Part shown: in pieces, positions 1 through 64,000 of the stretch | Layout: each line of letters opens with the position of its first letter | How positions within the stretch are numbered: the stretch's first letter is position 1 | Assembly (NCBI GenBank): GCA_043814965.1 | Contig: JBDRJN010000032.1 | Span: forward strand, 20,126 to 84,125 | DNA: 64,000 bases | Direction of reading: 5' to 3' | DNA from: Candidatus Omnitrophota bacterium | GTDB lineage: Bacteria > Omnitrophota > Gorgyraeia > Gorgyraeales > Gorgyraeaceae | Notes under the pieces: model-generated | Told to the model about the DNA's origin: nothing | What the model saw: only the letters and a program-made list of their open reading frames with translations | Databases searched by the model: none | Translations under genes and position numbers: made by a program

Positions 1-1249
1 TATCATTTGTCTCTGCTGATCTAGCCTGGTCAGCATCTTTTTGCGTCACATCCTGCTTTAATTCTTTTTCAGCTCCTATACTTACAGTATCAGTGACCTT
101 GTATTCGCTTCCTATGATCTGTTTATTGGTCAGTTCTTCTTTTTCATTCTTAGACTGCTCTATGGCATAGTTTATTTCTGTCTTATTCAATATCTCTTTT
201 TTTATAGACACTCCCTTGGTATCCTTATCGTACTTTAATGATATGTCTTTTAACCCAAGGACTTGAGTGATCTTATTGCCGGACCCAGAAAACACAAAAT
301 AATCTATAAGGTCCTTTGCAACATCAGGAGAGAACTCGCCTTTTGCCAGACTCATTTCAGTGCCTTGCCATGTCCTATTGGTAGCAAGCCTTAATAAAAG
401 CCTTTCTTTGGGAAGAGGCGGATCCGATGAAAGCCTTAGATCTGGGTTTTCTATGCTCCCCTTTAACCCTATATTGATCTTTGTGTCTCCTACAGTTGAA
501 GCGCCTTTTAGGTCAAAAGATGGAGTTTTGGGGTCTCCGTTAAAGAATATCTTACTTTTTTGTATATATATAACAGCTGTCTTTGGCCCTGATACTGAAC
601 CTTTGTCAATAGAAAGTCCTCCATACATATTCAACCCGGTCATGACATCAATCAATCCCAGGTCAAAGGATATTTGAGAGTCTACGATAGAAAAACTATT
701 ATTATAGGTAAGACGCCCCAGCTTTAGTCCTCCTGTGATATTCGGCCTGGATAAAGGCCCTTTTAAATAAATGTCTATATTATTTATATTTCCGGAGATA
801 TCTCTGAGTGAATCATTAGAAGTCAATAACTCCTTGATCATTGCCAGATCTAAAGAGCTGGAATATATATTAAAATTTAGATCATTATTTTCGCAGTCCC
901 CATGAAAGATCATTAAACCTATTCCTGGCATATTAAGTTTTCCGTTCTTTATACTAAAAGATATCCCTTCTAAACCAAGAGATTTGATGCGAGCGTCCAA
1001 TCTTCCGATATTAATAGTCGATCCGCCTGGCAGGCCTTTCAGGTCCTTTATCAATATGTTCTCGAAGGATACCTCCTCTGATATACTGCCATCTATCTCG
1101 TCAATACTGATCTCTTCTCCTCCGGAAAACCTGGAAAGGATAAATCTTACCATCATGCTCGAGCCTTGGGTCGTATAAAAAAGAAAATACCCCGAAGAAA
1201 AAATAAAAACGATAGTTATTAAAATTATAATATATATCTTTTTTTGCAT
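1..1249 (-). CDS. Membrane-anchored AsmA/TamB-like envelope protein, N-terminal ~415 aa. The gene runs off the window start and is missing from the ORF track.
   Basis: Hand translation of the minus strand from the ATG at ~1249 gives MQKKIYIIILITIVFIFSSGYFLF (TM anchor) followed by >400 aa with no stop down to position 1. It is rich in beta-strand repeats. The + ORFs at 360..677 and 984..1178 lie inside it and are spurious. Confidence 0.45.
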   Translation of the reverse strand, partial: MQKKIYIIILITIVFIFSSGYFLFYTTQGSSMMVRFILSRFSGGEEISIDEIDGSISEEVSFENILIKDLKGLPGGSTINIGRLDARIKSLGLEGISFSIKNGKLNMPGIGLMIFHGDCENNDLNFNIYSSSLDLAMIKELLTSNDSLRDISGNINNIDIYLKGPLSRPNITGGLKLGRLTYNNSFSIVDSQISFDLGLIDVMTGLNMYGGLSIDKGSVSGPKTAVIYIQKSKIFFNGDPKTPSFDLKGASTVGDTKINIGLKGSIENPDLRLSSDPPLPKERLLLRLATNRTWQGTEMSLAKGEFSPDVAKDLIDYFVFSGSGNKITQVLGLKDISLKYDKDTKGVSIKKEILNKTEINYAIEQSKNEKEELTNKQIIGSEYKVTDTVSIGAEKELKQDVTQKDADQARSAETND

Positions 1250-1292
1250 ATTATGCCGGAAAAATAATTATCATCATTGCAGCGCTTCTACC

Positions 1293-2357
1293 CTAACCTG
1301 AAATAACTTTTTCATACAAAGCAATATAATCCTCCACCATCCTTTTTCTAGAATAGTTCTCTTCTACATGCTTTCTGCAATCTCCTGGGTTTATCTTGTC
1401 TACTTTTTTTATAGCCTCTACCATATCACTTTCTGTATCAACTACAAATCCAGTCTTGCCATCTATTATTACTTCTGGGGCTGCGCCTCTTTTAAGGGCG
1501 ATCACAGGGGTCCCGCATGCCATAGATTCTATCATAACTAGCCCGAAAGGCTCTTCCCATTGGCTGGTAAATAAAGTGCACTTTGCCCTCCTGTATAGAT
1601 CTTCTAGCATATCCCTTGGGAGGTCTTCGTGAAGTTTTAATATCAGGCCTTTTGGAAAATTATCTATAAGGGGTTTTATCTCTTTTCTAAAAAAATCTTT
1701 TTCGAATTCCTCGCTCATCTTGACAGCCATGACCAGGTTTACATTTGCCTTGTCCGCAACACGTATTGCCATTTCAAGGCCCTTTTCCCAGTTTACACGG
1801 CCTACAAAAAGAAAGAAATCTTCCTTTATCTCACTGCAATCTACAGCATTAACATCTATAGAATTATGTACAGTGCCTATAAAATTAATATGGCTATTAA
1901 GCATAAGGTGGTTTTTCTTTTGGTTCTCTGATATAGAGACAAAATAATGGGATTTGTCTTTTGATAATTCTACGCATTTATTTATAGTAGCCTCATTTGC
2001 CGGGCCGTGTAAAGTATGTATAACTGGTATCTCGATATTGCTTGGCCGCTTGGAAAGCATATGATTGTGTATTATGTCTACTTTTTCATGAGCTGCCATG
2101 CTGTAAGTATATTTACTGGCTAGTTCCCCTACGAATAATTTTTCTCTCAAGGTAGATTCTAGGCCTAATTTGAGTTCGGTTTCTTCAAGATATGGGAAGA
2201 GCCGTGAAGAGACCTTTGAGTCTCTTGGCGCAAATAATAAGACATCGTGCCCCAAAGATACCAGGCCTTCTGCAAGATTATATACAACTAATTCTATACC
2301 GCCATAACGCAGCGGGGGAACAGGTATCCATGGAGGCGCCATAATAGCTATCTTCAT
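1293..2357 (-). CDS. GT4-family glycosyltransferase
   Basis: 354 aa. Carries the EX7E-type C-terminal motif (EPFGLVMIESMACGTPVIA) and the GT-B fold signature. Confidence 0.8.
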   Translation of the reverse strand: MKIAIMAPPWIPVPPLRYGGIELVVYNLAEGLVSLGHDVLLFAPRDSKVSSRLFPYLEETELKLGLESTLREKLFVGELASKYTYSMAAHEKVDIIHNHMLSKRPSNIEIPVIHTLHGPANEATINKCVELSKDKSHYFVSISENQKKNHLMLNSHINFIGTVHNSIDVNAVDCSEIKEDFFLFVGRVNWEKGLEMAIRVADKANVNLVMAVKMSEEFEKDFFRKEIKPLIDNFPKGLILKLHEDLPRDMLEDLYRRAKCTLFTSQWEEPFGLVMIESMACGTPVIALKRGAAPEVIIDGKTGFVVDTESDMVEAIKKVDKINPGDCRKHVEENYSRKRMVEDYIALYEKVISG

Positions 2358-2362
2358 AATAT

Positions 2363-2926
2363 TTACATATTCCCTATTTTACTGATCAAGTTTCTTCTTC
2401 CAGTATAGCTAAAAGTATCGCTTACTGTACGGATATCCTCTATAGTATAAAATGCCTTTGGATTAAAACGTTTTATAGTATCTACTGCTTTTGGCATGTC
2501 TTGTCTTTTTAGAATAGTATAGATAATATTTACTTTTCCAGACACACCCTGTCCATCAACACTTGTCACTCCATACCCCTGGTCTTTTAAAAATTCGACT
2601 AGCTGTGTCGCGTCTTTACGGGTGATGACCCTTATTACTTGAATACCTATCGCGAGTTTTTCTTCTATGATCATGCCCACCCATGTACCAGCAGCAAATC
2701 CCCCTGCAAAAGAAATATAACAAGCAATATTAGAAAGATTCAAAAATACCTGCCTTATTGCAAAAAGCCAGATAATTACCTGCACAAAACCCAGGAACGG
2801 CACTATATTTTTCTTGCCTCTTGAGATAAGCAGTATCCTGATCGTATCTAAAGATACATCCGTAACCCTTGCAAAAAATATCAATATGGGTAAGACCACC
2901 CATTGGAATAAAGATGAATCTGACAC
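2363..2926 (-). CDS. YitT-like membrane protein with a DUF2179 C-terminal domain
   Basis: 187 aa. N-terminal TM helices, then a C-terminal DUF2179-like segment (VTSVDGQG...AFYTIEDI). Confidence 0.55.
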   Translation of the reverse strand: MSDSSLFQWVVLPILIFFARVTDVSLDTIRILLISRGKKNIVPFLGFVQVIIWLFAIRQVFLNLSNIACYISFAGGFAAGTWVGMIIEEKLAIGIQVIRVITRKDATQLVEFLKDQGYGVTSVDGQGVSGKVNIIYTILKRQDMPKAVDTIKRFNPKAFYTIEDIRTVSDTFSYTGRRNLISKIGNM

Positions 2927-2942
2927 TGCGCGCTATCCTTTC

Positions 2943-3614
2943 TTAGAGAAGCTTTTCTCCCCTCAATATATTAGGCAATTGAGATTGGTCTATCCTGATA
3001 CCGCCATCGTGTTCTATTTTTAATGTATAGAGCATCCCTGGTACAAATATGTTCCCGGGCGCTTCTATCTGTGCGTTCTTTATACCTGTCTTTTTTCTTT
3101 TAGCTTCATCCAATGCATATTCCCAAAAACTATTCCAAAGCTTTTCTTCAAAAATATTTTTCGATCCTTCTATACGATAACCATCCGGAACATTGTAATA
3201 ACTTGTTATTTCATACTCCTCGGTGTTTGCTCCATCCAGCATGAACGCCTTTAAAAATATATAGGCGCTCTTGCCCTTCAATCTATCTAAAGATCTTACA
3301 TGTATATCATCAAAACGTATCACTAGCGACTGAAACTGTATGATATTGCCGCTAAAAGTAAAATATTTAGCCTCCAAAGGCTGTCCTTTTGAATCGTATT
3401 CCAAGAATTTTATAGTAGTAAGGTTCTTTTTTTCTTTTTCATCATAATTTACCCCTGTAACTAATACCTCGGCGAGTCTAGAATCAGCCTCCAATCTTGA
3501 AATTATTTGTCTCAATATTCTGTTTTCATTCGTATATCTAAAATACAAAAAACCCCCTAAAAGACATAAACATATAAATATTGATATTAGAATATTTCTT
3601 AATAGGGCTTTCAT
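2943..3614 (-). CDS. Hypothetical membrane-anchored protein
   Basis: 223 aa with an N-terminal hydrophobic anchor (ILISIFICLCLLGGFLYF). I recognise no family. Confidence 0.45.
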   Translation of the reverse strand: MKALLRNILISIFICLCLLGGFLYFRYTNENRILRQIISRLEADSRLAEVLVTGVNYDEKEKKNLTTIKFLEYDSKGQPLEAKYFTFSGNIIQFQSLVIRFDDIHVRSLDRLKGKSAYIFLKAFMLDGANTEEYEITSYYNVPDGYRIEGSKNIFEEKLWNSFWEYALDEAKRKKTGIKNAQIEAPGNIFVPGMLYTLKIEHDGGIRIDQSQLPNILRGEKLL

Positions 3615-3760
3615 ATTCCTGTACCTCTTTTCTCAGGGAATCCTTCCTTATGCTGAAACTAATAACATTATACGAGACTTGTATTTATTAGGCAAGAGGT
3701 AAGAAGTTGGGAAATACCTGCGTTAGCAAGGCCACAGAAATAATATGTGGTTAGCTATGG

Positions 3761-6753
<2,993 letters not shown>

Positions 6754-6853
6754 TTAATGAGTATTGAAGTTGCGTAAAATTTATTTTTCGCAACTTCACT
6801 CCTTTCTTTTATTTCTTTTGAAAATGCGAATTATATCCGCCTCAGGCGGATGT

Positions 6854-9800
6854 CTATTTTAAAAAATCTTGTATACTTTTTACATCAAAATCTTCTTTCA
6901 ATACGCTTTCTATGCCATTTACAGCTGCTTGCGCTCCCTGCATAGTAGTTATGCATGGGACCCCATGCATAACTGCTAGATTTCTTATAGGTTTCATATC
7001 TGATTGACTCCTTTGACCAGTAGGAGTATTTATAATAAGCTTTAACTCATTGGTCTCGATCAATTTCAATATATCTTCATCTCCTTCTGAGATCTTGCCA
7101 ACGACCATTACTTTTATGTTGTTGGATGAAAGCGCTTTTCCTGTGCCTGATGTAGCGATTATCTCAAAGCCCATATCAAAAAGCTTTTTTGCAATAAAGA
7201 CTATATTGCGCTTATCACTGTTTTTAACACTTATAAACACTTTTCCTTTTAAAGGAAGCACAACTCCTGCGGCGAGCTGTGATTTATAGAACGCCTTTCC
7301 AAATGTAGAGTCTATCCCCATAACTTCCCCTGTTGACTTCATCTCAGGCCCTAATAATATATCCACGCCTGAAAACCTGGTAAAAGGGAGCACTGATTCC
7401 TTGACAGAGACATGCGTTACTTCCTTTTCTTTTGTGATCCCAAGTTCTTTAAGAGTAAGGCCTGCCATGACCTTTGACGCTATCTTTGCCAGAGGCACGC
7501 CTGTGGATTTACTTACAAAAGGTACTGTACGGGATGCCCTGGGGTTCACTTCCAATACATATACAATATCCCCTTTTACTGCAAACTGTATATTCATAAG
7601 GCCTATCACTTTCAATTCTTTCGAAAGTGAAAGCGCGTGTTTTTTTATCTTATCTATTATATCTTTTCCTAAAGTATAAGGCGGAAGGACACATGCTGAA
7701 TCCCCCGAATGCACACCTGCTTCTTCTATGTGTTCCATTATACCGCCTATTATCGTATCTTTTCCATCCGAGATACAATCCACGTCCACTTCTATCGCGT
7801 CTTCCAAAAATTTATCTATAAGGATCGGGCCTTCTTCTGAAGCCTCTTGAGCTTCTATGATGAATTCCTTTAAAGATTCTTCATCATAGACTATCTTCAT
7901 GGCCCTTCCGCCTAATACATAGCTAGGCCTTACAAGCACTGGATAGCCTATTTGGGATGCTATTTTTATCGCCTCATCTTGTGATGTAGCAGAACCATTT
8001 GGCGGTTGAGCGATCTTTAATTTTTTAAGAATGGCTGCGAACTTATCCCTGTTTTCAGCATCATCTATCGACTTTACGCTTGTACCGATAATAGGGGCGC
8101 CTGCTTTTTCAAGCTTATGGGCCAGATTCAAAGGGGTCTGGCCTCCGAATTGAACTATCACGCCGTCTGGTTTTTCCTTATCAATAATATTCATAACATC
8201 TTCGAATGTCAGGGGCTCAAAATATAACTTATCAGATGTATCATAGTCGGTCGAGACCGTCTCAGGATTTGAATTTACCATGATAGTCTCATATCCTAAT
8301 TCTTTTAATGCAAAAGAAGCGTGGCAACAACAGTAGTCAAATTCTATGCCCTGGCCTATCCTATTAGGCCCCCCGCCAAGTATCATTATCTTTTTCTTAT
8401 CTGATACCCTTGCTTCACATTCACTTTCGTAGGTTGAATAATAATAAGGCGTGTATGCTTCAAATTCTGCCGCGCAAGTATCGACAAGCTTAAATGTAGC
8501 GATGATACTTTCCTTTTTTCTCAAATTTCTTATCTCTTCTTCTCTGACTCCAGCCATATTGGCAAGCTGAGCATCGCTAAAACCATTTTCTTTTGCTAAT
8601 CTTAAGGTTTCTTTGGTAAATTTTCCTGACTTTTTAAGTTCAGTCTCAAGATTTCTTTCTATCTCGACAAGTTCTTCTATGTTCGCTATAAACCATGGGT
8701 CGATCCCTGTATACTTACAGATCTCTTCAAGCGTATAACCTTTCTGGAGCGCGTATTTTATATAAAAGATCCTTGATGCGTTCGGTTCGCTAAGCCTATG
8801 CTCTATCTTTTCGGCTGATATATCTTTATAATCCAGTTTATTATCTAACCCGACATGGCTTATCTCAAGGCCTCTTAGAGCCTTTTGTAAAGATTCCTTG
8901 AATGTCCTGCCTATTGCCATAGTCTCTCCGACTGATTTCATCTGTATCCCAAGGATATCTTTTGCTTCAGGGAATTTTTCGAATGTAAACCTAGGGACCT
9001 TTACTACGCAGTAATCTATCGCAGGCTCAAAACTAGCTGGCGTTTCTTTCGTAATATCATTTTGTATCTCGTCAAGCGTATAGCCTACTGCTAATTTTGC
9101 AGCGAATTTTGCGATAGGAAAACCTGTTGCCTTGCTTGCAAGAGCTGATGAGCGGGAGACCCTCGGGTTCATCTCTATAACTACCATCCTGCCGTCTTTA
9201 GGATCGACCGCAAATTGTATATTAGAGCCTCCCGTTTCGACCCCTATTTCTCTAATTATGGCAATAGAGGCATCCCTCATCTTCTGGTATTCCCTATCAG
9301 TCAAAGTCTGCTGAGGAGCGACTGTTATAGAATCTCCCGTATGGATACCCATTGGGTCAAAATTCTCTATAGAACAGACTATCACCACATTGTCCCTTTT
9401 ATCCCTCATGACTTCGAGCTCATACTCTTTCCATCCCAGTATAGACTCTTCTATCAAGATCTCGTTTATCATTGAACTCTTTAGCCCTAGAGAAACTATT
9501 TTTTCAAACTCTTCCTTTGTCCTGGCGAACCCACCGCCAGTCCCTCCCAGAGTAAAGCTAGGCCTTATTATAAGAGGAAGCCCTATCTCTTTCATGACTC
9601 GCCTTGCATCATCCATGTTGTACGCAAGCCCGCTTTTTGGAAGGTCCAAACCTATCTTTATCATTGCTTTTTTAAAACATTCTCTATCTTCAGCCTTTTT
9701 GATCACCTCGTAATCAGCCCCTATCATCTCTACATTATATTTTTTAAGCACTCCGTCCTCTACCAGCTTCATCGCAGTATTGAGCCCTGTCTGGCCGCCC

Positions 9801-10069
9801 AAAGTAGGAAGAAGCGCATCTGGCCTTTCCTTTGCTATTATCTTCTCCACTACACGTGGTGTAATAGGCTCTATATAAATATAAGGCGCTGTCTCTGGAT
9901 CTGTCATTATAGTGGCTGGGTTCGAATTGATAAGGACCACCTCATAACCTTCTTCTTTTAAGGCCTTGCAAGCCTGAGTACCGGAATAATCAAATTCACA
10001 AGCCTGGCCTATTATTATAGGCCCTGATCCAATTATTAATATTTTCTTTATATCAGTTCTTTTTGGCAT
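6854..10069 (-). CDS. carB: Carbamoyl-phosphate synthase large subunit
   Basis: 1071 aa with duplicated ATP-grasp halves and an MGS-like C-terminus. Confidence 0.95.
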
Positions 10070-10178
10070 ATCGTACCTTTAGTATGTCTGACAGGCAATC
10101 TAAATTGTAATGCGGGAGAATAAGGTGCACAAAATAAAGATGCTTTTTTCAGGACTCCCGGCCTGTCAGAAATAATCA

Positions 10179-11252
10179 CTACTGATCTATCATACTAATA
10201 AAATCATCAAATAAATACTCTGCGTCATGAGGGCCTGGGCCATGTTCAGGGTGAAACTGCACGCTGAACATAGGGTGTTTTTTATGGCGCATGCCTTCAA
10301 GCGTGTTATCATTAAGATTTATATGGGTTATATCTATATCTTCTTTATTCAATGAATCTATATCTACGCAAAATCCATGGTTCTGGCTCGTAATAACTAC
10401 TTTACCGCTTCTTATATCCTTTACAGGATGATTACCTCCATGATGGCCGAACTTCAGCTTATATGTCCTGCCTCCTAGGGCGATCCCAAGCATCTGGTGC
10501 CCCAAACAGATACCAAAAATAGGCACTTTACCTAAAATGTTTTTCAGTGTTTCTATCTCATATGTAACTGCTTCCGGATCTCCCGGGCCATTAGAAACCA
10601 ATACACCATCCGGCTTATGGCCCAAGATCTCTTTTGCGGATGAAACAGCAGGTACTACTATTACTTTGCAGTCTCTTTTTTCTAAGTTTCTTAAGATATT
10701 AAATTTTACACCAGAATCGATCACAACTATCTTTCTTGAGCCTTTATCACTCCATATAAAAGGCTCTTTATGCACAACCTCTTTTACAAGGTCTACACCT
10801 ACCAGGCCTAAGGAAGATCTCGCTTTTTTAACAAGGCTTTCATCATCCAGGTCTTCTGTTGATAATACTGCTTTCATCGCGCCCTTAAGCCTAATATGCC
10901 TGGTAAGGGCTCTCGTATCAATGCCTTGTATCCCTATAATATTATGTTCTTTTAAGTATTCGTCCAAAGGCTTCTTGGCTCTAAAATTACTGACTACCCT
11001 ACTAAGCTCTTTTATAACAAAACCTTCTAAAAAGATACCTCTTGATTCATTGTCTTCATCGTTTATTCCGTAATTACCTATCAATGGATAAGTCATAGTA
11101 ACTATCTGGCCTTTATAGGATGGGTCTGTCAATATCTCCTGGTAGCCCGAGAGAGATGTATTAAAAACCACTTCTCCTGTTCTCTCTCCGCGCGCACCAA
11201 AAGAGCGACCTTCAAATACCTTTCCGTCTTCAAGCGCTAATTTTATATTCAT
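10179..11252 (-). CDS. carA: Carbamoyl-phosphate synthase small subunit. The start is trimmed to MNIKLALEDG.
   Basis: CarA N-domain (EVVFNTSLSGYQEILTDPSY) and a GATase with GICLGHQ. The track start at 11303 would overlap the upstream gene by 50 nt. The internal Met matches canonical CarA N-termini. Confidence 0.9.
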   Translation of the reverse strand: MNIKLALEDGKVFEGRSFGARGERTGEVVFNTSLSGYQEILTDPSYKGQIVTMTYPLIGNYGINDEDNESRGIFLEGFVIKELSRVVSNFRAKKPLDEYLKEHNIIGIQGIDTRALTRHIRLKGAMKAVLSTEDLDDESLVKKARSSLGLVGVDLVKEVVHKEPFIWSDKGSRKIVVIDSGVKFNILRNLEKRDCKVIVVPAVSSAKEILGHKPDGVLVSNGPGDPEAVTYEIETLKNILGKVPIFGICLGHQMLGIALGGRTYKLKFGHHGGNHPVKDIRSGKVVITSQNHGFCVDIDSLNKEDIDITHINLNDNTLEGMRHKKHPMFSVQFHPEHGPGPHDAEYLFDDFISMIDQ

Positions 11253-11253
11253 T

Positions 11254-13839
11254 TCAAGGCCTTTTCGATTCTTGGAAACATATAAGTCTTTGTGATACAA
11301 CATCTGACATGATCCTTAATTTTTTATCCTCTACATCATATACACTTACGACACCTTCATACTTTATGGATCCCGGCATAAGTCTTTTAAAAGAGTCTTC
11401 CAGCTGCTTAAACCATTCATTATTCAACGAGACGTCTTTCTTTTCCGGAAAGAGAGCAATATAAAATATATTTGTCTCCACTAAATCCTGGAAAAAGTGT
11501 GTCCCAAAAGATAACTCTGGCATCAGATTGCCAGCTGAAAAAGCGATCTCTGCTAGAACTGTTACATTATTTATCTCGGCAAATTTTACTGGTACGCCCA
11601 AAGACGGGGTCGTAGTGCCCCATCTCCCAGGCCCCATCAGAAGAGTAGGCAGCGTAAGCCTATCTTCGATGCTCCTGTTAAGATTTCCCACTATGCGCGC
11701 GATCTCATATTTGTCTGACAACGTAAGTTTACTATATCCTTCAGGATCAACATATATTATCCTTTTTATACATTGCGAGATGTTTCCCCCTAGAAAATAC
11801 CCTTGCGATCTAAAGAATATATCTTCTTCCTTTATAGCCTCTGGTATCTCGACTTTATTACTCAATCCCCATGTCTGTAGAGGCCTGCACTGCAATAGAT
11901 TTACCTTGAACGTACCATCATTTGTAAAATTTACTGTGAATTCTATTTCAACAGGATAATTATAGCTTTCTTCGAGCGCCCTCAATATCTTCCTAAAAGA
12001 ACCCGCTATCTTATTATCTTTAAACACATTATCAAGTGTCAAGATCCAGTATTCTTTTTCTTTCATGGAGCTTTCTTTCATCATTCGCATGGCTTCATAG
12101 TCTTTCACTGCCATACGGTCCAGGCCCATATATATATTTTTATCTACGAGGTCTCCAAAAGCAATAGTCTGGAATGCGTTTTCTTTTGTATTTATAATAT
12201 CGACTTCGTGCTGTGAAAATTTTCTTAGGTCATCTTTTTCCGCATATGGCCTTTTCAAAGGATCATCAAGCACGACCATCCTAGGATAATCGCCTTCAAC
12301 GCGGTTAACCGCCCTTGTTCCAAGACCGAACACCAGCCTAAGCATACCAGCTTTTGGGTCCATGCTCTCATTCCAAACATATGTATTGTGGGATATGCCG
12401 ACCCCTGCAAGATCAGGAAAAAAATAATATTTATGATGCGCTCCTGAAACCCTCTGCACCAAGAGCGCCATCTGTTCATCTAGCTTATCAAGCCCTCTTT
12501 GTTTTCTATACACAAGCGCGTCTTCGCTCATAGTGCTTGCATATATCCTCTTTACAGCATCCGCAAATTGAAGATACCTTTGTTCAGGCGTACCTTGATT
12601 TGCTAAAAATATACTTTCGTATTTTCCGGCAAATGCATTACCAAACCCATCTTCCAGGAGAGAGCTTGAACGTATTATAATAGGTGATGACCCAAAATAT
12701 TCTATGATCTGCTGGAAATGCTCCATTATATTCTCTGAGAACACCCCGTAAAGCATCTTGTCTTTCAATAGCTTCGCTGTCTTGTAATATCCTTCTTCTG
12801 TCTTTTGCTGCATGCGTAATTTCCACAATTTGTTCTCGACAATATATGAATAAAAGATATCGGATCCTATATAAAATGAGTCGTGCGGCTCTGAGAGGTT
12901 TTTCCAATCAATGGACTTGGCCTTCGATAGGATCTCCCGGGCCAAAAGCATCCCTACTGTCTTACCTCCGACAAAACCTGTTCCTATCAGCCGTGATTTT
13001 ATATCTATGATCTTCTCCAGAGAAAAATTTCGCACTGCTAGGGACAGGATCTTCTTGTTTTTTGTGATCATTATGCTGCATAATTTTTTTATGGTGCTAT
13101 TTATCTTTTCTTTTGAAGCACCGTTCCTGGCCAATCCTTCTGCCTCCAGGAACAGGCGGTCCCAGTAATCAAGGTTCCTCTTTGCGCTTTCTGCTCCTTT
13201 TTCTCGGATATATGAAAGTATTTTTACAGCATTAACGCTGTCAGCGATAGGAATATATTTATTTTTATTTCTTTGATGAGGGAGGAACATCGTAGGCGAA
13301 TATCTGTTCCATACTTTCAATGGATGTATATAAGAGCTCCCCTCGCAATGATACACATCCATAAGTAATTGTGTTGTCTCGCGTATACACGCTATAGATT
13401 TAAAAGAATGGTTGTTGCGCAATATAGAAAAATATGTAACGGTCTTGAGTTCATAAAGATAAGGGCATGTCACCATGAAAAAATTTCCTATCATAAGGTC
13501 AGTAGCCCATGCCAAAAGAAGCTCTGACAGGCAATCAAATACATAATATGCCCCTTCGCCTTCCTGTGTAATAATATTGTTTATTTTAGTAGTAAAAGAC
13601 TCGAATCCCGCATAAGCATTGAGCTCATAACGCTTAATACCCTTTGAAGGCTTGAGCAATTCCTTATGAGAAGCAAACCTCATATATATAATGTTCTTTT
13701 TATCTTTTAGGGCTTGATCTACAAAAGGCTTTGCAAGATCAATATAGTCTTTTATATCATCTATCTGCCAGACTACATTGTCTCCTGTCTTAAGCCCTGT
13801 TATTACATCATCCAGACCCTTGATGCCAGTACTTATCAT
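11254..13839 (-). CDS. PEP/pyruvate-binding (PPDK_N-type ATP-grasp) domain protein with a degenerate RecA/KaiC-like N-terminal domain
   Basis: 861 aa. The middle and C-terminus carry GGKTVGML, IIRSSSLLEDGFGNAFAGKYESI and LVQRVSGAHH, which are typical of the PEP synthase / PPDK nucleotide-binding domain. The N-terminus (GIKGLDDVITGL..G.NVVWQ) resembles a KaiC/RadA fold but lacks a Walker A motif. I saw no phosphohistidine swivel domain. Confidence 0.65.
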   Translation of the reverse strand: MISTGIKGLDDVITGLKTGDNVVWQIDDIKDYIDLAKPFVDQALKDKKNIIYMRFASHKELLKPSKGIKRYELNAYAGFESFTTKINNIITQEGEGAYYVFDCLSELLLAWATDLMIGNFFMVTCPYLYELKTVTYFSILRNNHSFKSIACIRETTQLLMDVYHCEGSSYIHPLKVWNRYSPTMFLPHQRNKNKYIPIADSVNAVKILSYIREKGAESAKRNLDYWDRLFLEAEGLARNGASKEKINSTIKKLCSIMITKNKKILSLAVRNFSLEKIIDIKSRLIGTGFVGGKTVGMLLAREILSKAKSIDWKNLSEPHDSFYIGSDIFYSYIVENKLWKLRMQQKTEEGYYKTAKLLKDKMLYGVFSENIMEHFQQIIEYFGSSPIIIRSSSLLEDGFGNAFAGKYESIFLANQGTPEQRYLQFADAVKRIYASTMSEDALVYRKQRGLDKLDEQMALLVQRVSGAHHKYYFFPDLAGVGISHNTYVWNESMDPKAGMLRLVFGLGTRAVNRVEGDYPRMVVLDDPLKRPYAEKDDLRKFSQHEVDIINTKENAFQTIAFGDLVDKNIYMGLDRMAVKDYEAMRMMKESSMKEKEYWILTLDNVFKDNKIAGSFRKILRALEESYNYPVEIEFTVNFTNDGTFKVNLLQCRPLQTWGLSNKVEIPEAIKEEDIFFRSQGYFLGGNISQCIKRIIYVDPEGYSKLTLSDKYEIARIVGNLNRSIEDRLTLPTLLMGPGRWGTTTPSLGVPVKFAEINNVTVLAEIAFSAGNLMPELSFGTHFFQDLVETNIFYIALFPEKKDVSLNNEWFKQLEDSFKRLMPGSIKYEGVVSVYDVEDKKLRIMSDVVSQRLICFQESKRP

Positions 13840-13860
13840 TTTAAAGACCCCTCGTATAGA

Positions 13861-15327
13861 TCACATGACTGGTAAATTGCTCTCACCCATAAGATACTTG
13901 TCGATCGAATGAGCAGAACGCCTGCCTTCTGAAATAGCCCATACTACCAATGACTGTCCGCGATGCATATCTCCCGCGGAAAATATCTTATCAACCGATG
14001 TCATATAATTTGCATCTGTTGCTACATTCCCCGATCTATCCAATTGCACTTTTAGATCCGAAAGCAGGCCCTCTCTTTCAGGATGTAAAAAACCTACTGC
14101 GAGTATTACCAGATCTGCTTGTATCTCGAACTCGCTTCCCTGTATCTCTTTCATCACAGGGCAAATATTGCCACTCTCTTTTGTAAACTCCACTTCCATA
14201 CAAGAAAGTTTTTTTATACGGCCTTTATCTCCTATGAAACGCTTTGTAAGGACAGCCCAGCGACGGTCCGCTCCCTCTATGTGGCTGGACGATGTTTTTA
14301 ATAAAAGCGGGTAGGTTGGCCATAGGCAATCATGGCTGCGGCATTCTAAAGGCTTAGGCATGACCTCTATCTGCACAACGCATTTGGCGCTTTGTCTATT
14401 AGCAGTACCTACACAGTCTGAACCTGTATCGCCTCCTCCTATAATAACAACTTTTTTATCTTTTGCATCTATAATCTCATCTACCTGTATTTTTTCGCCC
14501 GATACTCTCTTATTCGCCTGACAAAGATAATCCATTGCAAAATATATGCCCTCAAGATCTCTTCCTTCTATCTTGAGGTCCCTCGGGACTCTCGAGCCTC
14601 CTGCAAGACATATCGCATCAAATTCATCTAAGAGCTTGCTAGCAGGATATCCTTTCCCTGCTTCTACGCCAGTTTTAAAAATAACCCCTTCTTTTTCCCA
14701 TATATCAATACGTCTATCTATAAGGTATTTTTCGAGTTTAAAATCTGGTATACCATAACGCAATATACCGCCTATCTTTTTATCCTTCTCAAAAACAGTC
14801 ACGCTGTGGCCCGCTTTATTAAGCTGCGCTGCGCATGATAAACCCGCAGGGCCTGAACCTATAACAGCTACTTTTTTGCCGGTCTTATATTTTATCTTAT
14901 TTGGTTTTATAAATCCTTTTTTAAAACCTGTCTCTATAAGTGCTAGTTCATTCTCGCGGATAGTAACAGCATCGCTGGTTAAGCCCAGCACGCACGCATA
15001 TTCACATAGCGCAGGGCATACTCTGCCTGTTATCTCTGGAAGATTATTTGTAGCATCCAAAAGCTGTAATGCCTTTTGCCATTTACCATGGAACATGTAA
15101 TCATTCCATTCCGGTATATAATTTCCTATCGGGCAGCTAGAATGGCAGAATGGTGTAGCGCAGTCCATACAGCGCGAGGCCTGTTCCATTGACTCTTCTT
15201 CAGGCCGCAGCCTACAGACATCCTTGAAATCCTTGATACGTTCACAGACTTCCCTGTGCTCTCCACTTTTTCTCGCAATCTTTAAAAAACCCCTGAAATC
15301 ACCCATCATATTCCTCCGTAAGATCAA
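13861..15327 (-). CDS. gltD: Glutamate synthase (NADPH) small subunit
   Basis: 488 aa. 4Fe-4S Cys cluster near the N-terminus and a dinucleotide-binding VAVIGSGPAGL motif. It overlaps the gltB stop. Confidence 0.9.
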   Translation of the reverse strand: MILRRNMMGDFRGFLKIARKSGEHREVCERIKDFKDVCRLRPEEESMEQASRCMDCATPFCHSSCPIGNYIPEWNDYMFHGKWQKALQLLDATNNLPEITGRVCPALCEYACVLGLTSDAVTIRENELALIETGFKKGFIKPNKIKYKTGKKVAVIGSGPAGLSCAAQLNKAGHSVTVFEKDKKIGGILRYGIPDFKLEKYLIDRRIDIWEKEGVIFKTGVEAGKGYPASKLLDEFDAICLAGGSRVPRDLKIEGRDLEGIYFAMDYLCQANKRVSGEKIQVDEIIDAKDKKVVIIGGGDTGSDCVGTANRQSAKCVVQIEVMPKPLECRSHDCLWPTYPLLLKTSSSHIEGADRRWAVLTKRFIGDKGRIKKLSCMEVEFTKESGNICPVMKEIQGSEFEIQADLVILAVGFLHPEREGLLSDLKVQLDRSGNVATDANYMTSVDKIFSAGDMHRGQSLVVWAISEGRRSAHSIDKYLMGESNLPVM

Positions 15328-18300
15328 GACTTTCTTCTATCTTTATGCCTTCAAGGATGCGTTTATATTCTATAGGTATGACTTTGACGAACTTTTTAAG
15401 TTCTTCGTGCATGGAATTTATTATTTTTTTTGCTTTATCGCTTTTTGTGTATTTAAAATGATTATGAAGGAGATGATAAACAGTATCCTTATCTTCATCT
15501 TTTACCTTTTCCAGCTCAACCATGTCTGTGTTGCATCTCTCTTTGAAATTCCCATCTTCGTCATATACATAAGCTATGCCGCCGGACATTCCTGCTGCAA
15601 AGTTTCTACCTGTCTTTCCAAGTATGATTATCCTTCCTCCTGTCATATATTCACAGCCATGGTCCCCTACGCCTTCTACTACAGCATAAAGACCTGAGTT
15701 TCTTATGCAGAATCTCTCTCCTGCCATTCCCCTGATATAGGCTTCTCCGGATATGGCCCCATAAAAAGTAGTGTTGCCTATGATAACATTCTCATCGCTT
15801 TCATATTGAGACCTTTTGTCCGGGTACACGATTATTTTCCCTCCTGAGATACCTTTTCCCACATAGTCATTCGTCATGCCCTCTAGTTCAAATGTAACTC
15901 CTTTTGCAAGAAATGCACCAAAACTTTGTCCAGCTATTCCCCTGAATTTACACACTACAGTATCTTCCAAGAGCACACCATCACCGCACCTCCTACAAAT
16001 CTCTCCGGAAAGCATCGCGCCTACGGCTCTGTTGGTATTATTTATCTCTGCCAAAATACTGACTGGTTCATTTTTTTCTAAAGAATCCTTGCATTTCCTG
16101 ATAAGTTCTCTATCTAGGGATGCTTCAAGCCCTATTTCTTGTCCAGGTTGATAGCGCCTCCCTATATATTCTGGAAGATCAGGCTTATAAAGGATCCTGG
16201 AATAATCTATTCCCTTTGCTTTCAAGGGCACAATATCTTTATTTACATCAAGAAGCTCTACTCTGCCTATCATCTCGTCTATAGTCCTTACGCCTAACCT
16301 TGCCATTGTCTCGCGAAGTTCCTGCGCTACAAAATTAAAATAGTTCACTATATATTCCGGCCTTCCCTTGAAATTTTTCTGTAAAATACTGTCCTGCGTA
16401 GCGACTCCTACTGAACAGTTGTTCAGATGGCAATGCCTCAGCATGACACATCCGCTTACAACAAGCACAGCAGTACAAAAACCATATTCCTCTGCTCCTA
16501 ATATTGCTGCGATCGCTACGTCCCGGCCTGTTCTTATCTGGCCGTCTGTCTGTATCCTGACCCTTGAACGCAAGTTATTAAGTACAAGTGTCTGGTGAGT
16601 TTCGGAAAGCCCCAATTCCCAAGGAAGCCCTGCGTATCTTATAGAACTTCTTGGAGATGCGCCTGTACCGCCGTCTCCACCTGATATAAGGATCATATCA
16701 GCATGGCCTTTTGCTACACCCGCCGCAACTGTCCCAACTCCTACTTCAGAGACAAGTTTTACGCTTATACGCGCTTTTGGATTTGCATTCTTCAGGTCAA
16801 ATATGAGCTGCGCAAGGTCTTCTATAGAATATATATCATGATGCGGCGGCGGAGAAATAAGAGTAACTCCAGGGGTTGTATACCTTGTTTGCGCGATAAC
16901 TTCACTTACTTTATGTCCTGGCAGCTGGCCGCCTTCCCCAGGCTTTGCGCCCTGCGCGATCTTTATCTGTATCTCATCTGCATTGACAAGATAGTTTATA
17001 GTGACCCCAAACCTTCCGGAGGCAACTTGCTTTATAGCGCTTCGCCTCGAGTCTCCGTTTGGTAAAGTTATAAACCTGTTGGGGTCTTCCCCTCCTTCAC
17101 CAGTATTGGATTTTCCTCCGATCCTATTCATGGCTATAGCGATCGTCTCATGCGCAGGCCTTGAGATAGAGCCAAAACTCATAGCCCCTGTTGCAAAGCG
17201 TCTCATTATGCTCTTTACTGGCTCGACTTCTTCGATAGGAACAGGACTTGTTTCCTTGAACTTCAATAAGCTTCTTAAGGTCGTAGGATTGTTTGATTGA
17301 TCGTTTATCATCCGCGCGAACTCTTTATATTTATTATAATCATTATTTCGCGTTGAATCCTGTAAGCTCGCTATAGTCTTAGGATTCCAGAGATGGAACT
17401 CCCCATCCTTTTTCCATTGATATACCCCTCCGCTTGTTAGGTAAGGGGTATCTACGCCTCTTTCAGAATAAGCGTGGTCATATCTTTTTATAGTCTCTTC
17501 TGCTATCCCTTCAAGCCCAACCCCTCCGATCCTAGAAACAGTGCCTGTAAAATATTTATCTATGATAGACTCGTTCAGGCCTAGGGCCTCGAATATCTGA
17601 GCGCCTCTATAACTTCTAAGAGTAGATATGCCCATCTTGGAAAGTATCTTTAATATGCCTTCTCTTATCGCCTTATTGTAATTCTTAAGGGCCTTTTGTA
17701 TATCCAAAGAAAGCTCTTTTTCTGTTATTAGATATTCTATTGCTTCATATGCAAGATACGGATTTACACAACCTGCGCCATAGCCAAAAAGCAAAGCAAA
17801 ATGGTGCACCTCTCTTGGTTCCGCGCTCTCGACTATTAGCGCAACCTGTGAGCGTATGGTCTGCCTCACTAGATGTTGGTGAACAGCGCTTGTAGCTAAA
17901 AGCGCTGGAAGAGCAATATTGTCTTTATCGCTCCCCCGGTCACTCAATATTATAAAAGAATAGCCTTTTTCAATAGCATATTCTGCCTCAAAACATATCC
18001 TTTCAAGCACCTTTACAAATCCTTCCTTACCGCTCTTTGCATCAAAAAAAGTATAGATAGTCTTTGTCTTAAAACCATTTATGCTGATATCGCGTATCTT
18101 CTCAAGCTCTCCATCGGTCAATATAGGATTTCTTACCCTGATCTTATGGCTATGCTCTGGGGTTTCTTCTAAGATGTTTTTCTCCGGGCCTATAAAGCTC
18201 TCCAGGCTCATGACAAGTTTTTCTCTTATAGAATCTATGGCTGGATTTGTCACTTGCGCAAACAGCTGTTTAAAATAATTATAGAGCATCTGCGGTTGTT

Positions 18301-19840
18301 CTGACAAAAAGGCATGAGGAGTGTCATTGCCCATACTACCTACGGGCTCTTTGCCATCCTCTGCCATAGGCTTTAATATCAACTTAAGGTCTTCTCTGGA
18401 ATAACCAAATGCCTTGAGACTGCGGATTATGTCCTCGGATCTTTGTTTGTTAGTCCCGCTAGCCATAAGTTTATCAAGGTCTACCATGCTCTTGGTGTTC
18501 CATTCACCGTATGGACATTGTAAAGACACCCTCTTTTTTATTTCAGGATCATGTACTATAGAACCTAATTCAGTATCTATAAAAAATATCTTTCCTGGTT
18601 CCAGCCTCCCTGAAACCTTGATATCCGAAGGGTCTATGCCAAGAACCCCTACCTCTGATGCCATAACTACAAAATCATTTTTAGTCACTATATAGCGCGC
18701 AGGGCGCAGGCCATTTCTGTCCAAGACAGCTCCTATATTCTTTCCATCCGTAAATGCTATCGCAGCTGGCCCATCCCAGGGTTCTGCAAAACATGCATGA
18801 TATGTATAAAAATCCTTGAGTTCTTTTGTCATAAGGTTGTTATGCTCCCAGGCTTCAGGGATAAGCATCATCATAGAACTTTCAAGAGACCTGCCTGAAA
18901 GGACCAGAAGTTCAAAAAAATTATCTATTGCGGCAGAATCGCTTCCGCCTTCAACAATAACTGGTTTTATCTTTTCTATGTCTGTAGCGAATAAACCGCT
19001 TGCAAGCAACCGTTCTCTTGCGCTTACCCAATTGATATTGCCTCTTATAGTATTTATCTCTCCATTATGGGCTAAAAATCTAAAAGGCTGCGCCAGGTCC
19101 CAGGTAGGAAAAGTATTAGTGCTGTAACGTGAATGCACCAGGCATAAGGCGCTCTTTATATTTTTATCCTTGAGGTCCAGGAAAAAATTCTCAAGCTGGG
19201 TAGGCATAAGCAGCCCCTTATAAGAAAATGTACGGCTGGATATATTGGTAATATAGAAAGCTCTCTTTTCCTCTAAGCTGGAGTTACGAATAGCATTATC
19301 AACTTGTTTTCTTATTAGATACAGCCTTCTCTCAAAGCTTAATGCATCCTCTTTGGTCATGATCTTTTTATTGCTTCCTATAAATATCTGTTCAAATACC
19401 GGCTGAGCGTCTCTTGCAGTCTTGCCGATATCAGAATTGTCTATAGGTACTGTACGCCACCCCAATAAAACCTGGCCTTCTTCTTTTATGATATTCTCGA
19501 AAACCTCCTTACAGAATTTTCGCTCTTTATCTTTCTGTGGCAAAAATATTAGGCCAGTTCCATATGAACCCTCTAGCGGTAGATCAATCTTGGCTTCTTT
19601 CGCTGCCCTTATAAAAAACTCATGAGGTATTTGTATTAATATACCGGCGCCATCGCCTGTTTTTGGATCTGCCCCTACTGCCCCGCGATGAGACAACCGC
19701 CTTAATACCTCTATACCCTGCTTTACAATAGAATTCGATCTTTCTCCTTTAATATTGCAGACAAACCCCACCCCGCAGCTATCTTTTTCAAATTGCGGAT
19801 CATACAGTCCTTGTTTTTCTGAAAAATAAGGTTGCCTCAT
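15299..19840 (-). CDS. gltB: Glutamate synthase large subunit
   Basis: 1513 aa. N-terminal Cys amidotransferase (CGVGF), a central FMN domain, and a C-terminal GXXG repeat domain. Confidence 0.95.
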   Translation of the reverse strand: MRQPYFSEKQGLYDPQFEKDSCGVGFVCNIKGERSNSIVKQGIEVLRRLSHRGAVGADPKTGDGAGILIQIPHEFFIRAAKEAKIDLPLEGSYGTGLIFLPQKDKERKFCKEVFENIIKEEGQVLLGWRTVPIDNSDIGKTARDAQPVFEQIFIGSNKKIMTKEDALSFERRLYLIRKQVDNAIRNSSLEEKRAFYITNISSRTFSYKGLLMPTQLENFFLDLKDKNIKSALCLVHSRYSTNTFPTWDLAQPFRFLAHNGEINTIRGNINWVSARERLLASGLFATDIEKIKPVIVEGGSDSAAIDNFFELLVLSGRSLESSMMMLIPEAWEHNNLMTKELKDFYTYHACFAEPWDGPAAIAFTDGKNIGAVLDRNGLRPARYIVTKNDFVVMASEVGVLGIDPSDIKVSGRLEPGKIFFIDTELGSIVHDPEIKKRVSLQCPYGEWNTKSMVDLDKLMASGTNKQRSEDIIRSLKAFGYSREDLKLILKPMAEDGKEPVGSMGNDTPHAFLSEQPQMLYNYFKQLFAQVTNPAIDSIREKLVMSLESFIGPEKNILEETPEHSHKIRVRNPILTDGELEKIRDISINGFKTKTIYTFFDAKSGKEGFVKVLERICFEAEYAIEKGYSFIILSDRGSDKDNIALPALLATSAVHQHLVRQTIRSQVALIVESAEPREVHHFALLFGYGAGCVNPYLAYEAIEYLITEKELSLDIQKALKNYNKAIREGILKILSKMGISTLRSYRGAQIFEALGLNESIIDKYFTGTVSRIGGVGLEGIAEETIKRYDHAYSERGVDTPYLTSGGVYQWKKDGEFHLWNPKTIASLQDSTRNNDYNKYKEFARMINDQSNNPTTLRSLLKFKETSPVPIEEVEPVKSIMRRFATGAMSFGSISRPAHETIAIAMNRIGGKSNTGEGGEDPNRFITLPNGDSRRSAIKQVASGRFGVTINYLVNADEIQIKIAQGAKPGEGGQLPGHKVSEVIAQTRYTTPGVTLISPPPHHDIYSIEDLAQLIFDLKNANPKARISVKLVSEVGVGTVAAGVAKGHADMILISGGDGGTGASPRSSIRYAGLPWELGLSETHQTLVLNNLRSRVRIQTDGQIRTGRDVAIAAILGAEEYGFCTAVLVVSGCVMLRHCHLNNCSVGVATQDSILQKNFKGRPEYIVNYFNFVAQELRETMARLGVRTIDEMIGRVELLDVNKDIVPLKAKGIDYSRILYKPDLPEYIGRRYQPGQEIGLEASLDRELIRKCKDSLEKNEPVSILAEINNTNRAVGAMLSGEICRRCGDGVLLEDTVVCKFRGIAGQSFGAFLAKGVTFELEGMTNDYVGKGISGGKIIVYPDKRSQYESDENVIIGNTTFYGAISGEAYIRGMAGERFCIRNSGLYAVVEGVGDHGCEYMTGGRIIILGKTGRNFAAGMSGGIAYVYDEDGNFKERCNTDMVELEKVKDEDKDTVYHLLHNHFKYTKSDKAKKIINSMHEELKKFVKVIPIEYKRILEGIKIEESLDLTEEYDG

Positions 19841-20064
19841 ATCTTGAATTTCTCCGAATCTATACCCAATCTTCTAACTTTATTATAAAGGGTATTTCTA
19901 TGGATACCCAGCATTTTCGCTGCTATTATCTTGTTGCCAAAAGACCTCTTTAGCGCTTTTTCAATAAGCATCTTTTCCATGCCCCCTATTACAACCGAAT
20001 AGATATGGCCTTTATGGATCATTATGAAATCATCATCTATGTTATCAATATCTTTACTCATCAT
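19837..20064 (-). CDS. Small stand-alone Fis-type (NtrC C-terminal-like) HTH DNA-binding protein
   Basis: 75 aa. IEKALKRSFGNKIIAAKMLGIHRNTLYNKVRRLGI matches the Fis / NtrC HTH_8 signature. A 4-nt ATGA overlap with gltB indicates translational coupling. Confidence 0.65.
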   Translation of the reverse strand: MMSKDIDNIDDDFIMIHKGHIYSVVIGGMEKMLIEKALKRSFGNKIIAAKMLGIHRNTLYNKVRRLGIDSEKFKI

Positions 20065-20087
20065 TCCAGTGCTATTCTGCCTAAATC

Positions 20088-20141
20088 TTATGCAGTATTT
20101 TTTAAAAAATTTTAATCATTATTGCAGGGGAGGGGTATCCC
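20088..20141 (-). terminator. Rho-independent terminator downstream of glnA1
   Basis: Perfect 13-bp GC-rich stem (TTGCAGGGGAGGG / CCCTCCCCTGCAA, loop GTAT), followed on the minus strand by a U-rich tract. Confidence 0.55.
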
Positions 20142-20165
20142 TCCCCTGCAATATACTGATCTTGA

Positions 20166-21494
20166 TCAAAGGATCGATAGATATTTATCCAATTCGTACT
20201 GAGGTACCTGTATCCTGTAACTATCCCATTCCTTTTTCTTCAGCTCTATGAATCTCGGGAAAATATGTGCCCCAAGGGTCTTTTTAACTAATTCACTTCC
20301 TTCTGTAATATTAATAGCCTGGCCTAAGTTATCAGGTAAGGTCTCTATACCTTGCGCCTTTCTTTCATTGTCGCTTAGATGATATAGATTGCCTTCCATT
20401 GCACCAGGGCATTTATAGCCTTTCTCTATCCCCTCTAATCCTGCATGAAGCATTGCTGCAAATGTGAGATATGGGTTACATGCTGGGTCACATGCCCTGA
20501 ATTCACACCTTGTAGCCTTTTCCATACCAGGATGATATAAAGGGACTCTGACAAGGGCTGATCTATTTCTGCGAGACCACGCGACATATACAGGCGCTTC
20601 GTAACCAGGCACAAGTCTCTTGTAAGAATTTGTAGTTTGAGCAAATATAGAACAGATCTCTTTTGAATGTTTTAATAGGCCTGCTATGTATGAACGCGCT
20701 GTATCAGACAGGTTATCCTTTGTGCTTTTATCAAAAAATGCGTTCTTCTCACCTTTAAATAGTGACTGGTGAGTGTGCATACCTGAACCATTCTGTCCAA
20801 ATATAGGTTTAGGCATAAAAGTAGCGTACACCCCGAATTTGCTGGCGATCTCTTTTACTGCTATTCTATAGGTGATGACATTATCTGCCATCTTTAATGC
20901 GTCATCATATCTCATATCGACTTCATGTTGACTTGGCGCAACTTCATGATGAGAATACTCTATCTTGATGCCCATCTTCTCTAAAGCCAATACCGTCTCT
21001 CTTCTTAAGTCACTTGCTACATCCAAGGTCGTAAGGTCAAAATATCCACCTTTATCAAGTATCTCTGTGCCCTTATCATCCTTAAAATAGAAAAACTCCA
21101 GTTCCGGGCCTAGATAAAAATGATCGTATCCCATATCAGATGCTCTTTTTAGGGCCTTTTTCAAAACATACCTTGGGTCACCTTCATAAGGCTGTTTATC
21201 TGGTGTCAAAACATCACAGATCATTCTTGCGACAGCCTTTTCGCTCGGCCTCCATGGAAGCAGGCAAAAAGTGTCAGGATCAGGGAGAGCTATCATGTCG
21301 CTTTCTTCAATATCCTGGTATCCTGTGATAGATGAACCGTCGAATCCCATACCATTTTCCAAAGCGCCTTCCAGCTCAGAATCAGTTATAGAAAAACTCT
21401 TCACCTGGCCCAATAGATCCGTAAACCAAAGCCTGATGAATTTTACATCCTTTTCCTTAACAAGCTTTATTATATCCTTCTTTGTCATACCCAT
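20166..21494 (-). CDS. glnA: Glutamine synthetase type I. The probable start is MGMTKKDII.
   Basis: GS signatures: GFDGSSI, SHHEVAPSQHE, NGSGMHTHQS and NSYKRL, plus a candidate adenylylation Tyr (NLYHL). The track start at 21530 lies inside the leader hairpin. An AAAGGGG SD sequence precedes the ATG at ~21494. Confidence 0.9.
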   Translation of the reverse strand: MGMTKKDIIKLVKEKDVKFIRLWFTDLLGQVKSFSITDSELEGALENGMGFDGSSITGYQDIEESDMIALPDPDTFCLLPWRPSEKAVARMICDVLTPDKQPYEGDPRYVLKKALKRASDMGYDHFYLGPELEFFYFKDDKGTEILDKGGYFDLTTLDVASDLRRETVLALEKMGIKIEYSHHEVAPSQHEVDMRYDDALKMADNVITYRIAVKEIASKFGVYATFMPKPIFGQNGSGMHTHQSLFKGEKNAFFDKSTKDNLSDTARSYIAGLLKHSKEICSIFAQTTNSYKRLVPGYEAPVYVAWSRRNRSALVRVPLYHPGMEKATRCEFRACDPACNPYLTFAAMLHAGLEGIEKGYKCPGAMEGNLYHLSDNERKAQGIETLPDNLGQAINITEGSELVKKTLGAHIFPRFIELKKKEWDSYRIQVPQYELDKYLSIL

Positions 21495-21527
21495 TTTTAC
21501 CCCTTTCTCGGTTTTTTGCCTCGTATT

Positions 21528-21676
21528 CATTAAGTAGAAAAGACGTTCCTATAGCGCTTGTCCTAGCTATAAGAACGTCTTTGTTCTATCTGGGTGATTA
21601 ACACAAACTTTGTGCTTATCTACCTATACTGGTAGCCTTCATATATACAAGTAAAAAAAGAGTGCTTTTGGTAACT
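21528..21676 (-). promoter_or_regulatory. Conserved nitrogen-regulon leader module, copy E1. Upstream of glnA1.
   Basis: On the gene strand the module contains, in order: AGTTACCAA, then 12 nt, then TTTTTACTTGTATA. Next come the palindrome GCACAAAGTTTGTGT and the hairpin AGAAC-AAAGAC-GTTCT. A 9-bp stem follows (AAGACGTTC...GAACGTCTT, enclosing TATAGC...GCTATA) with UUUUCUACUU after it, ~35 nt before the ATG. Confidence 0.55.
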
Positions 21677-21760
21677 TATTTTTTATCTAAAAGAGTCTAA
21701 AAGTAGACGTTCTATCCGAGTACACCCTACAGCACAATGATTAACGAATTAATATAACTA

Positions 21761-22102
21761 TTATCCTATTGCCTCACCGCCTCTTTCTCCTGTGCGGATC
21801 CTGATGCATTCATTGAGATCATATACAGCTATTTTCCCGTCGCCAATATTGCCAGTCCTAGCTCCTTTGATAACCGCACTTATAGTAGGCTCGACGAAAT
21901 CATCATTTACAAGTATCTCCAGCTTGATCTTGGGAATCAGGTTTACCTTATAGATCTTTCCTCTGTAAGATTCAGTATAACCTCTTTGCTGACCGCAGCC
22001 TTTTACTCTGCTTACTGTCATCTTAAATACCTCGGCCTTGAATAGTTCAGCTTTAACCGCATCCAGTTTTTCTGGCTGTATGATCGCTTCTATTTTTTTC
22101 AT
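21761..22102 (-). CDS. glnB: Nitrogen regulatory protein P-II
   Basis: 113 aa with a T-loop ([12 protein letters not shown]) and the GlnB signature. Confidence 0.9.
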
Positions 22103-22115
22103 TTACTGCCTCCTA

Positions 22116-23351
22116 TTATAAAGACTCCTCAGGATATGCCTCTATCTTGTGAATAGACAGATCCGCTCCTATTAATTCAGAGTGTTCATCAAGTCTTATA
22201 CCAAAAGTCTTCTTAAGTATAAAATAAACCAGGCTTCCGCCTATAAGCGCAAACACGATTGCAGCCAGTGACCCTATCAGCTGCGCTGATAAACTCACGC
22301 CTCCGAGCCCTCCGAGTATCTTCTTGCCGAAAATACCGCAAGCAACTCCACCCCAAGTTCCAGCAACTCCGTGAAGAGGCCAGACCCCCAATACATCATC
22401 TATTTTCAATTTCTCAGTCTCTGTCTGAAAAAGTACTACAAATATCACAGCAGCTACTGCTCCTGTAACTAGCGCGCCCATTGGATGCATCACATCCGAA
22501 CCAGAACAAATAGCTATCAGTCCTGCAAGCGCTCCATTATGTATGAACGTAACGTCGTTCTTAGACACGATCAAAGCTGCTATTATCCCTCCTACCATAG
22601 CCATAAGCGAATTGATAGCTACCAATCCGGAAATATTCTCTAATCTTCCTGCGCTCATCACGTTAAAGCCGAACCATCCTATACAAAGCAGCCAACTTCC
22701 AAGAGCCAGAAAAGGTATATTGCTGACTTTTATAGGCTGCGACTCGCCATTTTCATATCTCTTAAGGCGAGAACCCAATATTATGATAGCAGGCAGCGCC
22801 AACCATCCTCCCATAGAATGAACAACTACAGAGCCAGCATAGTCATGAAATGGTATACCCCCTGTAAAATTAGCCAGCCACGAACCAGCCTGGCCCAAAA
22901 GCAGATTTTTACCCCACACCAATGATTCGAAAAACGGATAGACCGACCCTACAAAGATCCCTCCTGCCAGAGCCTGGGTCCAAAACTTGGCCCTTTCAGC
23001 TATCCCTCCTGAAATAATAGCAGGGATGCACGCTGCAAAAGTCAAAAGAAAGAAAAAGTGCACTATATCAAAACCCTGGTTGGGGCCTAATAATTCAGAT
23101 GCTGGCTTCAAAAAACTTATCCCATAGGCGATCGGAAAGCCTATGATAAAATATATGACCGTGGAAAACGCCCAGTCAGTGATTATCTTCACCAATGCAT
23201 TCACCTGGTTCTTTTTCCTCACTGACCCTACTTCCAAAAAAGCAAAACCCGCGTGCATAGAGAAAACAAACATCGCTCCCAAAAGTAAAAATAAGATATT
23301 ACTGCTGGCAAGCAACTTTTCAAGGCTTATCGACAACATCTGCATATTCAT
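22116..23351 (-). CDS. amt: Ammonium transporter
   Basis: 411 aa Amt/MEP family protein with multiple TM helices. It lies immediately upstream of glnB. Confidence 0.9.
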   Translation of the reverse strand: MNMQMLSISLEKLLASSNILFLLLGAMFVFSMHAGFAFLEVGSVRKKNQVNALVKIITDWAFSTVIYFIIGFPIAYGISFLKPASELLGPNQGFDIVHFFFLLTFAACIPAIISGGIAERAKFWTQALAGGIFVGSVYPFFESLVWGKNLLLGQAGSWLANFTGGIPFHDYAGSVVVHSMGGWLALPAIIILGSRLKRYENGESQPIKVSNIPFLALGSWLLCIGWFGFNVMSAGRLENISGLVAINSLMAMVGGIIAALIVSKNDVTFIHNGALAGLIAICSGSDVMHPMGALVTGAVAAVIFVVLFQTETEKLKIDDVLGVWPLHGVAGTWGGVACGIFGKKILGGLGGVSLSAQLIGSLAAIVFALIGGSLVYFILKKTFGIRLDEHSELIGADLSIHKIEAYPEESL

Positions 23352-23357
23352 GCCTCC

Positions 23358-23497
23358 TTTTTACTAAAACAAAAGAGGCGTCCCTATAATTTTTTACAAC
23401 AATAAGAACGCCTTCGTTCTATTAGCCTTTACACAAACATTGTGCTTAGATACCTAATTACTTATATAAGTAAAAATAGAGGTAGCTTGGTAACTTA
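23358..23497 (-). promoter_or_regulatory. Conserved nitrogen-regulon leader module, copy E2. Upstream of amt1-glnB1.
   Basis: Blocks on the gene strand: AGTTACCAA, then 12 nt, then TTTTTACTTATATA. Next come the palindrome AGCACAATGTTTGTGT and the hairpin AGAACG-AAGG-CGTTCT. A stem AGGCGT...ACGCCT is followed by CUUUUGUUUU ahead of the start. Confidence 0.55.
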
Positions 23498-23591
23498 GGC
23501 CAAATCTTAATTGATAATTTATTGTTTAATCTTATATACCTGCGTAAAAGCATTATTCTAAGCTAGCCGGAAAATAGCTGATTAGAAAAAA

Positions 23592-23803
23592 GATAAAAGG
23601 AATTCTGTAAGCGAATTTGAAAATTTAACCTTTTATGAAGCGTTTTGGCGGTTTTTAAAAGGCTCGAAACTATCCGAAGCCAGCACGCCAGATTTTGTGC
23701 TGGCAAGTTTTTCGAGCCCCGACAAAATGCGTAATAAAAGGTGTCCCAAAGTAAATTCTATAAGTGGGAAATTTTCACCTGAGCGAACGGAATTCCTTTT
23801 ATC
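23592..23803. repeat. 212-bp element bounded by a perfect 14-bp inverted repeat (GATAAAAGGAATTC / GAATTCCTTTTATC). It encloses a nested GC-rich hairpin.
   Basis: The inverted repeat and the inner hairpin (GGCTCGAAA..GCCAGCAC..GTGCTGGC..TTTCGAGCC, 23661-23718) were read directly from the sequence. On the minus strand the outer stem is followed by UUUUUU. No ORF lies inside; the + ORF 23697..24038 is spurious. Confidence 0.5.
23648..23718 (-). terminator. Terminator-like nested hairpin downstream of glnK2
   Basis: A 9-bp outer stem and an 8-bp inner stem, followed by UUUUAAAAACC on the minus strand. Confidence 0.45.
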
Positions 23804-23830
23804 TTTAAACAAATTACTAACTATAACTTG

Positions 23831-24172
23831 TTACCCTATTGCCTTTCCTCCAGTTTCCCCTGTACGGATCCTTATACATTCAGGAAGGTCCAGCACAAAT
23901 ATCTTCCCATCTCCTATATTGCCCGTCTTGGCGCCTTTTATGATAGCATCAATAGTAGGCTTAACAAAATCCTCATTTACCGCTATCTCCAACCTTACCT
24001 TTTTAAGAAGATTTACATCATGTATAACTCCTCTATAGGTTTCTGTAAAGCCTTTTTGCTGTCCGCAGCCAAGCACATTAGAGACTGTCATCTTGTAAAC
24101 CTGCGCATCGTAAAGCGCTTTTTTAACATCAGGTAATTTATGCGGTTGTACCATTGCTATTATTAACTTCAT
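23831..24172 (-). CDS. glnK: P-II protein, GlnK-type, amt-linked
   Basis: 113 aa paralogous to the glnB at 21761. It lies immediately downstream of the second amt. Confidence 0.9.
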
Positions 24173-24256
24173 ATTACACCTCCGAAATTTTGCGAAGCAA
24201 AATTAAGCCCCGAGCAGCAACAGTCAATAACTATGCCGCGAGGGACAAGTTATGCT

Positions 24257-25513
24257 TTATTGGGTAGTAAAGATCTCGAATCCAGCGTATGATTCCATGC
24301 CATGCTCTCCTATATCTAGGCCTTTCAGTTCCTCTTCTTTTGAAACTCTTAGCCCTACTGTCTTATCTATTAATTTAAAAATAATGCTCATTGATGCGAC
24401 AATAAAAAGCGCTACTGATAGAACCCCCAGAGCCTGTATCCCAAGCTGAGTAAAGCCTCCTCCATAAAAAAGTCCGTTATTCGCAAGGCCAAGCGCTTTC
24501 TGGCCGAACAATCCTATAGAAAGAGTGCCCCATATACCATTTATGCCGTGTACAGGAAAAGCTCCCACGGGGTCATCTATGTGAAGTTTGTCCAATATAA
24601 CCACTGCCAATACTACTATAAACCCACCTATCATACCTATAATAATAGCTGCCCATGGCTCTACATATGCGCAAGGAGCAGTTATCGCTACGAGCCCTGC
24701 CAATGCTCCGTTCATTGCCATAGAGAGATCTGGTTTTCCAAATATCTTCCACACAGCAGCCATGGCTGTAAGACATCCTAAAGCTGCGGCGAGATTAGTA
24801 TTAATAGCTATTCTTGATATTAAATCTCCGTTTCCCACCCCAAGCGTAGAACCCGGGTTAAACCCAAACCACCCAAACCACAGTATAAATACCCCTAAAG
24901 AAGCCAGAGGTATTGAATGTCCTGCTATAGCATTTGCGGAACCATCAGCATTATATTTTCCTGTCCTTGGCTTTAACATTATAGTGCCTACCAGGGCTGC
25001 TACACCTCCTACTAGATGTACTACAGTAGAACCTGCAAAATCAGAAAACCCCAGCTTAGCCAGCCATCCTCCGCCCCATATCCAATGGCCTACGACCGGA
25101 TATATAAAAGCGGATATCAGAAAGGAATATACCAAGTATGCCTGAAACTTCATGCGTTCAGCCATGCCTCCCGCAACAATCGTTGCTGCTGCGCCGCAAA
25201 ATGCTGCCTGGAATAGCCAAAAAGCATATAAAGGTACGCCTGCGCCTGATTCAGCGCCATTCAAAAACCAGCCTTTTAATCCAATAAAACTATTTCCTGC
25301 GCCAAACATTATTGCATAGCCAAATACGAAAAATCCTAAAGACGCCATACAAAAATCCAGGAAATTCTTGGTCAATATGTTACATGTGTTTTTTGCCCTT
25401 ATGAATCCAGCTTCTACCATACCAAATCCAGCTTGCATAAAAAACACTAAAAATGCTGCCAACAATACCCATACAGTATCAAGCCCTGCCCTTAGATCAA
25501 CTAAAGTTTCCAT
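24257..25513 (-). CDS. amt: Ammonium transporter, second copy
   Basis: 418 aa Amt family protein. Confidence 0.9.
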   Translation of the reverse strand: METLVDLRAGLDTVWVLLAAFLVFFMQAGFGMVEAGFIRAKNTCNILTKNFLDFCMASLGFFVFGYAIMFGAGNSFIGLKGWFLNGAESGAGVPLYAFWLFQAAFCGAAATIVAGGMAERMKFQAYLVYSFLISAFIYPVVGHWIWGGGWLAKLGFSDFAGSTVVHLVGGVAALVGTIMLKPRTGKYNADGSANAIAGHSIPLASLGVFILWFGWFGFNPGSTLGVGNGDLISRIAINTNLAAALGCLTAMAAVWKIFGKPDLSMAMNGALAGLVAITAPCAYVEPWAAIIIGMIGGFIVVLAVVILDKLHIDDPVGAFPVHGINGIWGTLSIGLFGQKALGLANNGLFYGGGFTQLGIQALGVLSVALFIVASMSIIFKLIDKTVGLRVSKEEELKGLDIGEHGMESYAGFEIFTTQ

Positions 25514-25524
25514 AATCCCCTCCT

Positions 25525-26289
25525 TTATAAGCTAAAAGCTACTGTCACTCCTCCATAAAATTCGTTATCGTAATTGCCGTCATCTGCGTCCTTAAGGTCT
25601 CCGAAAGGCATGTCATAATTTATAACAGGCGATATTGAACAGATATCTGTTAATTTGATAGTAAGCCCTGCTCCAAGATTAACATGCCCTCCTTCTCCTT
25701 TAATAAACAACTCCTTGTTGTACCCAACTCCTCCTGATAAGTCCAAGGTTACTGGAGAATCTCCTACAGGCTCAGAATGGCTAAGACTAAGATAAACATA
25801 ATCTCCGCTTCCTCCTCCTGAGTCTTCTTCTCCAAAATCATGATAAAACGTTATAGAAGGAGAAAGTAATGTATCCAAGCTTGTTCCTATAAACCATTCC
25901 CTGCTGGCTCCGTCTGCTGCCGGAAAATCATAATACGTAAAACCTCCTGAGAGCGACACTGGGGTTCCAGGGATAGGATAACTATAACTTATAGAATAAT
26001 CCACCTCTTCGGAAGATGTCAAAGAATCATCCGAATCTATATCAGCGCTTCCCCAAATGCTTGTCTCAAAATCATAACCACTAACATAGACTCCTGGCTG
26101 AACCACTGGATCGCCATCAAGTTTTATACCTCTCCATATGTATTTCGAGAAAAAGCCAATATCCGAAAAAACGCTGATATCATGCCCTTCTAACAAAGGC
26201 TTTGTGTCTTCTGCAAAAACTCTCCTGGCCGTGAAACTGACCGAAAAACAAATCATTAATATCAATAATCCTTTTATAAGCTTCATCAT
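25525..26289 (-). CDS. Small outer-membrane beta-barrel, porin-like protein. It heads the amt2-glnK2 operon.
   Basis: The likely true start is MMKLIKGLLILMICFSVSFTA (signal peptide), with a GGGGAAGGGA SD just upstream. The track start at 26361 would run through the terminator hairpin. The protein has alternating beta-strand patterns, acidic loops and a C-terminal ...VTVAFSL. Confidence 0.5.
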   Translation of the reverse strand: MMKLIKGLLILMICFSVSFTARRVFAEDTKPLLEGHDISVFSDIGFFSKYIWRGIKLDGDPVVQPGVYVSGYDFETSIWGSADIDSDDSLTSSEEVDYSISYSYPIPGTPVSLSGGFTYYDFPAADGASREWFIGTSLDTLLSPSITFYHDFGEEDSGGGSGDYVYLSLSHSEPVGDSPVTLDLSGGVGYNKELFIKGEGGHVNLGAGLTIKLTDICSISPVINYDMPFGDLKDADDGNYDNEFYGGVTVAFSL

Positions 26290-26304
26290 TCCCTTCCCCT
26301 TTTT

Positions 26305-26415
26305 TGTAAAAGTTAAAAAATAAAACAGGCGTTCTTTATAAGAACGCCTTCGTATCAACACAACTATGTGTCTTTATCTGCTTATACAAGTAAGAATTTG
26401 ATTACTTTGGTAACT
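26305..26415 (-). promoter_or_regulatory. Conserved nitrogen-regulon leader module, copy E3. Upstream of porin-amt2-glnK2.
   Basis: Blocks on the gene strand: AGTTACCAA, then 12 nt, then TTCTTACTTGTATA. Next come the palindrome ACACATAGTTGTGT and ACGAAGGCGTTCTTAT, which forms the 5' arm of a strong terminator (GGCGTTCTT-ATA-AAGAACGCC plus UGUUUUAUUUUUU). The start follows ~35 nt later. Confidence 0.55.
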
Positions 26416-26472
26416 CCGTATCAAACTTTAACATAATTTAATTCTGGGACTTGGTATTGAGCAGATCACTTT

Positions 26473-26988
26473 TTAATCAAACTTCCTATGCCATTTTTTT
26501 ATTATGTTCTTCTTATGCTTTAGGATCATGACATGGGATATATTCATCTCTTTTGCAGCTTCCCGAACTGTATATCCCTTAAGGAGATACGAGAGTACGG
26601 TCTTTTCGCTATCCGTCAAGCCTATGCCCTTCAATTCATCAACCGTAAGCCTGCGCTCCATGCTATCCGGAAAGCTTTCCTTTTTGTCTTCAAGGATATC
26701 GCCTAACGTCAGGTCTGTTGAAGGAATGATTTCATTGAGACTTGTTAATAATGCCTTTGGCCTTCCTTTTCTTAAAAAATTTTGAATATGGAACTCGCAC
26801 CCTTTGATAATATAACTCTCATTCTTATCGATCGGGGCCCCATACTTATAATTCTCTAGTAAATACAGGCACATCTCCTGATAAAGGTCATCTTCGCTAT
26901 AGAATCCTTTTAAGATATGCCTTCTAGCAATAAGCTTAAGCGTAGGAGTTATTTTTTCAAGTAGTATCCTAAAATCCATAAGTATCAC
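26473..26988 (-). CDS. ECF-type sigma-70 family factor
   Basis: 171 aa with a region-2-like segment (DDLYQEMCLYLLENY) and a region-4 HTH (LTDSEKTVLSYLLKGYTVREAAKEMNIS). An AGGTGA SD precedes the internal ATG (MDFRILL) at ~26979. Confidence 0.6.
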   Translation of the reverse strand: MILMDFRILLEKITPTLKLIARRHILKGFYSEDDLYQEMCLYLLENYKYGAPIDKNESYIIKGCEFHIQNFLRKGRPKALLTSLNEIIPSTDLTLGDILEDKKESFPDSMERRLTVDELKGIGLTDSEKTVLSYLLKGYTVREAAKEMNISHVMILKHKKNIIKKWHRKFD

Positions 26989-26995
26989 CTATTGA

Positions 26996-27045
26996 CTAAA
27001 AATAAAAAAGTCCTTTCCAGTAGAACTCTCTACCAAAAAGGACTT
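26996..27045 (-). terminator. Intrinsic terminator immediately upstream of the ECF sigma gene
   Basis: 9-bp stem (AAGTCCTTT...AAAGGACTT) with an inner hairpin, followed on the minus strand by UUUUUAUUUUUAG. Confidence 0.5.
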
Positions 27046-27054
27046 CATTGTCCT

Positions 27055-27087
27055 ATAAATATAAAAAGCGTTCCTTTCCTGGAACGC
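27055..27087 (-). terminator. Second tandem terminator in the spacer between the 266-aa gene and the ECF sigma gene
   Basis: GCGTTCC-AGGAAA-GGAACGC hairpin followed by UUUUUAUAUUUAU on the minus strand. Confidence 0.5.
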
Positions 27088-27250
27088 CTCATCGCCTTTA
27101 TATTGAGCACTATCTTTGTACTCAATATAAGTTTACCATCTTATGGGTGTACTGTCAATAGCCTTTTTTCTACTAGGGTTTTTCGCTGAGAAATCCAAGC
27201 GTCTTTTTGAGGCCCATCTCACAAAAAAAGCGAAGATCGTTTATAGCTTA

Positions 27251-28051
27251 TTATTCTCCGCTGAATGGAAGGAGTTTTTTGATAGTATCTCGTGCCTTCT
27301 TTGTAGCATCTTCTGCAGTATCTTTAAGTTTTCCTCCTGCGCCAAGCGCTGCACCTTTGGTATCTTTTACCAGGCCCGATGTAATACCAAACGCATCACT
27401 AAGGCCTTCTTTTAAAAGCCCTGATTCAAAATCTGTAAGGCTTGATATAGTTGTATTCATAAGCGCGTTCATTACTATAATATTCGTAAGGGCTTTAGGG
27501 TCAGTGATATTTCGATACGTAGCGTCTATATTGACCTTGAATTCTCTGGATTTTCCTTCCGGACCTTGCGTATAATCCTTATATACGACCTTGCCTATCT
27601 TAAGTTTTAATAAATCTATCTTTAGGTCTACTGCTCTCTTCTCTTCTTTTGTCCCGGTAGATGCTCCTTCTTTTTTCAGTGTCTTTAATGAATCTATATT
27701 AAGCTTGCCTGCGCTATTTTTTACAACAATAAGTTCTTTTAAATATAATCTTACTTCTTCTAGATGCACTTTTCCCTTTAAAAGGCCTTCTAAGTCATAG
27801 TCTACGTATATCTCTGGAAGATCAGCCATAAGCCTTTCTTTAAAACTATCTGGATTAAGCATCCTCAATTCTTTTATATCCACAAATGAATTGAATATCC
27901 CGACTTTAAAACTACCTACTTCCATCTTGAGTCCCGTTACAGCTCTTATAGCCATTGATACAGAGTTCTTTATTATAATGTCCTTTTCTAAAAAAAGTAT
28001 ACCCAAAGCAAGGGTTAAAATAATGATAATAATAAAAATTATCTTTTTCAT
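27251..28051 (-). CDS. Hypothetical membrane-anchored periplasmic protein
   Basis: 266 aa with an N-terminal TM (IIFIIIIILTLALGILFL), followed by a Lys-rich soluble domain. I recognise no family. Confidence 0.45.
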   Translation of the reverse strand: MKKIIFIIIIILTLALGILFLEKDIIIKNSVSMAIRAVTGLKMEVGSFKVGIFNSFVDIKELRMLNPDSFKERLMADLPEIYVDYDLEGLLKGKVHLEEVRLYLKELIVVKNSAGKLNIDSLKTLKKEGASTGTKEEKRAVDLKIDLLKLKIGKVVYKDYTQGPEGKSREFKVNIDATYRNITDPKALTNIIVMNALMNTTISSLTDFESGLLKEGLSDAFGITSGLVKDTKGAALGAGGKLKDTAEDATKKARDTIKKLLPFSGE

Positions 28052-28060
28052 ATTAAACTC

Positions 28061-28786
28061 CTATTCTGACGATCTTATAATAAGTGAATAGCCAAGGACT
28101 CCTGGATTCTGTATTAGAAGTGGGGTCCTTTTTTTATCATCAGCTAGATATAATTTAAAATGAGGCGGGTCGCTTATAAAAGCATGCGCTGCATATTTTC
28201 CCATCGGAGTCTCGATAGCCTCTTTTCCTTTATAGCTAACGATAAAATCAAGCGTCGGAAGAGATATATGAAACTTCTCTTTTTCTTTGAAATCAGCCTT
28301 TGCCCTGCAAAAATAAACTAGAAGTATCGCATTGTGGATCGGCGAATCTTTCTTTATAGAAGACTTTTTTGTCCTGAGGTTGCTTTTTGAGGTTATATCA
28401 ACTCTAAAATCTTTCTGGTCATAGGTCTCTATTATAGAATCATTGAACCCTATCTTTTTTTTGACCATGCGCCTTACTTCTTTTGGAAGGAATGTCCTCA
28501 TATCTCCGAATATCTCTTCTGTATCTTTAAATGAAGCTGCTTTCGTAAAAAATGTGACATGATATAACTTTTCGCCTCGTAATTCTTCTTCGCCGCGAAA
28601 ATCCAGTATAGCCTCTCCTATCCTAAGGCCTTTATACTTCACATCATATGTTAAGCGTTCATTTTTTTCAAAAGGTAAAGGCGTATTATACTCGATGCCT
28701 AAAACACTCTCTGAGGCGTGGTTATCGGATATAAAGACAGTCAGGCAAGATACTGCCATCATAAAGATCAAAGATATATTTTTCAT
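28061..28786 (-). CDS. Hypothetical secreted protein
   Basis: 241 aa with a signal peptide (MKNISLIFMMAVSCLTVFISDNHA). I recognise no family. Confidence 0.45.
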   Translation of the reverse strand: MKNISLIFMMAVSCLTVFISDNHASESVLGIEYNTPLPFEKNERLTYDVKYKGLRIGEAILDFRGEEELRGEKLYHVTFFTKAASFKDTEEIFGDMRTFLPKEVRRMVKKKIGFNDSIIETYDQKDFRVDITSKSNLRTKKSSIKKDSPIHNAILLVYFCRAKADFKEKEKFHISLPTLDFIVSYKGKEAIETPMGKYAAHAFISDPPHFKLYLADDKKRTPLLIQNPGVLGYSLIIRSSE

Positions 28787-28796
28787 GATTTTTAGG

Positions 28797-30131
28797 CTAT
28801 AGGATCGGCAAATATTTATCTATCTCATATTTAGAGACCTGGGCCTTGTATTCATCCCATTCTAGATATTTATTCCTTATAAAATATCCAAAGACCTTGT
28901 CCCCCAAAGCCTCTTTTAAAAGAGAGCTCTTTTCAGCAAGCTTTATTGCTTCATATAGGTCTTCCGGCAGAGAATTGATGGTTGCTTTTTCCCTATCCTT
29001 TTCCGTCATCTTATAGATGTTGTCTTCTGCAGGCTCTACGAGTTTATATTTCTTCTTTATACCTTCCAGGCCTGCCCTAAGCATCACTGAAAATGCCAGG
29101 TAGGGATTGCAGGCTGGATCAGGAGACCTGACCTCGATCCTTGTCGCGTGTTCTTTGCCAGGTTTATACATAGGGACCCTTACAAGAGCGGATCTATTCA
29201 TCTGTGCCCAACAGATGTAAACAGGCGCCTCATAACCCGGTATAAGCCTCTTATATGAATTGACCCACTGGTTTGTAACAACCGTGATCTCCGGGACATG
29301 TTTCAATATACCTGCTATAAAATATTTTGCTGTGTCTGACAGATGCCTTTTATCGGTCTTACTGAAAAATGCGTTCTTCTTGCCTTTAAAAAGAGACTGG
29401 TGCACATGCATGCCGCTTCCATTTATGCCATGTATTGGTTTTGGCATAAAAGTAGCATACACACCGTTCTGCCTGGCAACCTCTTTTACTACCATGCGGT
29501 ATGTCATGACATTGTCAGCCATCATAAGCGCGTCATTATATCTAAGGTCTATCTCATGCTGGGAACTAGCTACTTCATGATGAGAATATTCTACCTGGAC
29601 CCCCATCTTTTCCAGATTTATGACTGTCTGTCTTCTGAAATCCTGCGCAACATCCAAAGGCGTCAAATCGAAATATCCTCCTCTATCGAGTATTATTGTA
29701 TTATTAGGGTTATTAAAATAAAAATACTCCAGTTCCGGGCCTACATAATAATTGGTAAAGCCCATGTCTTTTGCAAGCTTGATGTTCCTCTTTAATACAA
29801 ATCTTGGATCTCCCTCAAAAGGTTTTCCGTTAGGCTGTAATATATCGCAGAACATCCTTGCAGAAAGCCCTTCTTTCTTCTTTCTCCATGGAATAAGCTG
29901 GAACGTAGAGATATCAGGAAAAGCTACCATATCACTCTCTTCGATGCGGGCAAATCCTTCAATGGATGAACCGTCAAAACCCATACCTTCTGACAATGCC
30001 TTATCAAGCTCATTTCTTGTGATAGTGACTCCTTTTTGAAAACCCAATACATCAGTAAACCAGAGCTTGATAAATTTAATGTTATGTTTTTTTACTAACC
30101 TTAAAACGTCTTTTTTGGTTTTAATTAACAT
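28797..30131 (-). CDS. glnA: Glutamine synthetase type I, second copy
   Basis: 444 aa with the same GS signature blocks as the copy at 20166 (GFDGSSI, SHHEVASSQHE, NGSGMHVHQS, NSYKRL). Its start overlaps the queF stop. Confidence 0.9.
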   Translation of the reverse strand: MLIKTKKDVLRLVKKHNIKFIKLWFTDVLGFQKGVTITRNELDKALSEGMGFDGSSIEGFARIEESDMVAFPDISTFQLIPWRKKKEGLSARMFCDILQPNGKPFEGDPRFVLKRNIKLAKDMGFTNYYVGPELEYFYFNNPNNTIILDRGGYFDLTPLDVAQDFRRQTVINLEKMGVQVEYSHHEVASSQHEIDLRYNDALMMADNVMTYRMVVKEVARQNGVYATFMPKPIHGINGSGMHVHQSLFKGKKNAFFSKTDKRHLSDTAKYFIAGILKHVPEITVVTNQWVNSYKRLIPGYEAPVYICWAQMNRSALVRVPMYKPGKEHATRIEVRSPDPACNPYLAFSVMLRAGLEGIKKKYKLVEPAEDNIYKMTEKDREKATINSLPEDLYEAIKLAEKSSLLKEALGDKVFGYFIRNKYLEWDEYKAQVSKYEIDKYLPIL

Positions 30132-30529
30132 ACTTTGCTCCCTTTGAATTCAGAACTTATAGTTGTTGTTATCCCCCCGCGAGTGTTAAATACTCCTTTG
30201 ATATATGCCCATCTTGGTTTGCAGGCCTTTACAAAATCATCTAAAATCTTATTTACCGCATGTTCGTGAAAAATACCTATATCCCTATAACTTACCAGGT
30301 ACATCTTTAAGCTCTTTAGCTCTACACATAGCTCATCAGGCCTATACTGGAGCATCAGGTTAGCAAAGTCAGGTAAGCCCGTCTTTGGGCATACACATGT
30401 AAATTCTGGATGTTCTAGATCTATCAAATAATCCTTATCAGAGTACTCATTGCGCCAGGTATCTATCTTTGGCATCTTGAGGCAGCGTACGTCTTTTTGT
30501 AGATCTCTGTAGGAATTTTTACTTGGCAT
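30125..30529 (-). CDS. queF: NADPH-dependent 7-cyano-7-deazaguanine (preQ0) reductase, type I (YkvM-like)
   Basis: 134 aa with the QueF motifs EFTCVCPKTGLPDF (catalytic Cys), ELKSLKMYL and the C-terminal NTRGG. Confidence 0.85.
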   Translation of the reverse strand: MPSKNSYRDLQKDVRCLKMPKIDTWRNEYSDKDYLIDLEHPEFTCVCPKTGLPDFANLMLQYRPDELCVELKSLKMYLVSYRDIGIFHEHAVNKILDDFVKACKPRWAYIKGVFNTRGGITTTISSEFKGSKVC

Positions 30530-30539
30530 AATATTTTTA

Positions 30540-31265
30540 TTACTTCATCTCATGCGTCATTACTATGGCTTCAGCGACATCCTTCATAGGCTTACGCCTA
30601 TCCATGCTGAACTTTTGTATCTTTCTAAAGGCATCTTCTTCTGTGAGACCTTCTTCTTTCATCAAGATACCTTTTGCTTTTTCTACTACTTTTCTTGTCT
30701 CGAGTTCTTCCTGTATAACACGCGTCTTTACCATAAGCTCTGTATTTTCTATAGCGATAGCTGCTTGATTTGCAACGCTTGTGAGGACGCTTATCTCTGT
30801 TTTTGAAAATTTATGCGGCTTTGAAGTGTAACAGTTTAAAGCTCCTATAACCTTATTTTTTACAGCTAAAGGCACGCACAAAAGTGAGGCAAGGCCTTCT
30901 TTTTGGGCAATATTTTTGTATTTGTATTCGGGATCCTTTAAAATATCCTCGACTACCAAAGGCTTATTAGCTGCGACTACTTTCCAGACCAAGCCCTCGC
31001 CTTTTTTTAGAGGGTCCTTACCTATATATTCTTCACTAATGCTTTGGGTTGCCCTTATAGAAAGATGTTCTTTTTTTTCATCCAAGAGCATAAGCGTACA
31101 GATCCTTGAATTCATGACTTCTGCTGTGACTGTTACGATAAGTTTGAGTATATCTTCTAGATAAAGATCGCTCGATATGGCTCTAGAGATCTTGGAAAGC
31201 GCTTCTATGGTATCAGCTGCTTTTGTATTCGTATTGGATCTTACTGCCTTATTTTTCTTTTTCAT
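30540..31265 (-). CDS. GAF-ANTAR domain RNA-binding antitermination regulator
   Basis: 241 aa. The N-terminal GAF domain is followed by a C-terminal ANTAR domain (ELETRKVVEKAKGILMKEEGLTEEDAFRKIQKFSMDRRKPMKDVAEAIV). It has a 4-nt overlap with lpxI. Confidence 0.8.
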   Translation of the reverse strand: MKKKNKAVRSNTNTKAADTIEALSKISRAISSDLYLEDILKLIVTVTAEVMNSRICTLMLLDEKKEHLSIRATQSISEEYIGKDPLKKGEGLVWKVVAANKPLVVEDILKDPEYKYKNIAQKEGLASLLCVPLAVKNKVIGALNCYTSKPHKFSKTEISVLTSVANQAAIAIENTELMVKTRVIQEELETRKVVEKAKGILMKEEGLTEEDAFRKIQKFSMDRRKPMKDVAEAIVMTHEMK

Positions 31266-32080
31266 ATAGCGATAACACTTAGCCCTATTTCGTTTGCCAT
31301 ATTCAATACTTTATCTTTATCTATGATAAGTGTCTTCTCCGCTTCTATTGCGATCGCCTTTGCTTTGACTTCCTTTAAAAGACTTATTGTGCCTGGCCCG
31401 ATCACAGGTATGTCAAATCTCATATCCTGCTTTGGTTTTGATACCTTTATTACTACAACCCCTTCTTTTCCGTAGAAAGCGCCTCTCTTTATCGCCTCGT
31501 CCGTCCCTTCTATGGACTCGACGGCCAAAACAGTTTTATCTTTTACTACAATGGTCTGGCCTATATCAAGGCCTGCTATTACCTTTATTATGTCTTTCCC
31601 GAACTCTATGTCTTCCAAGATAGTTTTATCTAAAGAGGAATTGGTCAAGATCCCTTTTTTAGGAAGTAGGTCTTCTAAAAATAAAGTGGATTTTAGGACC
31701 TTTATGCCTTTTTGCTCAAGAAAGCTTGCAACAGCGCCTATCAAAGAATCTGTCTTTTTATCCTTTACGCTTCCCAAAAGGCCCGCCATACTGCTATCAA
31801 GTTTTATGGATTTATCAAAGATAAGATTATGCCTGACCTGTCCAGCCATTACTACGTTGTTTATTTTCTCTTTTAATAATATCTCGAATAACTTTCCCAG
31901 TTCTCCAACGCTTAACCAGTAGATCCTGTCTACAATATTTTCTAATTCCTTCGATGTCTCTTCTTTTATCGCTATCCCTATTACTTCTACATTCTGTTTC
32001 TTGGCATTTTGAGCAAGAAGTAATGGAAATTTTCCGTTGCCTGCAAGCAAAGCTATTTTATTTACCACCTCGACAAACAC
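31262..32080 (-). CDS. lpxI: UDP-2,3-diacylglucosamine hydrolase, LpxI-type (DUF1009)
   Basis: 272 aa with an N-terminal IALLAGNGKFPL motif typical of LpxI. It is located after lpxA. Confidence 0.65.
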   Translation of the reverse strand: MFVEVVNKIALLAGNGKFPLLLAQNAKKQNVEVIGIAIKEETSKELENIVDRIYWLSVGELGKLFEILLKEKINNVVMAGQVRHNLIFDKSIKLDSSMAGLLGSVKDKKTDSLIGAVASFLEQKGIKVLKSTLFLEDLLPKKGILTNSSLDKTILEDIEFGKDIIKVIAGLDIGQTIVVKDKTVLAVESIEGTDEAIKRGAFYGKEGVVVIKVSKPKQDMRFDIPVIGPGTISLLKEVKAKAIAIEAEKTLIIDKDKVLNMANEIGLSVIAI

Positions 32081-32864
32081 CTCTTGTTGACTTTTTTATA
32101 AAATCTGTAAGATAATCTACTTCCTTCACTCCTTTTATCTCTTCTCTTACCTTATCCAGCCCGTTTTTAAATGAAAGCTTGCTTCTAAATAGTATCCTAA
32201 ACGCCTTTTTAAGTGCGGTTTGAGATTCTTTTGAGATCCCTGCCCTTGATAGGCCAATACTATTTAGCCCGTATATCCTCACGGGATGTCCGTCACAAGT
32301 TGAAAAAGGCGGGACATCCTGAACTACCTTTGAACATCCTCCTACGATAGAAAGCCTTCCTATTGTGACAAACTGGTGTATCGCTGTAAGCCCTCCTATT
32401 ACCACCCTATCCTCCAATGTGACATGCCCTGCAAGAGTCCCTGAGTTGGCAATGATACAATTTGACCCAACTTTACAGTCATGGGCCACATGAGAATATG
32501 CCATAAAGAGGTTTCCATCCCCTATCTGAGTGACGCTCCCCTCATCTGTACCAGGATTAAAAGTAGCGTATTCTCTGATCGTATTGTTTTTTCCTATCCT
32601 TAAGAAGCTTTTTACACCTTTATATTTAAGGTCTTGGGGGATCGAGCCAATACATGCTCCTGCAAATACATGAGTACCTTCTCCAATAGTAGTATAACCA
32701 TCTATTACTACATGAGGCCCGATCTTGACATTTTTTTCTATCTCTACGTTGGGCCCTATAATAGCATAAGGGCCGACCTCAATCTGGTCAGCCAATCTTG
32801 CTTTAGCATCGATAACTGCTGCGGAATGAATATTCATCTTTTTATTAAGCATCACCCAATGCAA
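32058..32864 (-). CDS. lpxA: Acyl-ACP--UDP-GlcNAc O-acyltransferase
   Basis: Hexapeptide-repeat LbH protein with an LpxA-type N-terminus (IHSAAVIDAKARLADQIEVGPYAIIGPNVEI). The true start is probably the internal Met near 32837. Confidence 0.9.
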   Translation of the reverse strand: MHWVMLNKKMNIHSAAVIDAKARLADQIEVGPYAIIGPNVEIEKNVKIGPHVVIDGYTTIGEGTHVFAGACIGSIPQDLKYKGVKSFLRIGKNNTIREYATFNPGTDEGSVTQIGDGNLFMAYSHVAHDCKVGSNCIIANSGTLAGHVTLEDRVVIGGLTAIHQFVTIGRLSIVGGCSKVVQDVPPFSTCDGHPVRIYGLNSIGLSRAGISKESQTALKKAFRILFRSKLSFKNGLDKVREEIKGVKEVDYLTDFIKKSTRGVCRGGK

Positions 32865-34158
32865 ACATAAGGTCTGCTTCGCTTACAACCTGTCCTTCAA
32901 CAAGCGCCTTTGTGTGCACAAGGCCTGTTTTCGAACGAAGCTTTACTACGTCTACTTCCAATCTAAGCTGGTCTCCTGGGACAACTGTCTTTCTAAACTT
33001 TGCCTTGTCCAAGCTCATAAAATATGCGATCTTTCCTACGTTCTCCTGCTTATTAAGCATCAAGACCCCTGCTACTTGAGCCATAGCCTCTATTATCAAC
33101 ACTCCTGGCATAACAGGCCTTCCAGGGAAATGTCCTGTAAAAAAGTGTTCGTTCACTGTAACATTCTTTATACCGACTGCTCTCTTATTTGGTTCTAATT
33201 CTATGATCTTATCGACCAAGAGGAACGGATACCGATGAGGAAGTATCTTCTGTATTTCAGTCGAGTCCAGTTCTATACCATCTGTAGCAACATATACCCC
33301 CTTCAAGCCGCCTACCTGAGATTTCTCTTTCTGCTTATTGATCTTATCGACCAGTTTTATGTTCAAAGGGTGCCCGCTTCTGACAGCTATAATATGGCCC
33401 TTTATATTGTAACCCAACAAATACAGATCCCCCAATAGATCCAGGATCTTATGCCTTGCAAACTCATCATCAAACCTAAGTACATTATCTATTATCTTTT
33501 CTTGCCCGACTACGACAGTATTTTCATAATTAGCGCCCTTCCCAAGGCCTTGCTGTTTAAGGTCCTTTACTTCTCTTTCAAGACAGAACGTCCGGGATGT
33601 AGATATTTCTTTTTCAAACGTACCTTCACTAAGACTGCAAGATATATATTGCGCCTTTAATAAAGGATGTTCGTAATTCAACGTGTAAGATATCTTAAAG
33701 TCTGTATCCGGGACGACCATTATCATCGCCCCATCTTGTTCTTCCCATATAGGAGAGCGGACTTGATAGACTTTTTTCGGGATCCCCTGGTCTTTAACCC
33801 CGGATTTTTTCAATACATCGATAAACCCTTTAGAGCTTCCATCAAGGCCTGGTAATTCAGGGCCATTTATTTCTACCAATATATTGTCGATCCCCATCCC
33901 CCATAAGGCTGCCATAAGATGTTCTATGGTATGGATCTCGACATTGCCTGTTCCTATAGAAGTCCTTCTAGGGCTTTTGTCCTGGTCTAGTATGTTCGCG
34001 ATAGTTGCATTAACCATAGGAGAATCCTTTATATCTGTTCTGATAAAATTTATACCTGTATTTGGAGAAGCTGGTTTAAACTTTAAGTCAACCTTTGCTC
34101 CCGTATGCAATCCTATCCCGCTGAGTCCTATTGCTGTTTTTATCGTTCGCTGTTCCAT
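32845..34158 (-). CDS. lpxC: Bifunctional UDP-3-O-acyl-GlcNAc deacetylase / 3-hydroxyacyl-ACP dehydratase (LpxC-FabZ fusion)
   Basis: 437 aa. Residues ~1-290 are LpxC (HTIEHLMAAL, zinc ligands). Residues ~295-437 are FabZ hot-dog (PHRYPFLLVD...HFPGRPVMPGVL). Confidence 0.85.
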   Translation of the reverse strand: MEQRTIKTAIGLSGIGLHTGAKVDLKFKPASPNTGINFIRTDIKDSPMVNATIANILDQDKSPRRTSIGTGNVEIHTIEHLMAALWGMGIDNILVEINGPELPGLDGSSKGFIDVLKKSGVKDQGIPKKVYQVRSPIWEEQDGAMIMVVPDTDFKISYTLNYEHPLLKAQYISCSLSEGTFEKEISTSRTFCLEREVKDLKQQGLGKGANYENTVVVGQEKIIDNVLRFDDEFARHKILDLLGDLYLLGYNIKGHIIAVRSGHPLNIKLVDKINKQKEKSQVGGLKGVYVATDGIELDSTEIQKILPHRYPFLLVDKIIELEPNKRAVGIKNVTVNEHFFTGHFPGRPVMPGVLIIEAMAQVAGVLMLNKQENVGKIAYFMSLDKAKFRKTVVPGDQLRLEVDVVKLRSKTGLVHTKALVEGQVVSEADLMFALGDA

Positions 34159-34241
34159 AAGGCCTTTCTCTTGACTTATTATAATGCAGATTTTATCTAC
34201 ACTATAGGCTAAAGATCCGGCACCTCTCGGTATCAGTATCT

Positions 34242-35276
34242 TTAATCTTTTTTATTGGCTCTTAATTTTTGTATCTCTTCCTCCAGAGTACGTATCTTCT
34301 TATATAACTCTGGCAGGTTTTGGACACACGCATTAATACGCTTGGCTGTTGTATGTGGTTTTGCAGGAAATCCAGAAACACAGGAATTTGACGGGATGGA
34401 TTTGGTTACCCCTGATTTTCCAGCTATTACTACGTTGTCTCCTACAGTAACATGGCCTATTATCCCGCTTTGGCCTGCTAATGTAACATTATTGCCAACA
34501 GTAGCGCTTCCTGATATTCCGCTCTGAGCAACTATTATAGAATTTTCCCCTATTACCACATTATGCGCTATCTGAACAAGGTTATCTATCTTTGTGCCTT
34601 TTTTGATAAGTGTCTTATCAAACCTGGCCCTATCAATCGTAACATTTGCCCCTATCTCGACATCATCCTCTATAATAACATTTCCTATCTGAGGTATCCT
34701 TTGGTGCACTCCTTTGACAGTTGAAAAGCCAAAACCATCACTTCCTATTACAGTGCCGCCATGTATAATGACTCTGTCTCCTATCTCGATCCTCTCTCTG
34801 ATTATCACATACGGATAAACAACGCAATCCTTTCCTATCTTTGTATGATGCCCGATGTATACGCCTGCGTATAAAATAGTGTTATCTTTTATCTCGACAT
34901 TGTCTTCTATAACAACATACGCCTGTATCGCTACATTCCTCCCTAGCTTTACTTTTTCTCCTATAACAGCAGTAGGATGGATGCCTTTTGGCCTTTTCAT
35001 CTCGTTTGGCGCCATCAATGCGACCATTTTTGCAAATGCAATAGACGGGTTCTCGGTCCTAATGATTGGCTTGGGCGATGATCTGACATCCTTTGATGTG
35101 ATTATAGCCGAGGCCTTTGTATGGTTCATCAAAGGGACATATCTGGAGTTTGCAACAAAAGTGAGATCCCCTTCTTGCGCTTCTTTTATCCCGCAAACGC
35201 CTGTTACGATAGTAGCCTTATCCCCTACCACTTCTCCATCAATTATATAGGCTATTTCCTCTAGTGTTTTTTTCAT
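34242..35276 (-). CDS. lpxD: UDP-3-O-acylglucosamine N-acyltransferase
   Basis: 344 aa with extended hexapeptide repeats and an LpxD N-terminal domain. Confidence 0.9.
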
Positions 35277-35288
35277 TACTTAAGTTCC

Positions 35289-35801
35289 TTATTTTTTATA
35301 ATTTTCATTCAATATCTTTATTATATCGTTCGTGATATTCAATGTATCAGCGCCATATAAAAGGACCCTGTCGTTCAATATTATAGAAAAATTATTTTTC
35401 TTGCCATACTCTTCTATAACGTCGTTCATCTCTTTTAGTATGTCTCTTACCATGTTATCTCTTTCTCTCACGAGCTCTGTCTTGGCCTCCTGGTCAAACT
35501 CCTGGAGAGACCTCATCTTTACTTCCACATCCATCCCCTTCTTTTCTTTGGTCTTCTCGTTCAAGAGATCCAGCTCGTCTCTCATCTTCCTTATCTCTTT
35601 TACTAGCTTTTCTCTCTCTTCCTGTTTTGTATTGCCTTTTTTCTCTAAACTCTTGTCAAAGTCTTTTGTCTTCTCGTATTCATCAAAGGCCCTTGAGAGA
35701 TCTACATAGCCTATTTTATCCGCTGCCAAAGCAGGTGATACATTAATAAGAAGGCTTACCAAGAATATGCTGACCAGGCTTATTACAAATAACTTTTTCA
35801 T
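35289..35801 (-). CDS. skp: OmpH/Skp periplasmic chaperone
   Basis: 170 aa with a signal peptide, a KIGYVDLSRAF motif and coiled-coil character. It sits between bamA and lpxD. Confidence 0.75.
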   Translation of the reverse strand: MKKLFVISLVSIFLVSLLINVSPALAADKIGYVDLSRAFDEYEKTKDFDKSLEKKGNTKQEEREKLVKEIRKMRDELDLLNEKTKEKKGMDVEVKMRSLQEFDQEAKTELVRERDNMVRDILKEMNDVIEEYGKKNNFSIILNDRVLLYGADTLNITNDIIKILNENYKK

Positions 35802-35859
35802 CTAACCCTCCATGATTTATCTATAACTACAACCGTAACCCGTTACCCGATACCCGATA

Positions 35860-38202
35860 TTAAAATCCTCTACTCATACTAAAATGGAACCTTCCCTTAT
35901 CTTCCTGAAAAGATTCTGGATTAATAGGAAAGCCGTAATCTAATTTTACAGGCCCTATGGGTGTTTTGATCCTCACGCCTATACCAGTGCCCAACTTGAT
36001 CCCTCCAATAGAAGTCCCTCCCTTGGGATTGCTATCAGGACAGCTCCATACATTGCCGGCATCAACAAATATTGCGCCTTTAAGGTTCTCTATGATGGAT
36101 AATGTAAGTTCCGCGTTAGCCAATGCTAATGTACCTCCACCAACAGGATCGCCTGATATATCTTTTGGTCCGATATCTCTTTCTTTATAACCTCTTATAG
36201 TATAAGTACCTCCAGCGAAAAACCTCTCATATATCGGGACCTGCGAAGAATCACCAAAAGAACTTACGACTCCGCCTTTAGCCCTTAACTCCAATACAAA
36301 AGGCCCTATTGTCGAGTAACGATTTGCGGAGTTTATCAACTTCGCAAAATCCTTATCTCCTCCTACAGGTCCTCCAGCAACCTCCATAGATTCACTCCAT
36401 ACTATACCCTTTGTAGGATTAAATTTATTATCTCTTGTATCTCTTGTGACCTGCATAAAAACACTGCTTATGGTATTCTCTCCCGCCTCATCTTTCAAAG
36501 ACTGCGATGCATCTACAGATAAGTCGGATATCTCTACTGATTCGATCTTGTATGAAAGATCTGCCCTCAAATACTCATTAAATTCTTTTCCGAATCTGAT
36601 AGCCCCTCCCTGCCTGTTTTCATCATACGCATATCCAGTAGAACCGCTTCTATTACGTTCTGTAGAATACAGATCAAAACCAAAAGAAAGCGGGTGATCA
36701 AATATCCAGGGCTCTGTCCAGCTCAATAGATAATTCTTTCGCACGCTTCCCATCTCTGCCCTTAACTTAAGGTCCTGCCCGTCTCCTGTGAACGTGGGGA
36801 AGTTCAGCATATCAAAATTACGCTGTTCCACCTCGACAAAACCTATTAATTTATCTATAGAGGAGAAACCGCCTCCAAAACTGAACTCTCCTGTCTTTGA
36901 TTCTTTTACTTCTACAACCATATCCTTTTTGGTAGAAGAACCTGTGTCTTCTATATCAAATATTATATCCTCAAAAAATCCAAGATTATATAATCGTTCT
37001 TTACTCCTCCTGAGCTTGGCCCCGTCATACTTATCCCCAGGGTTTAACCTAAGCTCTCTGCGAATGACAACATCTTTTGTCTTTGAGTTGCCTTTTATAT
37101 TGACCTTGTTTACATAACAGATCTCTCCTTCGACAATATTATATATAACATCTACCTTATCCTTATCAATATTAAGCACTGTGTCGGGTTTTACCTTTGC
37201 CATCACATAGCCCCTGTCAAAATAATATTCCTGCAGGCTTGTCACTTCCTTATGCAAGGCGCTTTCTGTGAATATATCGCCATCCCTCATCTTAAGTTGA
37301 GATTTTAATTCTTCTTCGGAAAATATATTATTGCCTACTATCTTGAAATCTCCCGATATATATTGCCTTCCCTCGTTGATCTTTATAACCAGTTCTATCC
37401 ATTTCTTTTTCTTTTTCTGATGGGAAATGACCTCATAGCTGGTTTCAGCATCTAAAAAACCTTCGTTTCTGTAAAAATTCTTTATACGCTCTGTATCGTC
37501 TTCTACTACATCCTGTTTATATATGCCTGATCTAAAGAACCCTGAGGTCTTACTTTTCATAATTTTTAGGACCCTCTTATCGCTAAACGCGGAGTTATCT
37601 AAAATGCTTATGGACCTTACAACAGCCTTTGGGCCTTCATCTATAATGAATGCTACCTCTGTGGCCTCTCCTTCTCCCTCCTGTTTAGCATTGATCTCGT
37701 ACTTAACCTCTACCCATGGATAGCCTGCCCTCTTATATAGATTAGTTATCTCTTCTGTATCTTTTAGAAGGCGTTTTTCATCCGCAAGCTCATTAGGCTT
37801 TGACTTGACTATAGTAAGCAGCTTTTCTTCTTTATGAAGGCGGTTTCCTTTGAACTTTATAACAGTAAGGAGCGGTTTTTCTGTTACTACAAAGATTACA
37901 CCTACCTTTTCGTCAACATCCTCAAGGGAAACGCTCACATCACTAAAAAACCCCATCAGATAAAGCCTTTTTACATCCTCGTTAACCACTTTATCCAGGA
38001 ACAAGTCCCCTTTTTTTGTCTTTAGCTTTGACAGTATCTTGGCTTCTGAGACAGTCTTGTTGTTTTCTACTTTCACATACTTGATGATCTTTTTCGGGGC
38101 GCCTTCCTCTGCGAGGATAGCTATAGGGCCGGTTGAATAGAACACGAACGATGTTGTAACTAAAAATATATAAAACTTAGTAAGAAAATTCGCTTTTTTC
38201 AT
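35860..38202 (-). CDS. bamA: Outer membrane protein assembly factor BamA
   Basis: 780 aa with POTRA repeats and a C-terminal Omp85 barrel. It forms the conserved bamA-skp-lpxD cluster. Confidence 0.9.
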   Translation of the reverse strand: MKKANFLTKFYIFLVTTSFVFYSTGPIAILAEEGAPKKIIKYVKVENNKTVSEAKILSKLKTKKGDLFLDKVVNEDVKRLYLMGFFSDVSVSLEDVDEKVGVIFVVTEKPLLTVIKFKGNRLHKEEKLLTIVKSKPNELADEKRLLKDTEEITNLYKRAGYPWVEVKYEINAKQEGEGEATEVAFIIDEGPKAVVRSISILDNSAFSDKRVLKIMKSKTSGFFRSGIYKQDVVEDDTERIKNFYRNEGFLDAETSYEVISHQKKKKKWIELVIKINEGRQYISGDFKIVGNNIFSEEELKSQLKMRDGDIFTESALHKEVTSLQEYYFDRGYVMAKVKPDTVLNIDKDKVDVIYNIVEGEICYVNKVNIKGNSKTKDVVIRRELRLNPGDKYDGAKLRRSKERLYNLGFFEDIIFDIEDTGSSTKKDMVVEVKESKTGEFSFGGGFSSIDKLIGFVEVEQRNFDMLNFPTFTGDGQDLKLRAEMGSVRKNYLLSWTEPWIFDHPLSFGFDLYSTERNRSGSTGYAYDENRQGGAIRFGKEFNEYLRADLSYKIESVEISDLSVDASQSLKDEAGENTISSVFMQVTRDTRDNKFNPTKGIVWSESMEVAGGPVGGDKDFAKLINSANRYSTIGPFVLELRAKGGVVSSFGDSSQVPIYERFFAGGTYTIRGYKERDIGPKDISGDPVGGGTLALANAELTLSIIENLKGAIFVDAGNVWSCPDSNPKGGTSIGGIKLGTGIGVRIKTPIGPVKLDYGFPINPESFQEDKGRFHFSMSRGF

Positions 38203-38217
38203 ATATTTATTATTATG

Positions 38218-38246
38218 AATATATCATATATCTATAATAGTGTCAA
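38218..38246 (-). promoter_or_regulatory. Sigma-70-type promoter upstream of bamA
   Basis: On the minus strand: TTGACA, a 17-nt spacer, then TATATT, ~15-45 nt before the bamA ATG. Confidence 0.4.
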
Positions 38247-38276
38247 TGTAAACCACGCTTAACCACAGCATAACAA

Positions 38277-39632
38277 CTATTCTATGATATCTTCCCCTTT
38301 TATCATAGATAAGCTCTCAAACCTGGCATATTCCTTAAGGAACGTTAATTTAATAGAGCCGACAGGGCCATTACGCTGTTTTGCGATGATCACCTCTGCG
38401 ATGCCCCTGTTTTCTTCTGTCGGAGTATAGTATTCTTCTCTCAAGATAAGGCCTACTAGATCTGCGTCTTGTTCTATAGCGCCTGACTCTCTCAGGTCAG
38501 AAAGCTGCGGCCTATGGTCCTGCCTTGTCTCAACTGCTCGTGAAAGCTGGCTTACTGCTATTAAAGGTACTCTCAATTCTCTCGCAAGGGCCTTTAAAGA
38601 ACGTGATATCTCGGATATTTCCTGCTGCCTGTTTTCAGCTCCACGGAGCCCCTGCATAAGCTGAAGGTAATCCACCATTATGAGCTGTATGTCATACTGG
38701 GATTTAAGGCGCCTTGCTTTTGCCCTTAATTCCAAAACTGAAAGGCCAGCTGTGTCATCTATAAAAATAGGCGCCTCTGATAGTTTCCCAGCGGCATTTG
38801 TAAGTTTTGGCCAATCAGACTGGGATAAAAACCCTGTCCTTACGTTATGGGCGTTGACTTTTGCGTGGCTGCAAAGCATCCTTTGGACAAGCTGCTCTTT
38901 GGACATTTCCAAACTGAATATAATAAGCGGCTTTTTTTCGACCACGCCAACATGTTCTGCTATAGAAGTCAAAAAAGCGCTTTTACCCATGGAAGGGCGT
39001 CCCGCGAATATTATAAGATCTGAAGGATGAAGCCCGGCTGTGATGCTGTCAAAATCCGTAAAACCAGTGGCAATGCCAGTCACATGAGCCTTTTTCTGAT
39101 ACAAAGTATCTATGGTCTCTATACTGTGTTTTATAACTTCTTTTATGGGTGAGAAATTCGTATCTATTTTTTTACTCGAGATCTCAAATATCGAACGCTC
39201 CGCCTTATCAAGGATCTTCTCTACCTCACCCTGGGAATCATAGCTTTCAGAGATTATATGCGTCGCTGTGGAGATAAGGTTACGCAGAATAGCTTTTTCT
39301 TTTACAATGCCCGCGTAGTGCTTGATATTGGCGGCTGTTGGGACAACTGTTGTAAGATTAGTGATATATGTAGCCCCTACGTTGTCTATCTCGTCTATTC
39401 TTTTAAGTTCTTCTATGAGGGTAACTATATCTACGGCCTTATTTTCGCTATATAGCTTAATAATAGACCCGAATACGACTCTATTTTTTTCACTATAGAA
39501 ACTGGTCGGCTCTAAAAACTCTATAGCATCTGCTATAGCGCTCTCTTCTATAAGCATAGAGCCCAAAACAGCCATTTCTGCCTCCATATTCTGAGGCGGC
39601 ATTTTTTCAAGATGTATATCTATTTTATCCAT
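38277..39632 (-). CDS. dnaB: Replicative DNA helicase
   Basis: 451 aa with a DnaB N-domain and RecA-like Walker motifs (GRPSMGKS). Confidence 0.9.
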   Translation of the reverse strand: MDKIDIHLEKMPPQNMEAEMAVLGSMLIEESAIADAIEFLEPTSFYSEKNRVVFGSIIKLYSENKAVDIVTLIEELKRIDEIDNVGATYITNLTTVVPTAANIKHYAGIVKEKAILRNLISTATHIISESYDSQGEVEKILDKAERSIFEISSKKIDTNFSPIKEVIKHSIETIDTLYQKKAHVTGIATGFTDFDSITAGLHPSDLIIFAGRPSMGKSAFLTSIAEHVGVVEKKPLIIFSLEMSKEQLVQRMLCSHAKVNAHNVRTGFLSQSDWPKLTNAAGKLSEAPIFIDDTAGLSVLELRAKARRLKSQYDIQLIMVDYLQLMQGLRGAENRQQEISEISRSLKALARELRVPLIAVSQLSRAVETRQDHRPQLSDLRESGAIEQDADLVGLILREEYYTPTEENRGIAEVIIAKQRNGPVGSIKLTFLKEYARFESLSMIKGEDIIE

Positions 39633-39638
39633 AGCTGT

Positions 39639-40082
39639 CTATTTCCTTACAACCCACACTTTTACATCCGCAGTGACTTCAGGATGCAGTTTTATACAAA
39701 CATGATAGACGCCCAGTTTCTTTATAGGTTCGGCTAGCTCTATCTTCTTTTTGTCAATAGAATAACCTTCTTGTTCAAGCGATTGCGCAATATCTTGGGC
39801 GTTTACGCTTCCAAAGAGTTTGTCATCGTCTCCTGATTCGACAGCGATAGTACAAGAGGCTAATGCAAGCTTATCCTTAAGCTCAACCATCTCTTTCTTT
39901 TGTCTTTCCAGGGCTAATACTTTTTTACGTTTTATATCTTCTACGATCTTCATGTTTGAATCTGTGGCAGGCTTTGCTAATTTCTTTGGTAACAAAAAAT
40001 TTCTTGCAAAGCCTTCCTTTACGTTAACTATGTCACCCATAGAGCCTACTTTTGCGATATCTTCTATTAATATAACTTTCAT
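39639..40082 (-). CDS. rplI: Ribosomal protein L9
   Basis: 147 aa. N-terminus MKVILIEDIAKVGSMGDIVNVKEGFARNFLLP. Confidence 0.9.
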   Translation of the reverse strand: MKVILIEDIAKVGSMGDIVNVKEGFARNFLLPKKLAKPATDSNMKIVEDIKRKKVLALERQKKEMVELKDKLALASCTIAVESGDDDKLFGSVNAQDIAQSLEQEGYSIDKKKIELAEPIKKLGVYHVCIKLHPEVTADVKVWVVRK

Positions 40083-40106
40083 TATGTACTCCTATGTTTT
40101 AAAATA

Positions 40107-40394
40107 TTATTCCCCTACATAAGGAATAAGGGCTATAAACCTGGCTATCTTTATAGCCTCGGCAACCCTTCTTTGGTGTTTTGCACAGTTTCCTGTTATG
40201 CGGCTAGGCAAGATCTTGCCTTTTTCAGTAATAAATCTCCTTAATTTCATAACATCCTTGTAATCGACATGGTCTACCTTGTCATCGCAGAATTTACAAC
40301 TCTTTTTGATAAATATCATCTTTTTCTTTGCAAGCTTTTTCTTTTTTTCTTTATCAAACCTGCTGCCAAACCTGCTAACCTTAGTTCTCTCCAT
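40107..40394 (-). CDS. rpsR: Ribosomal protein S18
   Basis: 95 aa with the CKFC...[14 protein letters not shown] signature. Confidence 0.9.
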
Positions 40395-40461
40395 TTAAAA
40401 CCTCCTCAAAAACATTTTTACTGCTCTTCTATAAATATATAACGTTGGCTAATGCCTTCAT

Positions 40462-40875
40462 CTAAAATGGGACTTCTTCGTCTGCCCTTAATACTTCTTC
40501 CTCTTCTTTGGCATTTATTACGGGTTCTTCTTGGTCCTGGCCAGGCCTAGGGCCTCCCAGGAACTGTACCCTGTCAGCAACTATATCAAGCATACTTCTC
40601 TTCTGCCCCTCCTGTTCCCATGAACGGTATTGAAGCCTGCCTTCTATAAAAACAAGCCTACCTTTACTTAAATGTTGGCTGCAGCTTTCAGCTTGTTTGC
40701 CAAATACGACTATACGCACAAAACATACTTCGTCCTTTTTTTCCCCGTTTTGCATAATATAACGCCTATTTACAGCAAGGCCAAAAGTAGCAACAGGCGC
40801 CCCGCTCGGAATATATCTCAACTCCGGGTCTCTAGTCAAGTTCCCTATCAAAAAAACTTTATTAAGACTTGCCAT
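40462..40875 (-). CDS. ssb: Single-stranded DNA-binding protein
   Basis: 137 aa with an OB fold (MASLNKVFLIGNLTRDPELRY) and an acidic C-terminal tail (DEEVPF). Confidence 0.9.
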   Translation of the reverse strand: MASLNKVFLIGNLTRDPELRYIPSGAPVATFGLAVNRRYIMQNGEKKDEVCFVRIVVFGKQAESCSQHLSKGRLVFIEGRLQYRSWEQEGQKRSMLDIVADRVQFLGGPRPGQDQEEPVINAKEEEEVLRADEEVPF

Positions 40876-40904
40876 TTATACCCCTCCTCAAGCTTTTCTA
40901 CTGT

Positions 40905-41186
40905 TTATAGCGCTATTATAAGCACTCTTAAGATAGAATCGTTCAAACTAAAAGATCTCTTTATCTTTGCTATTGCGCTAGTGTCGCCATGAAAATTCAT
41001 AAGATAATAAAAACCTTCTTTCTGCTTCTTCACAAGATAAGCTAGCCTCTGCTTGCCCAGGTCTTTCATATCATCCACGCTGCACTTATTCTTTGATACG
41101 ATCTCCTGGATCTGGCTTACTGTCTTCCCCAAGTCCTCGCTTGATAGATCCGGCTTCAATATAAACATCGCTTCGTAACTTTTCAC
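40905..41186 (-). CDS. rpsF: Ribosomal protein S6
   Basis: 93 aa. N-terminus MKSYEAMFILKPDL. Confidence 0.85.
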   Translation of the reverse strand: MKSYEAMFILKPDLSSEDLGKTVSQIQEIVSKNKCSVDDMKDLGKQRLAYLVKKQKEGFYYLMNFHGDTSAIAKIKRSFSLNDSILRVLIIAL

Positions 41187-41187
41187 A

Positions 41188-41769
41188 TTACCCCCTTATT
41201 TGATTTTTTATATTATACTTATTCATCGCGTTATCAATGCCTTCCTTTATCCAACATTCACAGGCTAAAGATGCCCTTGATAAGATACCAGGGATATCCT
41301 CTTTTTCCTTCTTTGTAAAACTATTAAGCACATAACTTGATGTATCTGAGATATCTTCCCTGCCGCGTATACCTATGCGCATCCTTGAGAAATCATTAGA
41401 ACCCAAACAAGTTATAACAGACCTCGTGCCTTTATGGCCAGCGTCACTGCCCTTAGCCTTTATCTTTATATCTCTAAATAAAAGCGCTATATCATCTACC
41501 ACGACCAAAAGATCTTTTAAGTCGAGCGAGAGCCAGTTAATAACGCTTCTTACTGAATTCCCAGAAAGATTCATAAATGTCTGGGGCTTGACTAAGTAAC
41601 AATTTTCCCCTTCTATGATACCTTCTCCTGCGCTGGCCTTAAACCTAATTTTGTTCTTGAATCTAATATTATTCTGCCTGGCCAATTCGTCCAAGACCAT
41701 AAAACCTGCGTTGTGCCGTGTAACAGCATACTCCTTCCCAGGATTCCCAAGGCCGACGATCAACTTCAT
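41188..41769 (-). CDS. pth: Peptidyl-tRNA hydrolase
   Basis: 193 aa with the MKLIVGLGNPGKEYAVTRHNAGF signature. Confidence 0.9.
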   Translation of the reverse strand: MKLIVGLGNPGKEYAVTRHNAGFMVLDELARQNNIRFKNKIRFKASAGEGIIEGENCYLVKPQTFMNLSGNSVRSVINWLSLDLKDLLVVVDDIALLFRDIKIKAKGSDAGHKGTRSVITCLGSNDFSRMRIGIRGREDISDTSSYVLNSFTKKEKEDIPGILSRASLACECWIKEGIDNAMNKYNIKNQIRG

Positions 41770-41782
41770 AATATATTTGTTA

Positions 41783-42493
41783 TTATTCGCCTTCTTTTTT
41801 GTTCTCTTCTTTGGAAGCCTCTTCTTCAGCCTCTTCCTTTTCTTTCTTCTCCCTTATCAATTCAGGCTCCTGCGTTTCTCCTTCTTGAGGCTCTGCTGCG
41901 ACTACGTCTTCCACTGTCTTAACATGTTCAACGCTAAAAGCAACCTCTTCGGCGTCGTTCAGTATCTTTACGCCTTCAGGTGCTTTAAGATCGCTTACAT
42001 GGATAAAATCCCCTATTTTTAGATTTGTTATATCTACCACTATCTTCTCAGGGATATTGGTAGGAAGGCACTCTATGTCTACTTCCCACAATACCTGCTG
42101 CAGCACTCCTCCATCCTGTTTTACGCCGATCGCTTCGCCCTTCGCTGTCAAACGGGTCTTTACTTCGATAGTATCCGTTAAAGAGATCTCCTGAAAATCA
42201 ACATGGAGAAATATATCTTTTATGGGGTCTTTCTGGATCTCTTTTATAATAACGGTCTTTTCTTTTTCTTTTTTAGCGCCTTTGATGTGCAGCTTCAAAA
42301 TGACATTTTCTCCTGCATCTGTATGAAGGGCCGTGGCCAGGGACTTTTTATCTATCTTTAGATTTAACGTCTCTTCCCCTTTTTTGTACACTACTGCTGG
42401 AACAAGCCCTTCAGAGCGTATCTTCTTGTTTTGCTCTTTCCCTTTTTCCTCTCTCGAACTTACATTCAGATCTACAAACTCCATTTTGATCAC
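41783..42493 (-). CDS. rplY: Ribosomal protein L25 / general stress protein Ctc. Long form with an acidic/Lys-rich C-terminal tail.
   Basis: 236 aa with an L25 N-domain and a beta-barrel C-domain. It keeps the conserved glmU-prs-ctc-pth synteny. Confidence 0.8.
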   Translation of the reverse strand: MIKMEFVDLNVSSREEKGKEQNKKIRSEGLVPAVVYKKGEETLNLKIDKKSLATALHTDAGENVILKLHIKGAKKEKEKTVIIKEIQKDPIKDIFLHVDFQEISLTDTIEVKTRLTAKGEAIGVKQDGGVLQQVLWEVDIECLPTNIPEKIVVDITNLKIGDFIHVSDLKAPEGVKILNDAEEVAFSVEHVKTVEDVVAAEPQEGETQEPELIREKKEKEEAEEEASKEENKKEGE

Positions 42494-42536
42494 TCCTTTT
42501 CAGATTTCTAGTTTATTCAATATATCAGATCGATCC

Positions 42537-43481
42537 CTAGTCAAACAGGCAGCTTACTGACTCTTCATTATGGATCCTTCTTATAGCCTCCGCCAAAAGA
42601 GGGGCTATAGACAATATCTTTATTTTTTTACTTGAACTCTTCCTGCCTAACGGTATAGTGTTGGTCACGAAGATCTTTTTTATTGGAGAGTCACTTATAC
42701 GAGCCATCGCAGGCCCAGACAAGACAGGATGTGTTATCGCAGCATATACTTCTTTGGCGCCTTTTTTCTTTAAGGCGCACGCTGCTTCTGCCAAGGACCC
42801 TGCGGTTGCTACTATATCGTCTATCAGGAGCACGTTTTTCCTCTTTATCTCGTTCTCCCCTAATATGTTCATAGCCTCCGTTTCCTCGCCGCTGATCCTG
42901 CGTTTATCAACTATAGCCAGAGGCACATCAAGCCTTTTTGCATAAGCCCTGGCCATCTTTATACCTCCTACATCAGGAGATACTACAACTAGGTTTTTAA
43001 ATTTTAACTTGTTTATATAGGTAACAAAAGTATTTACTGCATACAAGTGGTCCAGCGGGATATCAAAAAACCCCTGTATCTGGCCAGCGTGCAGATCAAC
43101 TGTCAATACCCTGTTAGCCCCTGCGGTAGTTATAAGATTTGCTACAAGCTTTGCGGTTATGGGTACTCTTGGCTGGTCTTTTCGATCTTGCCTGGCGTAT
43201 CCAAAATACGGGAGAACCGCTGTTATCCTCTTTGCGGATGCCCTCTTTAGCGCATCTATGAGGATCAAGAGCTCCATTAGATTGTTATTTGCAGGAGGGC
43301 ATGTAGATTGCACTATGAACACATCTTTCCCTCTTATGTTCTCTTCTATCCTCACTCTTGTCTCGCCTTCACTAAAAGCGCCTACAAAAGCCCTACCCAG
43401 AGGCATGTTAAGATATCTGGTGATCTCTTTTGCCAGCTCTGGATTAGAATTGCCTGTAAATATAGCAGCGGTCCTGTTCAT
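42537..43481 (-). CDS. prs: Ribose-phosphate pyrophosphokinase
   Basis: 314 aa with a PRPP synthetase signature (VVSPDVGG, DDIVATAGS). Confidence 0.95.
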   Translation of the reverse strand: MNRTAAIFTGNSNPELAKEITRYLNMPLGRAFVGAFSEGETRVRIEENIRGKDVFIVQSTCPPANNNLMELLILIDALKRASAKRITAVLPYFGYARQDRKDQPRVPITAKLVANLITTAGANRVLTVDLHAGQIQGFFDIPLDHLYAVNTFVTYINKLKFKNLVVVSPDVGGIKMARAYAKRLDVPLAIVDKRRISGEETEAMNILGENEIKRKNVLLIDDIVATAGSLAEAACALKKKGAKEVYAAITHPVLSGPAMARISDSPIKKIFVTNTIPLGRKSSSKKIKILSIAPLLAEAIRRIHNEESVSCLFD

Positions 43482-43492
43482 AATCTTGCTCC

Positions 43493-44758
43493 TTATTTAT
43501 TTTTATTCTTTTTTAATATTTTTGCGGGTATACCGACTACGGTTTTACCTGCAGGAACGTTCTTATTTTTAGTGATGACACTCCCTGCCCCTGTAGTAGC
43601 GCCCTTGCCTATTTTAACAGGTGCCACTAAAATACTGCCTGAACCAATAAACGCAAAATCATCTATGACAGTTTTATACTTATGGTTTCCATCATAGTTG
43701 GCAACTATAGTACCTGCTCCTATATTGACGGATTTTCCTATTACAGTGTCCCCTAAATAACACTGGTGGCTTATCTTTGTATTGCTTCCTACTCTTGTCC
43801 TGACTAGTTCAGCAAAATTGCCTATTTTTACATTTTTGTCAACTATTGTCCCTGAACGAAGCCTTGCGGATGGGCCTATTTTACACCCTTCGGCTATTTT
43901 AACACCGCTTTCTATAAAAGTATAGGGATATATAATAGTATCTTTTTTGATCTCAACCCCTTCTTCTATATATGTATTTGAAGGGTCTATTATCGTAACG
44001 CCTCCTTCCATAAGGCGTGACTCTATCCTATCCTTCACGATCTGGCCAGCTTTTATTAGATCCTTTCTTGTGTTTATCCCCAAAAACTCCTCTTCGTTAT
44101 CTGTAGAGACTGATTCGATGATACAGCTTGATCTGGACAATATTTCTATAACGTCTGTCAAATAATATTCTTGTTTTTTATTAAAAGGCTTTATCTTGCT
44201 AAGCGCGTCGAAAAGCACGTCCTTCTTGAAGCAATACACCCCCACATTGACCTCTTCTTTTACTTTGTCATAGATCTCCGCGTCTAGCTCTTCGACTATC
44301 TTGACGATCTTATTGTCTCCGGAACGCAAGATCCTACCATATCCAGTGGGATTTTTCAAGCAGCAAGTCAAAAGCGTACAATCTGCATTTCTGGATAGGT
44401 GCTTGTCTATTATTTTCTCTAATATCTCCTTTGTCAAAAGAGGGGTGTCTCCGTAAGACACCAATACAGATTCTATATCCTTATTTTTAAATACAAGCTT
44501 TTTGGCGCTCAAAACAGCATCTCCTGTGCCAAGCATCTCTTTTTGTATGGCGCATTCAAGCCCTGGTAAAGCAGCTTGTACTTCCCTGGCCTTATAGCCC
44601 ACGACCACTACGATATCCTTTATGCCTATTGATCTTATAGTATCTACAGAATACCCTATCATCGGCTTGCCGCATATAGGATGCAATACCTTTGGAAGAT
44701 CGGACTTCATCCTTGTGCCTTCTCCCGCAGCTAAGATAATTGATATAATTTTATTCAT
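43493..44758 (-). CDS. glmU: Bifunctional GlcNAc-1-phosphate uridyltransferase / GlcN-1-phosphate acetyltransferase
   Basis: 421 aa with an N-terminal nucleotidyltransferase (LAAGEGTRM) and a C-terminal LbH acetyltransferase. Confidence 0.9.
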   Translation of the reverse strand: MNKIISIILAAGEGTRMKSDLPKVLHPICGKPMIGYSVDTIRSIGIKDIVVVVGYKAREVQAALPGLECAIQKEMLGTGDAVLSAKKLVFKNKDIESVLVSYGDTPLLTKEILEKIIDKHLSRNADCTLLTCCLKNPTGYGRILRSGDNKIVKIVEELDAEIYDKVKEEVNVGVYCFKKDVLFDALSKIKPFNKKQEYYLTDVIEILSRSSCIIESVSTDNEEEFLGINTRKDLIKAGQIVKDRIESRLMEGGVTIIDPSNTYIEEGVEIKKDTIIYPYTFIESGVKIAEGCKIGPSARLRSGTIVDKNVKIGNFAELVRTRVGSNTKISHQCYLGDTVIGKSVNIGAGTIVANYDGNHKYKTVIDDFAFIGSGSILVAPVKIGKGATTGAGSVITKNKNVPAGKTVVGIPAKILKKNKNK

Positions 44759-44782
44759 AACCCGTACTCCGTAACCCGAAAT

Positions 44783-44856
44783 TGGCTGCCCGGCTAGGAT
44801 TCGAACCTAGAAACTCAGCTCCAAAAGCTGATGTGTTACCATTACACTACCAGGCA
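44783..44856 (-). tRNA. tRNA-Gln (anticodon UUG)
   Basis: A minus-strand cloverleaf. The anticodon stem-loop is cagcTTTTGGAgctg, the T-arm GGTTCGAATCC, and the 3' end is encoded as GCCA. Confidence 0.8.
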
Positions 44857-44879
44857 TTATCTAATCAGTCTACACCTAT

Positions 44880-45299
44880 TTAGTATTCTTCGGAAGCCCC
44901 TGAAACTATAGGGCCCTTTTTTCTCTCAGTCTCATAAGCTGCCAATACCTTCTTTTGGATCATATCCCTGCATTCAGCAGTTATAGGATGGGCTATATCC
45001 TTATGCTCTGATTGTCTGGCATCAGCCTGTTCTTCAGGCGTATGGGTCTCTCTTTGGGTAACCGGCAAGCCTGCCCCGCAAACATTGCAAAACTTGCTCC
45101 TGACTTCATTCTTGTGAGAACATTTTGGGCAAGCATATTTCATCTTCCTGGACGGCATCGCTACAAAAAGACCACCTTTTCCTTCTATGATCTTGATGTT
45201 CCTGACAACAAAAACATTGTCTATGGTTATAGTAGCATATGCCTTTAGCTTGTTGTTCAACCCTTCCTTAGGAAATATCCTGATCTCGGTTATCTCCAT
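44880..45299 (-). CDS. spoVG: SpoVG-family protein carrying an inserted 4-Cys zinc ribbon
   Basis: The SpoVG core runs MEITEIRIF...GGLFVAMPSRKM ... DIAHPITAECRDMIQKKVLAAYE. Between the two halves sits a ~45-aa insert containing CPKC...CNVC. Confidence 0.8.
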   Translation of the reverse strand: MEITEIRIFPKEGLNNKLKAYATITIDNVFVVRNIKIIEGKGGLFVAMPSRKMKYACPKCSHKNEVRSKFCNVCGAGLPVTQRETHTPEEQADARQSEHKDIAHPITAECRDMIQKKVLAAYETERKKGPIVSGASEEY

Positions 45300-46170
45300 A
45301 GATGCCTCCTTTGTAAGTTGTAGCCACTAATACATCCAAAGTTGTTTCATTAGATAATCGCTTTGATATACCAAGCGCCTTCTCTCTTTGCGTAACTGTA
45401 CAAAAAACCGAAGGCCCGCTCCCGGATAAGTGCCCGGGAGTATGAGCTACGTTCAAAAATAATGACTTTATCTCACAAACTTTTTCTCTGTAAACACCCA
45501 AAGACCCTTCAAAAGAATTAAAATAATTTTCATTTACTAAAGATATATCTTTTTTTTTCAAAGCATCCGCTAGCTTGTCAATATCTTTTCTATCAACTGC
45601 TTTTTCAGAGTCATCAAACCTTTCGTATGCCTCAGCGGTTGATATAGAAATATCTGGTTTTATGATCACATGGGATAATGTGTGGCCTATATCTAATGGC
45701 TCCAGGATCTCTCCTGTTCCGCTGCCCATGGCAAACGGATAGTCCATCATAAAAAATGGTACGTCCTTTCCTAAACTTCCTGCTATTGAAAAAAGCCTGT
45801 CTTCCGGAATGCCTAGTTTGAGTATTTTATTGATTGATCTCAACGCTGTGGCTGCATCGCTAGAGCCTCCGCCCAGTCCAGCTGAAACAGGGATATTCTT
45901 TTTAATATCTATTTCCAGGCCTATATCGACTCCTGCCTCTTTCAATAATATACTAGCGGCCTTGTAGACAATATTATCTTTTCCCCCAGGGCATGTAGGC
46001 GGTATCACATTTACTTTGATGCTATTGCCTTTTACTCTGATAAAAATCTCGTCTAAAAGGTCTATTTTTTCAAAGAGCGTTTTTATATTATGAAAACCAT
46101 CCAGCCTTTTCTCTAAAACATCAAGATATAAGTTCAGTTTCGCTGGTGCGTATAATTTTATCGCTTGCAT
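45268..46170 (-). CDS. ispE: 4-diphosphocytidyl-2-C-methyl-D-erythritol kinase
   Basis: 300 aa of the GHMP kinase family (PAKLNLYLDV, GLGGGSSDAAA). Confidence 0.85.
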   Translation of the reverse strand: MQAIKLYAPAKLNLYLDVLEKRLDGFHNIKTLFEKIDLLDEIFIRVKGNSIKVNVIPPTCPGGKDNIVYKAASILLKEAGVDIGLEIDIKKNIPVSAGLGGGSSDAATALRSINKILKLGIPEDRLFSIAGSLGKDVPFFMMDYPFAMGSGTGEILEPLDIGHTLSHVIIKPDISISTAEAYERFDDSEKAVDRKDIDKLADALKKKDISLVNENYFNSFEGSLGVYREKVCEIKSLFLNVAHTPGHLSGSGPSVFCTVTQREKALGISKRLSNETTLDVLVATTYKGGIYGDNRDQDIS

Positions 46171-47105
46171 CCTTTTCTCTTTATAACACGCTTTGCTGCT
46201 TCTTTTATATCTTCTGCTGTAAGGCCGAACAGTTTGAAAAGTTCTTTTGCTGAACCAGATTCCCCGAACTTGTCTTTCACTCCAATAAATTCGATCGGTA
46301 CAGGATAGTTCTCGGCCAAGATCTCGCTTACAATGCTGCCAAGCCCTCCGAACACCGAATGCTCTTCCGCAGTCACTATGGCATTAGTCTCTCTTGCGGC
46401 CTTGATCACAGCTTCTTTATCGATCGGCTTGAGAGTGTGTATATTTATAACCTTGCTGGAAATACCTTCTTTTTTCAATAGATCATGCGCCATCAATGCC
46501 TCGCATACCTCATTGCCGCAAGCCATAATAGTCACGTCTTCCCCTTCTCTCAATATATATGCCTTTCCTATTTCAAAAGGGTCTTCTGGTCTTGTGAGAA
46601 CAGGGCTTCCGCTCCTGCCGAGCCTTATATAGACCGGGCCATTATGCGAAGCGCATTTAATGGTCGCCTTTTTAGCCTCCAGCCAATCGCAAGGGACAAT
46701 GACAGTCATATTCGGCAAAACTCTCATAAGCGCTACTTCTTCTATTGCCTGATGAGTAGGGCCATCCGGGCCTACAGATATGCCGCCATGGGTACCTATG
46801 ATCTTCACATTTAGATTCATATAAGCTACTGAAACCCTTATCTGGTCCCAGGCCCTTCCTGCCGCAAAGACACCGAATGTGCACGCAAAAGGGGTCTTTC
46901 CGGAAAGCGCAAGGCCGCTAGCCGTAGATATCATGTCCTGCTCGCTTACTCCCATAGAAAAAAATCTCTCTGGAAACTTATCCTTAAACCATCCTGCCCT
47001 TGTAGATTCTGTCAGATCTGCCGAAAGGACAACTATATCTTGCCTCTTTTCTCCTAATTCTACAACCCCTTCGCCAAAACCATCTCTTGTCGGTCTATCA
47101 GTCAT
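46158..47105 (-). CDS. Transketolase, C-terminal subunit (split form)
   Basis: 315 aa containing the pyrimidine-binding and C-terminal transketolase domains. Confidence 0.9.
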   Translation of the reverse strand: MTDRPTRDGFGEGVVELGEKRQDIVVLSADLTESTRAGWFKDKFPERFFSMGVSEQDMISTASGLALSGKTPFACTFGVFAAGRAWDQIRVSVAYMNLNVKIIGTHGGISVGPDGPTHQAIEEVALMRVLPNMTVIVPCDWLEAKKATIKCASHNGPVYIRLGRSGSPVLTRPEDPFEIGKAYILREGEDVTIMACGNEVCEALMAHDLLKKEGISSKVINIHTLKPIDKEAVIKAARETNAIVTAEEHSVFGGLGSIVSEILAENYPVPIEFIGVKDKFGESGSAKELFKLFGLTAEDIKEAAKRVIKRKGCKR

Positions 47106-47106
47106 A

Positions 47107-47937
47107 TTAGCAACCTGTCTTTTCGAGTTCTTTCAGTGCCTTCTGTAGCTCTTCATCCGTAGGAGCCATACCATGGAACCTATTACAATTTTCAATAAAA
47201 GATACCCCTTTACCTTTTACAGTATGAGCAAGTATTACAGTAGGCTGCCCTTTTATGGTATCAGCCTTGTCATACGCGCTCATCACCTCTTTCAAGTTGT
47301 GTCCGTCTATCTCTATGACATGCCAGCCGAATGCCTTCCACTTTTCATCAAGCGGCTCTATATTTTTTACTTCTTCTGTTCTCCCATCTATCTGAAACTT
47401 ATTGAAATCCACTATACCGCATACATTGTCAAGCTTATAATGAGCCGCTGTCATGGCAGCTTCCCATATCTGCCCTTCGTCCAACTCCCCGTCGCCCATA
47501 GCACAATATACCTTTTTTGTTTCTTTGTTCAATCTCGCGCCTAAAGCAAAACCATTGGCAATAGAAAGCCCCTGCCCCAAAGAACCGCTTGAAACCTCTA
47601 TGCCTGGAAGCCCTCTTTGTGGATGGCCCTGAAGCCGAGTGCCCAACTTTCTTAACGTACAGAGTTCTTTCTTGCCAAAAAAATTCATATGCGCGAGTGT
47701 CGCGTACAACGCAGGACAGCCATGGCCTTTTGATAGAATAAATATGTCCCGCGTATTGCACAAGGGTTTATCCGGCTCGCATTTAAATTTATAAAAATAA
47801 AGTCCTACCAGTATCTCTACAAGAGAAAGCGATCCCCCCGTGTGCCCAGAACCAGCACAGTTAAGCATCTTAAGTATATCTATCCTTATCTCTCTTGCTA
47901 TATTTTCTAAAGTCTTCGTGGATGGGCTTGTTTTCAT
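47107..47937 (-). CDS. Transketolase, N-terminal TPP-binding subunit (split form)
   Basis: 276 aa with the GHTGGSLS and GDGELDEGQ TPP motifs. Confidence 0.9.
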   Translation of the reverse strand: MKTSPSTKTLENIAREIRIDILKMLNCAGSGHTGGSLSLVEILVGLYFYKFKCEPDKPLCNTRDIFILSKGHGCPALYATLAHMNFFGKKELCTLRKLGTRLQGHPQRGLPGIEVSSGSLGQGLSIANGFALGARLNKETKKVYCAMGDGELDEGQIWEAAMTAAHYKLDNVCGIVDFNKFQIDGRTEEVKNIEPLDEKWKAFGWHVIEIDGHNLKEVMSAYDKADTIKGQPTVILAHTVKGKGVSFIENCNRFHGMAPTDEELQKALKELEKTGC

Positions 47938-49505
47938 TTTTTATCCATTCTTGATTGTTCATCCTGTTTTAAATCTTCTAATTTTTTCTTTACCTCTTCT
48001 CTATTGTTCAGCGCAAAAGATATGGCCCAAGCCTCTTCTGCTTTTTCAAATTCTCCGGTCTTACAATATACATCTCCGAGATGCTCGTATATTATGGGGT
48101 CATTGTTCAACAACTCTCTCGCCTTTTCCAGCTTTTCTTTGGCTTCTTTGAACATGCTTTTTCTAAAATAAACCCAGCCAAGGCTATCTATATAAGCAGC
48201 ATTTTCAGGGTCTAGCTTTAAGGCCTTTTGTATAAGGTCATGGGCCTCGTCTAGATTGATATTTTCCTCCGAATATATATAACCAAGATAATTCAATGCC
48301 TCAGCATCATCCGGGTTCAGCTCTACAGATCTTTTTAAATTTGTTATAGCTTCTTTTCTTTGCTCAGTATCTTCCAGCATTGCCCCTAGATAGAAATAAG
48401 CCTTTCCATTAAACGGGTCTATCTCTATGCTTTTTTTATACTCTTCTATAGCCTTGTTCTTATCGTCCTTCTCGCTATAACAAAACCCTAGCGCCATATA
48501 TATGTCTTCTCTCCTCTTACCTAAGATCAATGCCTCTTCCAGCGTAGCTATCGCATCATCTATCCTGGAACCAGCGACATACATATAACTAAGTTCTATA
48601 TAAGGCACTACTTCTTCAGGGTCGGACTTTAATAGTTTTTTATACTGGAAGATCGCCTCTTCCATATCATCCATGCGAAAATATAACTGGCCCAACTGCC
48701 TATGAAGTTTTGTATTAGCAGGGTCTAGTTTCAAGGATTCCTGGTAATACTTGGCTGCGTCTTCTAGGTCATTGTTCAATTCACTCAACACTGCCAATGC
48801 TAAGATAGCCTCCAAATAATCAGGCTTTAGCTCAGTTGCTTTCTTGAGTTCTTTTATGGCATCCGGCATCTTAGATGCCCTTGCATAAATAATCGCTAAA
48901 TTAAAATGAAGAAGCGGGGAATCCTCTTTCCCGCTTATAAGTTTTTTGTATACCTCTATGGCCTTGTCTAAGTCATCCCCTAATATATATATATCGGCTA
49001 GAGAAGTTACAGCTGCAAGATCTCCTGGGTCTTTCTTTAAGATCTCTTCATATTCCCTTGCAGCCTTATCGTATTCTCCTTTAGAGCTATATATAAGGGC
49101 TAGGACAAGTCTTGCTCTTGAATGCTGAGGGTCAAGTTCGACTGCCTTTTTAAGCTCTAGCTCTGATTCATCTAGTTTGCCTAATTTAACGTATGAGGCA
49201 CCCAATTTGTAACGCAAAAAAGCTGAGGCGGGGTCAAGTTCGACTGCCTTGAGATATTCCCCTAAAGCATCTTTAGATTTGCCTTCGTTATCATACACCA
49301 TACCCATTGAATAATGGGCATAGGCCTTAGGAGATACTGGAGGAAAATCTTTGCTTTCTTCTGCTATCTTTAAGATCTCTCTACTGGAGGGGCCTTTTAT
49401 TGTCGAGTGCTTTTTAAGCCCAGCATTAGATGCACAGCCCCATATTCCTAAAGCTAAAATTCCAATTAAAACTAAGGTCTTAAGCTGTCTTGAAGTCATC
49501 GCCAC
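47934..49505 (-). CDS. TPR-repeat lipoprotein
   Basis: 523 aa with a lipoprotein-like signal ending ...LGIWGC, followed by more than 10 TPR repeats. Confidence 0.7.
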   Translation of the reverse strand: MAMTSRQLKTLVLIGILALGIWGCASNAGLKKHSTIKGPSSREILKIAEESKDFPPVSPKAYAHYSMGMVYDNEGKSKDALGEYLKAVELDPASAFLRYKLGASYVKLGKLDESELELKKAVELDPQHSRARLVLALIYSSKGEYDKAAREYEEILKKDPGDLAAVTSLADIYILGDDLDKAIEVYKKLISGKEDSPLLHFNLAIIYARASKMPDAIKELKKATELKPDYLEAILALAVLSELNNDLEDAAKYYQESLKLDPANTKLHRQLGQLYFRMDDMEEAIFQYKKLLKSDPEEVVPYIELSYMYVAGSRIDDAIATLEEALILGKRREDIYMALGFCYSEKDDKNKAIEEYKKSIEIDPFNGKAYFYLGAMLEDTEQRKEAITNLKRSVELNPDDAEALNYLGYIYSEENINLDEAHDLIQKALKLDPENAAYIDSLGWVYFRKSMFKEAKEKLEKARELLNNDPIIYEHLGDVYCKTGEFEKAEEAWAISFALNNREEVKKKLEDLKQDEQSRMDKK

Positions 49506-49541
49506 TGATGAAGATAAACCAAGATATTATCTTAGGTTACC

Positions 49542-49637
49542 CTATCGTTCTTTCTTCTTGTGTCTATCTCTTCTGCGTCTCTTCTTTCTCTTATGAGTAG
49601 AGATCTTTCTTCTTTTTCTTTTACGCCCGCAAGGCAT
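49542..49637 (-). CDS. 31-aa hyper-basic peptide (MPCGRKRKRRKISTHKRKKRRRRDRHKKKER). Possibly a bS22/THX-like small ribosomal or nucleic-acid-binding protein.
   Basis: The ORF track did not list it. A perfect AGGAGG SD lies 7 nt upstream of the ATG. It is tightly nested between the hisG stop and the TPR gene start on the same strand. About 70% of residues are Lys/Arg. Confidence 0.35.
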   Translation of the reverse strand: MPCGRKRKRRKISTHKRKKRRRRDRHKKKER

Positions 49638-49659
49638 ATTGATACCTCCTAAAACTTCT

Positions 49660-50532
49660 TCAACAAATAACTTTATTTAATGGGTACTCTATTATCCCTT
49701 GAGCACCTTGTTGTTTTAATTTGGGTATGATGGTCCTGACTATTGATTCGTCGACGATAGTCTCTATCGCGCACCAACCCTTTTGTGAAAGCTTTGATAT
49801 GGTAGGTTTTTTCATGGCAGGGAGGTTTGATATGAGCTTTTTAAGGTTCTTCTCCTCGATATTCATCTTAAGCCCGACTTTTTCTTCTGCCTGCAAGGCC
49901 CCCTGCAATAATAGAGCTATTTGTTCGATCTTTTGTCTCTTCCACTTATCCTTAAAGCTTTCCTTGTTGGCTACCATGAGTGTCGTGGATTCGCACAGAG
50001 TATCGACTATACGGAGATTGTTCGCCCGCAAGCTCGCCCCTGTCTCAGTAAGCTCTACTATCGCATCCACCAGCCCTGCTGAGACTTTTGCCTCGGTAGC
50101 GCCCCAGCTGAATTCTATATCAACGTCTATTTTTTTCTTCTTAAAATACTCTCTTGTAACATTTACAAGTTCTGTTGCTATACGTTTTCCCTGAAGGTCC
50201 TTTGGGGTCTTTATCTTTGAATCATTCGGCACTGCGAGTACCCATCGGACCGGCCTCAAACCTTGTTTTCCGTAAACAAGCTGGCAGACTTTTACAACGC
50301 TCCTGCCGCTTTCGTTGGTCCAGTCTTCTCCTGTGATCCCGCAGTCAAGCGCGCCATCAGCTACATATCGCGCCATCTCCTGCGCCCTCAAAAGGAATGG
50401 CTTGATCTCGTCATCATCTATTAATGGAAAATAACTCCTGGAGGATATAGATACATTAAACCCTGCTTTTTTAAACATTCTGCAAGTAGCCTCTTCCAGG
50501 CTACCCTTAGGAAGACCAAGTTTTAAACTCAT
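49660..50532 (-). CDS. hisG: ATP phosphoribosyltransferase (long form)
   Basis: 290 aa with a HisG catalytic domain plus a C-terminal regulatory domain. Confidence 0.9.
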
Positions 50533-50659
50533 CTTTTAAGTCCTTTTTCTTATTCTTTCTAGAATATAGTTTTTTGCTCTTCTTGACCCTTGTCTTAGGG
50601 TCTATGGACCAAGACCTGCGTATTTTTACTGGCCTTGCCTTTTTTACCATAGCGAAGCT

Positions 50660-50688
50660 ATTATACAGGTAAGGTATTGTTTTGTAAA
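50660..50688 (-). promoter_or_regulatory. Near-consensus sigma-70 promoter for hisG
   Basis: On the minus strand: TTTACA, a 17-nt spacer, then TATAAT, ~125 nt upstream of the hisG ATG. Confidence 0.5.
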
Positions 50689-50717
50689 GTGGAAATTTTA
50701 AGGGGTGTTTTCCACAA

Positions 50718-50750
50718 TGTAGGGGAGCCTTAAGGCTCCCCTACATTTTT
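50718..50750 (+). terminator. Orphan intrinsic terminator with plus-strand polarity
   Basis: Perfect 12-bp stem (TGTAGGGGAGCC-TTAA-GGCTCCCCTACA) followed by TTTTT on the plus strand. No plus-strand ORF lies upstream of it. Confidence 0.45.
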
Positions 50751-50927
50751 CGGTAAGTATTACCTGCTTTTTCTAAGCTTACGCTCTTGTGTTCTTAGTT
50801 TTTTCTTGATTATCTTTAATAAAAGGTAGGCCCTGACTTTACTTATCCTAAAAAATTTATGTTGTTGTTTCTTTGGTTGTAGAGCTGGCATTTATATTTT
50901 TTATACTATCCTTTTGTATTGTACGTC

Positions 50928-51005
50928 TGGCGTCCCCAACCGGATTCGAACCGGTGTCGTCAGATCGAAAATCTGATGTCCTAGGCCAGACTAGACGATG
51001 GGGAC
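50928..51005 (-). tRNA. tRNA-Glu (anticodon UUC)
   Basis: A minus-strand cloverleaf. The anticodon stem-loop is tcagaTTTTCGAtctga, the T-arm ACCGGTTCGAATCCGGT, and the 3' end is CCA. The 5' boundary is approximate. Confidence 0.75.
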
Positions 51006-51080
51006 GCATAGCGTAGGGGACACTTTAGTGTCCCAAAACATATTTAATAAGTCTATATTTTAAAGATCTATTTGTCAGAG

Positions 51081-53507
51081 CTATTCTTCTTCTGGGACTA
51101 CGCGGGCAACAGTAGCAACAGTATCTCCGGAGTCTAGTTTTATTATGCGGACGCCCTGTGTGCTTCTTCCTGTTGCTCTTATGTCCTTGGCAGAGCATCT
51201 GACTATCATGCCTTTTTCAGTCATCACCATAAGTTCGTCCCTGTCATTTACCATCAAGACCCCTGTGGCTTCTCCGTTTTTCTTTGTAACGCTCACATTC
51301 TTGATCCCTTTGCCTCCTCGAGACTGTATTCTATATTCTTTTATAGAAGTCCTCTTTGCAAAACCCTGCGAAGTAACGGTCAAGACAGTCGCATCAGGCC
51401 TTACTATGTCCATGGCTATGACTTGATCTTTTTTGCCAAGGCTAATGCCCTTTACGCCCTTGGCGCCCCTGCCCATGTCTCTCACCTGTTTTTCTGAAAA
51501 ACGAATAGCCTTTTCATGCGAAGCCATCAATATCTCATGGGTCCCGTCCGTCCATTTGACCTCTATTAGTTCATCGTCTTTCTCGACGGTGATGCCTATG
51601 ATGCCGCCTTTTCTAGGATTGGAATAAGCCATCAAGTTGGTCTTTTTTATAAGGCCTTTTTTAGTTGCCATGACAAGGAAAAGCCCTTCTTTAAATTCTT
51701 TCACCCGTACATAAGAAGATATCTTCTCGCCCTGAGAAAGTTGAAGGAGGTTCACGACTGCTTTTCCTCTTGCTGAACGGCTTACCTGGGGTATTTCATA
51801 GACCTTTAACCAATGCGTTCTCCCTTGGTTTGTAAAAAACAGTATATATTCATGGGTCGAGGCTATAAAAAGATGTTCTACGAAATCCTCGTCTTTCATG
51901 TCGATCCCTGTTACCCCTACCCCGCCTCTTTTCTGTTTCCTGTAAGAACCTACCGGGAGCCGCTTTATATAACCAGAATGGCTTATCGTGATCACCATAT
52001 CCTCTTCTGCTATCAGGCCCTCTATCTCTATCTCTTCAGCTTTAGCGACTATATCCGTCCTTCTCTCATCGCCGTATTTTTTCCTAAGTTCCGCCAGCTC
52101 CTCTTTTATGATATCAAGTACTTTTTTGTCACTCTTAAGGATAGACTTATACAGCTCTATTTTTTTTATTAATTCAAGATATTCTTTATCTATCTTGTCT
52201 CTCTCAAGAGCTGTGAGACGCTGAAGCTGCATCTCTAAAATAGCCTGCGCCTGGGCCTCAGAAAGTCCAAAATCTTCCATTAATCTGGTTTTCGCTATTT
52301 TAGGGTCCTTTGATTCCCTTATTGCCTTTATGATCTTGGTTAAATTGTCTATGGCTATCTTAAGGCCTTCCAATATATGGGCCCTTTTTTCTGCCTTGTC
52401 TAACTCGAACTGAGTACGCCTGCGTACGATCTCGATCCTATGTTTTATATACAGTTCTAAGGCCTCTTTTAGGTTCAATACTTTTGGCTTTAGGTCTACC
52501 AGGGCCAGCATAATAATGCCAAAGGTGGTCTCCATCTGCGTGCGTTTATACAGCTGGTTTAGTATTATCTGGGCATTCTGGTCTCTCTTTAGATCGACAA
52601 CAATCCTCAAACCATCCTTATCGGATTCATCCCTTATATCCGATATACCCTCGAGCTTTTTATCTTGCACAAGGCTTGCCATATTCTCTATAAGTTTTGA
52701 TTTATTGACCTGGTATGGGATCTCTGTGATAACAATGGATTCCTTGCCGCTTTTTTGCTGTTCGATGGAAGCCCTTGCATGGACCTTTAAAAGCCCCCTG
52801 CCTGTTTCATAAGCGCTCTTTATGCCTTCCCTGCCGCAAATAATCCCTCCAGTAGGAAAATCAGGGCCTTTGACTATCTTCATCAGGTCTTTTATGGAGA
52901 CTTCCGGCTCATCTATTATTTTTATAACTGCATCTAATACCTCTGTCAGGTTGTGAGGCGGTATATTTGTGGCCATACCGACAGCTATACCGCTAGAACC
53001 ATTTACAAGAAGACACGGGAGTTTCGCCGGCATTACTGTAGGCTCCTCTAATGTCTCGTCAAAATTAGGCGTAAAATCAACTGTGCCCTTTTCAATATCT
53101 GAAAGCATCTCCGCGGCGATAGCTGACATGCGCGCTTCTGTATATCTCATAGCTGCGGGGGCATCGCCATCCACAGACCCAAAGTTGCCTTGGCCATCGA
53201 TAAGAGGGTACCTTAAAGAAAAATCCTGCACCATTCTTACCATGGAATCATATACTGCCATATCCCCGTGAGGATGGTATTTACCAAGGCATTCTCCAAC
53301 GATCCTTGCTGATTTTTTGTAAGACTTTGTATGTTCCAGCCCAAGCTCTTTCATAGAATATAGTATTCTTCTATGGACTGGTTTAAGGCCGTCTCTCACG
53401 TCGGGCAGAGCCCTTCCTACTATTACGCTCATAGCGTAAGTTATGTAGGATTTTTTCATTTCATCTTCTATATATACTGGTATGAGTTTTTCGTTCTGCG
53501 CGTACAT
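51081..53507 (-). CDS. gyrA: DNA gyrase subunit A
   Basis: 808 aa. The active-site Tyr region is AAMRYTE, followed by a C-terminal beta-pinwheel. Confidence 0.95.
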
Positions 53508-53509
53508 AG

Positions 53510-56234
<2,725 letters not shown>

Positions 56235-56238
<4 letters not shown>

Positions 56239-57326
56239 GCAAGCTGCATAGGAAGCACTAGATACACGTACCAGTCCTCTATCCTTATAACAGCTGGTTT
56301 GTCCGGCCCTAATAACTCTATCTCTATCTCGTCTTTTGGTATTACCTTTAATATATCTATAAGATAGGCCGGGTTAAAACCCACCACAACATCGTGTCCT
56401 TTATAATTAGCTGCAAGTTCTTCTTTTACTTCTCCTATGTTTGGGCTTGATTTTGAGATTATGATCTTGTTTTTTAATATTTCGATCTTTATTGACCTCG
56501 AGTCCTGTGTTGTCAAAAGCGACGCCCTTCTTACGCTCGAGAGAAACTCTTCCCTTTGTATTAAGATCTTCTCTTTTGCTTCTTTGGGGATCACCTGTTC
56601 GTAGTTCGGGAAATCCCCTTCTATAAGCCTCGAGATGATCGTAATGTTGTTTAGTTCGAACCTGGCCTGGTTTTCTCCCAGCGTTATTTTCACATCCCCG
56701 TCGTCTTCTAAGACCCTGGTCAATTCATATATCGTTTTGGATGGGACTATTATAGATTTATTCAAAACCCCTTCTTTTAGGTCTTTTTTGATAAAGCTTA
56801 GCCTCTTTCCATCGGTGGTAACTATGCTGAGTTTATTATCATTAAATAAGAACAACGCGCCGTTCAAGACATATCTGGTCTCATCATGCGAAATCGAAAA
56901 ATGCACCATATTAAGCATTGTCTTTAGTATGTTTTGGTCTAGTATAATATTTTTCTCGTCTTTAAATTCTGGTAATCTAGGAAAATCTTCTTTTGGTAGG
57001 CCTAATAGCTTAAAATGGCATTTACTGCATTTTATTATAATAGAATTGTTTTTCATGGTACTTATGGATATGTCTTCGTTTGGTAATTCTTTTATAATAT
57101 CATTGAACCTCTTTGCTGGTATTGTAATAGCCCCCTCTTCCTCTACTTCCGCGGTTAGTGTGGATATAATACCTATATCTAAATCCGTGCTAGTAAGTCT
57201 TATCTGGTCATCTTTTGCTTCTATTAAAATATTTGATAGTACAGGTAAACTGCTTTTAGCAGATATCACGTTCTGGACATGTTGTATGTTTTTTATAAGA
57301 TCGTTCTTTAAGGCTTTTATTTTCAC
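56235..57326 (-). CDS. dnaN: DNA polymerase III beta sliding clamp
   Basis: 363 aa with three clamp domains and a GTG start. Confidence 0.9.
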
Positions 57327-57481
57327 AGTATCCCCCGATAGTCTTTTATTATCTTTTATATTGAAAGGTAGTCTTAATAGTACTAAATAATGTTGATATG
57401 TTGATAACTACCAAACCAATCCCTATCATTATAGTTAGGAATTAAATTTAGTCCACAAAAAAATATAATTTATTAACAATA
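57327..57481. promoter_or_regulatory. Candidate oriC / DNA-unwinding element in the dnaA-dnaN spacer
   Basis: AT-rich 155 bp containing degenerate DnaA-box-like 9-mers (TGTTGATAT, TGTTGATAA, TAGTCCACA) and an A/T run (AAAAAAATATAATTTATTAACAATA). It is adjacent to the global strand switch at dnaA/rpmH. Confidence 0.35.
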
Positions 57482-58819
57482 CTAACTATTTATCTCCAAC
57501 ATAAGCCGGTTTATAAAGTTCTTAACATTTTGATTCTTCTTTAAATCCTTCTGGATCTTATCACATGCGTGTATTACTGTAGAGTGGTCCCTTCCCCCAA
57601 AGCGCTCTCCTATATCCGGCAAGGTCATGTTGGTCAACTCTCTGGAGAGATACATGGCTACTTGTCTTGGGTAGACAACCTGCTTGTTCCTTTTTTTTGT
57701 CTTCATGTCAGATATTTTTATATCAAAATAACCCGCTACTTTTTTTTGTATAAGCTCAACGGATATTTTTTTATCTTTTTCTAAAAAGGCGTCTTTCAAG
57801 ATATCTTTGGTCAGCTCGAGGGTTATTTTTTTATTTTCTAACGATGAGTAAGCTATTACTTTTACAAGGGCCCCTTCCAGCTCACGGATATTGGTCTTTA
57901 TTGTTTCTGCTATAAGATACAAGACGTCCGTTGGAAGGTTCATAGCGTTTTTCTCGGCCTTCTTTTTTAAAATAGCTATACGTGTTTCCAGGTCCGGCGG
58001 CTGTACGTCAGTGACAAGCCCCCACTCGAACCTGGACACAAGCCTTTCTTCCAGGCCTGGTATTGTCTTTGGCGAGCGGTCGCTTGAAAGGACTATTTGT
58101 TTATGAGCGTCGTATAAGGCATTGAAAGTGTGGAAAAACTCTTCCTGAGTGGATTCTTTCCCAGCTATAAAATGCACATCATCTATTAGTAGCACATCGA
58201 CATGCCTGTATTTTTCTCTGAAACTGGAAGTAGACCTGTTTTTTATGGAATTTATAAGTTCATTTGTAAAACTTTCGCTGGAGGTGTAAAAGGTCTTAAG
58301 GTTTTTATGCATCTCTGATACATAATGACAAGCAGCCTGCATCAGATGGGTCTTGCCAAGCCCTACACCACCGTATATAAATAATGGATTATATGCCTTT
58401 GCAGGCGACTCGGCTATTGCCATAGTAGCGGCATGCGCGAATCTGTTGGAAGAACCGACAACAAAGCCCTCGAAGGTATAGCTGGGGTTGAGGTAAAATG
58501 GTTTTTTTTGCGCAGGTTGTTGCGAGGGTTGTATTATTTTGTCAGGAGAGCTATCTGCCAAACCAGACTGCGCCTTTACCTCGAATTGCAAAGACAAAGT
58601 CTTGCCTATGGTCTTTAAAATAGCTATATTTAAAGCATCTCTGTAGTGGTCATATATCCAATCCTTGAAGAAATTCGAGGGTACCTGTATAGATATGCTG
58701 TCATCAGATATCGAAACAAGGCGTGTCTGGATAAACCAGTTTTCAAAAGCCCTGTCCCCTATCTCTTCTTTTGTGTAAGCGAGGATTTTGTTCCATATGT
58801 TAGACAAGTCTGTAGTCAT
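57482..58819 (-). CDS. dnaA: Chromosomal replication initiator DnaA
   Basis: 445 aa with an AAA+ domain (GGVGLGKTHL) and a C-terminal DnaA-box-binding domain. Confidence 0.95.
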   Translation of the reverse strand: MTTDLSNIWNKILAYTKEEIGDRAFENWFIQTRLVSISDDSISIQVPSNFFKDWIYDHYRDALNIAILKTIGKTLSLQFEVKAQSGLADSSPDKIIQPSQQPAQKKPFYLNPSYTFEGFVVGSSNRFAHAATMAIAESPAKAYNPLFIYGGVGLGKTHLMQAACHYVSEMHKNLKTFYTSSESFTNELINSIKNRSTSSFREKYRHVDVLLIDDVHFIAGKESTQEEFFHTFNALYDAHKQIVLSSDRSPKTIPGLEERLVSRFEWGLVTDVQPPDLETRIAILKKKAEKNAMNLPTDVLYLIAETIKTNIRELEGALVKVIAYSSLENKKITLELTKDILKDAFLEKDKKISVELIQKKVAGYFDIKISDMKTKKRNKQVVYPRQVAMYLSRELTNMTLPDIGERFGGRDHSTVIHACDKIQKDLKKNQNVKNFINRLMLEINS

Positions 58820-58871
58820 AGGTCAGAACATTATAACAAGGACCAATTTCATTTTCAAGCAAAATTTTCTC

Positions 58872-58899
58872 TTGACGATAAAATGCAATGTGTTATAAT
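58872..58899 (+). promoter_or_regulatory. Sigma-70 promoter for rpmH-rnpA-yidD-yidC
   Basis: TTGACG, a 16-nt spacer, then TATAAT. An AGGAGA SD follows, then a GTG start. Confidence 0.5.
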
Positions 58900-58924
58900 A
58901 GCTCCCTTACAAGGAGAGATAATC

Positions 58925-59062
58925 GTGAAGAAAAATCTTACCCGAAAAAGCAATTTAAAGCGTAAACGCAAACATGGTTTTAGGCGTAGAATGCGTAGCG
59001 CCAAGGGGCGTAACATCTTGAAGCGCAGACGAAGAAAAGGCAAGGCTAGGCTTACTGTTTGA
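58925..59062 (+). CDS. rpmH: Ribosomal protein L34
   Basis: 45 aa (VKKNLTRKSNLKRKRKHGFRRRMRSAKGRNILKRRRRKGKARLTV), embedded in the longer track ORF 58646..59062. Confidence 0.85.
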   Translation: MKKNLTRKSNLKRKRKHGFRRRMRSAKGRNILKRRRRKGKARLTV

Positions 59063-59439
59063 TGAAACGCAACGCCTTTGCCAAAAAAGAGCGCCTAAAA
59101 AAATATGACCAAATCAAAGAGATCTTCCGCCGAGGCATCCCATTTAAAGGCAAGTTTTTAAAGGCATATTTCCTGGAAAGAGAAAAAGAGTTTTCCGGAA
59201 ACAGGGTTGCTTTTTTGGTCGGAAAACATTTATATAATAAAAAAGCAGTTTTAAGGAATCAGTACAGGCGGATCTTACGAGAGGCCTACAGGAACACAAA
59301 ACACAGCTTGGATGGTTCTTTTGATATAGTGCTCACAGCTGGTAGTATATCAAAAAATACGACCCTAGAAGCCATCAAGGGGGATCTTGAGAATGTCTTT
59401 AAAAGGTGTAATAAAAAATATAATAAGATTTTATCATAA
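59059..59439 (+). CDS. rnpA: RNase P protein component
   Basis: 126 aa, basic, in the conserved position after rpmH. Confidence 0.85.
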   Translation: MMKRNAFAKKERLKKYDQIKEIFRRGIPFKGKFLKAYFLEREKEFSGNRVAFLVGKHLYNKKAVLRNQYRRILREAYRNTKHSLDGSFDIVLTAGSISKNTTLEAIKGDLENVFKRCNKKYNKILS

Positions 59440-59611
59440 CTATTTATCCAGCTTTATGTTATGTAAATGTAGGTATTACCCTACATGCTCCAGTTATACT
59501 ATAGAAGCAATAGAAGATAAAGGCGTTGTTGTAGGGTTGGCCAAGGGGTTTTTAAGGATATTGCGTTGCAATCCTTTTTGCCATGGAGGTTATGACCCTT
59601 ATAAAAAGTAA
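59387..59611 (+). CDS. yidD: Membrane protein insertion efficiency factor YidD
   Basis: Carries the YidD motif (RYYPTCSSYTIEAI...RCNPFCHGGYDP). Confidence 0.8.
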   Translation: MRMSLKGVIKNIIRFYHNYLSSFMLCKCRYYPTCSSYTIEAIEDKGVVVGLAKGFLRILRCNPFCHGGYDPYKK

Positions 59612-59629
59612 AGTAAAGAAAGGGAGATA

Positions 59630-61213
59630 ATGGAAAAAAGACTTATTACAGCTGTAGTATTGTCTATGGTAGTATTGCTTTTATATCCGGCTATTGTAGC
59701 AAAATTTAACCCTTCAATAGCAACCAGCGATAAAGGCATGTTATCACAATTACCTGAAAATAGAGATGTTATAGACAAACCTACGATGATAGATAGTGTG
59801 ATACAAGAAGAGGCGGCCACAGCAAGCGCCGCATCAAATATATTTAATTTTAATAATGATAGATATGTCATAAATATATCAGATCTTGGCGGTGGGATAC
59901 GAGATATAGAGATACAGGATGGAATAAGGCCGGACACAAGATTAGTAGAGAATGCATTATATGGATCCAGCATTCTGTCAATGGAAGGCAAGGGGGCCCT
60001 GCAGGGTATATCATCACAACTATTTGATATAGAAGAAGCTGCAAAAAAAATTAGTACAGATATTAATGGCCTTACAGTTAAAAAATCTTTTGTGTTTTTG
60101 AAGGATAAGTATGCTATATCAGCGTCGATAAATATTAAAAACAATTCTGATACAAAAAAGTTTTATGCGTTTAGCCTTGTGACAGCTTCCAATATCTCCA
60201 ACAAAGATAAGTTTGAATCAAGGTATTTAGAGGCAGATGTATTATATAGCGATGGAAGATTTAAAAAAATAGGAGGCCCTAACTTTAAAGATAGTAATAT
60301 GTTAGAACAAAACAACATCACCTGGATCGCTTTAAAAAATAAATATTACTCAATAATAGCTGCGCCTGACTTTGATGTAAAAAGCGTTTTTACTAGAAGC
60401 AAAAACAAATTACCTGTAATTGGTCTTAATGTAGAAGATGAAACATTGCTGCCAGGAGAAAAAAAGACATATAATGTGTTGTTCTATATAGGGCCTACAG
60501 ACATAGAGGAACTAGAAAAAGTAGACTCATCTTTTGGCAAGGCTTTAAATTTTGGGATATTTACCAGCATAGGTCTTGTTCTTTTGAGTGTACTCAAGTT
60601 TTTCTACGGAATATTTAATAATTATGGCATTGCGATACTGCTTTTGACGTTTTGTGTGAGCATGCTGCTCTTTCCGCTTTCATTCAAAAGCATGCAATCA
60701 ATGAAAAATATGCAGGCATTACAGCCTCAAATGGAAAAACTCAGAAAAGACTATAAAGACAACCCGCAGAAGTTAAACAAAGAAATGATGGAGCTTTATC
60801 GTCGGCATAAGGTAAATCCAATGGGTGGATGTTTCCCGATGCTTTTACAGATGCCTATATTCATCTCTTTATATCAGACCTTGATGAGATCTGTTGAATT
60901 AAAAGGCGCTAGCTTTTTATGGATAAAGGACTTATCAATGCCAGATAGGGCATTTACTCTTCCTACGACATTGCCTTTTCTGGGAGATGCAATAAATTTG
61001 TTGCCAATTTTAATGATAGGTGCTATGATAATACAACAAAAGCTTTCTCAAGGCAAAGCTGCTCAGACCGAACAACAAAAGATGATGACATCGATAATGC
61101 CTGTGATGTTTGGCTTTATTTTTTATTCATTACCGTCGGGGCTGGTACTTTATTGGCTGACAAATACTCTAATCACAAGCTCTATGCAGTATATGTTGCT
61201 TAGAAAATCCTAA
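59630..61213 (+). CDS. yidC: Membrane protein insertase YidC
   Basis: 527 aa with a periplasmic domain plus the conserved C-terminal 5-TM core. Confidence 0.9.
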   Translation: MEKRLITAVVLSMVVLLLYPAIVAKFNPSIATSDKGMLSQLPENRDVIDKPTMIDSVIQEEAATASAASNIFNFNNDRYVINISDLGGGIRDIEIQDGIRPDTRLVENALYGSSILSMEGKGALQGISSQLFDIEEAAKKISTDINGLTVKKSFVFLKDKYAISASINIKNNSDTKKFYAFSLVTASNISNKDKFESRYLEADVLYSDGRFKKIGGPNFKDSNMLEQNNITWIALKNKYYSIIAAPDFDVKSVFTRSKNKLPVIGLNVEDETLLPGEKKTYNVLFYIGPTDIEELEKVDSSFGKALNFGIFTSIGLVLLSVLKFFYGIFNNYGIAILLLTFCVSMLLFPLSFKSMQSMKNMQALQPQMEKLRKDYKDNPQKLNKEMMELYRRHKVNPMGGCFPMLLQMPIFISLYQTLMRSVELKGASFLWIKDLSMPDRAFTLPTTLPFLGDAINLLPILMIGAMIIQQKLSQGKAAQTEQQKMMTSIMPVMFGFIFYSLPSGLVLYWLTNTLITSSMQYMLLRKS

Positions 61214-61222
61214 GAGGTCTTT

Positions 61223-61444
61223 ATGACAAAAGATAGTAAGATTTATATAAAAAAAGACTCGGAAGAAGTTGAGGTAGAGGCAAAAACAGCCCAGGAAGCT
61301 ATCAGAATAGCTCTTGATAGGTTAGGTACTACACAGGAAGATGTTGATATAAGGGTCTTGAGAGAAGAATATAAAGGTTTGTTTAGTATGCAAGGTTCTA
61401 AATTAGCCAAGGTTAATGTTAAAAAGAAGTTACATAAAAATTGA
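61223..61444 (+). CDS. Jag N-terminal-domain-only protein
   Basis: 73 aa in the jag position after yidC, with a Jag_N-like motif. No KH/R3H domains follow. Confidence 0.45.
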   Translation: MTKDSKIYIKKDSEEVEVEAKTAQEAIRIALDRLGTTQEDVDIRVLREEYKGLFSMQGSKLAKVNVKKKLHKN

Positions 61445-61465
61445 TACGGTTATAATACAGCATTT

Positions 61466-62275
61466 ATGGGCAAAATAATAGCTATTTGTAATCAAAAAGG
61501 TGGAGTAGGAAAAACAACAACCACTATAAATTTAGGCTACTATCTAGCATACAGAGATAAGAAAGTATTATTAGTAGATTTTGATCCTCAGGCAAACGCA
61601 ACAAGTGGTTTGGGCGTAAGTAAAACAGGCCTAACTCATAATATCTATGATGTATTGATCAATAATGTAAATATCAAAGATATCTTACAAGAAGTGTTCA
61701 TGCCTAATTTAAAGATAGCTCCTTCGAATATTGATCTTACTGGGGCAGAGATAGAGTTGATCAGTTTGATGAATAGAGAATATAGGCTTAAAAATGCATT
61801 AAAAGGCCTAGAAGAAGAATACGATTTTATACTTATAGATTCCCCACCTTCTTTAGGATTATTGACAATAAACGCACTCGCAGCTAGTAATTCAGTCCTT
61901 ATACCAATACAGTGTGAATATTATGCGCTCGAAGGCCTAAGCCAGTTACTTAATACAGTCAATATTGTAAAAGAAAACCTAAACCAAGAACTTGAAGTCG
62001 AGGGGGTTTTACTCACAATGGCTGACTATAGAACTAATTTAACATTAGAGGTGATTAAAGAAGCAAGAGGGTATTTTAAAGAAAAAGTTTTTAATACAAC
62101 TATTCCAAGAAGCATTAGGCTAAGCGAAGCACCTGGTTTTGGAAAACCAATACATCTCTATGACAAGAATTCAAGCGGTGCAAAAACATATCTTTCTCTT
62201 GCAATGGAGGTATTGGGTGAAAACATACAGGAAGGAGCAGAAGAATGGAAAAAAGAGTTCTCGGAAGAGGTTTAG
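61466..62275 (+). CDS. parA: Chromosome partitioning ATPase ParA/Soj
   Basis: 269 aa with a deviant Walker A motif (KGGVGKTT). Confidence 0.9.
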   Translation: MGKIIAICNQKGGVGKTTTTINLGYYLAYRDKKVLLVDFDPQANATSGLGVSKTGLTHNIYDVLINNVNIKDILQEVFMPNLKIAPSNIDLTGAEIELISLMNREYRLKNALKGLEEEYDFILIDSPPSLGLLTINALAASNSVLIPIQCEYYALEGLSQLLNTVNIVKENLNQELEVEGVLLTMADYRTNLTLEVIKEARGYFKEKVFNTTIPRSIRLSEAPGFGKPIHLYDKNSSGAKTYLSLAMEVLGENIQEGAEEWKKEFSEEV

Positions 62276-63111
62276 GAGCTTTAATTCCTGAAAGATCATC
62301 CATAGATAAGGAAAGGATCTTGGAATCAAAAATCAACCAAGGCATAGCCAATGTCCCTATTGATAAGATCAAGGCTAATAAATATCAGCCAAGGGGAGAG
62401 TTCGATAAAAAGGCATTAGAAGACCTGGCTAACTCTATAAGAGAAAAAGGCGTAATACAGCCTGTATTGATAAGGGCAAAACAAGATGAATATGAGCTTA
62501 TAGCTGGCGAACGCAGGTTTAGGGCAGCTCAGATCCTTAACCTAAAAGAAATCCCTGCTATAATAAAAGATGTATCAGATTTAGACTCTTTTGAGATATC
62601 AATAATAGAAAATGTCCAAAGAGAAGATTTAAACCCTATTGACCAGGCAAAGGCATATAAAAGGCTTGTGGATGAATTTAGCATGACACAAGAAAAGATA
62701 GCAGATACTATTGGTAAAGATAGAGCTACTGTTGCCAATATACTAAGATTGCTAAAGCTACCACAGAAGATACAGGAATATGTTTCACGTGGAACAATTT
62801 CAATGGGACATGCAAGAGCAATATTAGGCTTGTCAGACCCAAAAGAACAAATGAGGCTTTGTACAAAACTTGTCAAAAATGATCTATCTGTAAGAGATGC
62901 AGAGAGATACGCGAAAAAACTAGGAGTTTCTACAGTAAAAAAACAATCCAGCGTAGATCCGAATCTAGTATCTTTAGAAGAGCACCTGAGAGAAGTCTTG
63001 GGAACAAAAGTAAAGATATTGAGATCTAAAAAAGGTGGTAAAATAGAAATAGAATTTTATTCTGACTCAGAACTAGAAAAAATCATAAGTCTTTTAAAAT
63101 CAAATAGATAG
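62245..63111 (+). CDS. parB: Chromosome partitioning protein ParB/Spo0J
   Basis: 288 aa with GERRFRAA and a ParB HTH. Confidence 0.9.
   Translation: MEKRVLGRGLGALIPERSSIDKERILESKINQGIANVPIDKIKANKYQPRGEFDKKALEDLANSIREKGVIQPVLIRAKQDEYELIAGERRFRAAQILNLKEIPAIIKDVSDLDSFEISIIENVQREDLNPIDQAKAYKRLVDEFSMTQEKIADTIGKDRATVANILRLLKLPQKIQEYVSRGTISMGHARAILGLSDPKEQMRLCTKLVKNDLSVRDAERYAKKLGVSTVKKQSSVDPNLVSLEEHLREVLGTKVKILRSKKGGKIEIEFYSDSELEKIISLLKSNR
62781..62796. promoter_or_regulatory. parS-like centromere site inside parB
   Basis: TGTTTCACGTGGAACA matches the parS consensus TGTTTCACGTGAAACA at 15 of 16 positions. Confidence 0.55.
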
Positions 63112-63132
63112 GATTTTGGAGGGTAATGCAAT

Positions 63133-63636
63133 ATGTCTCAGCAAACATTAGTGCTTATTAAGCCAGACGGACTTAAAAAGTCTTTAACAGGCAATATCCT
63201 TACCAGGTTGTCTGAAACAAAGCTTGAAATAGTTGCAGCTAAAATAGTTAGGGTAAGTAAGGAGCTTGCGGAAGAGCATTATAAACACCTAAAACAGGAA
63301 AAGTTTTTCAAAGAGCTTATTAGCTATATACAAGGTGAATACCATGATAGACGTAAAGTTATGGCGATGGTCTATTGGGGAGATGACGCAATTGATAAAG
63401 TAAGGCAGCTTGCAGGAGCTACTAACCCAGAAGAGGCAGACTCTACTTCTATAAGAGGTGCTTTTGGCAGGATCACCACAAGAGGTGTATATGAGAATGT
63501 ATTACATGCCTCAGCAAACGAAAAAGATGCTGAACGGGAAATAAAGCTTTGGTTTGAACCAGGCGAAATCATAGTCGATCTATATCCTACCAAAGAAGCA
63601 GGCGCTACCAGTACGAAGAAACGTACGTGGCTATAA
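63133..63636 (+). CDS. ndk: Nucleoside diphosphate kinase-like protein
   Basis: 167 aa with an NDK fold (LIKPDG). The active-site motif reads NVLHASA rather than the canonical NxxHGSD. Confidence 0.75.
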   Translation: MSQQTLVLIKPDGLKKSLTGNILTRLSETKLEIVAAKIVRVSKELAEEHYKHLKQEKFFKELISYIQGEYHDRRKVMAMVYWGDDAIDKVRQLAGATNPEEADSTSIRGAFGRITTRGVYENVLHASANEKDAEREIKLWFEPGEIIVDLYPTKEAGATSTKKRTWL

Positions 63637-63662
63637 CAAGATATAAACGTTCAAGGTGTTTT

Positions 63663-64000
63663 ATGATCAAAAGCATGACAGGTTTTGGAAAAGGAGAGGA
63701 AACAAGCAGGCTGGGCAGTTTTACAGTAGAAATACGCACAGTAAACCATAGATATTTTGATCTATCTACCAGGATACCAGCTAGTTTTAGTCAATTGGAG
63801 GAGCACCTCAAGGCATACATCCATTCTTTTGTCAAGAGAGGTAAGGTGAATTGTTCTGTGTCTATCAAGAAGAACGGGAAGGATTTTGATTTTGTAAGAC
63901 TTGACGAAAAGGCAATGAAGAATTATTACAAGATCCTGTTAAACATGAAGAATAAGTTAAAGCTAAAGGACGATATCAAGCTTTCTCACATTTTATCTTT
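63663..64000 (+). CDS. YicC-family stress-induced protein. N-terminal part; it continues past the window end and is not in the ORF track.
   Basis: Hand translation gives MIKSMTGFGKGEETSRLGSFTVEIRTVNHRYFD, a typical YicC N-terminus. Confidence 0.55.
   Translation, partial: MIKSMTGFGKGEETSRLGSFTVEIRTVNHRYFDLSTRIPASFSQLEEHLKAYIHSFVKRGKVNCSVSIKKNGKDFDFVRLDEKAMKNYYKILLNMKNKLKLKDDIKLSHILS

Follow-up and report, generated by a model that had tools for sequence, protein, structure and literature searches.

The 64,000-nt stretch of DNA analysed here (the window) encodes a 75-residue protein, hth8, that is a Fis/NtrC-type DNA-binding domain alone, and the placement of its gene before gltB is the rule within Omnitrophota. 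A conserved 17-bp box at 20078-20094 precedes the gene, and we favour, with moderate confidence, the reading that the hth8 protein is an autoregulating, domain-minimal nitrogen regulator acting through this box; its binding there and the sign of the regulation are what we infer from sequence. Omnitrophota is a widespread, uncultured phylum whose gene regulation, to our knowledge, has not been studied by experiment. Our literature searches returned nothing relevant on stand-alone Fis-type HTH proteins beside gltB or on Omnitrophota nitrogen regulation. All features located below lie on the minus strand.

The hth8 gene encodes a DNA-binding domain alone

An open reading frame at 19837..20064 translates to the 75-aa protein MMSKDIDNIDDDFIMIHKGHIYSVVIGGMEKMLIEKALKRSFGNKIIAAKMLGIHRNTLYNKVRRLGIDSEKFKI. 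Pfam matched HTH_8 at residues 29-65 (19870..19980; E=4e-13, 49.3 bits against a gathering cut-off of 22), a segment that includes the recognition helix ..LGIHRNTLYNKVRRLG, and found no other domain, neither receiver nor AAA+. The description given in an earlier note, that the protein is only the C-terminal DNA-binding domain of NtrC/Fis, is thus accurate, and the profile search that it proposed returned HTH_8 while leaving the Fis equivalogs below cut-off (NCBIfam NF001659, 32.7 vs 99; NF002517, 34.8 vs 122). The NtrC model TIGR01818 was likewise not reached (31.6 bits, cut-off 558.6). In an alignment of 42 homologues, L51, G52, R55, N56 and T57 are invariant, and the family carries a conserved C-terminal tail, ID..K[FYW]K.

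In the AlphaFold model (pLDDT 85), one long helix begins at residue 3 and there is no strand. By fold, the model comes closest to Fis and to the DNA-binding domains of NtrC4 and NtrC1, onto the latter two of which it superposes at 0.6-0.9 A over 43-45 residues. The hth8-family profile aligned to Fis residues 34-97 at E=5e-16 and to 1NTC, the NtrC DNA-binding domain, at 9e-6, and the single sequence aligned to Fis residues 49-97 only. With alignments starting at Fis residue 34 or 49, nothing in hth8 matches Fis residues 1-33, which include the N-terminal beta-hairpin arm by which Fis proper activates invertases.

The gene is real and under purifying selection. Its dN/dS against a 67%-identical orthologue (L001) is 0.09, with dS saturated, which is comparable to the values for gltD (0.13) and glnK (0.14) and indicates a genuine coding gene. 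An NCBI Candidatus Omnitrophota MAG carries an annotated protein of identical sequence. With homologues found across Omnitrophota as well, the objection that the reading frame might not be conserved failed.

The gene order is glnA1 (type I glutamine synthetase, 20166..21530; Pfam Gln-synt_N, Gln-synt_C), hth8, gltB (glutamate synthase large subunit, 1513 aa, 15299..19840; GATase_2, Glu_syn_central, Glu_synthase, GXGXG) and gltD (small subunit, 13861..15327; Fer4_20, Pyr_redox_2), so that open reading frames and Pfam agree with the reported position of hth8 between glnA1 and gltBD. The reported overlap with gltB can also be read directly: the hth8 TGA (19839-19837) and the gltB ATG (19840-19838) share the ATGA at 19837..19840. 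The Shine-Dalgarno sequence of hth8 is poor (..ACTGGAATGATG), and neighbouring genes have AGGAGG sites. After glnA1, the sequence at 20122..20151 reads as a terminator-like hairpin, TTGCAGGGGAGGGATACCCCTCCCCTGCAA followed by an A/T-rich tail; it was absent from the output of a consensus terminator scan, and hairpins occupy the equivalent position in many orthologous loci.

The gene precedes gltBD across Omnitrophota

Homologues were gathered by an exhaustive HMMER search and a profile search, a word-index search having given just 2 proteins. This yielded at least 6887 small hth8 homologues, and all taxon-bearing names but one were Omnitrophota or Omnitrophica. A genome scan with 10 closer hth8 sequences as queries supplied about 40 loci of 20 kb each, and 4 independently sampled homologue loci (L202-L205) were left out of matrix building (see below). 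All or nearly all of these loci, scanned and independent, belong to Omnitrophota.

Across the approximately 40 genome-scan loci, the homologue lies directly 5' of gltB-gltD on the same strand, whatever the upstream context, and the same holds for three of the four independent homologues; the fourth lies upstream of nadE and a split GOGAT. The overlap with gltB (1 or 4 nt) recurs in about 15 of the 40 orthologous loci, the others having mostly gaps of 2-44 nt. Linkage to gltBD or other nitrogen genes was found at essentially all loci examined, down to 37% identity. The earlier note had called the arrangement unusual and had suggested looking at relatives: it is unusual outside Omnitrophota, but within the phylum it is the rule. 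The nearest genome-scan matches beyond Omnitrophota were full-length NtrC genes.

No AAA+ activator was found across the approximately 40 loci of 20 kb. In the independent locus L204, a pair comprising a GAF histidine kinase and a REC-AAA-HTH_8 protein stands beside amt-PII-glnA-hth8. Some homologues carry an N-terminal extension of about 55 aa that by eye resembles the start of a receiver; it gave no significant match in Pfam or BLASTP.

A conserved 17-bp box stands before hth8

The sequence upstream of hth8 contains a near-palindromic 17-bp box, TGCATAAGATTTAGGCA (20078..20094), 13 nt 5' of the hth8 ATG, which weight-matrix scoring and conservation across homologues mark as the predicted operator of the hth8 protein. 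Of the 40 homologues, 28 have TGC-N11-GCA around an AT-rich centre in their upstream sequence; chance predicts 0.5, and 500 shuffles gave no more than 3. These 28 sites, picked by that pattern and with the window excluded, supplied the weight matrix, and the invariance of the outer triplets is therefore partly by construction. The box in the window scores 23.3 bits and is the sole strong site in the 64 kb. In a leave-one-out scan, the best site per locus was usually the one preceding hth8. All four held-out loci carry a box before hth8 at 14.8-22.8 bits (at least 12 bits required), that of L202 being a TGA variant. The shuffles, the leave-one-out scan and the held-out loci bear on chance, not on causation. 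A recognisable box is missing at about 5-7 of the 40 loci.

The box lies 6-75 nt from the start codon across loci, and the base at its centre is never G in the 28 sites. It follows the gene through four operon layouts; for example, it heads nadE-hth8-gltBD in L030 and L036 and ANTAR-hth8 in L042 and L076, and it occupies the glnA-hth8 spacer in L052 and L074. The box heads whichever operon holds hth8, a co-localisation that would suit a factor acting at its own promoter.

Its geometry is that of the family. With (T)GC...GC(A) at its ends and A/T-rich sequence between them, the box has the form of NtrC/Fis-type sites, which are dyads of 15-17 bp; it fits the E. coli Fis consensus GNTYAAAWTTTRANC (PMC6907758) at about 12 of 15 positions and has in common with the NtrC box TGCACCAnnnTGGTGCA (PMC8743547) the 17-bp length, the outer TGC/GCA triplets and the TGC-N11-GCA frame. 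The predicted pairing of box and hth8 protein is based on co-localisation and this family-typical geometry.

A TTTTTT run at 20104..20109 ends 9 nt 5' of the box and is possibly part of the promoter: in the alignment of the 28 sites, its distance from the box is fixed and its information content high, and the same was seen in L203-L205. The box is also asymmetric, with TGCA in its left half and TGCC in its right, and it faces the gene preferentially in one direction; part of it could therefore be a promoter element. No convincing sigma-70 -35/-10 pair was found for hth8 when several registers were inspected by eye on the aligned box sites, and a consensus scan returned no promoter-like site between the glnA1 terminator and hth8. 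Reading the box itself as a sigma-54 promoter, in either orientation, was rejected because neither the spacing nor the GG/GC elements fit and no pattern match was obtained.

It is possible, though in our judgement unlikely, that the box is recognised by RNA polymerase or by a full-length NtrC-type activator encoded elsewhere, with hth8 having another target or acting by titration or as a heterodimer partner. The promoter-like traits, namely preferred orientation and fixed T-run, suit such a reading, as does the kinase and REC-AAA-HTH_8 pair in L204; because that locus encodes a full-length NtrC-type activator, another HTH_8 protein could own the box in some genomes. Among the matches listed in a metagenome scan with the exact 17-mer TGCAYAAAAWTTAGGCA are four GC-rich contigs in which the site, resembling an NtrC upstream site, precedes glnK/glnB-glnA or amtB; most of the listed matches were chance and one of 120 was an Omnitrophota hth8-gltB locus, and since chance matches dominate those listed, the scan is useless as an unbiased regulon survey. 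Against this reading, no sigma-54 promoter was found in the 64-kb window with the TGGCAC-N5-TTGC pattern, strict or relaxed, which, together with a distance of 6-75 nt from the start codon, makes an enhancer-type site unlikely. An AAA+ activator is absent from the window, where a tblastn search with full NtrC recovered the HTH segment alone, as it is from the 20-kb loci. The constancy with which the box tracks hth8 over four layouts likewise speaks for the hth8 protein as its ligand.

The palindromes of modules E1-E3 probably belong to ANTAR-type leaders

The earlier note had named the CACAAA-N-TTTGTG palindromes of three modules, E1-E3, as likely targets of the protein. These palindromes sit in transcribed leaders. 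Each leader has two small hairpins with loops of the A-N-N-G type, the palindrome making up the first, and by sequence and folding the leaders are probably two-hairpin antiterminators of the ANTAR type. E1, defined by folding and hairpin comparison, precedes glnA1 (21536..21675) and comprises a promoter-like GTTACC-N18-CTTGTATA (21644-21675), hairpin P1 AGCAC-AAAGUUU-GUGUU (21600-21616), hairpin P2 AGAAC-AAAGAC-GUUCU (21572-21587) and a terminator (21536-21581). E2 precedes amtB2 (23366..23494), with a promoter-like segment at 23463-23494, P1 at 23431-23445, P2 at 23405-23420 and a terminator at 23366-23413. E3 precedes the Gcw_chp-amtB1-glnK1 genes (26315..26414), with a promoter-like segment at 26383-26414, P1 GACAC-AUAGUU-GUGUU at 26357-26372 and a terminator at 26315-26349; its P2 is weak, with 2 pairs only.

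A strong intrinsic terminator overlaps the second leader hairpin. In E1 and E2 the same segment serves as 3' arm of P2 and as 5' arm of the terminator, so that the two folds are mutually exclusive. The terminators of E1, E2 and E3 fold at -36, -23 and -20 kcal/mol (z-scores -7.9, -3.8 and -3.6) and are followed by U-tracts. A scan of 21 related modules that required G at loop position 4 recovered P1 in 21 of 21 and P2 in 18 of 21. A stands at loop position 1 in 17 of the 21 P1 and 15 of the 18 P2 hairpins. All P2 loops are 6 nt long, and 8 of the 21 P1 loops, those of E1 and E2 among them, are 7 nt long. The P1 element is a stem of 4-5 bp with a mostly 6-nt, non-palindromic loop, and the stem covaries, pair 4 being G-C in 8, A-U in 7 and G-U in 5 of the modules.

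The ANTAR antiterminators EutV, NasR and AmiR have two-hairpin RNA targets (Ramesh et al. 2012, PMC3369931). E1-E3 resemble ANTAR systems in having two hairpins with A1/G4-type loops and an intrinsic terminator that overlaps the second hairpin, and they precede genes for PII, ammonium transporters and glutamine synthetase, with an ANTAR protein encoded nearby; they differ in the 7-nt rather than 6-nt P1 loop of E1 and E2, in the weak P2 of E3 and in matching no Rfam family, at gathering threshold or at E up to 1. The ANTAR-domain protein of this island (30540..31265; Pfam GAF_2 E=9e-25, ANTAR E=2e-22) has a GAF sensor instead of a receiver, and its gene is syntenic in L001, L004 and other loci. 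It likely binds the E1-E3 leader hairpins.

Direct binding of an HTH dimer to the E1-E3 palindromes as DNA operators, and control of amtB, glnK and glnA through them, now appears very unlikely. E1 and E2 are indeed 13-nt palindromes (GCAC-N7-GTGY), and in L014 and L016 the element is a perfect TGCACAAAGTTTGTGCA in the TGC-N11-GCA frame, scoring 16.6 bits by the box matrix; in several relatives (L032, L024, L037, L038, L059) a true box adjoins or overlaps P1 within the same leader, which implies that DNA-level and RNA-level control can share a leader. However, the same matrix gives E1, E2 and E3 themselves -1.2, 5.1 and -18.5 bits, compared with 23.3 at 20078-20094. The E3 arms lie one base closer together than those of E1 and E2, which suits an RNA loop and not a fixed DNA dimer site, and across the 21 modules the loops are non-palindromic and the stems covary. 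G stands at loop position 4 in all 21 modules, as the scan required; the centre of the box is never G. A second hairpin of like design overlaps the terminator, and the ANTAR protein is encoded in the same island.

Relation to known regulators

Fis has the HTH_8 fold in common with hth8; both are small proteins, the hth8 protein presumably a dimer, and the predicted hth8 site comes close to the Fis consensus. Fis autoregulates its own promoter. The hth8 family differs from Fis in its additional conserved C-terminal tail, in its tie to gltBD and other nitrogen genes rather than dusB, and in phylum. That hth8 is a generic nucleoid-associated Fis homologue, placed before gltB without regulatory meaning, is a very unlikely reading. 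In its favour, Fis is the top match among solved structures, the box is similar to a high-affinity Fis site and Fis proteins as short as about 77 aa are known (NCBIfam NF002517). Against it, the Fis equivalog cut-offs are far off, Fis residues 1-33 have no counterpart, nitrogen genes adjoin hth8 at essentially every locus examined, contrary to what the earlier note set out for a generic Fis protein, and a specific box accompanies hth8 into every context.

The C-terminal domain of NtrC (GlnG) and of other sigma-54 enhancer-binding proteins such as NtrC1 and NtrC4 is the same domain as the hth8 protein, and the 17-bp TGC-N11-GCA site and nitrogen-assimilation regulon predicted for hth8 resemble those of NtrC. 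NtrC represses sigma-70 promoters that its sites overlap. In contrast to NtrC, hth8 has no obvious phosphorylation input and, lacking receiver and AAA+ domains, cannot activate sigma-54; its box is promoter-proximal, and no sigma-54 promoter is present in the window.

In Bacillus, the small HTH proteins TnrA and GlnR repress or activate glutamine and glutamate genes, the glutamate synthase operon among them. Neither possesses a ligand-binding domain; the signal reaches them when glutamine synthetase is contacted by their short C-terminal tail. They differ from hth8 in their MerR-type HTH and their site (TGTNAN7TNACA), and a contact between the hth8 tail and an enzyme is hypothetical.

Proposed mode of action

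We propose that the hth8 protein comprises a dimerisation helix, a helix-turn-helix and the short conserved tail, without the Fis beta-arm. Its gene would share a transcript with gltBD, and in this genome its translation would be coupled to that of gltB. The dimer most likely binds the near-palindrome at 20078-20094, which lies between the fixed T-run and the start codon and probably spans the transcription start of the hth8-gltBD promoter. Through such binding the protein would control the operon that encodes it, most likely as a repressor, and thereby set the level of GOGAT, and the family would serve as a small nitrogen-assimilation regulator at non-sigma-54 promoters. A separate RNA-level circuit, a GAF-ANTAR antiterminator acting on the E1-E3 leaders, would run alongside.

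A broader interpretation, which we regard as doubtful, is that nitrogen assimilation in Omnitrophota is governed by a two-tier circuit without classical NtrBC/sigma-54 logic. In the first tier, a DNA-binding-domain relic of the Fis/NtrC family may occlude ordinary promoters through the 17-bp box. Translational coupling may keep the amount of this protein in fixed proportion to GltB, and its signal may reach it in the manner of a trigger enzyme, through docking of the ID..K[FYW]K tail on an enzyme or PII (GOGAT, GS or GlnK). The second tier may consist of the GAF-ANTAR antiterminator, possibly with a dedicated ECF-like sigma factor for the GGTTACC..CTTGTATA promoters.

The analysis offers a testable set: a 75-aa protein, a 17-bp box and defined target genes. 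It also sets apart a second, RNA-based circuit, for which the window by itself supplies the ANTAR protein and about four leaders. Should the hth8 protein bind the box, this would mean that a regulator of the Fis/NtrC type can shrink to its DNA-binding domain at non-sigma-54 promoters and still keep its nitrogen regulon, and the automated labels "GlnG response regulator" and "Fis" given to such proteins would be corrected.

Boxes at other genes

High-scoring box sites were found near full-length ntrC genes in L031, L066 and L080. Additional boxes in relatives precede a gene with a Glu_synthase domain (GltB-like), nadE, a class I amidotransferase gene and the genes for GSIII and GSI. Since the box thus extends to further genes of glutamine and glutamate metabolism, the family has the appearance of a small regulator of nitrogen assimilation.

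The stand-alone HTH gene and the class of its protein

The earlier note described a stand-alone 75-aa Fis/NtrC-type helix-turn-helix (HTH) protein coupled to gltB, and the corresponding ORF, here hth8, is present on the minus strand at 19837-20064, its TGA overlapping the gltB start as ATGA at 19837-19840 (GltB, 1513 aa). gltD follows gltB; glnA1 and two amtB-glnK pairs lie upstream of hth8, and an ECF-like sigma gene, glnA2, queF and a GAF-ANTAR gene lie farther upstream. Compared with the orthologue in the related locus L001 (67% identical), hth8 gave a dN/dS of 0.09 with saturated dS, and the flanking genes behaved alike. A protein identical to the HTH protein is annotated in a Candidatus Omnitrophota MAG. 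hth8 is a genuine gene; the ribosome-binding site of the ORF itself is weak in the window.

The sole domain of the 75-aa protein is Pfam HTH_8 (Fis-family helix-turn-helix; residues 29-65, E=4e-13, 49.3 bits against a cut-off of 22), with no receiver or AAA+ domain detected in the Pfam search. Single-sequence and profile searches of solved structures both returned Fis as the top match; the profile aligned to Fis over residues 34-97 (E=5e-16) and reached 9e-6 for the NtrC DNA-binding domain 1NTC. In an AlphaFold model built from 42 homologues (pLDDT 85), a long N-terminal helix (3-39) leads into the helix-turn-helix (44-51, 55-65), and a short helix closes the C-terminus; the model most closely matches the folds of Fis and of the NtrC4/NtrC1 DNA-binding domains, superposing on the latter at 0.6-0.9 A over 43-45 residues. 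In the profile alignment, the first 33 residues of Fis, which include its beta-hairpin arm, have no counterpart in the HTH protein, and the protein falls far below the equivalog cut-offs for both Fis and NtrC. Taken together, the HTH_8 match, the failed cut-offs, the lack of receiver and AAA+ domains and the missing Fis N-terminal segment identify an HTH_8 superfamily member distinct from both Fis proper and the enhancer-binding proteins.

An exhaustive HMMER search recovered dozens of full-length stand-alone relatives of 65-95 aa, and a profile search returned at least 6887 homologues, with Omnitrophota or Omnitrophica in all taxon-bearing names except one; JGI pipelines label these small homologues "GlnG" or "Fis". 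The family conserves G-x-[IV]-Y, EK.LIE.AL, GNQ..AAK.LGINRNTL and the tail ID..K[FYW]K, which is family-specific. Some homologues (L029, L034, L037, L062 and L204, the last 129 aa long) carry an N-terminal extension of ~55 aa with a receiver-like start (MITILVLEDE.., ILIADDEG..), which had no significant match in Pfam or BLASTP and may be the vestige of a larger ancestor.

Conserved linkage of hth8 to gltBD

The window's proteins were placed by tblastn on 80 loci recovered by a genome scan. In ~40 of these, a homologue of hth8 lies immediately 5' of gltB-gltD in the same orientation; these ~40 loci are all, or almost all, Omnitrophota, although some carry the label Planctomycetia. In ~15 loci hth8 and gltB overlap by 4 or 1 nt, and in most of the remainder they are 2-44 nt apart; the gene upstream of hth8 varies (glnA1, another GS, glnK, carB, nadE or a radical SAM gene). 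The exceptions are nitrogen-related as well: ANTAR-hth8 in L042 and L076, an additional hth8 copy ahead of glnA1 in L021, and, in L052 and L074, glnA-hth8 with a short GltB-like gene behind it. An independent sample of four homologues from the protein database gave hth8-gltBD three times and hth8-nadE-split GOGAT once. Matches outside Omnitrophota were mostly C-terminal domains of full-length NtrC genes, such as an Erythrobacter ntrC followed by ntrX, and none of the window's nitrogen genes was detected within 10 kb of the small stand-alone acidobacterial homologues. At L204 452-3166, a GAF histidine kinase and a full-length REC-AAA-HTH_8 activator adjoin amt-PII-glnA-hth8-nadE; the small HTH protein and an NtrC-type activator can therefore coexist.

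Limited literature searches found no prior description of such a domain-minimal Fis/NtrC-family regulator, fixed at the start of the GOGAT operon throughout a phylum and accompanied by a predicted operator and regulon.

Three further observations concern the neighbouring genes. In L001 (10213-14746), gltB is called as two ORFs of 410 and 1115 aa, which may reflect a frameshift, a misassembly or a genuine split. GlnA1 (20166-21530) shares 97% protein identity with its counterpart at L001 8570-9892 at a dS of 0.44, whereas the genes flanking glnA1 are 68-71% identical with dS saturated near 2, a contrast that points to glnA1 having recently passed between lineages by transfer or gene conversion. 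After gltD, the minus strand encodes an 861-aa protein (11254-13839) whose only domain is PPDK_N (PEP/pyruvate-binding) and which is syntenic with gltBD in many Omnitrophota loci.

The E1-E3 palindromes as predicted RNA hairpins

The earlier note also proposed the palindromes of E1, E2 and E3, the conserved leader modules before glnA1, amtB2 and Gcw_chp-amtB1-glnK1, as targets of the HTH protein. GTTACC-N18-CTTRTATA stands at exactly three places in the window, ahead of glnA1, amtB2 and Gcw_chp-amtB1, and is absent before hth8. Each copy is followed by the palindrome, a small hairpin and a strong terminator with a U-tract, and the terminator folds of E1, E2 and E3 come to -36, -23 and -20 kcal/mol (z-scores -7.9, -3.8 and -3.6).

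Across 21 modules gathered from the window and relatives, the palindrome corresponds to a hairpin, P1, with stem [AG][CU]AC/GUG[CU] and a loop of 6 nt in 13 modules and 7 nt in 8. P1 was found in 21/21 modules by a scan that required G at loop position 4, so that this G is no independent result; loop position 1 is A in 17/21, and the remaining loop positions are variable and not palindromic. Stem pair 4 covaries (G-C 8, A-U 7, G-U 5). A second hairpin, P2, is present in 18/21 modules, always with a 6-nt loop (position 1 A in 15/18), and the terminator uses the 3' arm of P2 as its own 5' arm. Judged by sequence and predicted fold, the modules resemble the targets of ANTAR antiterminators, known to cluster 5' of PII, ammonium transporter and glutamine synthetase genes (PMC3369931). 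The leaders had no match in Rfam; a GAF-ANTAR protein gene lies at 30540-31265.

The 7-nt-loop subclass includes E1 and E2. In E3 the loop has the canonical 6 nt, which brings the arms one base closer, a spacing that would not be compatible with a fixed DNA dimer site. The three palindromes score -1.2, 5.1 and -18.5 bits against the weight matrix of the box described below. The RNA-hairpin design, the E3 spacing and these scores argue against HTH binding; the protein class and the meaningful context read by the earlier note stand, and its proposed target is not supported.

A conserved 17-bp box precedes hth8

Alignment of hth8 upstream regions revealed a 17-bp near-palindrome, TGC[A/T/C][T/C]AAA[A/T]NTTA[G]GCA (the box). 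TGC-N11-GCA with an AT-rich centre occurs upstream of 28/40 genes, against a mean of 0.5 and a maximum of 3 in 500 shuffling trials; a recognisable box is missing from 5-7 of 40 loci. With a leave-one-out weight matrix, whose outer triplets are fixed by the site-picking pattern, the top match per 20-kb locus was usually the box before hth8. The window box, TGCATAAGATTTAGGCA (20078-20094, 23.3 bits), is the sole strong site in 64 kb and lies 13 nt from the hth8 start codon. A TTTTTT run ends exactly 9 nt 5' of the box in all aligned loci, and box and T-run stand just before hth8 in 4/4 independent loci outside matrix building (14.8-22.8 bits). The box accompanies hth8 into every other operon layout: it heads nadE-hth8-gltBD (L030, L036), lies 18-37 nt before ANTAR-hth8 (L042, L076) and sits within the glnA-hth8 spacer (L052, L074).

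Further boxes in relatives precede Glu_synthase-domain, nadE, class I glutamine amidotransferase, GSIII and GSI genes. In several such leaders the box comes right after a -10-like TATAAG/TATAAT or adjoins P1; thus, DNA-level and RNA-level elements coexist as separate entities. The box is slightly asymmetric with a preferred orientation, and part of it may therefore be a promoter element.

The inner 15 bp of the box agree at ~12/15 positions with the E. coli Fis motif GNTYAAAWTTTRANC (PMC6907758), and the 17-bp NtrC box TGCACCAnnnTGGTGCA (PMC8743547) has the same length and outer triplets. Among the metagenome matches listed for the exact 17-mer TGCAYAAAAWTTAGGCA, chance occurrences dominate; the 17-mer nevertheless lies 5' of glnK/glnB-glnA or amtB in at least four GC-rich contigs (L145, L148, L189, L165), and in L148 and the near-identical L189 a sigma-54-like promoter, read by eye, stands between it and the gene. 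In these contigs the 17-mer is probably an upstream site for a proteobacterial NtrC. High-scoring box sites also lie near full-length ntrC genes (L031, L066, L080). This likeness and these locations place the box in the class of sites that Fis/NtrC-type HTH domains recognise in nitrogen regulons. For the window box an enhancer-type mechanism is ruled out: the 64-kb window contains no sigma-54-type promoter and no AAA+ activator, and the box stands 13 nt from the start codon.

Proposed mechanism

The analysis shows that hth8 is a real gene, the fold class of its product, the linkage to gltBD, and the conservation and distribution of the box; what binds the box, the direction of control and the layout of the promoter are inferred. 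The 75-aa protein is predicted to bind the box at the hth8-gltBD promoter as a dimer and would thereby autoregulate the operon. Predicted occupancy probably spans the transcription start, and because of this box position repression is the likelier sign. Translational coupling would link synthesis of the HTH protein to that of GltB; this coupling and the conserved C-terminal tail would permit sensing through a partner. Elsewhere in Omnitrophota the pairing of this protein with the box would reach a small glutamine/glutamate regulon, and the amtB, glnK and glnA genes of the window would be gated instead by the GAF-ANTAR antiterminator.

Additional elements in the window

Omnitrophota share a promoter-like GGTTACC-N18-CTTGTATA ahead of amtB, glnK and glnA (window 21644-21675, 23463-23494 and 26383-26414; L001 6183 and 8409; ~20 further loci), with a spacing that exceeds that of a normal sigma-70 -35/-10 pair. 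The same island encodes a 171-aa ECF-like sigma (26473-26988; TIGR02937 36 bits, under the cut-off of 42.9), which might be a dedicated sigma factor for this module. A fourth ANTAR-type leader lies 5' of this gene (26989-27150, minus strand), with a TTGACA..TAAACT promoter-like pair, P1 GAGUAC-AAAGAUA-GUGCUC, P2 AGGAC-AAUGAA-GUCCU, two terminators and a weak box-like TGCTCAATATAAAGGCG (12.2 bits) overlapping the 3' arm of P1.

A ~218-bp element (23589-23806) lies between glnK1 and the E2 module. Its terminal arms of 38 nt are inverted and 82% complementary, a further inverted pair of 24 nt lies inside them, and the whole resembles a miniature inverted-repeat element; similar long inverted repeats fill intergenic spacers of L001.

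Follow-up and report, generated by a model that had tools for sequence, protein, structure and literature searches.

The window analysed here, 64,000 nucleotides of DNA from the uncultured phylum Omnitrophota, carries three nitrogen operons on its minus strand. Pfam searches confirmed the gene identities proposed in the initial annotation, namely a glutamine synthetase, two ammonium transporters (Amt), two PII proteins and a Gcw_chp outer-membrane protein. The type I glutamine synthetase gene glnA1 (20166..21494; Gln-synt_C 3e-129) has its real start at the ATG at 21494, behind an AAAGGGG ribosome-binding site; its 97% identical orthologue at locus L009 starts at the equivalent ATG. The amt1-PII operon spans 21761..23351 (amt1 22116-23351, Ammonium_transp 1e-88; PII 21761-22102, P-II 1.6e-27), and the porin-amt2-PII operon spans 23831..26289 (porin-like Gcw_chp gene 25525-26289, amt2 24257-25513, PII 23831-24172). 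On the same strand lie sigL (our working name; 26473..26979), which encodes a 168-aa two-domain ECF-like protein of the sigma-70 family, and the gene of a 241-aa GAF-ANTAR protein (30540..31265; GAF_2 9e-25 and ANTAR 1.9e-22 in Pfam) with the sole ANTAR domain in the window. The latter gene is located 4 kb from the elements described below; it shares 4 nt with lpxI and, in the window, lacks its own leader.

Directly 5' of glnA1, amt1-PII and porin-amt2-PII are the three elements E1 (21528-21676), E2 (23358-23497) and E3 (26305-26415). Their coordinates, their location on the minus (gene) strand and the common order of their blocks were found to be as first annotated. The sequence AGTTACCAA has three exact copies in the 64-kb window (21668-21676, 23487-23495 and 26407-26415, all minus strand), and AAGRCGTTCTTAT likewise occurs three times with zero mismatches (21569-21581, 23402-23414 and 26338-26350). 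The gap between AGTTACCAA and TTTTTACTT, which had been given as 12 nt, is actually 10 nt in all three copies, so that GTTACCAA and TTACTT are 13 nt apart. With a covariance model built on the palindrome and last block, scores of 49.2 bits for E1, 47.4 for E2 and 38.9 for E3 were obtained (E-values of 6e-10 to 2e-7), and no match better than E = 0.1 was found in the rest of the window. The earlier claim that no other leader in the window contains the blocks holds for the promoter blocks, but not for the type of RNA: upstream of the sigma-like gene (27007-27128, minus strand) lies a fourth leader of this type, which is diverged and lacks the promoter blocks. The sigma-54/NtrC and NtcA consensus sequences are absent, as the annotation had said, and no GlnR/TnrA consensus is present in the elements.

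The first two blocks form a rigid, -35/-10-like arrangement, GTTACC-16 nt-TACTT. In E1 this module (21649..21676) consists of AGTTACCAA (GTTACC at 21670-21675), a 13-nt spacer and TTACTT (21649-21654). The modules of E2 (23468..23495; GTTACC 23489-23494, TTACTT 23468-23473) and E3 (26388..26415; GTTACC 26409-26414, TTACTT 26388-26393) have exactly the same spacing, as do 25 sites of relatives. This spacing was found at 28 gene-strand sites, compared with 1-6 sites for each other spacing from 8 to 18 nt and 2 on the opposite strand. Sequence conservation stops at TTACTT. No sigma-70-like promoter was detected when E1-E3 were scanned for the sigma-70 consensus; other leaders of the same lineage are preceded by canonical TTGACA/TATAAT promoters. 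To our knowledge, GTTACC and TACTT match no consensus promoter motifs of other alternative sigma factors. At locus L093, the module is located about 40 nt upstream of the ribosome-binding site, and the leader is absent between the two. A metagenome scan with the promoter-block pattern alone yielded 128 copies, 98 of which had a callable downstream ORF. By BLAST, 63 of these 98 ORFs matched nitrogen-cluster proteins (type I glnA 30, amt 12, HTH8-gltB 6, PII 5, GS-III-like 5, porin 3 and ANTAR 2), and a sample of the remaining ORFs contained BBP2 porins, type III glutamine synthetase (GS-III) and a permease-PII fusion. The recurrence at nitrogen genes of relatives that the annotation had predicted is therefore observed, and its proposal of a dedicated regulon signature for ammonium assimilation, a promoter plus a leader RNA, is supported.

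The palindrome and the last block had been described as an operator and/or leader RNA. Structure prediction strongly favours the second option and adds what had been missed: the two blocks would form the hairpins P1 and P2 of an ANTAR-type antiterminator leader, with a terminator overlapping P2. In E1, P1 (21600..21616, AGCAC-AAAGUUU-GUGUU) is followed by P2, the putative antiterminator (21572..21587, AGAAC-AAAGAC-GUUCU), whose hexaloop begins with A and has G as its fourth base. The intrinsic terminator (21539..21582) has a stem of 16-17 bp and a short U-tract, UUUUCU, and its 5' arm is made up of the P2 loop and the 3' arm of P2. E2 has the corresponding hairpins P1 (23431..23445, GCAC-AAUGUUU-GUGU) and P2 (23405..23420, AGAAC-GAAGGC-GUUCU) and a terminator (23366..23415) with its stem at 23376-23413/15 and the U-run CUUUUGUUUU at 23366-23375. 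In E3, P1 (26357..26372, GACAC-AUAGUU-GUGUU) again has a hexaloop with A1 and G4, P2 is found at 26342..26356 (GA(U)AC-GAAGGC-GUUC), and the terminator (26317..26349) reads AGGCGUUCUU-AUA-AAGAACGCCU plus GUUUUAUUUU. Full-length leaders fold into P1 and the terminator, with z-scores of -4.3 to -6.5 (E1 -36.7 kcal/mol, z = -6.5; E2 -28.9 kcal/mol, z = -4.9). When E1 and E2 are cut before the 3' arm of the terminator, they fold into P1 and P2. The strict ANTAR consensus is not matched in the 7-nt P1 loops of E1 and E2, the G at the first position of the P2 loop in E2 and E3, and the P2 stem of E3, which is the weakest of the three and, taken alone, is not the minimum-energy fold.

Among the 27 seed sequences, 87.7% of the cells pair, compared with 31-47% when the partner is slid. 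In 67 independent leaders that were retrieved via the promoter alone, 88.7% of the cells are paired (P1 96%), 7 of the 10 pairs vary on both sides, and G-U cells are numerous. Across homologues, the P1 helix is 93-96% paired, with compensatory changes in 4 of its 5 pairs. Loop position 4 is always G, in P1 as well as in P2, and a terminator with a T-run overlaps P2 in all 49 model matches examined. In ANTAR-anchored loci, 45 of 45 model matches lie on the strand of the ANTAR gene, and the genes of about 20 ANTAR orthologues are themselves preceded by the leader. These hairpin and loop features agree with the published definition of ANTAR targets (PMC3369931, PMC8164766). By analogy, the GAF-ANTAR protein is presumed to be the RNA-binding antiterminator of the leaders; its ANTAR domain matches Rv1626, 6wsh, NasR and AmiR. 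The GAF domain is closest to those of PtsP/EI-Ntr and NifA, and it presumably reports nitrogen status, e.g. 2-oxoglutarate or glutamine.

The module is probably read by the small sigma factor encoded next door. TIGR02937 matches SigL over its full length, but the match to the ECF model falls below the NCBI cut-off, the only significant Pfam match is to the GerE/LuxR helix-turn-helix, and the mean pLDDT of the structural model is just 70. In common with ECF (group 4) sigma factors, SigL has about 170 aa, sigma-2 and sigma-4 domains with a flexible linker, and a bipartite candidate promoter with a 16-nt spacer. It also contains a DLxQE motif and an N..LRKGR motif (region 2), which we take to be ECF sigma motifs. 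In the window and at 27 other loci, sigL ends just upstream of the module. E3 begins with its module 58 nt past the sigL stop codon, and in 16 metagenome loci the module follows this stop codon after 0-7 nt. Among 11 ANTAR-anchored loci, where sigL identity is 33-70%, the start of the module ranges from an overlap with the last 8 nt of the sigL match to about 140 nt beyond it in 10 loci and lies about 850 nt past it in L009. Co-occurrence of sigL and module is significant (Fisher p = 2e-7), in loci that are not phylogenetically independent and are too short for a missing sigL to carry weight. Since the module is nearly invariant, it offers no co-variation between protein and site that could be exploited, and we infer the pairing from synteny.

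SigL is atypical for an ECF sigma factor in that no anti-sigma gene adjoins it and it is not autoregulated from the module; its control is apparently exerted by transcription attenuation of its mRNA. The gene invariably follows a sigma-70-type promoter and an ANTAR leader, and in no case the module. In the window (27007..27158, minus strand), the promoter TTGACA-17-TAAACT (27130-27158) is followed by P1 (27100-27128), terminator T1 (27065-27090), hairpin P2b (27039-27054, AGGAC-AAUGAA-GUCCU) and terminator T2 (27007-27046), i.e. two terminators behind ANTAR-like hairpins. This leader folds with -50.2 kcal/mol (z = -7.7) and is a weak match to the covariance model (E = 0.21). Its layout is repeated in L020 and L024, and the sigL leaders of L009, L024 and L076 match the model significantly.

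Several other readings of the elements were weighed. That they are a generic intergenic repeat or mobile element of no regulatory meaning, as three similar copies within 5 kb might suggest, is effectively refuted: the 64 kb contain just three copies, each of them 5' of nitrogen genes and on the gene strand, and in other genomes hundreds of homologous sites are found at this position before the same families of genes, the metagenome sites preceding mostly nitrogen genes. The P1 palindrome is near-perfect and lies just 3' of the putative promoter, where a dimeric repressor might bind it as a DNA operator. We consider this very improbable, because the many G-U cells of the leaders indicate an RNA helix and would not be tolerated in a DNA palindrome; P1 in leader set A6 has 22 G-U or U-G cells, which in DNA are mismatches and are strand-specific. 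Moreover, the stem varies with compensation while the asymmetric loop stays conserved, and the distance from module to P1 varies from about 12 to 40 nt. There is equally little to recommend metabolite-sensing riboswitches in which P2 and the terminator switch without a protein. Glutamine riboswitches are known in other phyla, and conserved structured leaders with a terminator before nitrogen genes would suit such a mechanism, but an Rfam search of the leaders found no family at the gathering threshold or at E <= 5. The conserved part consists of two hairpins of <=5 bp each and has neither a junction nor a pocket, it is mainly the loops with their ANTAR A..G.. pattern that are conserved, and the leader is tightly tied to ANTAR genes, occurring even 5' of the ANTAR gene itself.

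A more serious competitor, although still an unlikely one, concerns the DNA blocks and would leave the RNA layer unchanged. Here, the first two blocks would be an operator or activator site next to a weak housekeeping promoter, bound by the 168-aa protein as a LuxR-type activator or by, e.g., the 75-aa Fis-like HTH_8 protein (19837-20064). The sole significant Pfam match of the 168-aa protein and the label "LuxR C-terminal-related" that NCBI gives to some members of its family are in line with this, as are the short palindrome GGTNACC and the TATAAG or TATATA right after TTACTT in the copies of the window.

The best explanation, which we regard as likely, is that each element is a two-layer control unit of a nitrogen-scavenging operon. 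At the DNA layer, GTTACC-16 nt-TACTT would serve an alternative, ECF-like sigma factor as its -35/-10 promoter. The best candidate for this factor is the protein whose gene (26473-26979) directly precedes E3, and transcription is predicted to start a few bases past TACTT. The nascent leader would form P1 first, and then either P2 or the long terminator hairpin, which are mutually exclusive because the 5' arm of the terminator is built from the P2 loop and the P2 3' arm. Without protein, the terminator is predicted to win, so that transcription ends before the start codon. With the GAF-ANTAR protein on the A..G.. loops of P1 and P2, P2 would be held, the terminator blocked, and RNA polymerase could enter glnA1, amt1-PII or porin-amt2-PII. 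The structure of the leader RNA is shown by computation; its dependence on the protein is suggested by homology. As sigL itself follows a TTGACA-17-TAAACT promoter and two terminators behind ANTAR-like hairpins, synthesis of the sigma factor and its target operons would both be gated by the same sensor. This architecture suggests a coherent feed-forward circuit that acts as an AND-type switch.

Parts of this scheme have precedents. As in the EutV/eutP system of Enterococcus faecalis (PMC3369931), two short hairpins in tandem have loops with A in the first and G in the fourth position, and the second hairpin excludes an intrinsic terminator. Both systems also have an ANTAR-domain protein encoded nearby and a regulon of several operons, some with tandem attenuators. 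In contrast to EutV/eutP, the regulator has a GAF sensor instead of a receiver domain, a class that was uncharacterised in 2012 (PMC3369931), the P1 loop often has 7 nt, and the leaders are joined to a dedicated promoter that is not of the sigma-70 type. Geobacter sulfurreducens likewise combines an alternative-sigma promoter with an ANTAR antiterminator whose target is a terminator in the leader (GnfL/GnfM-sigma-54 and GnfK/GnfR; Ueki and Lovley 2010, PMC2995071), which places the nitrogen genes nifH, glnK and amtB under double control (PMC2995071). GnfR binds CAGGCAANGGCGCC (PMC2995071), and the AANGGC loop of this site recurs in P2 of our leaders. However, the Geobacter cascade relies on sigma-54 together with an enhancer-binding protein, and phosphorylation activates GnfR (PMC2995071), whereas our elements have no sigma-54 motif and the candidate sigma factor is ECF-like and apparently gated by the antiterminator itself. 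The Klebsiella nasF leader (PMC12591593) is also made from a nitrogen-regulated alternative-sigma promoter (NtrC/sigma-54) and antiterminated by a one-component sensor-ANTAR protein, NasR, without a phosphorelay. NasR differs in that its NIT domain senses nitrate or nitrite and it controls one operon (PMC12591593); its pathway is nitrate assimilation, whereas here it is ammonium uptake and GS-GOGAT.

The link between ANTAR antiterminators and nitrogen genes is thus already published (PMC3369931, PMC2995071). For Firmicutes and Deltaproteobacteria, Ramesh et al. (2012) predicted elements of this kind in front of genes for PII, ammonium transporters and glutamine/glutamate synthase (PMC3369931); the lineage studied here (Omnitrophota, Aerophobetes) is outside the coverage of that work. 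Because ANTAR control of nitrogen genes had been predicted in other phyla, the RNA half of our finding belongs to a known kind, and about half of the apparent novelty is gone. The promoter and its likely sigma factor are the less charted half: judging from its genomic distribution, the module appears to be a promoter type almost confined to nitrogen-uptake genes in the uncultured phylum Omnitrophota.

All sequences analysed here are metagenome assemblies. The window (G+C 40%) carries dnaA, dnaN, gyrB and gyrA as well as bamA and lpx genes, and its nitrogen cluster, at approximately 13.8-31.3 kb, lies entirely on the minus strand. Read on that strand, the cluster begins with the gene of the GAF-ANTAR protein (30540-31265), a presumed RNA-binding antiterminator of 241 aa that is 100% identical to a protein in a Candidatus Omnitrophota metagenome-assembled genome. 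Next in order are queF, glnA2, a pair of envelope genes and a 168-aa sigma-like gene (26473-26979), to which we gave the working name sigL. Then come three units that are each preceded by a repeated region: a porin-like gene, amt2 and a PII gene behind E3, amt1 and a PII gene behind E2, and glnA1 behind E1. A 75-aa Fis-like HTH_8 gene and gltB and gltD complete the order. Between gltD and carA (11254-13839, minus strand), the nitrogen cluster also encodes a protein of 861 aa with a PPDK_N domain (the ATP-binding domain of pyruvate phosphate dikinase). The interval from the PII stop codon of the amt2 unit to E2 contains a nested inverted repeat of 218 nt (23589-23806), with arms of 38 and 24 nt and a central GC-rich hairpin. 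Read on the gene strand, this repeat forms a single long hairpin (-82 kcal/mol, z = -7.7) with a U-run behind it, and weak copies (67-70% identity) occur in the related loci L012 and L006; a MITE-like insertion or an unusually large operon terminator could account for it. Elsewhere in the window (57482-59440), dnaA and dnaN (minus strand) face rnpA, yidD, yidC, jag, parA and parB (plus strand), and the chromosomal replication origin is thus probably located in the gap at 58.8-59.1 kb.

The three-copy feature is real and, judged from its sequence, regulatory. The ordered blocks that the initial annotation had described in E1-E3 were recovered with a mean column identity of 69% in the alignment, and the 64 kb contain exactly three copies each of AGTTACCAA and AAGRCGTTCTTAT, in equivalent places and on the gene strand. 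The sole correction to the listed blocks concerns the spacer between AGTTACCAA and TTTTTACTT, which is 10 nt long and not 12 nt. A search of the window detected neither the module (the putative promoter blocks 1-2) nor the leader upstream of glnA2, gltB-gltD, carAB or the ANTAR gene; glnA2 lies inside the ANTAR-queF-glnA2 string and has no intergenic leader.

Across loci, the module has the consensus gGTTACCAAAa-N7-aTttTTACTT(G/A)T. Exactly 13 nt separate GTTACCAA from TTACTT at 28 gene-strand sites, while each other spacing from 8 to 18 accounts for 1-6 sites and the opposite strand for two; this peak gives the geometry GTTACC-16 nt-TACTT. Conservation ends at TTACTT, and the distance onward to P1, the first leader hairpin, varies from ~12 to 40 nt, as would be expected if transcription started there and the 5' end of the transcript were variable. 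Scanning E1-E3 with the sigma-70 consensus revealed no promoter. Many other ANTAR leaders of the same lineage are found behind canonical TTGACA-17-TATAAT promoters, so the housekeeping promoter type of the phylum appears to be ordinary and the module a distinct class. In the related locus L093, the module (~7647 from the reverse end) is situated ~40 nt 5' of the ribosome-binding site and gene of an OmpL-like BBP2 porin, and neither an ANTAR leader nor a terminator intervenes; this argues that the module is a unit of its own, separate from the RNA switch. The module is quite probably a promoter. Among the matches listed, L093 and L164 provide the only clear case of a promoter without the RNA switch.

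Metagenome contigs were scanned with the promoter pattern alone, which yielded at least 128 modules in at least 120 loci, and the downstream genes were identified by BLAST against the window proteins. A downstream gene could be assigned to 63 of the modules listed: type I glnA (30), amt (12), HTH8-gltB (6), PII (5), GS-III-like (5), porin (3) and ANTAR (2) among these matches. In another 30 of the modules listed, the contig end was too near for an ORF to be called. Sampling of the other downstream genes revealed OmpL-like BBP2 porins, a type III glutamine synthetase, an amino-acid permease-PII fusion and a family of 79-86 aa without Pfam match. The signature therefore appears to be specific to nitrogen acquisition.

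Some of the downstream genes deserve separate mention. The fusion, of 621 aa (L163 6535-), joins an amino-acid permease to a C-terminal PII domain and stands behind module and leader. A family of 79-87-aa proteins (MKDEPWLR...ENQMRENNLEG...WELEHNSQELREKFHLLHHYLDYL) is encoded directly behind module and ANTAR leader, often after a gltB-like gene, in L038 (374-613), L086, L101, L157 and L178 (79 aa) and in L087 and L160 (86-87 aa); it has no Pfam match and no member in the window. The Fis/NtrC-type HTH_8 mini-protein of 75 aa is encoded between glnA1 and gltB (19837-20064, minus strand). Its orthologues are preceded by the module in L085, L089, L099, L100, L149 and L196, with an ANTAR-type leader in L089, L099, L100 and L149; the window gene has no module and is preceded by the glnA1 terminator only.

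On the gene strand, the palindrome of the elements is a hairpin, P1 (e.g. AGCAC-AAAGUUU-GUGUU), and the last block is a second hairpin, P2 (AGAAC-AAAGAC-GUUCU), whose loop and 3' arm double as the 5' arm of a hairpin of 10-17 bp that ends in a U-run immediately 5' of the ribosome-binding site. The full leaders of E1-E3 fold into P1 plus this terminator (z = -4.3 to -6.5), and E1 and E2, when truncated 5' of the terminator's 3' arm, fold into P1 plus P2. The overlap of P2 with an intrinsic terminator, T-run included, was found in E1-E3 and in all 49 of the 49 covariance-model matches examined. Two short hairpins with A1 and G4 in their loops, the second of which competes with a terminator, are the published layout of ANTAR substrates (PMC3369931, PMC8164766). 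P1 and P2 have stems of 4-5 bp in E1-E3 (ANTAR criterion: at least 3 bp each). G at loop position 4 is invariant in both loops of all 27 seed sequences, and the loops with A at position 1 are all three P1 and the P2 of E1. The A1/G4 loop pattern of ANTAR-target RNA is thus present with one deviation, the G1 in P2 of E2 and E3, and one such deviation is permitted by the published criteria (PMC8164766). The hexanucleotide loop of the ANTAR criteria is found in all P2 and in P1 of E3. The P1 loop of E1 and E2 has 7 nt if the stem ends with CAC/GUG, and additional A-U pairs, if formed, would reduce it to 5 or 3 nt; loops of 6 and 7 nt both occur in P1 of relatives. The P1-P2 linker (2-25 nt in ANTAR targets) measures ~12 nt in E1 and 10 nt in E2, and in E3 the arms abut when the outer pairs are formed and lie ~4 nt apart when they are not. 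The 3' half of E1-E3 is very likely an ANTAR-type attenuator.

To follow this RNA in relatives, 80 loci around orthologues of the ANTAR protein (62-84% identity) were fetched from Omnitrophota and Aerophobetes. An ad-hoc Python finder of hairpins and terminators gave 1270 matches and was far too permissive; a covariance model, built from a seed alignment of 27 P1-linker-P2 segments, was used instead. In the seed, 87.7% of the cells pair, compared with 31-47% in slid registers, and compensatory both-sided changes are found in seven of the ten base pairs. The E-values of the model are rough; its strong matches in the window are E1-E3 only, and all 45 matches in the 80 ANTAR loci lie on the strand of the ANTAR gene. 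A second, independent set of 67 leaders, retrieved via the promoter pattern alone, showed 88.7% pairing (P1: 96%) with numerous G-U cells. An ANTAR-type leader follows most modules: 54 of 87 have a covariance-model match within 120 nt (80 loci searched), and most of the remainder have variant leaders on visual inspection. Immediately 3' of the leaders stand glnA, amt, PII, gltB, gdh, carB and the sigma-like gene. In ~20 loci the leader precedes the ANTAR gene itself, and this autoregulatory arrangement is the best in-silico link between the leader RNA and the ANTAR protein family.

Two further RNA features were observed in relatives. The gdh genes of close relatives (L003 11640-11800, L004 3700-3800, L011, L014 and L017) have a sigma-70-type promoter and then, almost directly, P2 and the terminator, while a P1 is not recognisable; the attenuator may thus exist in a variant with one hairpin. 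A conserved two-hairpin element (GCCCAGnAnGGGCACACCnAACnATCCnATATGTTnGGGTGTTA), absent from the window and without Rfam match, was detected in six related loci (L039 4943, L054 16309, L066 5239, L104 627, L163 6636 and L183 1091, minus strand). It is located 3' of an ANTAR-type attenuator in the loci inspected, between two of them in L104, with PII, amt or permease genes downstream, and may be a further regulatory RNA.

Other readings of the elements were weighed against these data. The suspicion that the signature is a generic repeat, which the initial annotation had named as its refutation, was rejected, because in the metagenome scan the modules precede nitrogen-acquisition genes; the predicted recurrence of a regulon signature at such genes in relatives was borne out by the same scan. 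As had been noted from the start for sigma-54/NtrC and NtcA, E1-E3 contain no match to the sigma-54 pattern GG-N10-GC (-24/-12), the NtrC enhancer site or the NtcA pattern GTA-N8-TAC, and the GlnR/TnrA pattern TGTNA-N7-TNACA gave none either. The single GTA-N8-TAC in the sigL leader was discarded as the palindromic top of terminator T2. P1 might be read as a DNA operator, but the numerous G-U cells in the 67 leaders point to RNA pairing rather than a DNA palindrome. A metabolite riboswitch (e.g. for glutamine) was also rejected, since no Rfam cis-regulatory family matches the leaders: the whole window at gathering threshold gave two tRNAs only, and 21400-27250 gave nothing with E < 1.8, even at a permissive threshold.

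The candidate reader of the module is sigL. TIGR02937 (ECF sigma-70 superfamily) aligns over positions 3-160 of 165 (E = 4.3e-9), at 36.2 bits, below the curated family cut-off of 42.9, and the Pfam models Sigma70_r2 and Sigma70_r4 match weakly (E = 0.04-0.17). Sequence-only comparison with solved structures recovered the C-terminal helix-turn-helix and nothing else; an N-terminal sigma-2-like domain is visible by fold search, and sigL is predicted to have the two-domain sigma-2/sigma-4 fold. We detected 279 homologues, nearly all from Omnitrophota and many annotated by NCBI as sigma-70 family. ECF sigma factors recognise a cognate bipartite promoter with a fixed spacing of ~16-17 nt, and the module, GTTACC-16-TACTT with its rigid spacing and strand, is a candidate for such a promoter. 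In the 80 ANTAR loci, module and sigL occur together in 11, the module alone in seven, sigL alone in two and neither in 60 (Fisher p = 2e-7, calculated on loci that are not independent). The distance between the stop codon of sigL and the module is 0-7 nt in at least 16 metagenome loci and 58 nt in the window, and the module adjoins a sigL-type gene in at least 27 other loci. On the basis of this conserved adjacency, we lean towards sigL as the sigma factor of the module.

An adjacent anti-sigma gene and an autoregulated promoter are typical of ECF sigma factors, if not universal. No anti-sigma gene adjoins sigL in the window, where its neighbours are DUF748/AsmA-like and porin-like, and sigL has its own promoter, TTGACA-17-TAAACT, and is not autoregulated from the module. 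Across the leader classes, amt, glnA and PII always have the module and sigL never. In the sigL leader (27007-27128, minus strand), this promoter is followed by P1 and a terminator and then by a second P2-type hairpin (AGGAC-AAUGAA-GUCCU) with a second terminator, T2, of 18 bp, a layout shared with L020 and L024; the sigL leaders of L009, L024 and L076 gave significant covariance-model matches.

The GAF-ANTAR gene lies ~4 kb upstream of the elements and encodes the sole ANTAR domain in the window (E = 1.9e-22), which matches Rv1626, the RNA-bound protein of 6wsh, NasR and AmiR. The best family matches of its GAF domain are the GAF domains of PtsP/EI-Ntr and NifA; that it reports 2-oxoglutarate or glutamine is speculative. 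The window gene has no leader and overlaps lpxI (31262-32080) by 4 nt, and is thus probably co-expressed with the lipid A genes, with control exerted on the protein itself. It continues without intergenic gaps into queF and the second glnA, forming an odd operon in which lipid A and queuosine genes are mixed with nitrogen genes; the ANTAR gene of more distant relatives is a separate unit preceded by a leader of its own. The GAF-ANTAR class was listed as uncharacterised in the founding ANTAR paper (PMC3369931).

The alternative P2/terminator folds, the covariation, the rigid promoter geometry, the regulon content and the synteny of the sigma gene were all established computationally. By homology, the GAF-ANTAR protein would bind both loops and prevent termination, and, from its context, sigL-RNA polymerase would initiate at the module; one sensor would thus gate sigL as well as its targets, which is a coherent feed-forward loop. 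We give an even chance to the full proposal: that Omnitrophota and at least some Aerophobetes scavenge ammonium by an undescribed circuit in which a one-component GAF-ANTAR sensor gates both the synthesis of a dedicated ECF-like sigma factor (through tandem attenuators, without anti-sigma) and each porin/Amt/PII/GS/GOGAT operon that this sigma factor drives from a rigid GGTTACC-N16-TACTT promoter, a coherent feed-forward loop that replaces NtrBC/sigma-54, NtcA or GlnR.

The design principle and the RNA were already known. Predictions published in 2012 placed ANTAR elements 5' of genes for PII, Amt, glutamine synthase and glutamate synthase, with tandem arrangements and regulons of several operons among them (PMC3369931). 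In Geobacter and Klebsiella, an ANTAR antiterminator acts together with a promoter of an alternative sigma factor, sigma-54 (PMC2995071, PMC12591593). Compared with these predictions and systems, the lineage, the GAF sensor class and the promoter motif are different here. Whereas Geobacter and Klebsiella use sigma-54, no sigma-54, NtcA or GlnR signals are present, and the ECF-like sigma factor is seemingly controlled by attenuation of its own mRNA and not by an anti-sigma factor. A non-exhaustive literature search found no precedent for such control of an ECF-like sigma factor, no ECF sigma dedicated to ammonium assimilation and no ANTAR work in Omnitrophota.

Omnitrophota are widespread and uncultured, and to our knowledge next to nothing has been charted of how they regulate their genes. 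For metagenome-assembled genomes, the promoter pattern and the RNA model are directly usable as annotation tools for nitrogen regulons. If the proposal is true, the sigma/promoter pair and the protein-gated attenuator would be compact, probably orthogonal, reusable parts, and the double gating would be a natural feed-forward control built from one sensor. The analysis provides a probable function for the GAF-ANTAR protein class, a specific candidate pairing of a small orphan sigma family with a promoter motif, and a concrete and testable wiring diagram of how Omnitrophota may take up and assimilate ammonium without the textbook nitrogen regulators.

Follow-up and report, generated by a model that had tools for sequence, protein, structure and literature searches.

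Probable ANTAR-type transcription attenuators before nitrogen-assimilation genes of a Candidatus Omnitrophota bacterium

Three intergenic leaders on the minus strand of the window (by which I mean the whole 64-kb stretch of DNA that was analysed) are very probably ANTAR-type, protein-dependent transcription attenuators, judging from their sequences and those of their relatives. The leaders, referred to as E1, E2 and E3, precede glnA, an amt-PII operon and a porin-amt-PII operon, respectively. Each can fold into a strong intrinsic terminator whose 5' arm has an alternative partner upstream. Pairing with that partner gives P2, a hairpin that is weak and has a hexaloop; a second conserved hairpin, P1, precedes it. 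A first-pass annotation of the same DNA had suggested attenuation through mutually exclusive stems, and the suggestion is now supported by the presence of a GAF-ANTAR gene, by P1, by the recurrence of the arrangement in 42 of 80 related loci and by the weakness of P2.

The leaders and their genomic setting

From 13.8 to 35 kb of the window, every gene lies on the minus strand. According to Pfam, and read 5' to 3', the order runs lpxD, lpxC-fabZ, lpxA, lpxI and the GAF-ANTAR gene, then queF, glnA2, genes for DUF3108 and DUF748 proteins and one for a helix-turn-helix protein of 168-171 amino acids. The leaders follow with the operons they head: E3 with a Gcw_chp porin-like gene, amt and PII; E2 with amt and PII; and E1 with glnA1, after which come a gene for a 75-amino acid Fis-like protein, gltB and gltD. 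The start codon of glnA1 is not the ATG at 21530 but the one at 21494, where a Shine-Dalgarno sequence is present. The GAF-ANTAR gene is 4-9 kb from the three leaders; it and the P1 hairpins are elements that the first-pass annotation did not mention. Coordinates are given in Table 1.

Table 1. Features of the three leaders, the operons they precede and the putative regulatory genes, in coordinates of the window.
Feature	Position	Strand	Description	Basis
E1 terminator	21532..21581 (with U tract)	-	AAGACGUUCUUAUAGC / GCUAUAGGAACGUCUU, 16-bp stem 21581-21540, then UUCUACUU	RNAfold, -21.8 kcal/mol
E1 P2	21572..21587	-	AGAAC-AAAGAC-GUUCU, hexaloop with A1 and G4, -3.2 kcal/mol	fold, covariance model
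E1 P1	21600..21616	-	AGCAC-AAAGUUU-GUGUU, 7-nt loop with A1 and G4	fold, covariance model, covariation
E1 class B promoter-like module	21644..21675	-	GTTACC, 16 nt, TACTTGTATA	motif count
E2 terminator	23366..23413	-	AGGCGUUCUUAU / AUAGGGACGCCU, stem 23413-23376, then U tract CUUUUGUUUU	RNAfold, -18.0 kcal/mol
E2 P2	23405..23420	-	AGAAC-GAAGGC-GUUCU, loop with G1 and G4, -3.2 to -5.2 kcal/mol	fold, covariance model
E2 P1	23431..23445	-	GCAC-AAUGUUU-GUGU, 7-nt loop	fold, covariance model
E2 class B promoter-like module	23463..23494	-		motif count
E3 terminator	26315..26349	-	AGGCGUUCUU-AUA-AAGAACGCCU, stem 26349-26327, then U tract GUUUUAUUUUUU	RNAfold, -13.3 kcal/mol
E3 P2	26341..26356	-	(G)AUAC-GAAGGC-GUUC(U), +1.7 kcal/mol, unstable alone	covariance model, fold energy
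E3 P1	26357..26372	-	GACAC-AUAGUU-GUGUU, hexaloop with A1 and G4	fold, covariance model
E3 class B promoter-like module	26383..26414	-		motif count
glnA1	20166..21494	-	glutamine synthetase, gene under E1	Pfam
amt + PII operon	21761..23351	-	under E2	Pfam
Porin-like (Gcw_chp) + amt + PII operon	23831..26289	-	under E3	Pfam
Sigma-like gene	26473..26979	-	168-aa ECF-like sigma or LuxR-HTH protein, proposed reader of class B	NCBIfam TIGR02937
Leader of sigma-like gene	26990..27158	-	divergent tandem attenuator	terminator and promoter scans, related loci
Sigma-like leader, promoter	27158-27130	-	sigma70-type	
Sigma-like leader, P1	27125-27103	-	UUGAGUAC-AAAGAUA-GUGCUCAA	
Sigma-like leader, T1	27090-27065	-		
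Sigma-like leader, P2b	27054-27039	-	AGGAC-AAUGAA-GUCCU	
Sigma-like leader, T2	27046-27007	-		
GAF-ANTAR gene	30540..31265	-	one-component protein, proposed antiterminator	Pfam GAF_2 9e-25, ANTAR 1.9e-22

Each leader contains, in order, a promoter-like module, P1, the block [A/G]G[A/G]CGUUCUUAU, and a complement of the block with a U tract. The block in the form RGRCGTTCTTAT occurs exactly three times on the minus strand of the window. The terminator stems that the first-pass annotation had described in all three leaders, each with its U tract, do exist on that strand. A terminator scan flags the one in E3 independently, and the folds of the whole leaders give z-scores, relative to shuffled sequences, of -6.5 (E1), -4.1 (E2) and -5.4 (E3). 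The distance from the end of the U tract to the start codon had been put at 35-70 nt and needs correction: it is 38 nt in E1, 15-21 nt in E2 and 26 nt in E3.

The 5' arm of the terminator (G[G/A]CGUUCUUAU) finds its alternative partner in an upstream AGAAC or AUAC, and the hairpin that results is P2. The alternative hairpins claimed earlier for E1 and E2 are real and, because GUUCU is common to both folds, are indeed mutually exclusive with the terminators. In all three leaders, the terminator's 5' arm begins at, or just before, the G at position 4 (G4) of the P2 loop; the arm in E1 includes the last five nucleotides of the loop (AAGAC) and the 3' arm of P2. The combination of A at position 1 (A1) and G4, which had been pointed out in the E1 hexaloop as the ANTAR type, is present there. 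The P2 loops of E2 and E3 have G at position 1, and a G1-C6 pair could close these loops into tetraloops. In E3, AC/GU provides the sole Watson-Crick pairs of P2, two in number and so fewer than the 3 bp that an ANTAR target should have as published; the AUAC arm of this hairpin is also present in the orthologues from two related loci (L009 and L012). P1, of the form xCAC-A..G..-GUGx, lies 0-13 nt upstream of P2.

When E1 and E2 are folded by RNAfold without the 3' arm of the terminator, both form P1 and the AGAAC-loop-GUUCU hairpin. Comparison of the conformers finds the terminators strong (-13 to -22 kcal/mol) and P2 marginal (-3.2 kcal/mol in E1, -3.2 to -5.2 in E2 and +1.7 in E3), and termination is therefore the expected default. 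An antiterminator so much weaker than the terminator it opposes needs a stabilising factor, which is the logic of ANTAR systems and not that of a self-contained riboswitch.

Recurrence and covariation in related loci

Eighty loci surrounding homologues of the ANTAR gene were fetched, from Omnitrophota, Aerophobetes and mis-binned MAGs. In these loci the promoter-like module, together with P1, P2 and the terminator, is seen again ahead of amt, PII, glnA and the ANTAR gene. The association of the motif with the ANTAR gene is in part a product of the sampling, since the loci were chosen around that gene. Matches were sought with a covariance model (R2) of the P1-P2 region, seeded with seven genuine hexaloop leaders, natural linkers included; E3 was in the seed, and E1 and E2 were outside it. 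R2 took the place of a previous model, R1, built on engineered seeds devoid of linkers, which passed over P1 in E1 and E2. A MAFFT alignment of the raw P1-P2 sequences misaligned the 6-nt and 7-nt loops of P1 and was not used.

R2 gives 47 bits to E3, 32 bits (E = 3e-6) to E2 and 31 bits (E = 6e-6) to E1, and no other match in the window falls below E = 0.3. That E1 and E2 attain such values from outside the seed excludes chance. E3 had been presented as a textbook terminator; a terminator it certainly is, but the view that it is nothing else fails, since it is the best P1-P2 match of the three.

Over 1.07 Mb, R2 finds 68 matches at E <= 1, in 42 loci and the window, and all but one of these (67/68) lie on the gene strand. 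In 66 of the 68, the match leads into a hairpin that has G4 of the P2 loop as its first nucleotide and a U-rich tract behind it. The genes downstream of the matches are a nitrogen-assimilation regulon: amt, PII, glnA, gltB, a small GltS-type enzyme, two kinds of GDH, carbamoyl-phosphate synthetase, the porin-like protein, the ANTAR gene and the sigma-like gene. Some 25 matches are directly 5' of an ANTAR gene, often as two or three tandem attenuators, which indicates autoregulation in many lineages. The window's own GAF-ANTAR gene overlaps the stop codon of lpxI and is without an attenuator leader.

The loops are conserved in both hairpins. A1 is found in 42 and G4 in all of the 44 intact P1 hairpins, while P2 loops have A1 in 50 of 60, with G instead in 10 (E2 and E3 among them), G4 in 60 of 60, G or A at position 5 and C at position 6, counts that lean towards this outcome inasmuch as the seeds of R2 already carried A1 and G4. 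The P2 loop is 6 nt long in 60 of the 68 matches, and the intact P1 loops are divided between 6 nt (22) and 7 nt (22). The linkers between P1 and P2 range from 0 to about 24 nt across leaders.

Some of the related leaders are accompanied by an extra conserved RNA-like element, GGGCACACC...UGUUUGGUGU; a search of the window for this element found no copy.

Could the attenuators be switched by something other than a GAF-ANTAR protein: another RNA-binding protein, a small-molecule riboswitch or the translation of a leader peptide? I consider this improbable. The G1 of the P2 loops in E2 and E3 and the 7-nt loops of P1 do depart from the canonical hexaloop, and the extra element beside some related leaders may be counted on the same side. 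However, a leader ORF is absent, and the conserved part amounts to just ~40 nt in two small hairpins, with no aptamer-sized structure. Rfam at gathering score found tRNAs and no cis-regulatory family in the window and eight related loci, and at E <= 5 it returned only noise from the leaders, with no riboswitch, T-box or curated ANTAR family. Membership among the ANTAR targets is therefore judged here by criteria from the literature. By those, the A1/G4 signature of the loops is specific to ANTAR (PMC3369931). Furthermore, the motif stands immediately before the ANTAR gene itself in the ~25 instances noted above, and the loop consensus equals that of the mapped site of GnfR, a known ANTAR protein.

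Conservation of the stems and compensatory changes within them were looked for in the related leaders and found. Across the 68 matches, 94.3% of cells in the P1 and P2 stems are paired, as compared to 29-60% in controls with the register slid, double changes occur at six of the nine pairs, and compensatory changes fill 55 cells, as compared to 10 +/- 5 in shuffles (0 of 500 shuffles as high), all this in an alignment that was fitted to the model or to predicted folds and hence leans towards pairing. With the same leaning, the ten basal pairs of the terminator, anchored at both arms, are paired in 88.7% of cells; the second of them, between position 5 of the P2 loop and its 3' partner, is GC in 44 cases, AU in 12, GU in 5 and unpaired in none. 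An example from close at hand is the leader before the L009 glnA1 (97% protein identity), where GGAU/GUCC replaces AGAAC/GUUCU in P2 and the arms of the terminator co-vary. The slid controls, the usage of G-U pairs and the strand bias together speak for a signal that is real and is one at the level of RNA.

These same observations bear on a very unlikely reading, in which CACA..UGUG and AGAAC-N6-GTTCT are DNA operators, for a LuxR-HTH protein perhaps, and the hairpins are ordinary terminators or roadblocks. Both elements are palindromic in DNA and close to the promoter-like module, and the gene for a helix-turn-helix protein adjoins E3. Yet it is pairing that is kept rather than sequence, with frequent G-U and U-G pairs (e.g., GU 16 and 21, UG 11 and 14) that would be mismatches in a DNA palindrome; the matches favour the sense strand by 67 to 1; and the loops are asymmetric and conserved at A1 and G4. 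Operators would also offer no rationale for a terminator that starts inside the P2 loop, and a terminator situated between promoter and gene requires a mechanism of antitermination. Least credible is the idea that the hairpins terminate the upstream PII or sigma-like genes and acquired their upstream complementarity by chance, for though each element is intergenic and 3' of another gene on the same strand, those genes have separate terminator-like hairpins (GUCUA-CUUU-UAGAC after PII at ~21705 and a long hairpin at ~23725-23665), the elements sit downstream of a conserved promoter module, the module precedes genes with differing upstream neighbours in 42 loci, and chance complementarity is excluded by the E-values of the covariance model and by covariation.

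The GAF-ANTAR protein and the promoter-like module

The protein proposed to act on the leaders combines a GAF domain with an ANTAR domain (PF03861) that scores 79 bits, against a Pfam cutoff of 27, and that can be aligned to those of Rv1626, EutV, NasR and AmiR. An identical protein (100%) is encoded in a Candidatus Omnitrophota MAG, and conservation across Omnitrophota and Aerophobetes is 65-86%. In the structure of EutV with RNA, the loop is contacted by a Tyr that stacks on G4, a Met acting as a plug and a Lys (PMC8934654). In the alignment to EutV (6wsh), the Tyr gives way to Phe, which Rv1626 also has, while the other two residues are unchanged. The protein presumably binds the leader RNAs. 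Its GAF domain comes nearest to those of PtsP (EI-Ntr) and NifA/Nlh1, which are nitrogen-sensing proteins, and by this likeness it may read nitrogen status in the form of 2-oxoglutarate or glutamine.

Under ANTAR-type attenuation, the reading preferred here, transcription would begin at GTTACC-16 nt-TACTTGTA, acting as a conserved promoter in two parts. Of the RNA being made, P1 would fold first, with its CAC/GUG core and a loop of A-N-N-G-N-N(-N), and the P2 region, (A)GAAC-[A/G]NNG[G/A]C-GUUC(U), would be transcribed next. Without the protein, the sequence from position 4 of the P2 loop onward (G[G/A]CGUUCUU...) would pair downstream to make the strong intrinsic terminator, and RNA polymerase would halt 15-40 nt before the start codon, leaving the gene OFF by default. 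With the GAF-ANTAR protein active, an ANTAR dimer would bind the loop of P1 and then that of P2, where G4 would be flipped out onto the conserved aromatic residue and the marginal hairpin stabilised. P2 would then sequester GUUC, the terminator would fail to nucleate, and polymerase would read through into glnA, amt-PII and porin-amt-PII.

The modules of the three leaders are of a type, class B, with the form (G)GTTACCAAAA...TTTTTACTTGTA, found ahead of amt, PII, glnA1 and the porin-like gene. Class A, a sigma70-like cTTGACA-17-TATAAT, is the class upstream of GDH, many ANTAR genes and the 168-aa gene. The pattern GTTACCAA-N12-TACTTRTATA has three exact copies in the window, as compared to 0 expected, and where GTTACC and TACTT loosely co-occur (36 instances) their spacing is exactly 16 nt in 26, every one of these on the gene strand. 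A scan for the sigma-70 consensus left the class B modules unflagged, its count of matches equal to the shuffled expectation. Nor did inspection of the modules by eye reveal a convincing match to the TnrA/GlnR box (TGTNA-N7-TNACA), the NtcA box (GTA-N8-TAC) or the sigma-54 box (TGGCAC-N5-TTGC).

GTTACC-16-TACTTGTA is probably a promoter, with the neighbouring ECF-like and putatively ANTAR-gated sigma factor as its reader. The 168-aa protein matches TIGR02937 over its full length with E = 4.5e-9 and 36.2 bits, below the cutoff of 42.9 bits. In Pfam, GerE alone passes, and Sigma70_r2 and Sigma70_r4 appear at E = 0.04-0.17; many of the protein's homologues are named by PGAP as members of the sigma-70 family, others as LuxR-type. 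Its AlphaFold (AF2) model, with a pLDDT of 63, is too poor to choose between the two. Foldseek with this low-confidence model gives sigma factors as the top matches, all at E >= 0.05, and a PDB sequence search turned up nothing below E = 0.04. In view of these weak results, I infer rather than conclude that the protein is a sigma factor. Where the gene is found, in 14 loci, a class B promoter occurs within ~100 nt of its stop codon in 11.

The sigma-like gene of the window is preceded by a tandem attenuator of divergent form, with a weak R2 score (E = 2.2). The layout of such leaders is kept in five related loci (L009, L020, L024, L032 and L040): a sigma70-type promoter, P1, and P2-like hexaloops (AAUGAA) that number one or two and each overlap a terminator.

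A cascade may follow from this arrangement, and I am about equally inclined to accept and to doubt it: active ANTAR protein would turn on the sigma-like gene, the class B promoters would then fire, and ANTAR would be needed again at each leader. I propose more tentatively a larger circuit spanning Omnitrophota and Aerophobetes, in which a GAF-ANTAR sensor of 2-oxoglutarate or glutamine would gate its own gene (in many lineages), the sigma-like gene and the class B operons. If true, an RNA-binding protein and a sigma factor would together constitute a coherent feed-forward AND gate, and the coupling to the sigma-like factor, if confirmed, would be an unusual wiring of control at initiation and after it. 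The findings as a whole offer a concrete, testable model of nitrogen control for an uncultivated phylum about whose regulatory biology little is known, and the leaders are a sizeable collection of naturally occurring, probable targets of a GAF-ANTAR protein. With P1 loops of 6 or 7 nt, linkers of 0-24 nt and P2 stems down to 2 bp, the ~70 leaders extend the range of sequences known for ANTAR targets, and models for finding such targets could be improved with them.

Comparison with known ANTAR systems

An ANTAR target has been described as two hairpins of at least 3 bp, with hexaloops that carry A1 and G4, the second hairpin overlapping a terminator (PMC3369931, PMC8934654). E1 and E2 have two hairpins of at least that stem length (P1 of 4-5 bp, P2 of 5 bp) and E3 has one, P1; a terminator overlaps the P2 helix in all three, as it does in 66 of the 68 matches. 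Ramesh et al. (2012) reported the motif before genes for PII, amt, glutamine synthase and glutamate synthase (PMC3369931).

There is a close likeness to the eut leaders of Enterococcus faecalis, controlled by EutV, and to the regulons of Ramesh et al. (PMC3369931, PMC8934654). The leaders considered here share with them the tandem hairpins, the A1/G4 loops and the overlap of P2 with the terminator. They also have in common the default of termination and the stabilisation of P2 by protein (proposed from sequence in the present case), the PII, amt and GS/glutamate synthase targets, and the occurrence of several leaders per genome and of tandem attenuators. The regulator differs, EutV being a REC-ANTAR response regulator and the protein here a one-component GAF-ANTAR. 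In place of canonical hexaloops, half of the P1 loops have 7 nt, including those of E1 and E2, and the P2 loop is conserved at additional positions ([A/G]NNG[G/A]C) since its positions 4-6 also serve in the first pairs of the terminator. Unlike EutV, which tolerates little change in linker length, the present system would have to accommodate linkers from 0 to ~24 nt. Omnitrophota is, moreover, a phylum from which no system of the EutV/Ramesh type was previously described.

NasR (NIT-ANTAR) at the nasF leader of Klebsiella and AmiR at amiE of Pseudomonas resemble the proposed system in ligand-controlled read-through of a terminator, in serving a nitrogen-source pathway, in their homologous ANTAR domains and in being one-component or pseudo-receiver ANTAR proteins. 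They differ in sensing through NIT or the partner AmiC, in controlling a single operon and in responding to nitrate or amides. The characterised one-component ANTAR proteins described in PMC7496416 are NIT- and PAS/LOV-ANTAR only, and the literature searched (PMC7496416, PMC12591593) yielded no characterised GAF-ANTAR member, abundant as the architecture is in databases.

Among cases studied by experiment, the nearest parallel is GnfK/GnfR of Geobacter sulfurreducens, which acts by antitermination on nifH, glnK and amtB (PMC2995071). The mapped site of GnfR (REC-ANTAR), CAGGCAANGGCGCC, can be read as GGC-AANGGC-GCC, giving the loop consensus of P2 in the present leaders, and it too overlaps a terminator (PMC2995071). 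In both cases (in the present one by proposal) an ANTAR protein relieves premature terminators in the leaders of nitrogen genes and is part of a cascade that includes another transcriptional regulator. GnfR, however, is phosphorylated by a kinase and serves sigma-54/GnfM promoters, whereas here there would be a GAF sensor and promoters that are sigma70-like or of the lineage-specific type GTTACC-16-TACTTGTA; and the ANTAR protein apparently lies upstream of the sigma-like factor, unlike in Geobacter, where it lies downstream. Since ANTAR control of PII, amt and GS/GOGAT was predicted in 2012 and shown in Geobacter, the mechanism itself is known. What the present leaders add is the phylum, a one-component GAF-ANTAR regulator and a probable coupling to a lineage-specific sigma-like factor.

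A rigid bipartite promoter-like element

The leaders of amt, PII, glnA and the porin gene are preceded by an element, here called class B, that fits neither the sigma-70 nor the sigma-54 consensus. It is bipartite and rigid, consisting of (G)GTTACCAAAA followed by TTTTTACTTGTA, with exactly 16 nt separating GTTACC from TACTT. Besides the copies in the window, 23 more instances occur in related loci, taken from around homologues of the ANTAR gene (for example at L009 14839, L039 4847 and L076 9867). The proposed reader of these promoters is a 168-aa protein, for which GerE is the only Pfam family to pass, and immediately downstream of its gene a class B promoter is found in 11 of 14 loci.

Features on the minus strand of the window
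Feature	Position	Strand	Remarks
75-aa Fis/NtrC-type HTH_8 protein	19837-20064	-	gene between glnA1 and gltB
Extra hairpin CUACC-AGUAUA-GGUAG, glnA1 leader	21620-21635	-	between P1 and the promoter
Class B element	21644-21675, 23463-23494, 26383-26414	-	three copies
Long near-perfect hairpin GGCUCGAAAAACUUGCCAGCAC...GUGCUGGCUUCGGAUAGUUUCGAGCC	23665-23725	-	3' of PII gene 23831-24172
168-aa protein gene	26473-26979	-	weak but full-length ECF sigma factor match
Leader of that gene	26990-27158	-	sigma70-type promoter, two tandem ANTAR-like attenuators
LpxC-FabZ fusion, one 437-aa protein	32845-34158	-	inside lpx cluster

Additional RNA elements

The extra hairpin of the glnA1 leader may present a third ANTAR-type loop. 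Locus L009 keeps it as UCUACC-AGUGUG-GGUAGA, whose loop has both A at position 1 and G at position 4. For the E3 (porin-amt-PII) operon, the long hairpin beyond the PII gene is the probable terminator.

Some related genomes carry a further conserved RNA-like element, GCCCAG-NAA-GGGCACACC-AAACAAUCCUAUAUGUUUGGGUGUU (L054 16318-16346, L066 5248-5276, L039 about 4935-4980), sited between or 3' of the ANTAR attenuators and 5' of glnA or PII. It has no match in Rfam and does not occur in the window.

Gene neighborhoods

The gene of the HTH_8 protein overlaps the start of gltB. In the stretch 28797-31265 (minus strand), the gene of the GAF-ANTAR protein, the proposed antiterminator, shares an overlap with the stop codon of lpxI; directly 3' of it come queF and glnA2, which encodes a second glutamine synthetase. 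In the window this gene has no attenuator, in contrast to many related genomes, where the ANTAR genes are autoregulated.

Follow-up and report, generated by a model that had tools for sequence, protein, structure and literature searches.

The unusually long spacer between glnK2 and amt1 of an uncultured Candidatus Omnitrophota bacterium contains a 218-bp palindrome that is real, lies far from chance expectation and is absent from the equivalent spacer of six related lineages. Our tentative reading is a MITE-like palindromic insertion, specific to this lineage, with a core that would terminate amt2-glnK2 transcription. The options raised in the original prediction, namely an elaborate terminator, a small structured RNA or a MITE-like insertion, were reasonable ones, and the element belongs with known palindromic intergenic elements and terminators, being nothing categorically new.

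A 218-bp palindrome in the glnK2-amt1 spacer

The window, i.e. the whole 64-kb stretch of DNA that was analysed, encodes an Amt1 protein 100% identical to NCBI entry MFH1479497.1, the next-best relatives being 81-83% identical. The minus strand carries nearly all genes from 1 to ~59 kb, and this gene run points away from the dnaA-dnaN-gyrB-gyrA block at 51-59 kb. Between 51081 and 63111, gyrA, gyrB, dnaN and dnaA (minus strand) face yidC, parA and parB (plus strand), with a strand switch near 58820-59630, where the chromosomal replication origin is probably located, ~35 kb from the palindrome. The palindrome itself is situated in a nitrogen-assimilation cluster of the minus strand, the gene order of which is given in Table 1. 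The glnA2 and glnA1 genes share 70% nucleotide identity over 264 nt, and the presence of two glnA genes and two amt-glnK pairs points to the nitrogen module having been duplicated in tandem long ago.

The spacer had been reported to be ~480 bp long and far longer than others in the window, and both statements hold. It measures 479 bp to the first ATG of amt1 and 485 bp to the ATG of the 409-aa NCBI model; the only larger gap in a crude ORF tiling, 467 bp (10070-10536), is artefactual since the tiling skipped carA at 10179-11303. The ATG at 23345 is a more likely amt1 start than that at 23351, because the Shine-Dalgarno sequence AAGGAGG (23359-23353) is just 1 nt away from the upstream ATG and because the protein modelled by NCBI has 409 aa. 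Along the gene strand, the spacer consists of 24 nt following the glnK2 stop codon, the 218-bp element and then ~237 nt that hold a promoter-like motif and a leader. The 24 nt are homologous to the first nucleotides following the glnK1 stop codon. The paralogous spacer, between glnK1 and glnA1, has a length of 228 bp and does not carry the element. When the element is subtracted from the glnK2-amt1 spacer, 261 bp are left (479 - 218), close to a normal spacer, as expected for an ordinary one enlarged by 218 bp. Start signals proper to amt1 thus follow the element, which therefore lies between transcription units and not in a 5' untranslated region.

The element had been described as 212 bp bounded by a perfect 14-bp inverted repeat. 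This repeat was recovered, GATAAAAGGAATTC at 23592-23605 having its exact reverse complement at 23790-23803, and 0.10 matches to the 14-mer with at most one mismatch would be expected by chance in the window. Both the repeat and the 212-bp span are genuine, but the true limits are wider: the perfect repeat is 17 bp long (AAAGATAAAAGGAATTC) and the element 218 bp. The terminal arms extend to 38 nt with 82% complementarity, and no other local inverted repeat of the window is as long as the terminal and inner arm pairs. The other terminator-like local repeats of the window are simple hairpins with 13-21-nt arms. At the centre, the nested hairpin was found as announced, with an outer stem formed by GGCTCGAAA and TTTCGAGCC around an inner stem (Table 1).

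The predicted folding energy was -78.2 kcal/mol (z -7.9) for the minus-strand RNA, -89.2 kcal/mol (z -9.8) for the plus-strand RNA and -55.6 kcal/mol (z -9.0) for the plus strand as single-stranded DNA, and none of 200 shuffles matched the fold of the element in any of these three tests. On either strand, 72-76 pairs form across the whole element. The plus-strand RNA fold is better by 11 kcal/mol and includes 4 G-U pairs versus 1 in the minus-strand fold. The G+C content of the element is 38%, versus 40% for the window. An assembly artefact was rejected in view of the imperfect arms and of the location inside a long contig.

Table 1. Position of the palindrome, its parts and the surrounding features. 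Coordinates refer to the window unless a related locus (L001 to L044) is named.
Feature	Position	Strand	Remark
Whole palindromic element, 218 bp	23589-23806		End-to-end rod-like hairpin, either strand
Left terminal inverted repeat AAAGATAAAAGGAATTC, perfect 17 bp	23589-23605		Imperfect arm continues to 23626
Right terminal inverted repeat GAATTCCTTTTATCTTT, perfect 17 bp	23790-23806		Imperfect arm reaches back to 23769
Left inner arm, 24 nt, 83% complementary	23628-23651		Pairs with 23719-23742
Right inner arm	23719-23742		Pairs with 23628-23651
Side-branch hairpin TCCCA...TGGGA	23744-23769		No left-half counterpart; main asymmetry of the palindrome
Nested hairpin, outer stem	23661-23669 / 23710-23718		
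Nested hairpin, inner stem	23679-23687 / 23696-23704		
Gene-strand terminator-like core	23657-23718	-	Nested hairpin 23718 to 23661, UUUU 23660 to 23657, then AAAAA
Plus-strand terminator-like site	23679-23714	+	Inner hairpin and tail
59-codon ORF, TTG start	23633-23812	-	Crosses the element
amt1 promoter-like motif and attenuator leader (module E2)	23371-23494	-	Downstream of the element, outside it
Further module copies	~21540-21680; ~26320-26425	-	
Module copies in relatives	L001 3840-3960; L043 2330-2480		
GAF-ANTAR protein	30540-31265	-	Nitrogen cluster; also L001 2289-3005, L040 80-781
glnA2	28797-30131	-	Nitrogen cluster
Two proteins, role unknown	27251-28786	-	Nitrogen cluster
GerE-type small protein	26473-26988	-	Nitrogen cluster, conserved cluster head; also L003 539-1051, L001 3243-3833
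Gcw_chp protein	25525-26361	-	Nitrogen cluster
amt2	24257-25513	-	Nitrogen cluster
glnK2, P-II protein, 113 aa	23831-24172	-	Stop codon 24 nt upstream of the element (gene strand)
glnK2-amt1 spacer	23352-23830		Holds the palindrome and the amt1 leader
amt1, ammonium transporter	22116-23351	-	Start probably ATG 23345
glnK1	21761-22102	-	Nitrogen cluster
glnA1	20166-21530	-	Nitrogen cluster
Glutamate synthase, large and small subunits	13861-19840	-	Nitrogen cluster
58-aa helix-turn-helix-like ORF of relatives	L003 3701-3877; L004 2480-2656; L043 2112-2288; L044 14-190		No Pfam family recorded

Terminator-like signals and the amt1 leader

On the gene strand, the nested hairpin and the adjoining U-tract form a terminator-like core. 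The hairpin (9-bp outer stem plus inner stem, 58 nt) has a predicted energy of -30.1 kcal/mol (z -5.2) and begins ~110 nt past the glnK2 stop codon. Six U residues had been reported after the outer stem on this strand; this proved incorrect, as the sequence reads UUUUAAAAA / UUUUAAAAACC, with four U. These four U followed by A5 make a weak tract for an intrinsic terminator, and the minus-strand core was not called in a terminator scan requiring at least 5 T in 8. A run of five U (AAGUUUUUCG) is found after the inner stem on the plus strand, where the inner hairpin GCCAGCACG/TGTGCTGGC with its tail AAGTTTTTCG has 9 pairs, 6 of them G-C, and an energy of -16.2 kcal/mol. This hairpin tops the list of terminator-like sites from the 15000-34900 scan and has the most G-C pairs.

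Like Rho-independent terminators, including REP/BIME-type 3' stabilisers, the minus-strand core combines a stable G+C-rich hairpin with a U run downstream of a gene, between its stop codon and the next promoter, and the element has a second terminator-like signal on the opposite strand. Unlike them, the core has a nested hairpin of 58 nt with a U-tract of only 4 nt, and it is set in ~160 nt of extra self-complementary sequence that termination does not need. The elaborate terminator that had been proposed is supported in part: the strong core hairpin and the UUUU are well placed, but termination alone leaves the 218-bp palindrome unexplained because a transcript ending at the core would lack the 3' side of each outer stem. 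As the ordinary terminators of the window are simple hairpins, the element would also be exceptional as a terminator.

The element had also been said to have no coding capacity, which needs some qualification. A 59-codon ORF with a TTG start does cross it, but no Shine-Dalgarno-like sequence was seen and the ORF is Pfam-negative. Not one of 5.8 billion predicted proteins has a 5-residue word in common with it, and no candidate copy of its 59-aa translation was found among the called ORFs of the same set. The ORFs in the element have only 59, 47 and 29 codons, all with TTG starts, the protein searches having covered the 59-codon one.

Downstream of the element, the amt1 leader comprises, in this order, GTTACCAA (23494 to 23487), TTACTTATATAAG, a hairpin CACAAtgtTTGTG, a hairpin AGAAC-GAAGGC-GTTCT and a terminator AGGCGT...ACGCCT with its T-run. 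A shared module, GTTACCAA-N13/14-TTTTTACTTGTATA followed by the small hairpin CACAAnnnTTGTG, precedes amt1, glnA1 and Gcw_chp/amt2, and in relatives it was likewise seen beside GAF-ANTAR genes. In both the amt1 and glnA1 leaders, an AGAAC-hexaloop-GTTCT hairpin has its 3' arm overlapping the 5' arm of a terminator with a T-run (AGGCGT...ACGCCT for amt1 and AGACGT...ACGTCT for glnA1). The Gcw_chp/amt2 leader is without the AGAAC...GTTCT hairpin and has a compact AGGCGTTCTT-ATA-AAGAACGCCT terminator directly after the small hairpin. A sigma-54 promoter was considered for the leader motif AAGCAC-N5-TTGT and rejected, the GG and GC dinucleotides not being kept.

This organisation looks like an antitermination control of the nitrogen genes. 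ANTAR proteins are known to stabilise antiterminators composed of two hairpins, the formation of which excludes a terminator (PMC3369931, PMC8934654). Compared with the dual-hexaloop ANTAR target (PMC3369931, PMC8934654), the leaders described here fit only partly, one loop being a hexaloop (AAAGAC or GAAGGC) and the other a pentaloop. A GAF-ANTAR gene is present in the nitrogen cluster of the window and directly adjoins amt in two relatives, making its product the obvious candidate antiterminator for the nitrogen leaders.

Searches for related elements and copies

The amt loci of six Omnitrophota lineages (L001-L006 and L039-L044) were compared with the window. Neither the element nor a comparable long hairpin was present in the equivalent spacer of any of these six lineages, so that the element is specific to the source lineage; since the nearest relatives share only ~82% Amt identity, its absence does not date the element and tells little as to recent insertion versus fast turnover. 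The amt-glnK-amt-glnK-glnA order is kept in two lineages (L003/L004/L005 and L043/L044), whose glnK-amt spacers of 322 and 390 bp hold no trace of the element. In both, a conserved 58-aa helix-turn-helix-like ORF (MEDKELIKKLPAFKKGRNFTFYELSKMLDVQIPTIERWFKTQRINRVYAQMIRERLSI) lies exactly at the spot of the palindrome, and no remnant of this ORF was detected in the window by tblastn. The remaining related loci have short spacers with a promoter and terminator module only. It should be noted that one of them, L001, carries at 2998-3095 two adjoining near-perfect palindromes built on CTAACTTGACAAA, just past its GAF-ANTAR gene, that have a REP-like look.

Regarding known RNA families, a scan of the whole window with Rfam 15 at the gathering threshold returned only 2 tRNAs. 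A clear Rfam hit, which the original prediction had named as another possible explanation, was not obtained even at E <= 10 for region 23300-23900, where the best match scored 19.6 bits against thresholds of 43-100; a known family is thereby excluded as far as Rfam 15 is concerned. Two other classes were rejected: a retron ncRNA (msr-msd), the neighbours being glnK2 and amt1 and no reverse transcriptase being encoded in the window, and an integron attC site, as inspection by eye showed ends without GTTRRRY/RYYYAAC core sites.

Elsewhere in the window, blastn-short and nhmmer searches with the element recovered only chance words of 9-12 nt, and a scan for the 17-mer that tolerated as many as 3 mismatches revealed no extra site beyond chance, so that the 64 kb contain one copy. 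Beyond the window, the terminal-repeat pattern AAAAGGAATTC-N169-199-GAATTCCTTTT, which demands 11 + 11 exact bases and thus misses diverged copies, matched 14 loci in 185,579 GTDB species genomes, all chance hits alike in the fixed bases only, and 16 loci in JGI metagenome contigs, again with likeness restricted to the fixed bases. Shorter cores (AAAGGAATTC-N165-195-GAATTCCTTT) matched two chance loci in IMG/VR, neither of which folds as strongly as the element. Blastn with word size 11 against PLSDB plasmids and INPHARED phages yielded only chance matches of 25-37 nt (E ~1). The counts for GTDB, JGI, IMG/VR, PLSDB and INPHARED refer to collections that lack the source MAG, its own locus not having been returned. 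In the data searched, the element remains an orphan with no family, second copy or conservation, and as such an unproven curiosity. Some pattern hits are rod-like themselves (L036 and L025) with sequences unrelated to the element. L036 (JGI contig Ga0364867_10175) has at 13950-14154 a perfect ~55-bp inverted repeat around ~95 nt, with a folding energy of -95 kcal/mol, which could represent either another kind of foldback element or an artefact of the assembly.

Origin and function of the palindrome

Bacterial MITEs are short, non-coding and A+T-rich, with terminal inverted repeats, a TA inside the termini and a stem-loop transcript paired from 5' to 3' end; MITE and palindromic repeat families measure roughly 100-200 bp, up to a few hundred (PMC2229807). 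Here again the element is short, non-coding, A+T-rich and intergenic, like MITEs and the Correia/NEMIS, ERIC/IRU, RUP and RPE repeats (PMC2229807), and it shares with MITEs the terminal inverted repeats, the TA inside the termini, the long end-paired stem-loop and a position downstream of a gene, where such repeats affect mRNA 3' ends (PMC2229807). By contrast, its 218 bp are at or slightly over the ~100-200 bp of such families, it resembles none of these families in sequence, plasmid and phage records and the pattern scans having yielded nothing, and no second copy, partner insertion sequence or transposase was seen in the 64-kb window, which likewise encodes no integrase, invertase or reverse transcriptase. 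The MITE option of the original prediction is thus backed by the short non-coding sequence, the 17-bp ends, the end-to-end pairing and the absence from syntenic relatives, but not by multiple copies. A TA is present inside each perfect repeat (23594-95 and 23800-01), and excision would restore the palindromic AAAGA-TA-TCTTT, the predicted empty site being ...GTTTAAAGA-TA-TCTTTTTTC...; this arrangement is indistinguishable from chance, as is the alternative duplication AAA at both ends (23586-88 and 23807-09). No convincing target-site duplication was recognised at the flanks of the element and no empty site among the relatives compared.

What argues for a mobile origin is the outer part of the palindrome. 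The perfect 17-bp ends and ~45 further bp would not be kept by termination because the outer 3' halves are untranscribed if the polymerase stops. The outer arms are easier to understand as features of the DNA, where they would form the terminal repeats and the foldback body of a mobile element that is small and non-autonomous. A 218-bp non-coding imperfect palindrome of the MITE or foldback type would thus have entered the glnK2-amt1 spacer by insertion, and its central nested hairpin with UUUU would serve as, or reinforce, a Rho-independent terminator for the Gcw_chp-amt2-glnK2 transcript. RNA polymerase would be released upstream of the amt1 promoter and attenuator leader, and the amt1-glnK1 unit would thereby be insulated from read-through. 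Read-through RNA, or plus-strand antisense RNA, could form a ~75-bp rod closed by a 17-20-bp perfect helix, which might be cleaved; RNase III cleaves such duplexes in Correia-type elements.

The palindrome could instead be a complex terminator or insulator that evolved locally, e.g. by template switching or inverted duplication around a terminator, and that ends both amt2-glnK2 transcription and antisense transcription on the opposite strand, with no mobile past and no other role. We consider this somewhat unlikely. It agrees with the presence of signals on both strands (P5/P6 with U4 on the minus strand, P6 with U5 on the plus strand), with the absence of mobile-element genes from the 64 kb, with the lack of a clear target-site duplication and with an element that is single-copy in everything searchable. 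That a single copy with no conservation would be just a long terminator, as had been proposed, fits the searched data, which exclude the source genome. Yet the outer ~45 bp would be missing from the terminated RNA, selection for termination could not maintain the perfect 17-bp repeat, the other terminators of the window are short and simple hairpins, and well-delimited perfect ends are typical of transposition rather than of local drift. Still less probable, in our opinion, is a novel structured RNA that belongs to the nitrogen cluster. It could be a cis-antisense sRNA from the plus strand, ~125 nt long with its end at the inner hairpin and U5, or an RNA derived from the glnK2 3' untranslated region and ending at the core hairpin. 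In a further variant, the full rod in read-through mRNA would be processed by RNase III, whereby the two amt-glnK units would be uncoupled. The location inside a tightly regulated nitrogen-assimilation cluster, the very stable fold (z down to -9.8), the plus-strand hairpin at the head of the terminator-like list and the mild preference for the plus strand (11 kcal/mol, G-U 4 versus 1) would suit such an RNA, but the 4:1 G-U bias is not significant and no consensus sigma-70 promoter was found upstream on the plus strand, whose transcript would run head-on into a long co-directional gene block near oriC. Moreover, no Rfam match was obtained even at E <= 10, no homologue was found from which covariation could be read, and the element is missing in syntenic relatives. 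Narrower still is the proposal of a functional RNA device, as opposed to inert inserted DNA, in which the ~75-bp duplex, formed by read-through glnK2-amt1 RNA or by a plus-strand antisense RNA that ends at the inner hairpin and U5, would be processed, e.g. by RNase III, to uncouple or tune the two amt-glnK units; we give it a low probability.

Two other rivals rest on resemblance to known systems. The 17-bp repeats might be recombination sites at which a site-specific invertase turns the 184-bp interior around, thereby altering the gene-strand sequence upstream of amt1. As in invertons, perfect inverted repeats of ~17 bp flank ~180 bp (here ~184 bp) in an intergenic position just upstream of a regulated gene, a size and layout that resemble known invertible promoters. 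Unlike in invertons, the interior is palindromic, so that inversion would change little and leave a terminator-like hairpin on the gene strand either way; it holds no promoter-like site, and no recombinase or invertase gene occurs in the 64-kb window. This reading is very unlikely. The element could also be a divergent 6S-like RNA or another known rod-shaped regulatory RNA missed by the Rfam models, its length of ~200 nt and its rod with internal loops being reminiscent of 6S RNA. We find this barely credible: no 6S or other match appeared at E <= 10 with relaxed filters, a large central bubble open on both sides is missing, as is an identifiable promoter, the element is not conserved in relatives, and its location between glnK and amt would be atypical.

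Should further copies be found in the source genome, the MITE-like insertion favoured above would, as far as we could establish, give Omnitrophota their first described MITE-type repeat, nothing on such repeats in this group having come up in a search of the literature, and it would provide an example of a MITE-type element supplying the terminator between two nitrogen-assimilation operons. A single-copy element would be just a terminator region that is unusually elaborate, and its interest would be local only. Neither outcome would open a long-standing question. The RNA device, if real, would be a new lineage-specific riboregulator in Omnitrophota, a phylum in which we know of no described sRNAs.

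The promoter/attenuator module is probably a more informative regulatory feature of the spacer than the palindrome. Together with the GAF-ANTAR gene, it suggests how an uncultured lineage controls amt, glnK and glnA, and constitutes the more useful by-product of this analysis. In addition, a small protein of 170-196 aa resembling GerE or sigma-70 region 4 is kept at the head of the amt-glnK cluster, and this GerE-like protein might recognise the unusual GTTACCA...TTTACTTGTA motif.
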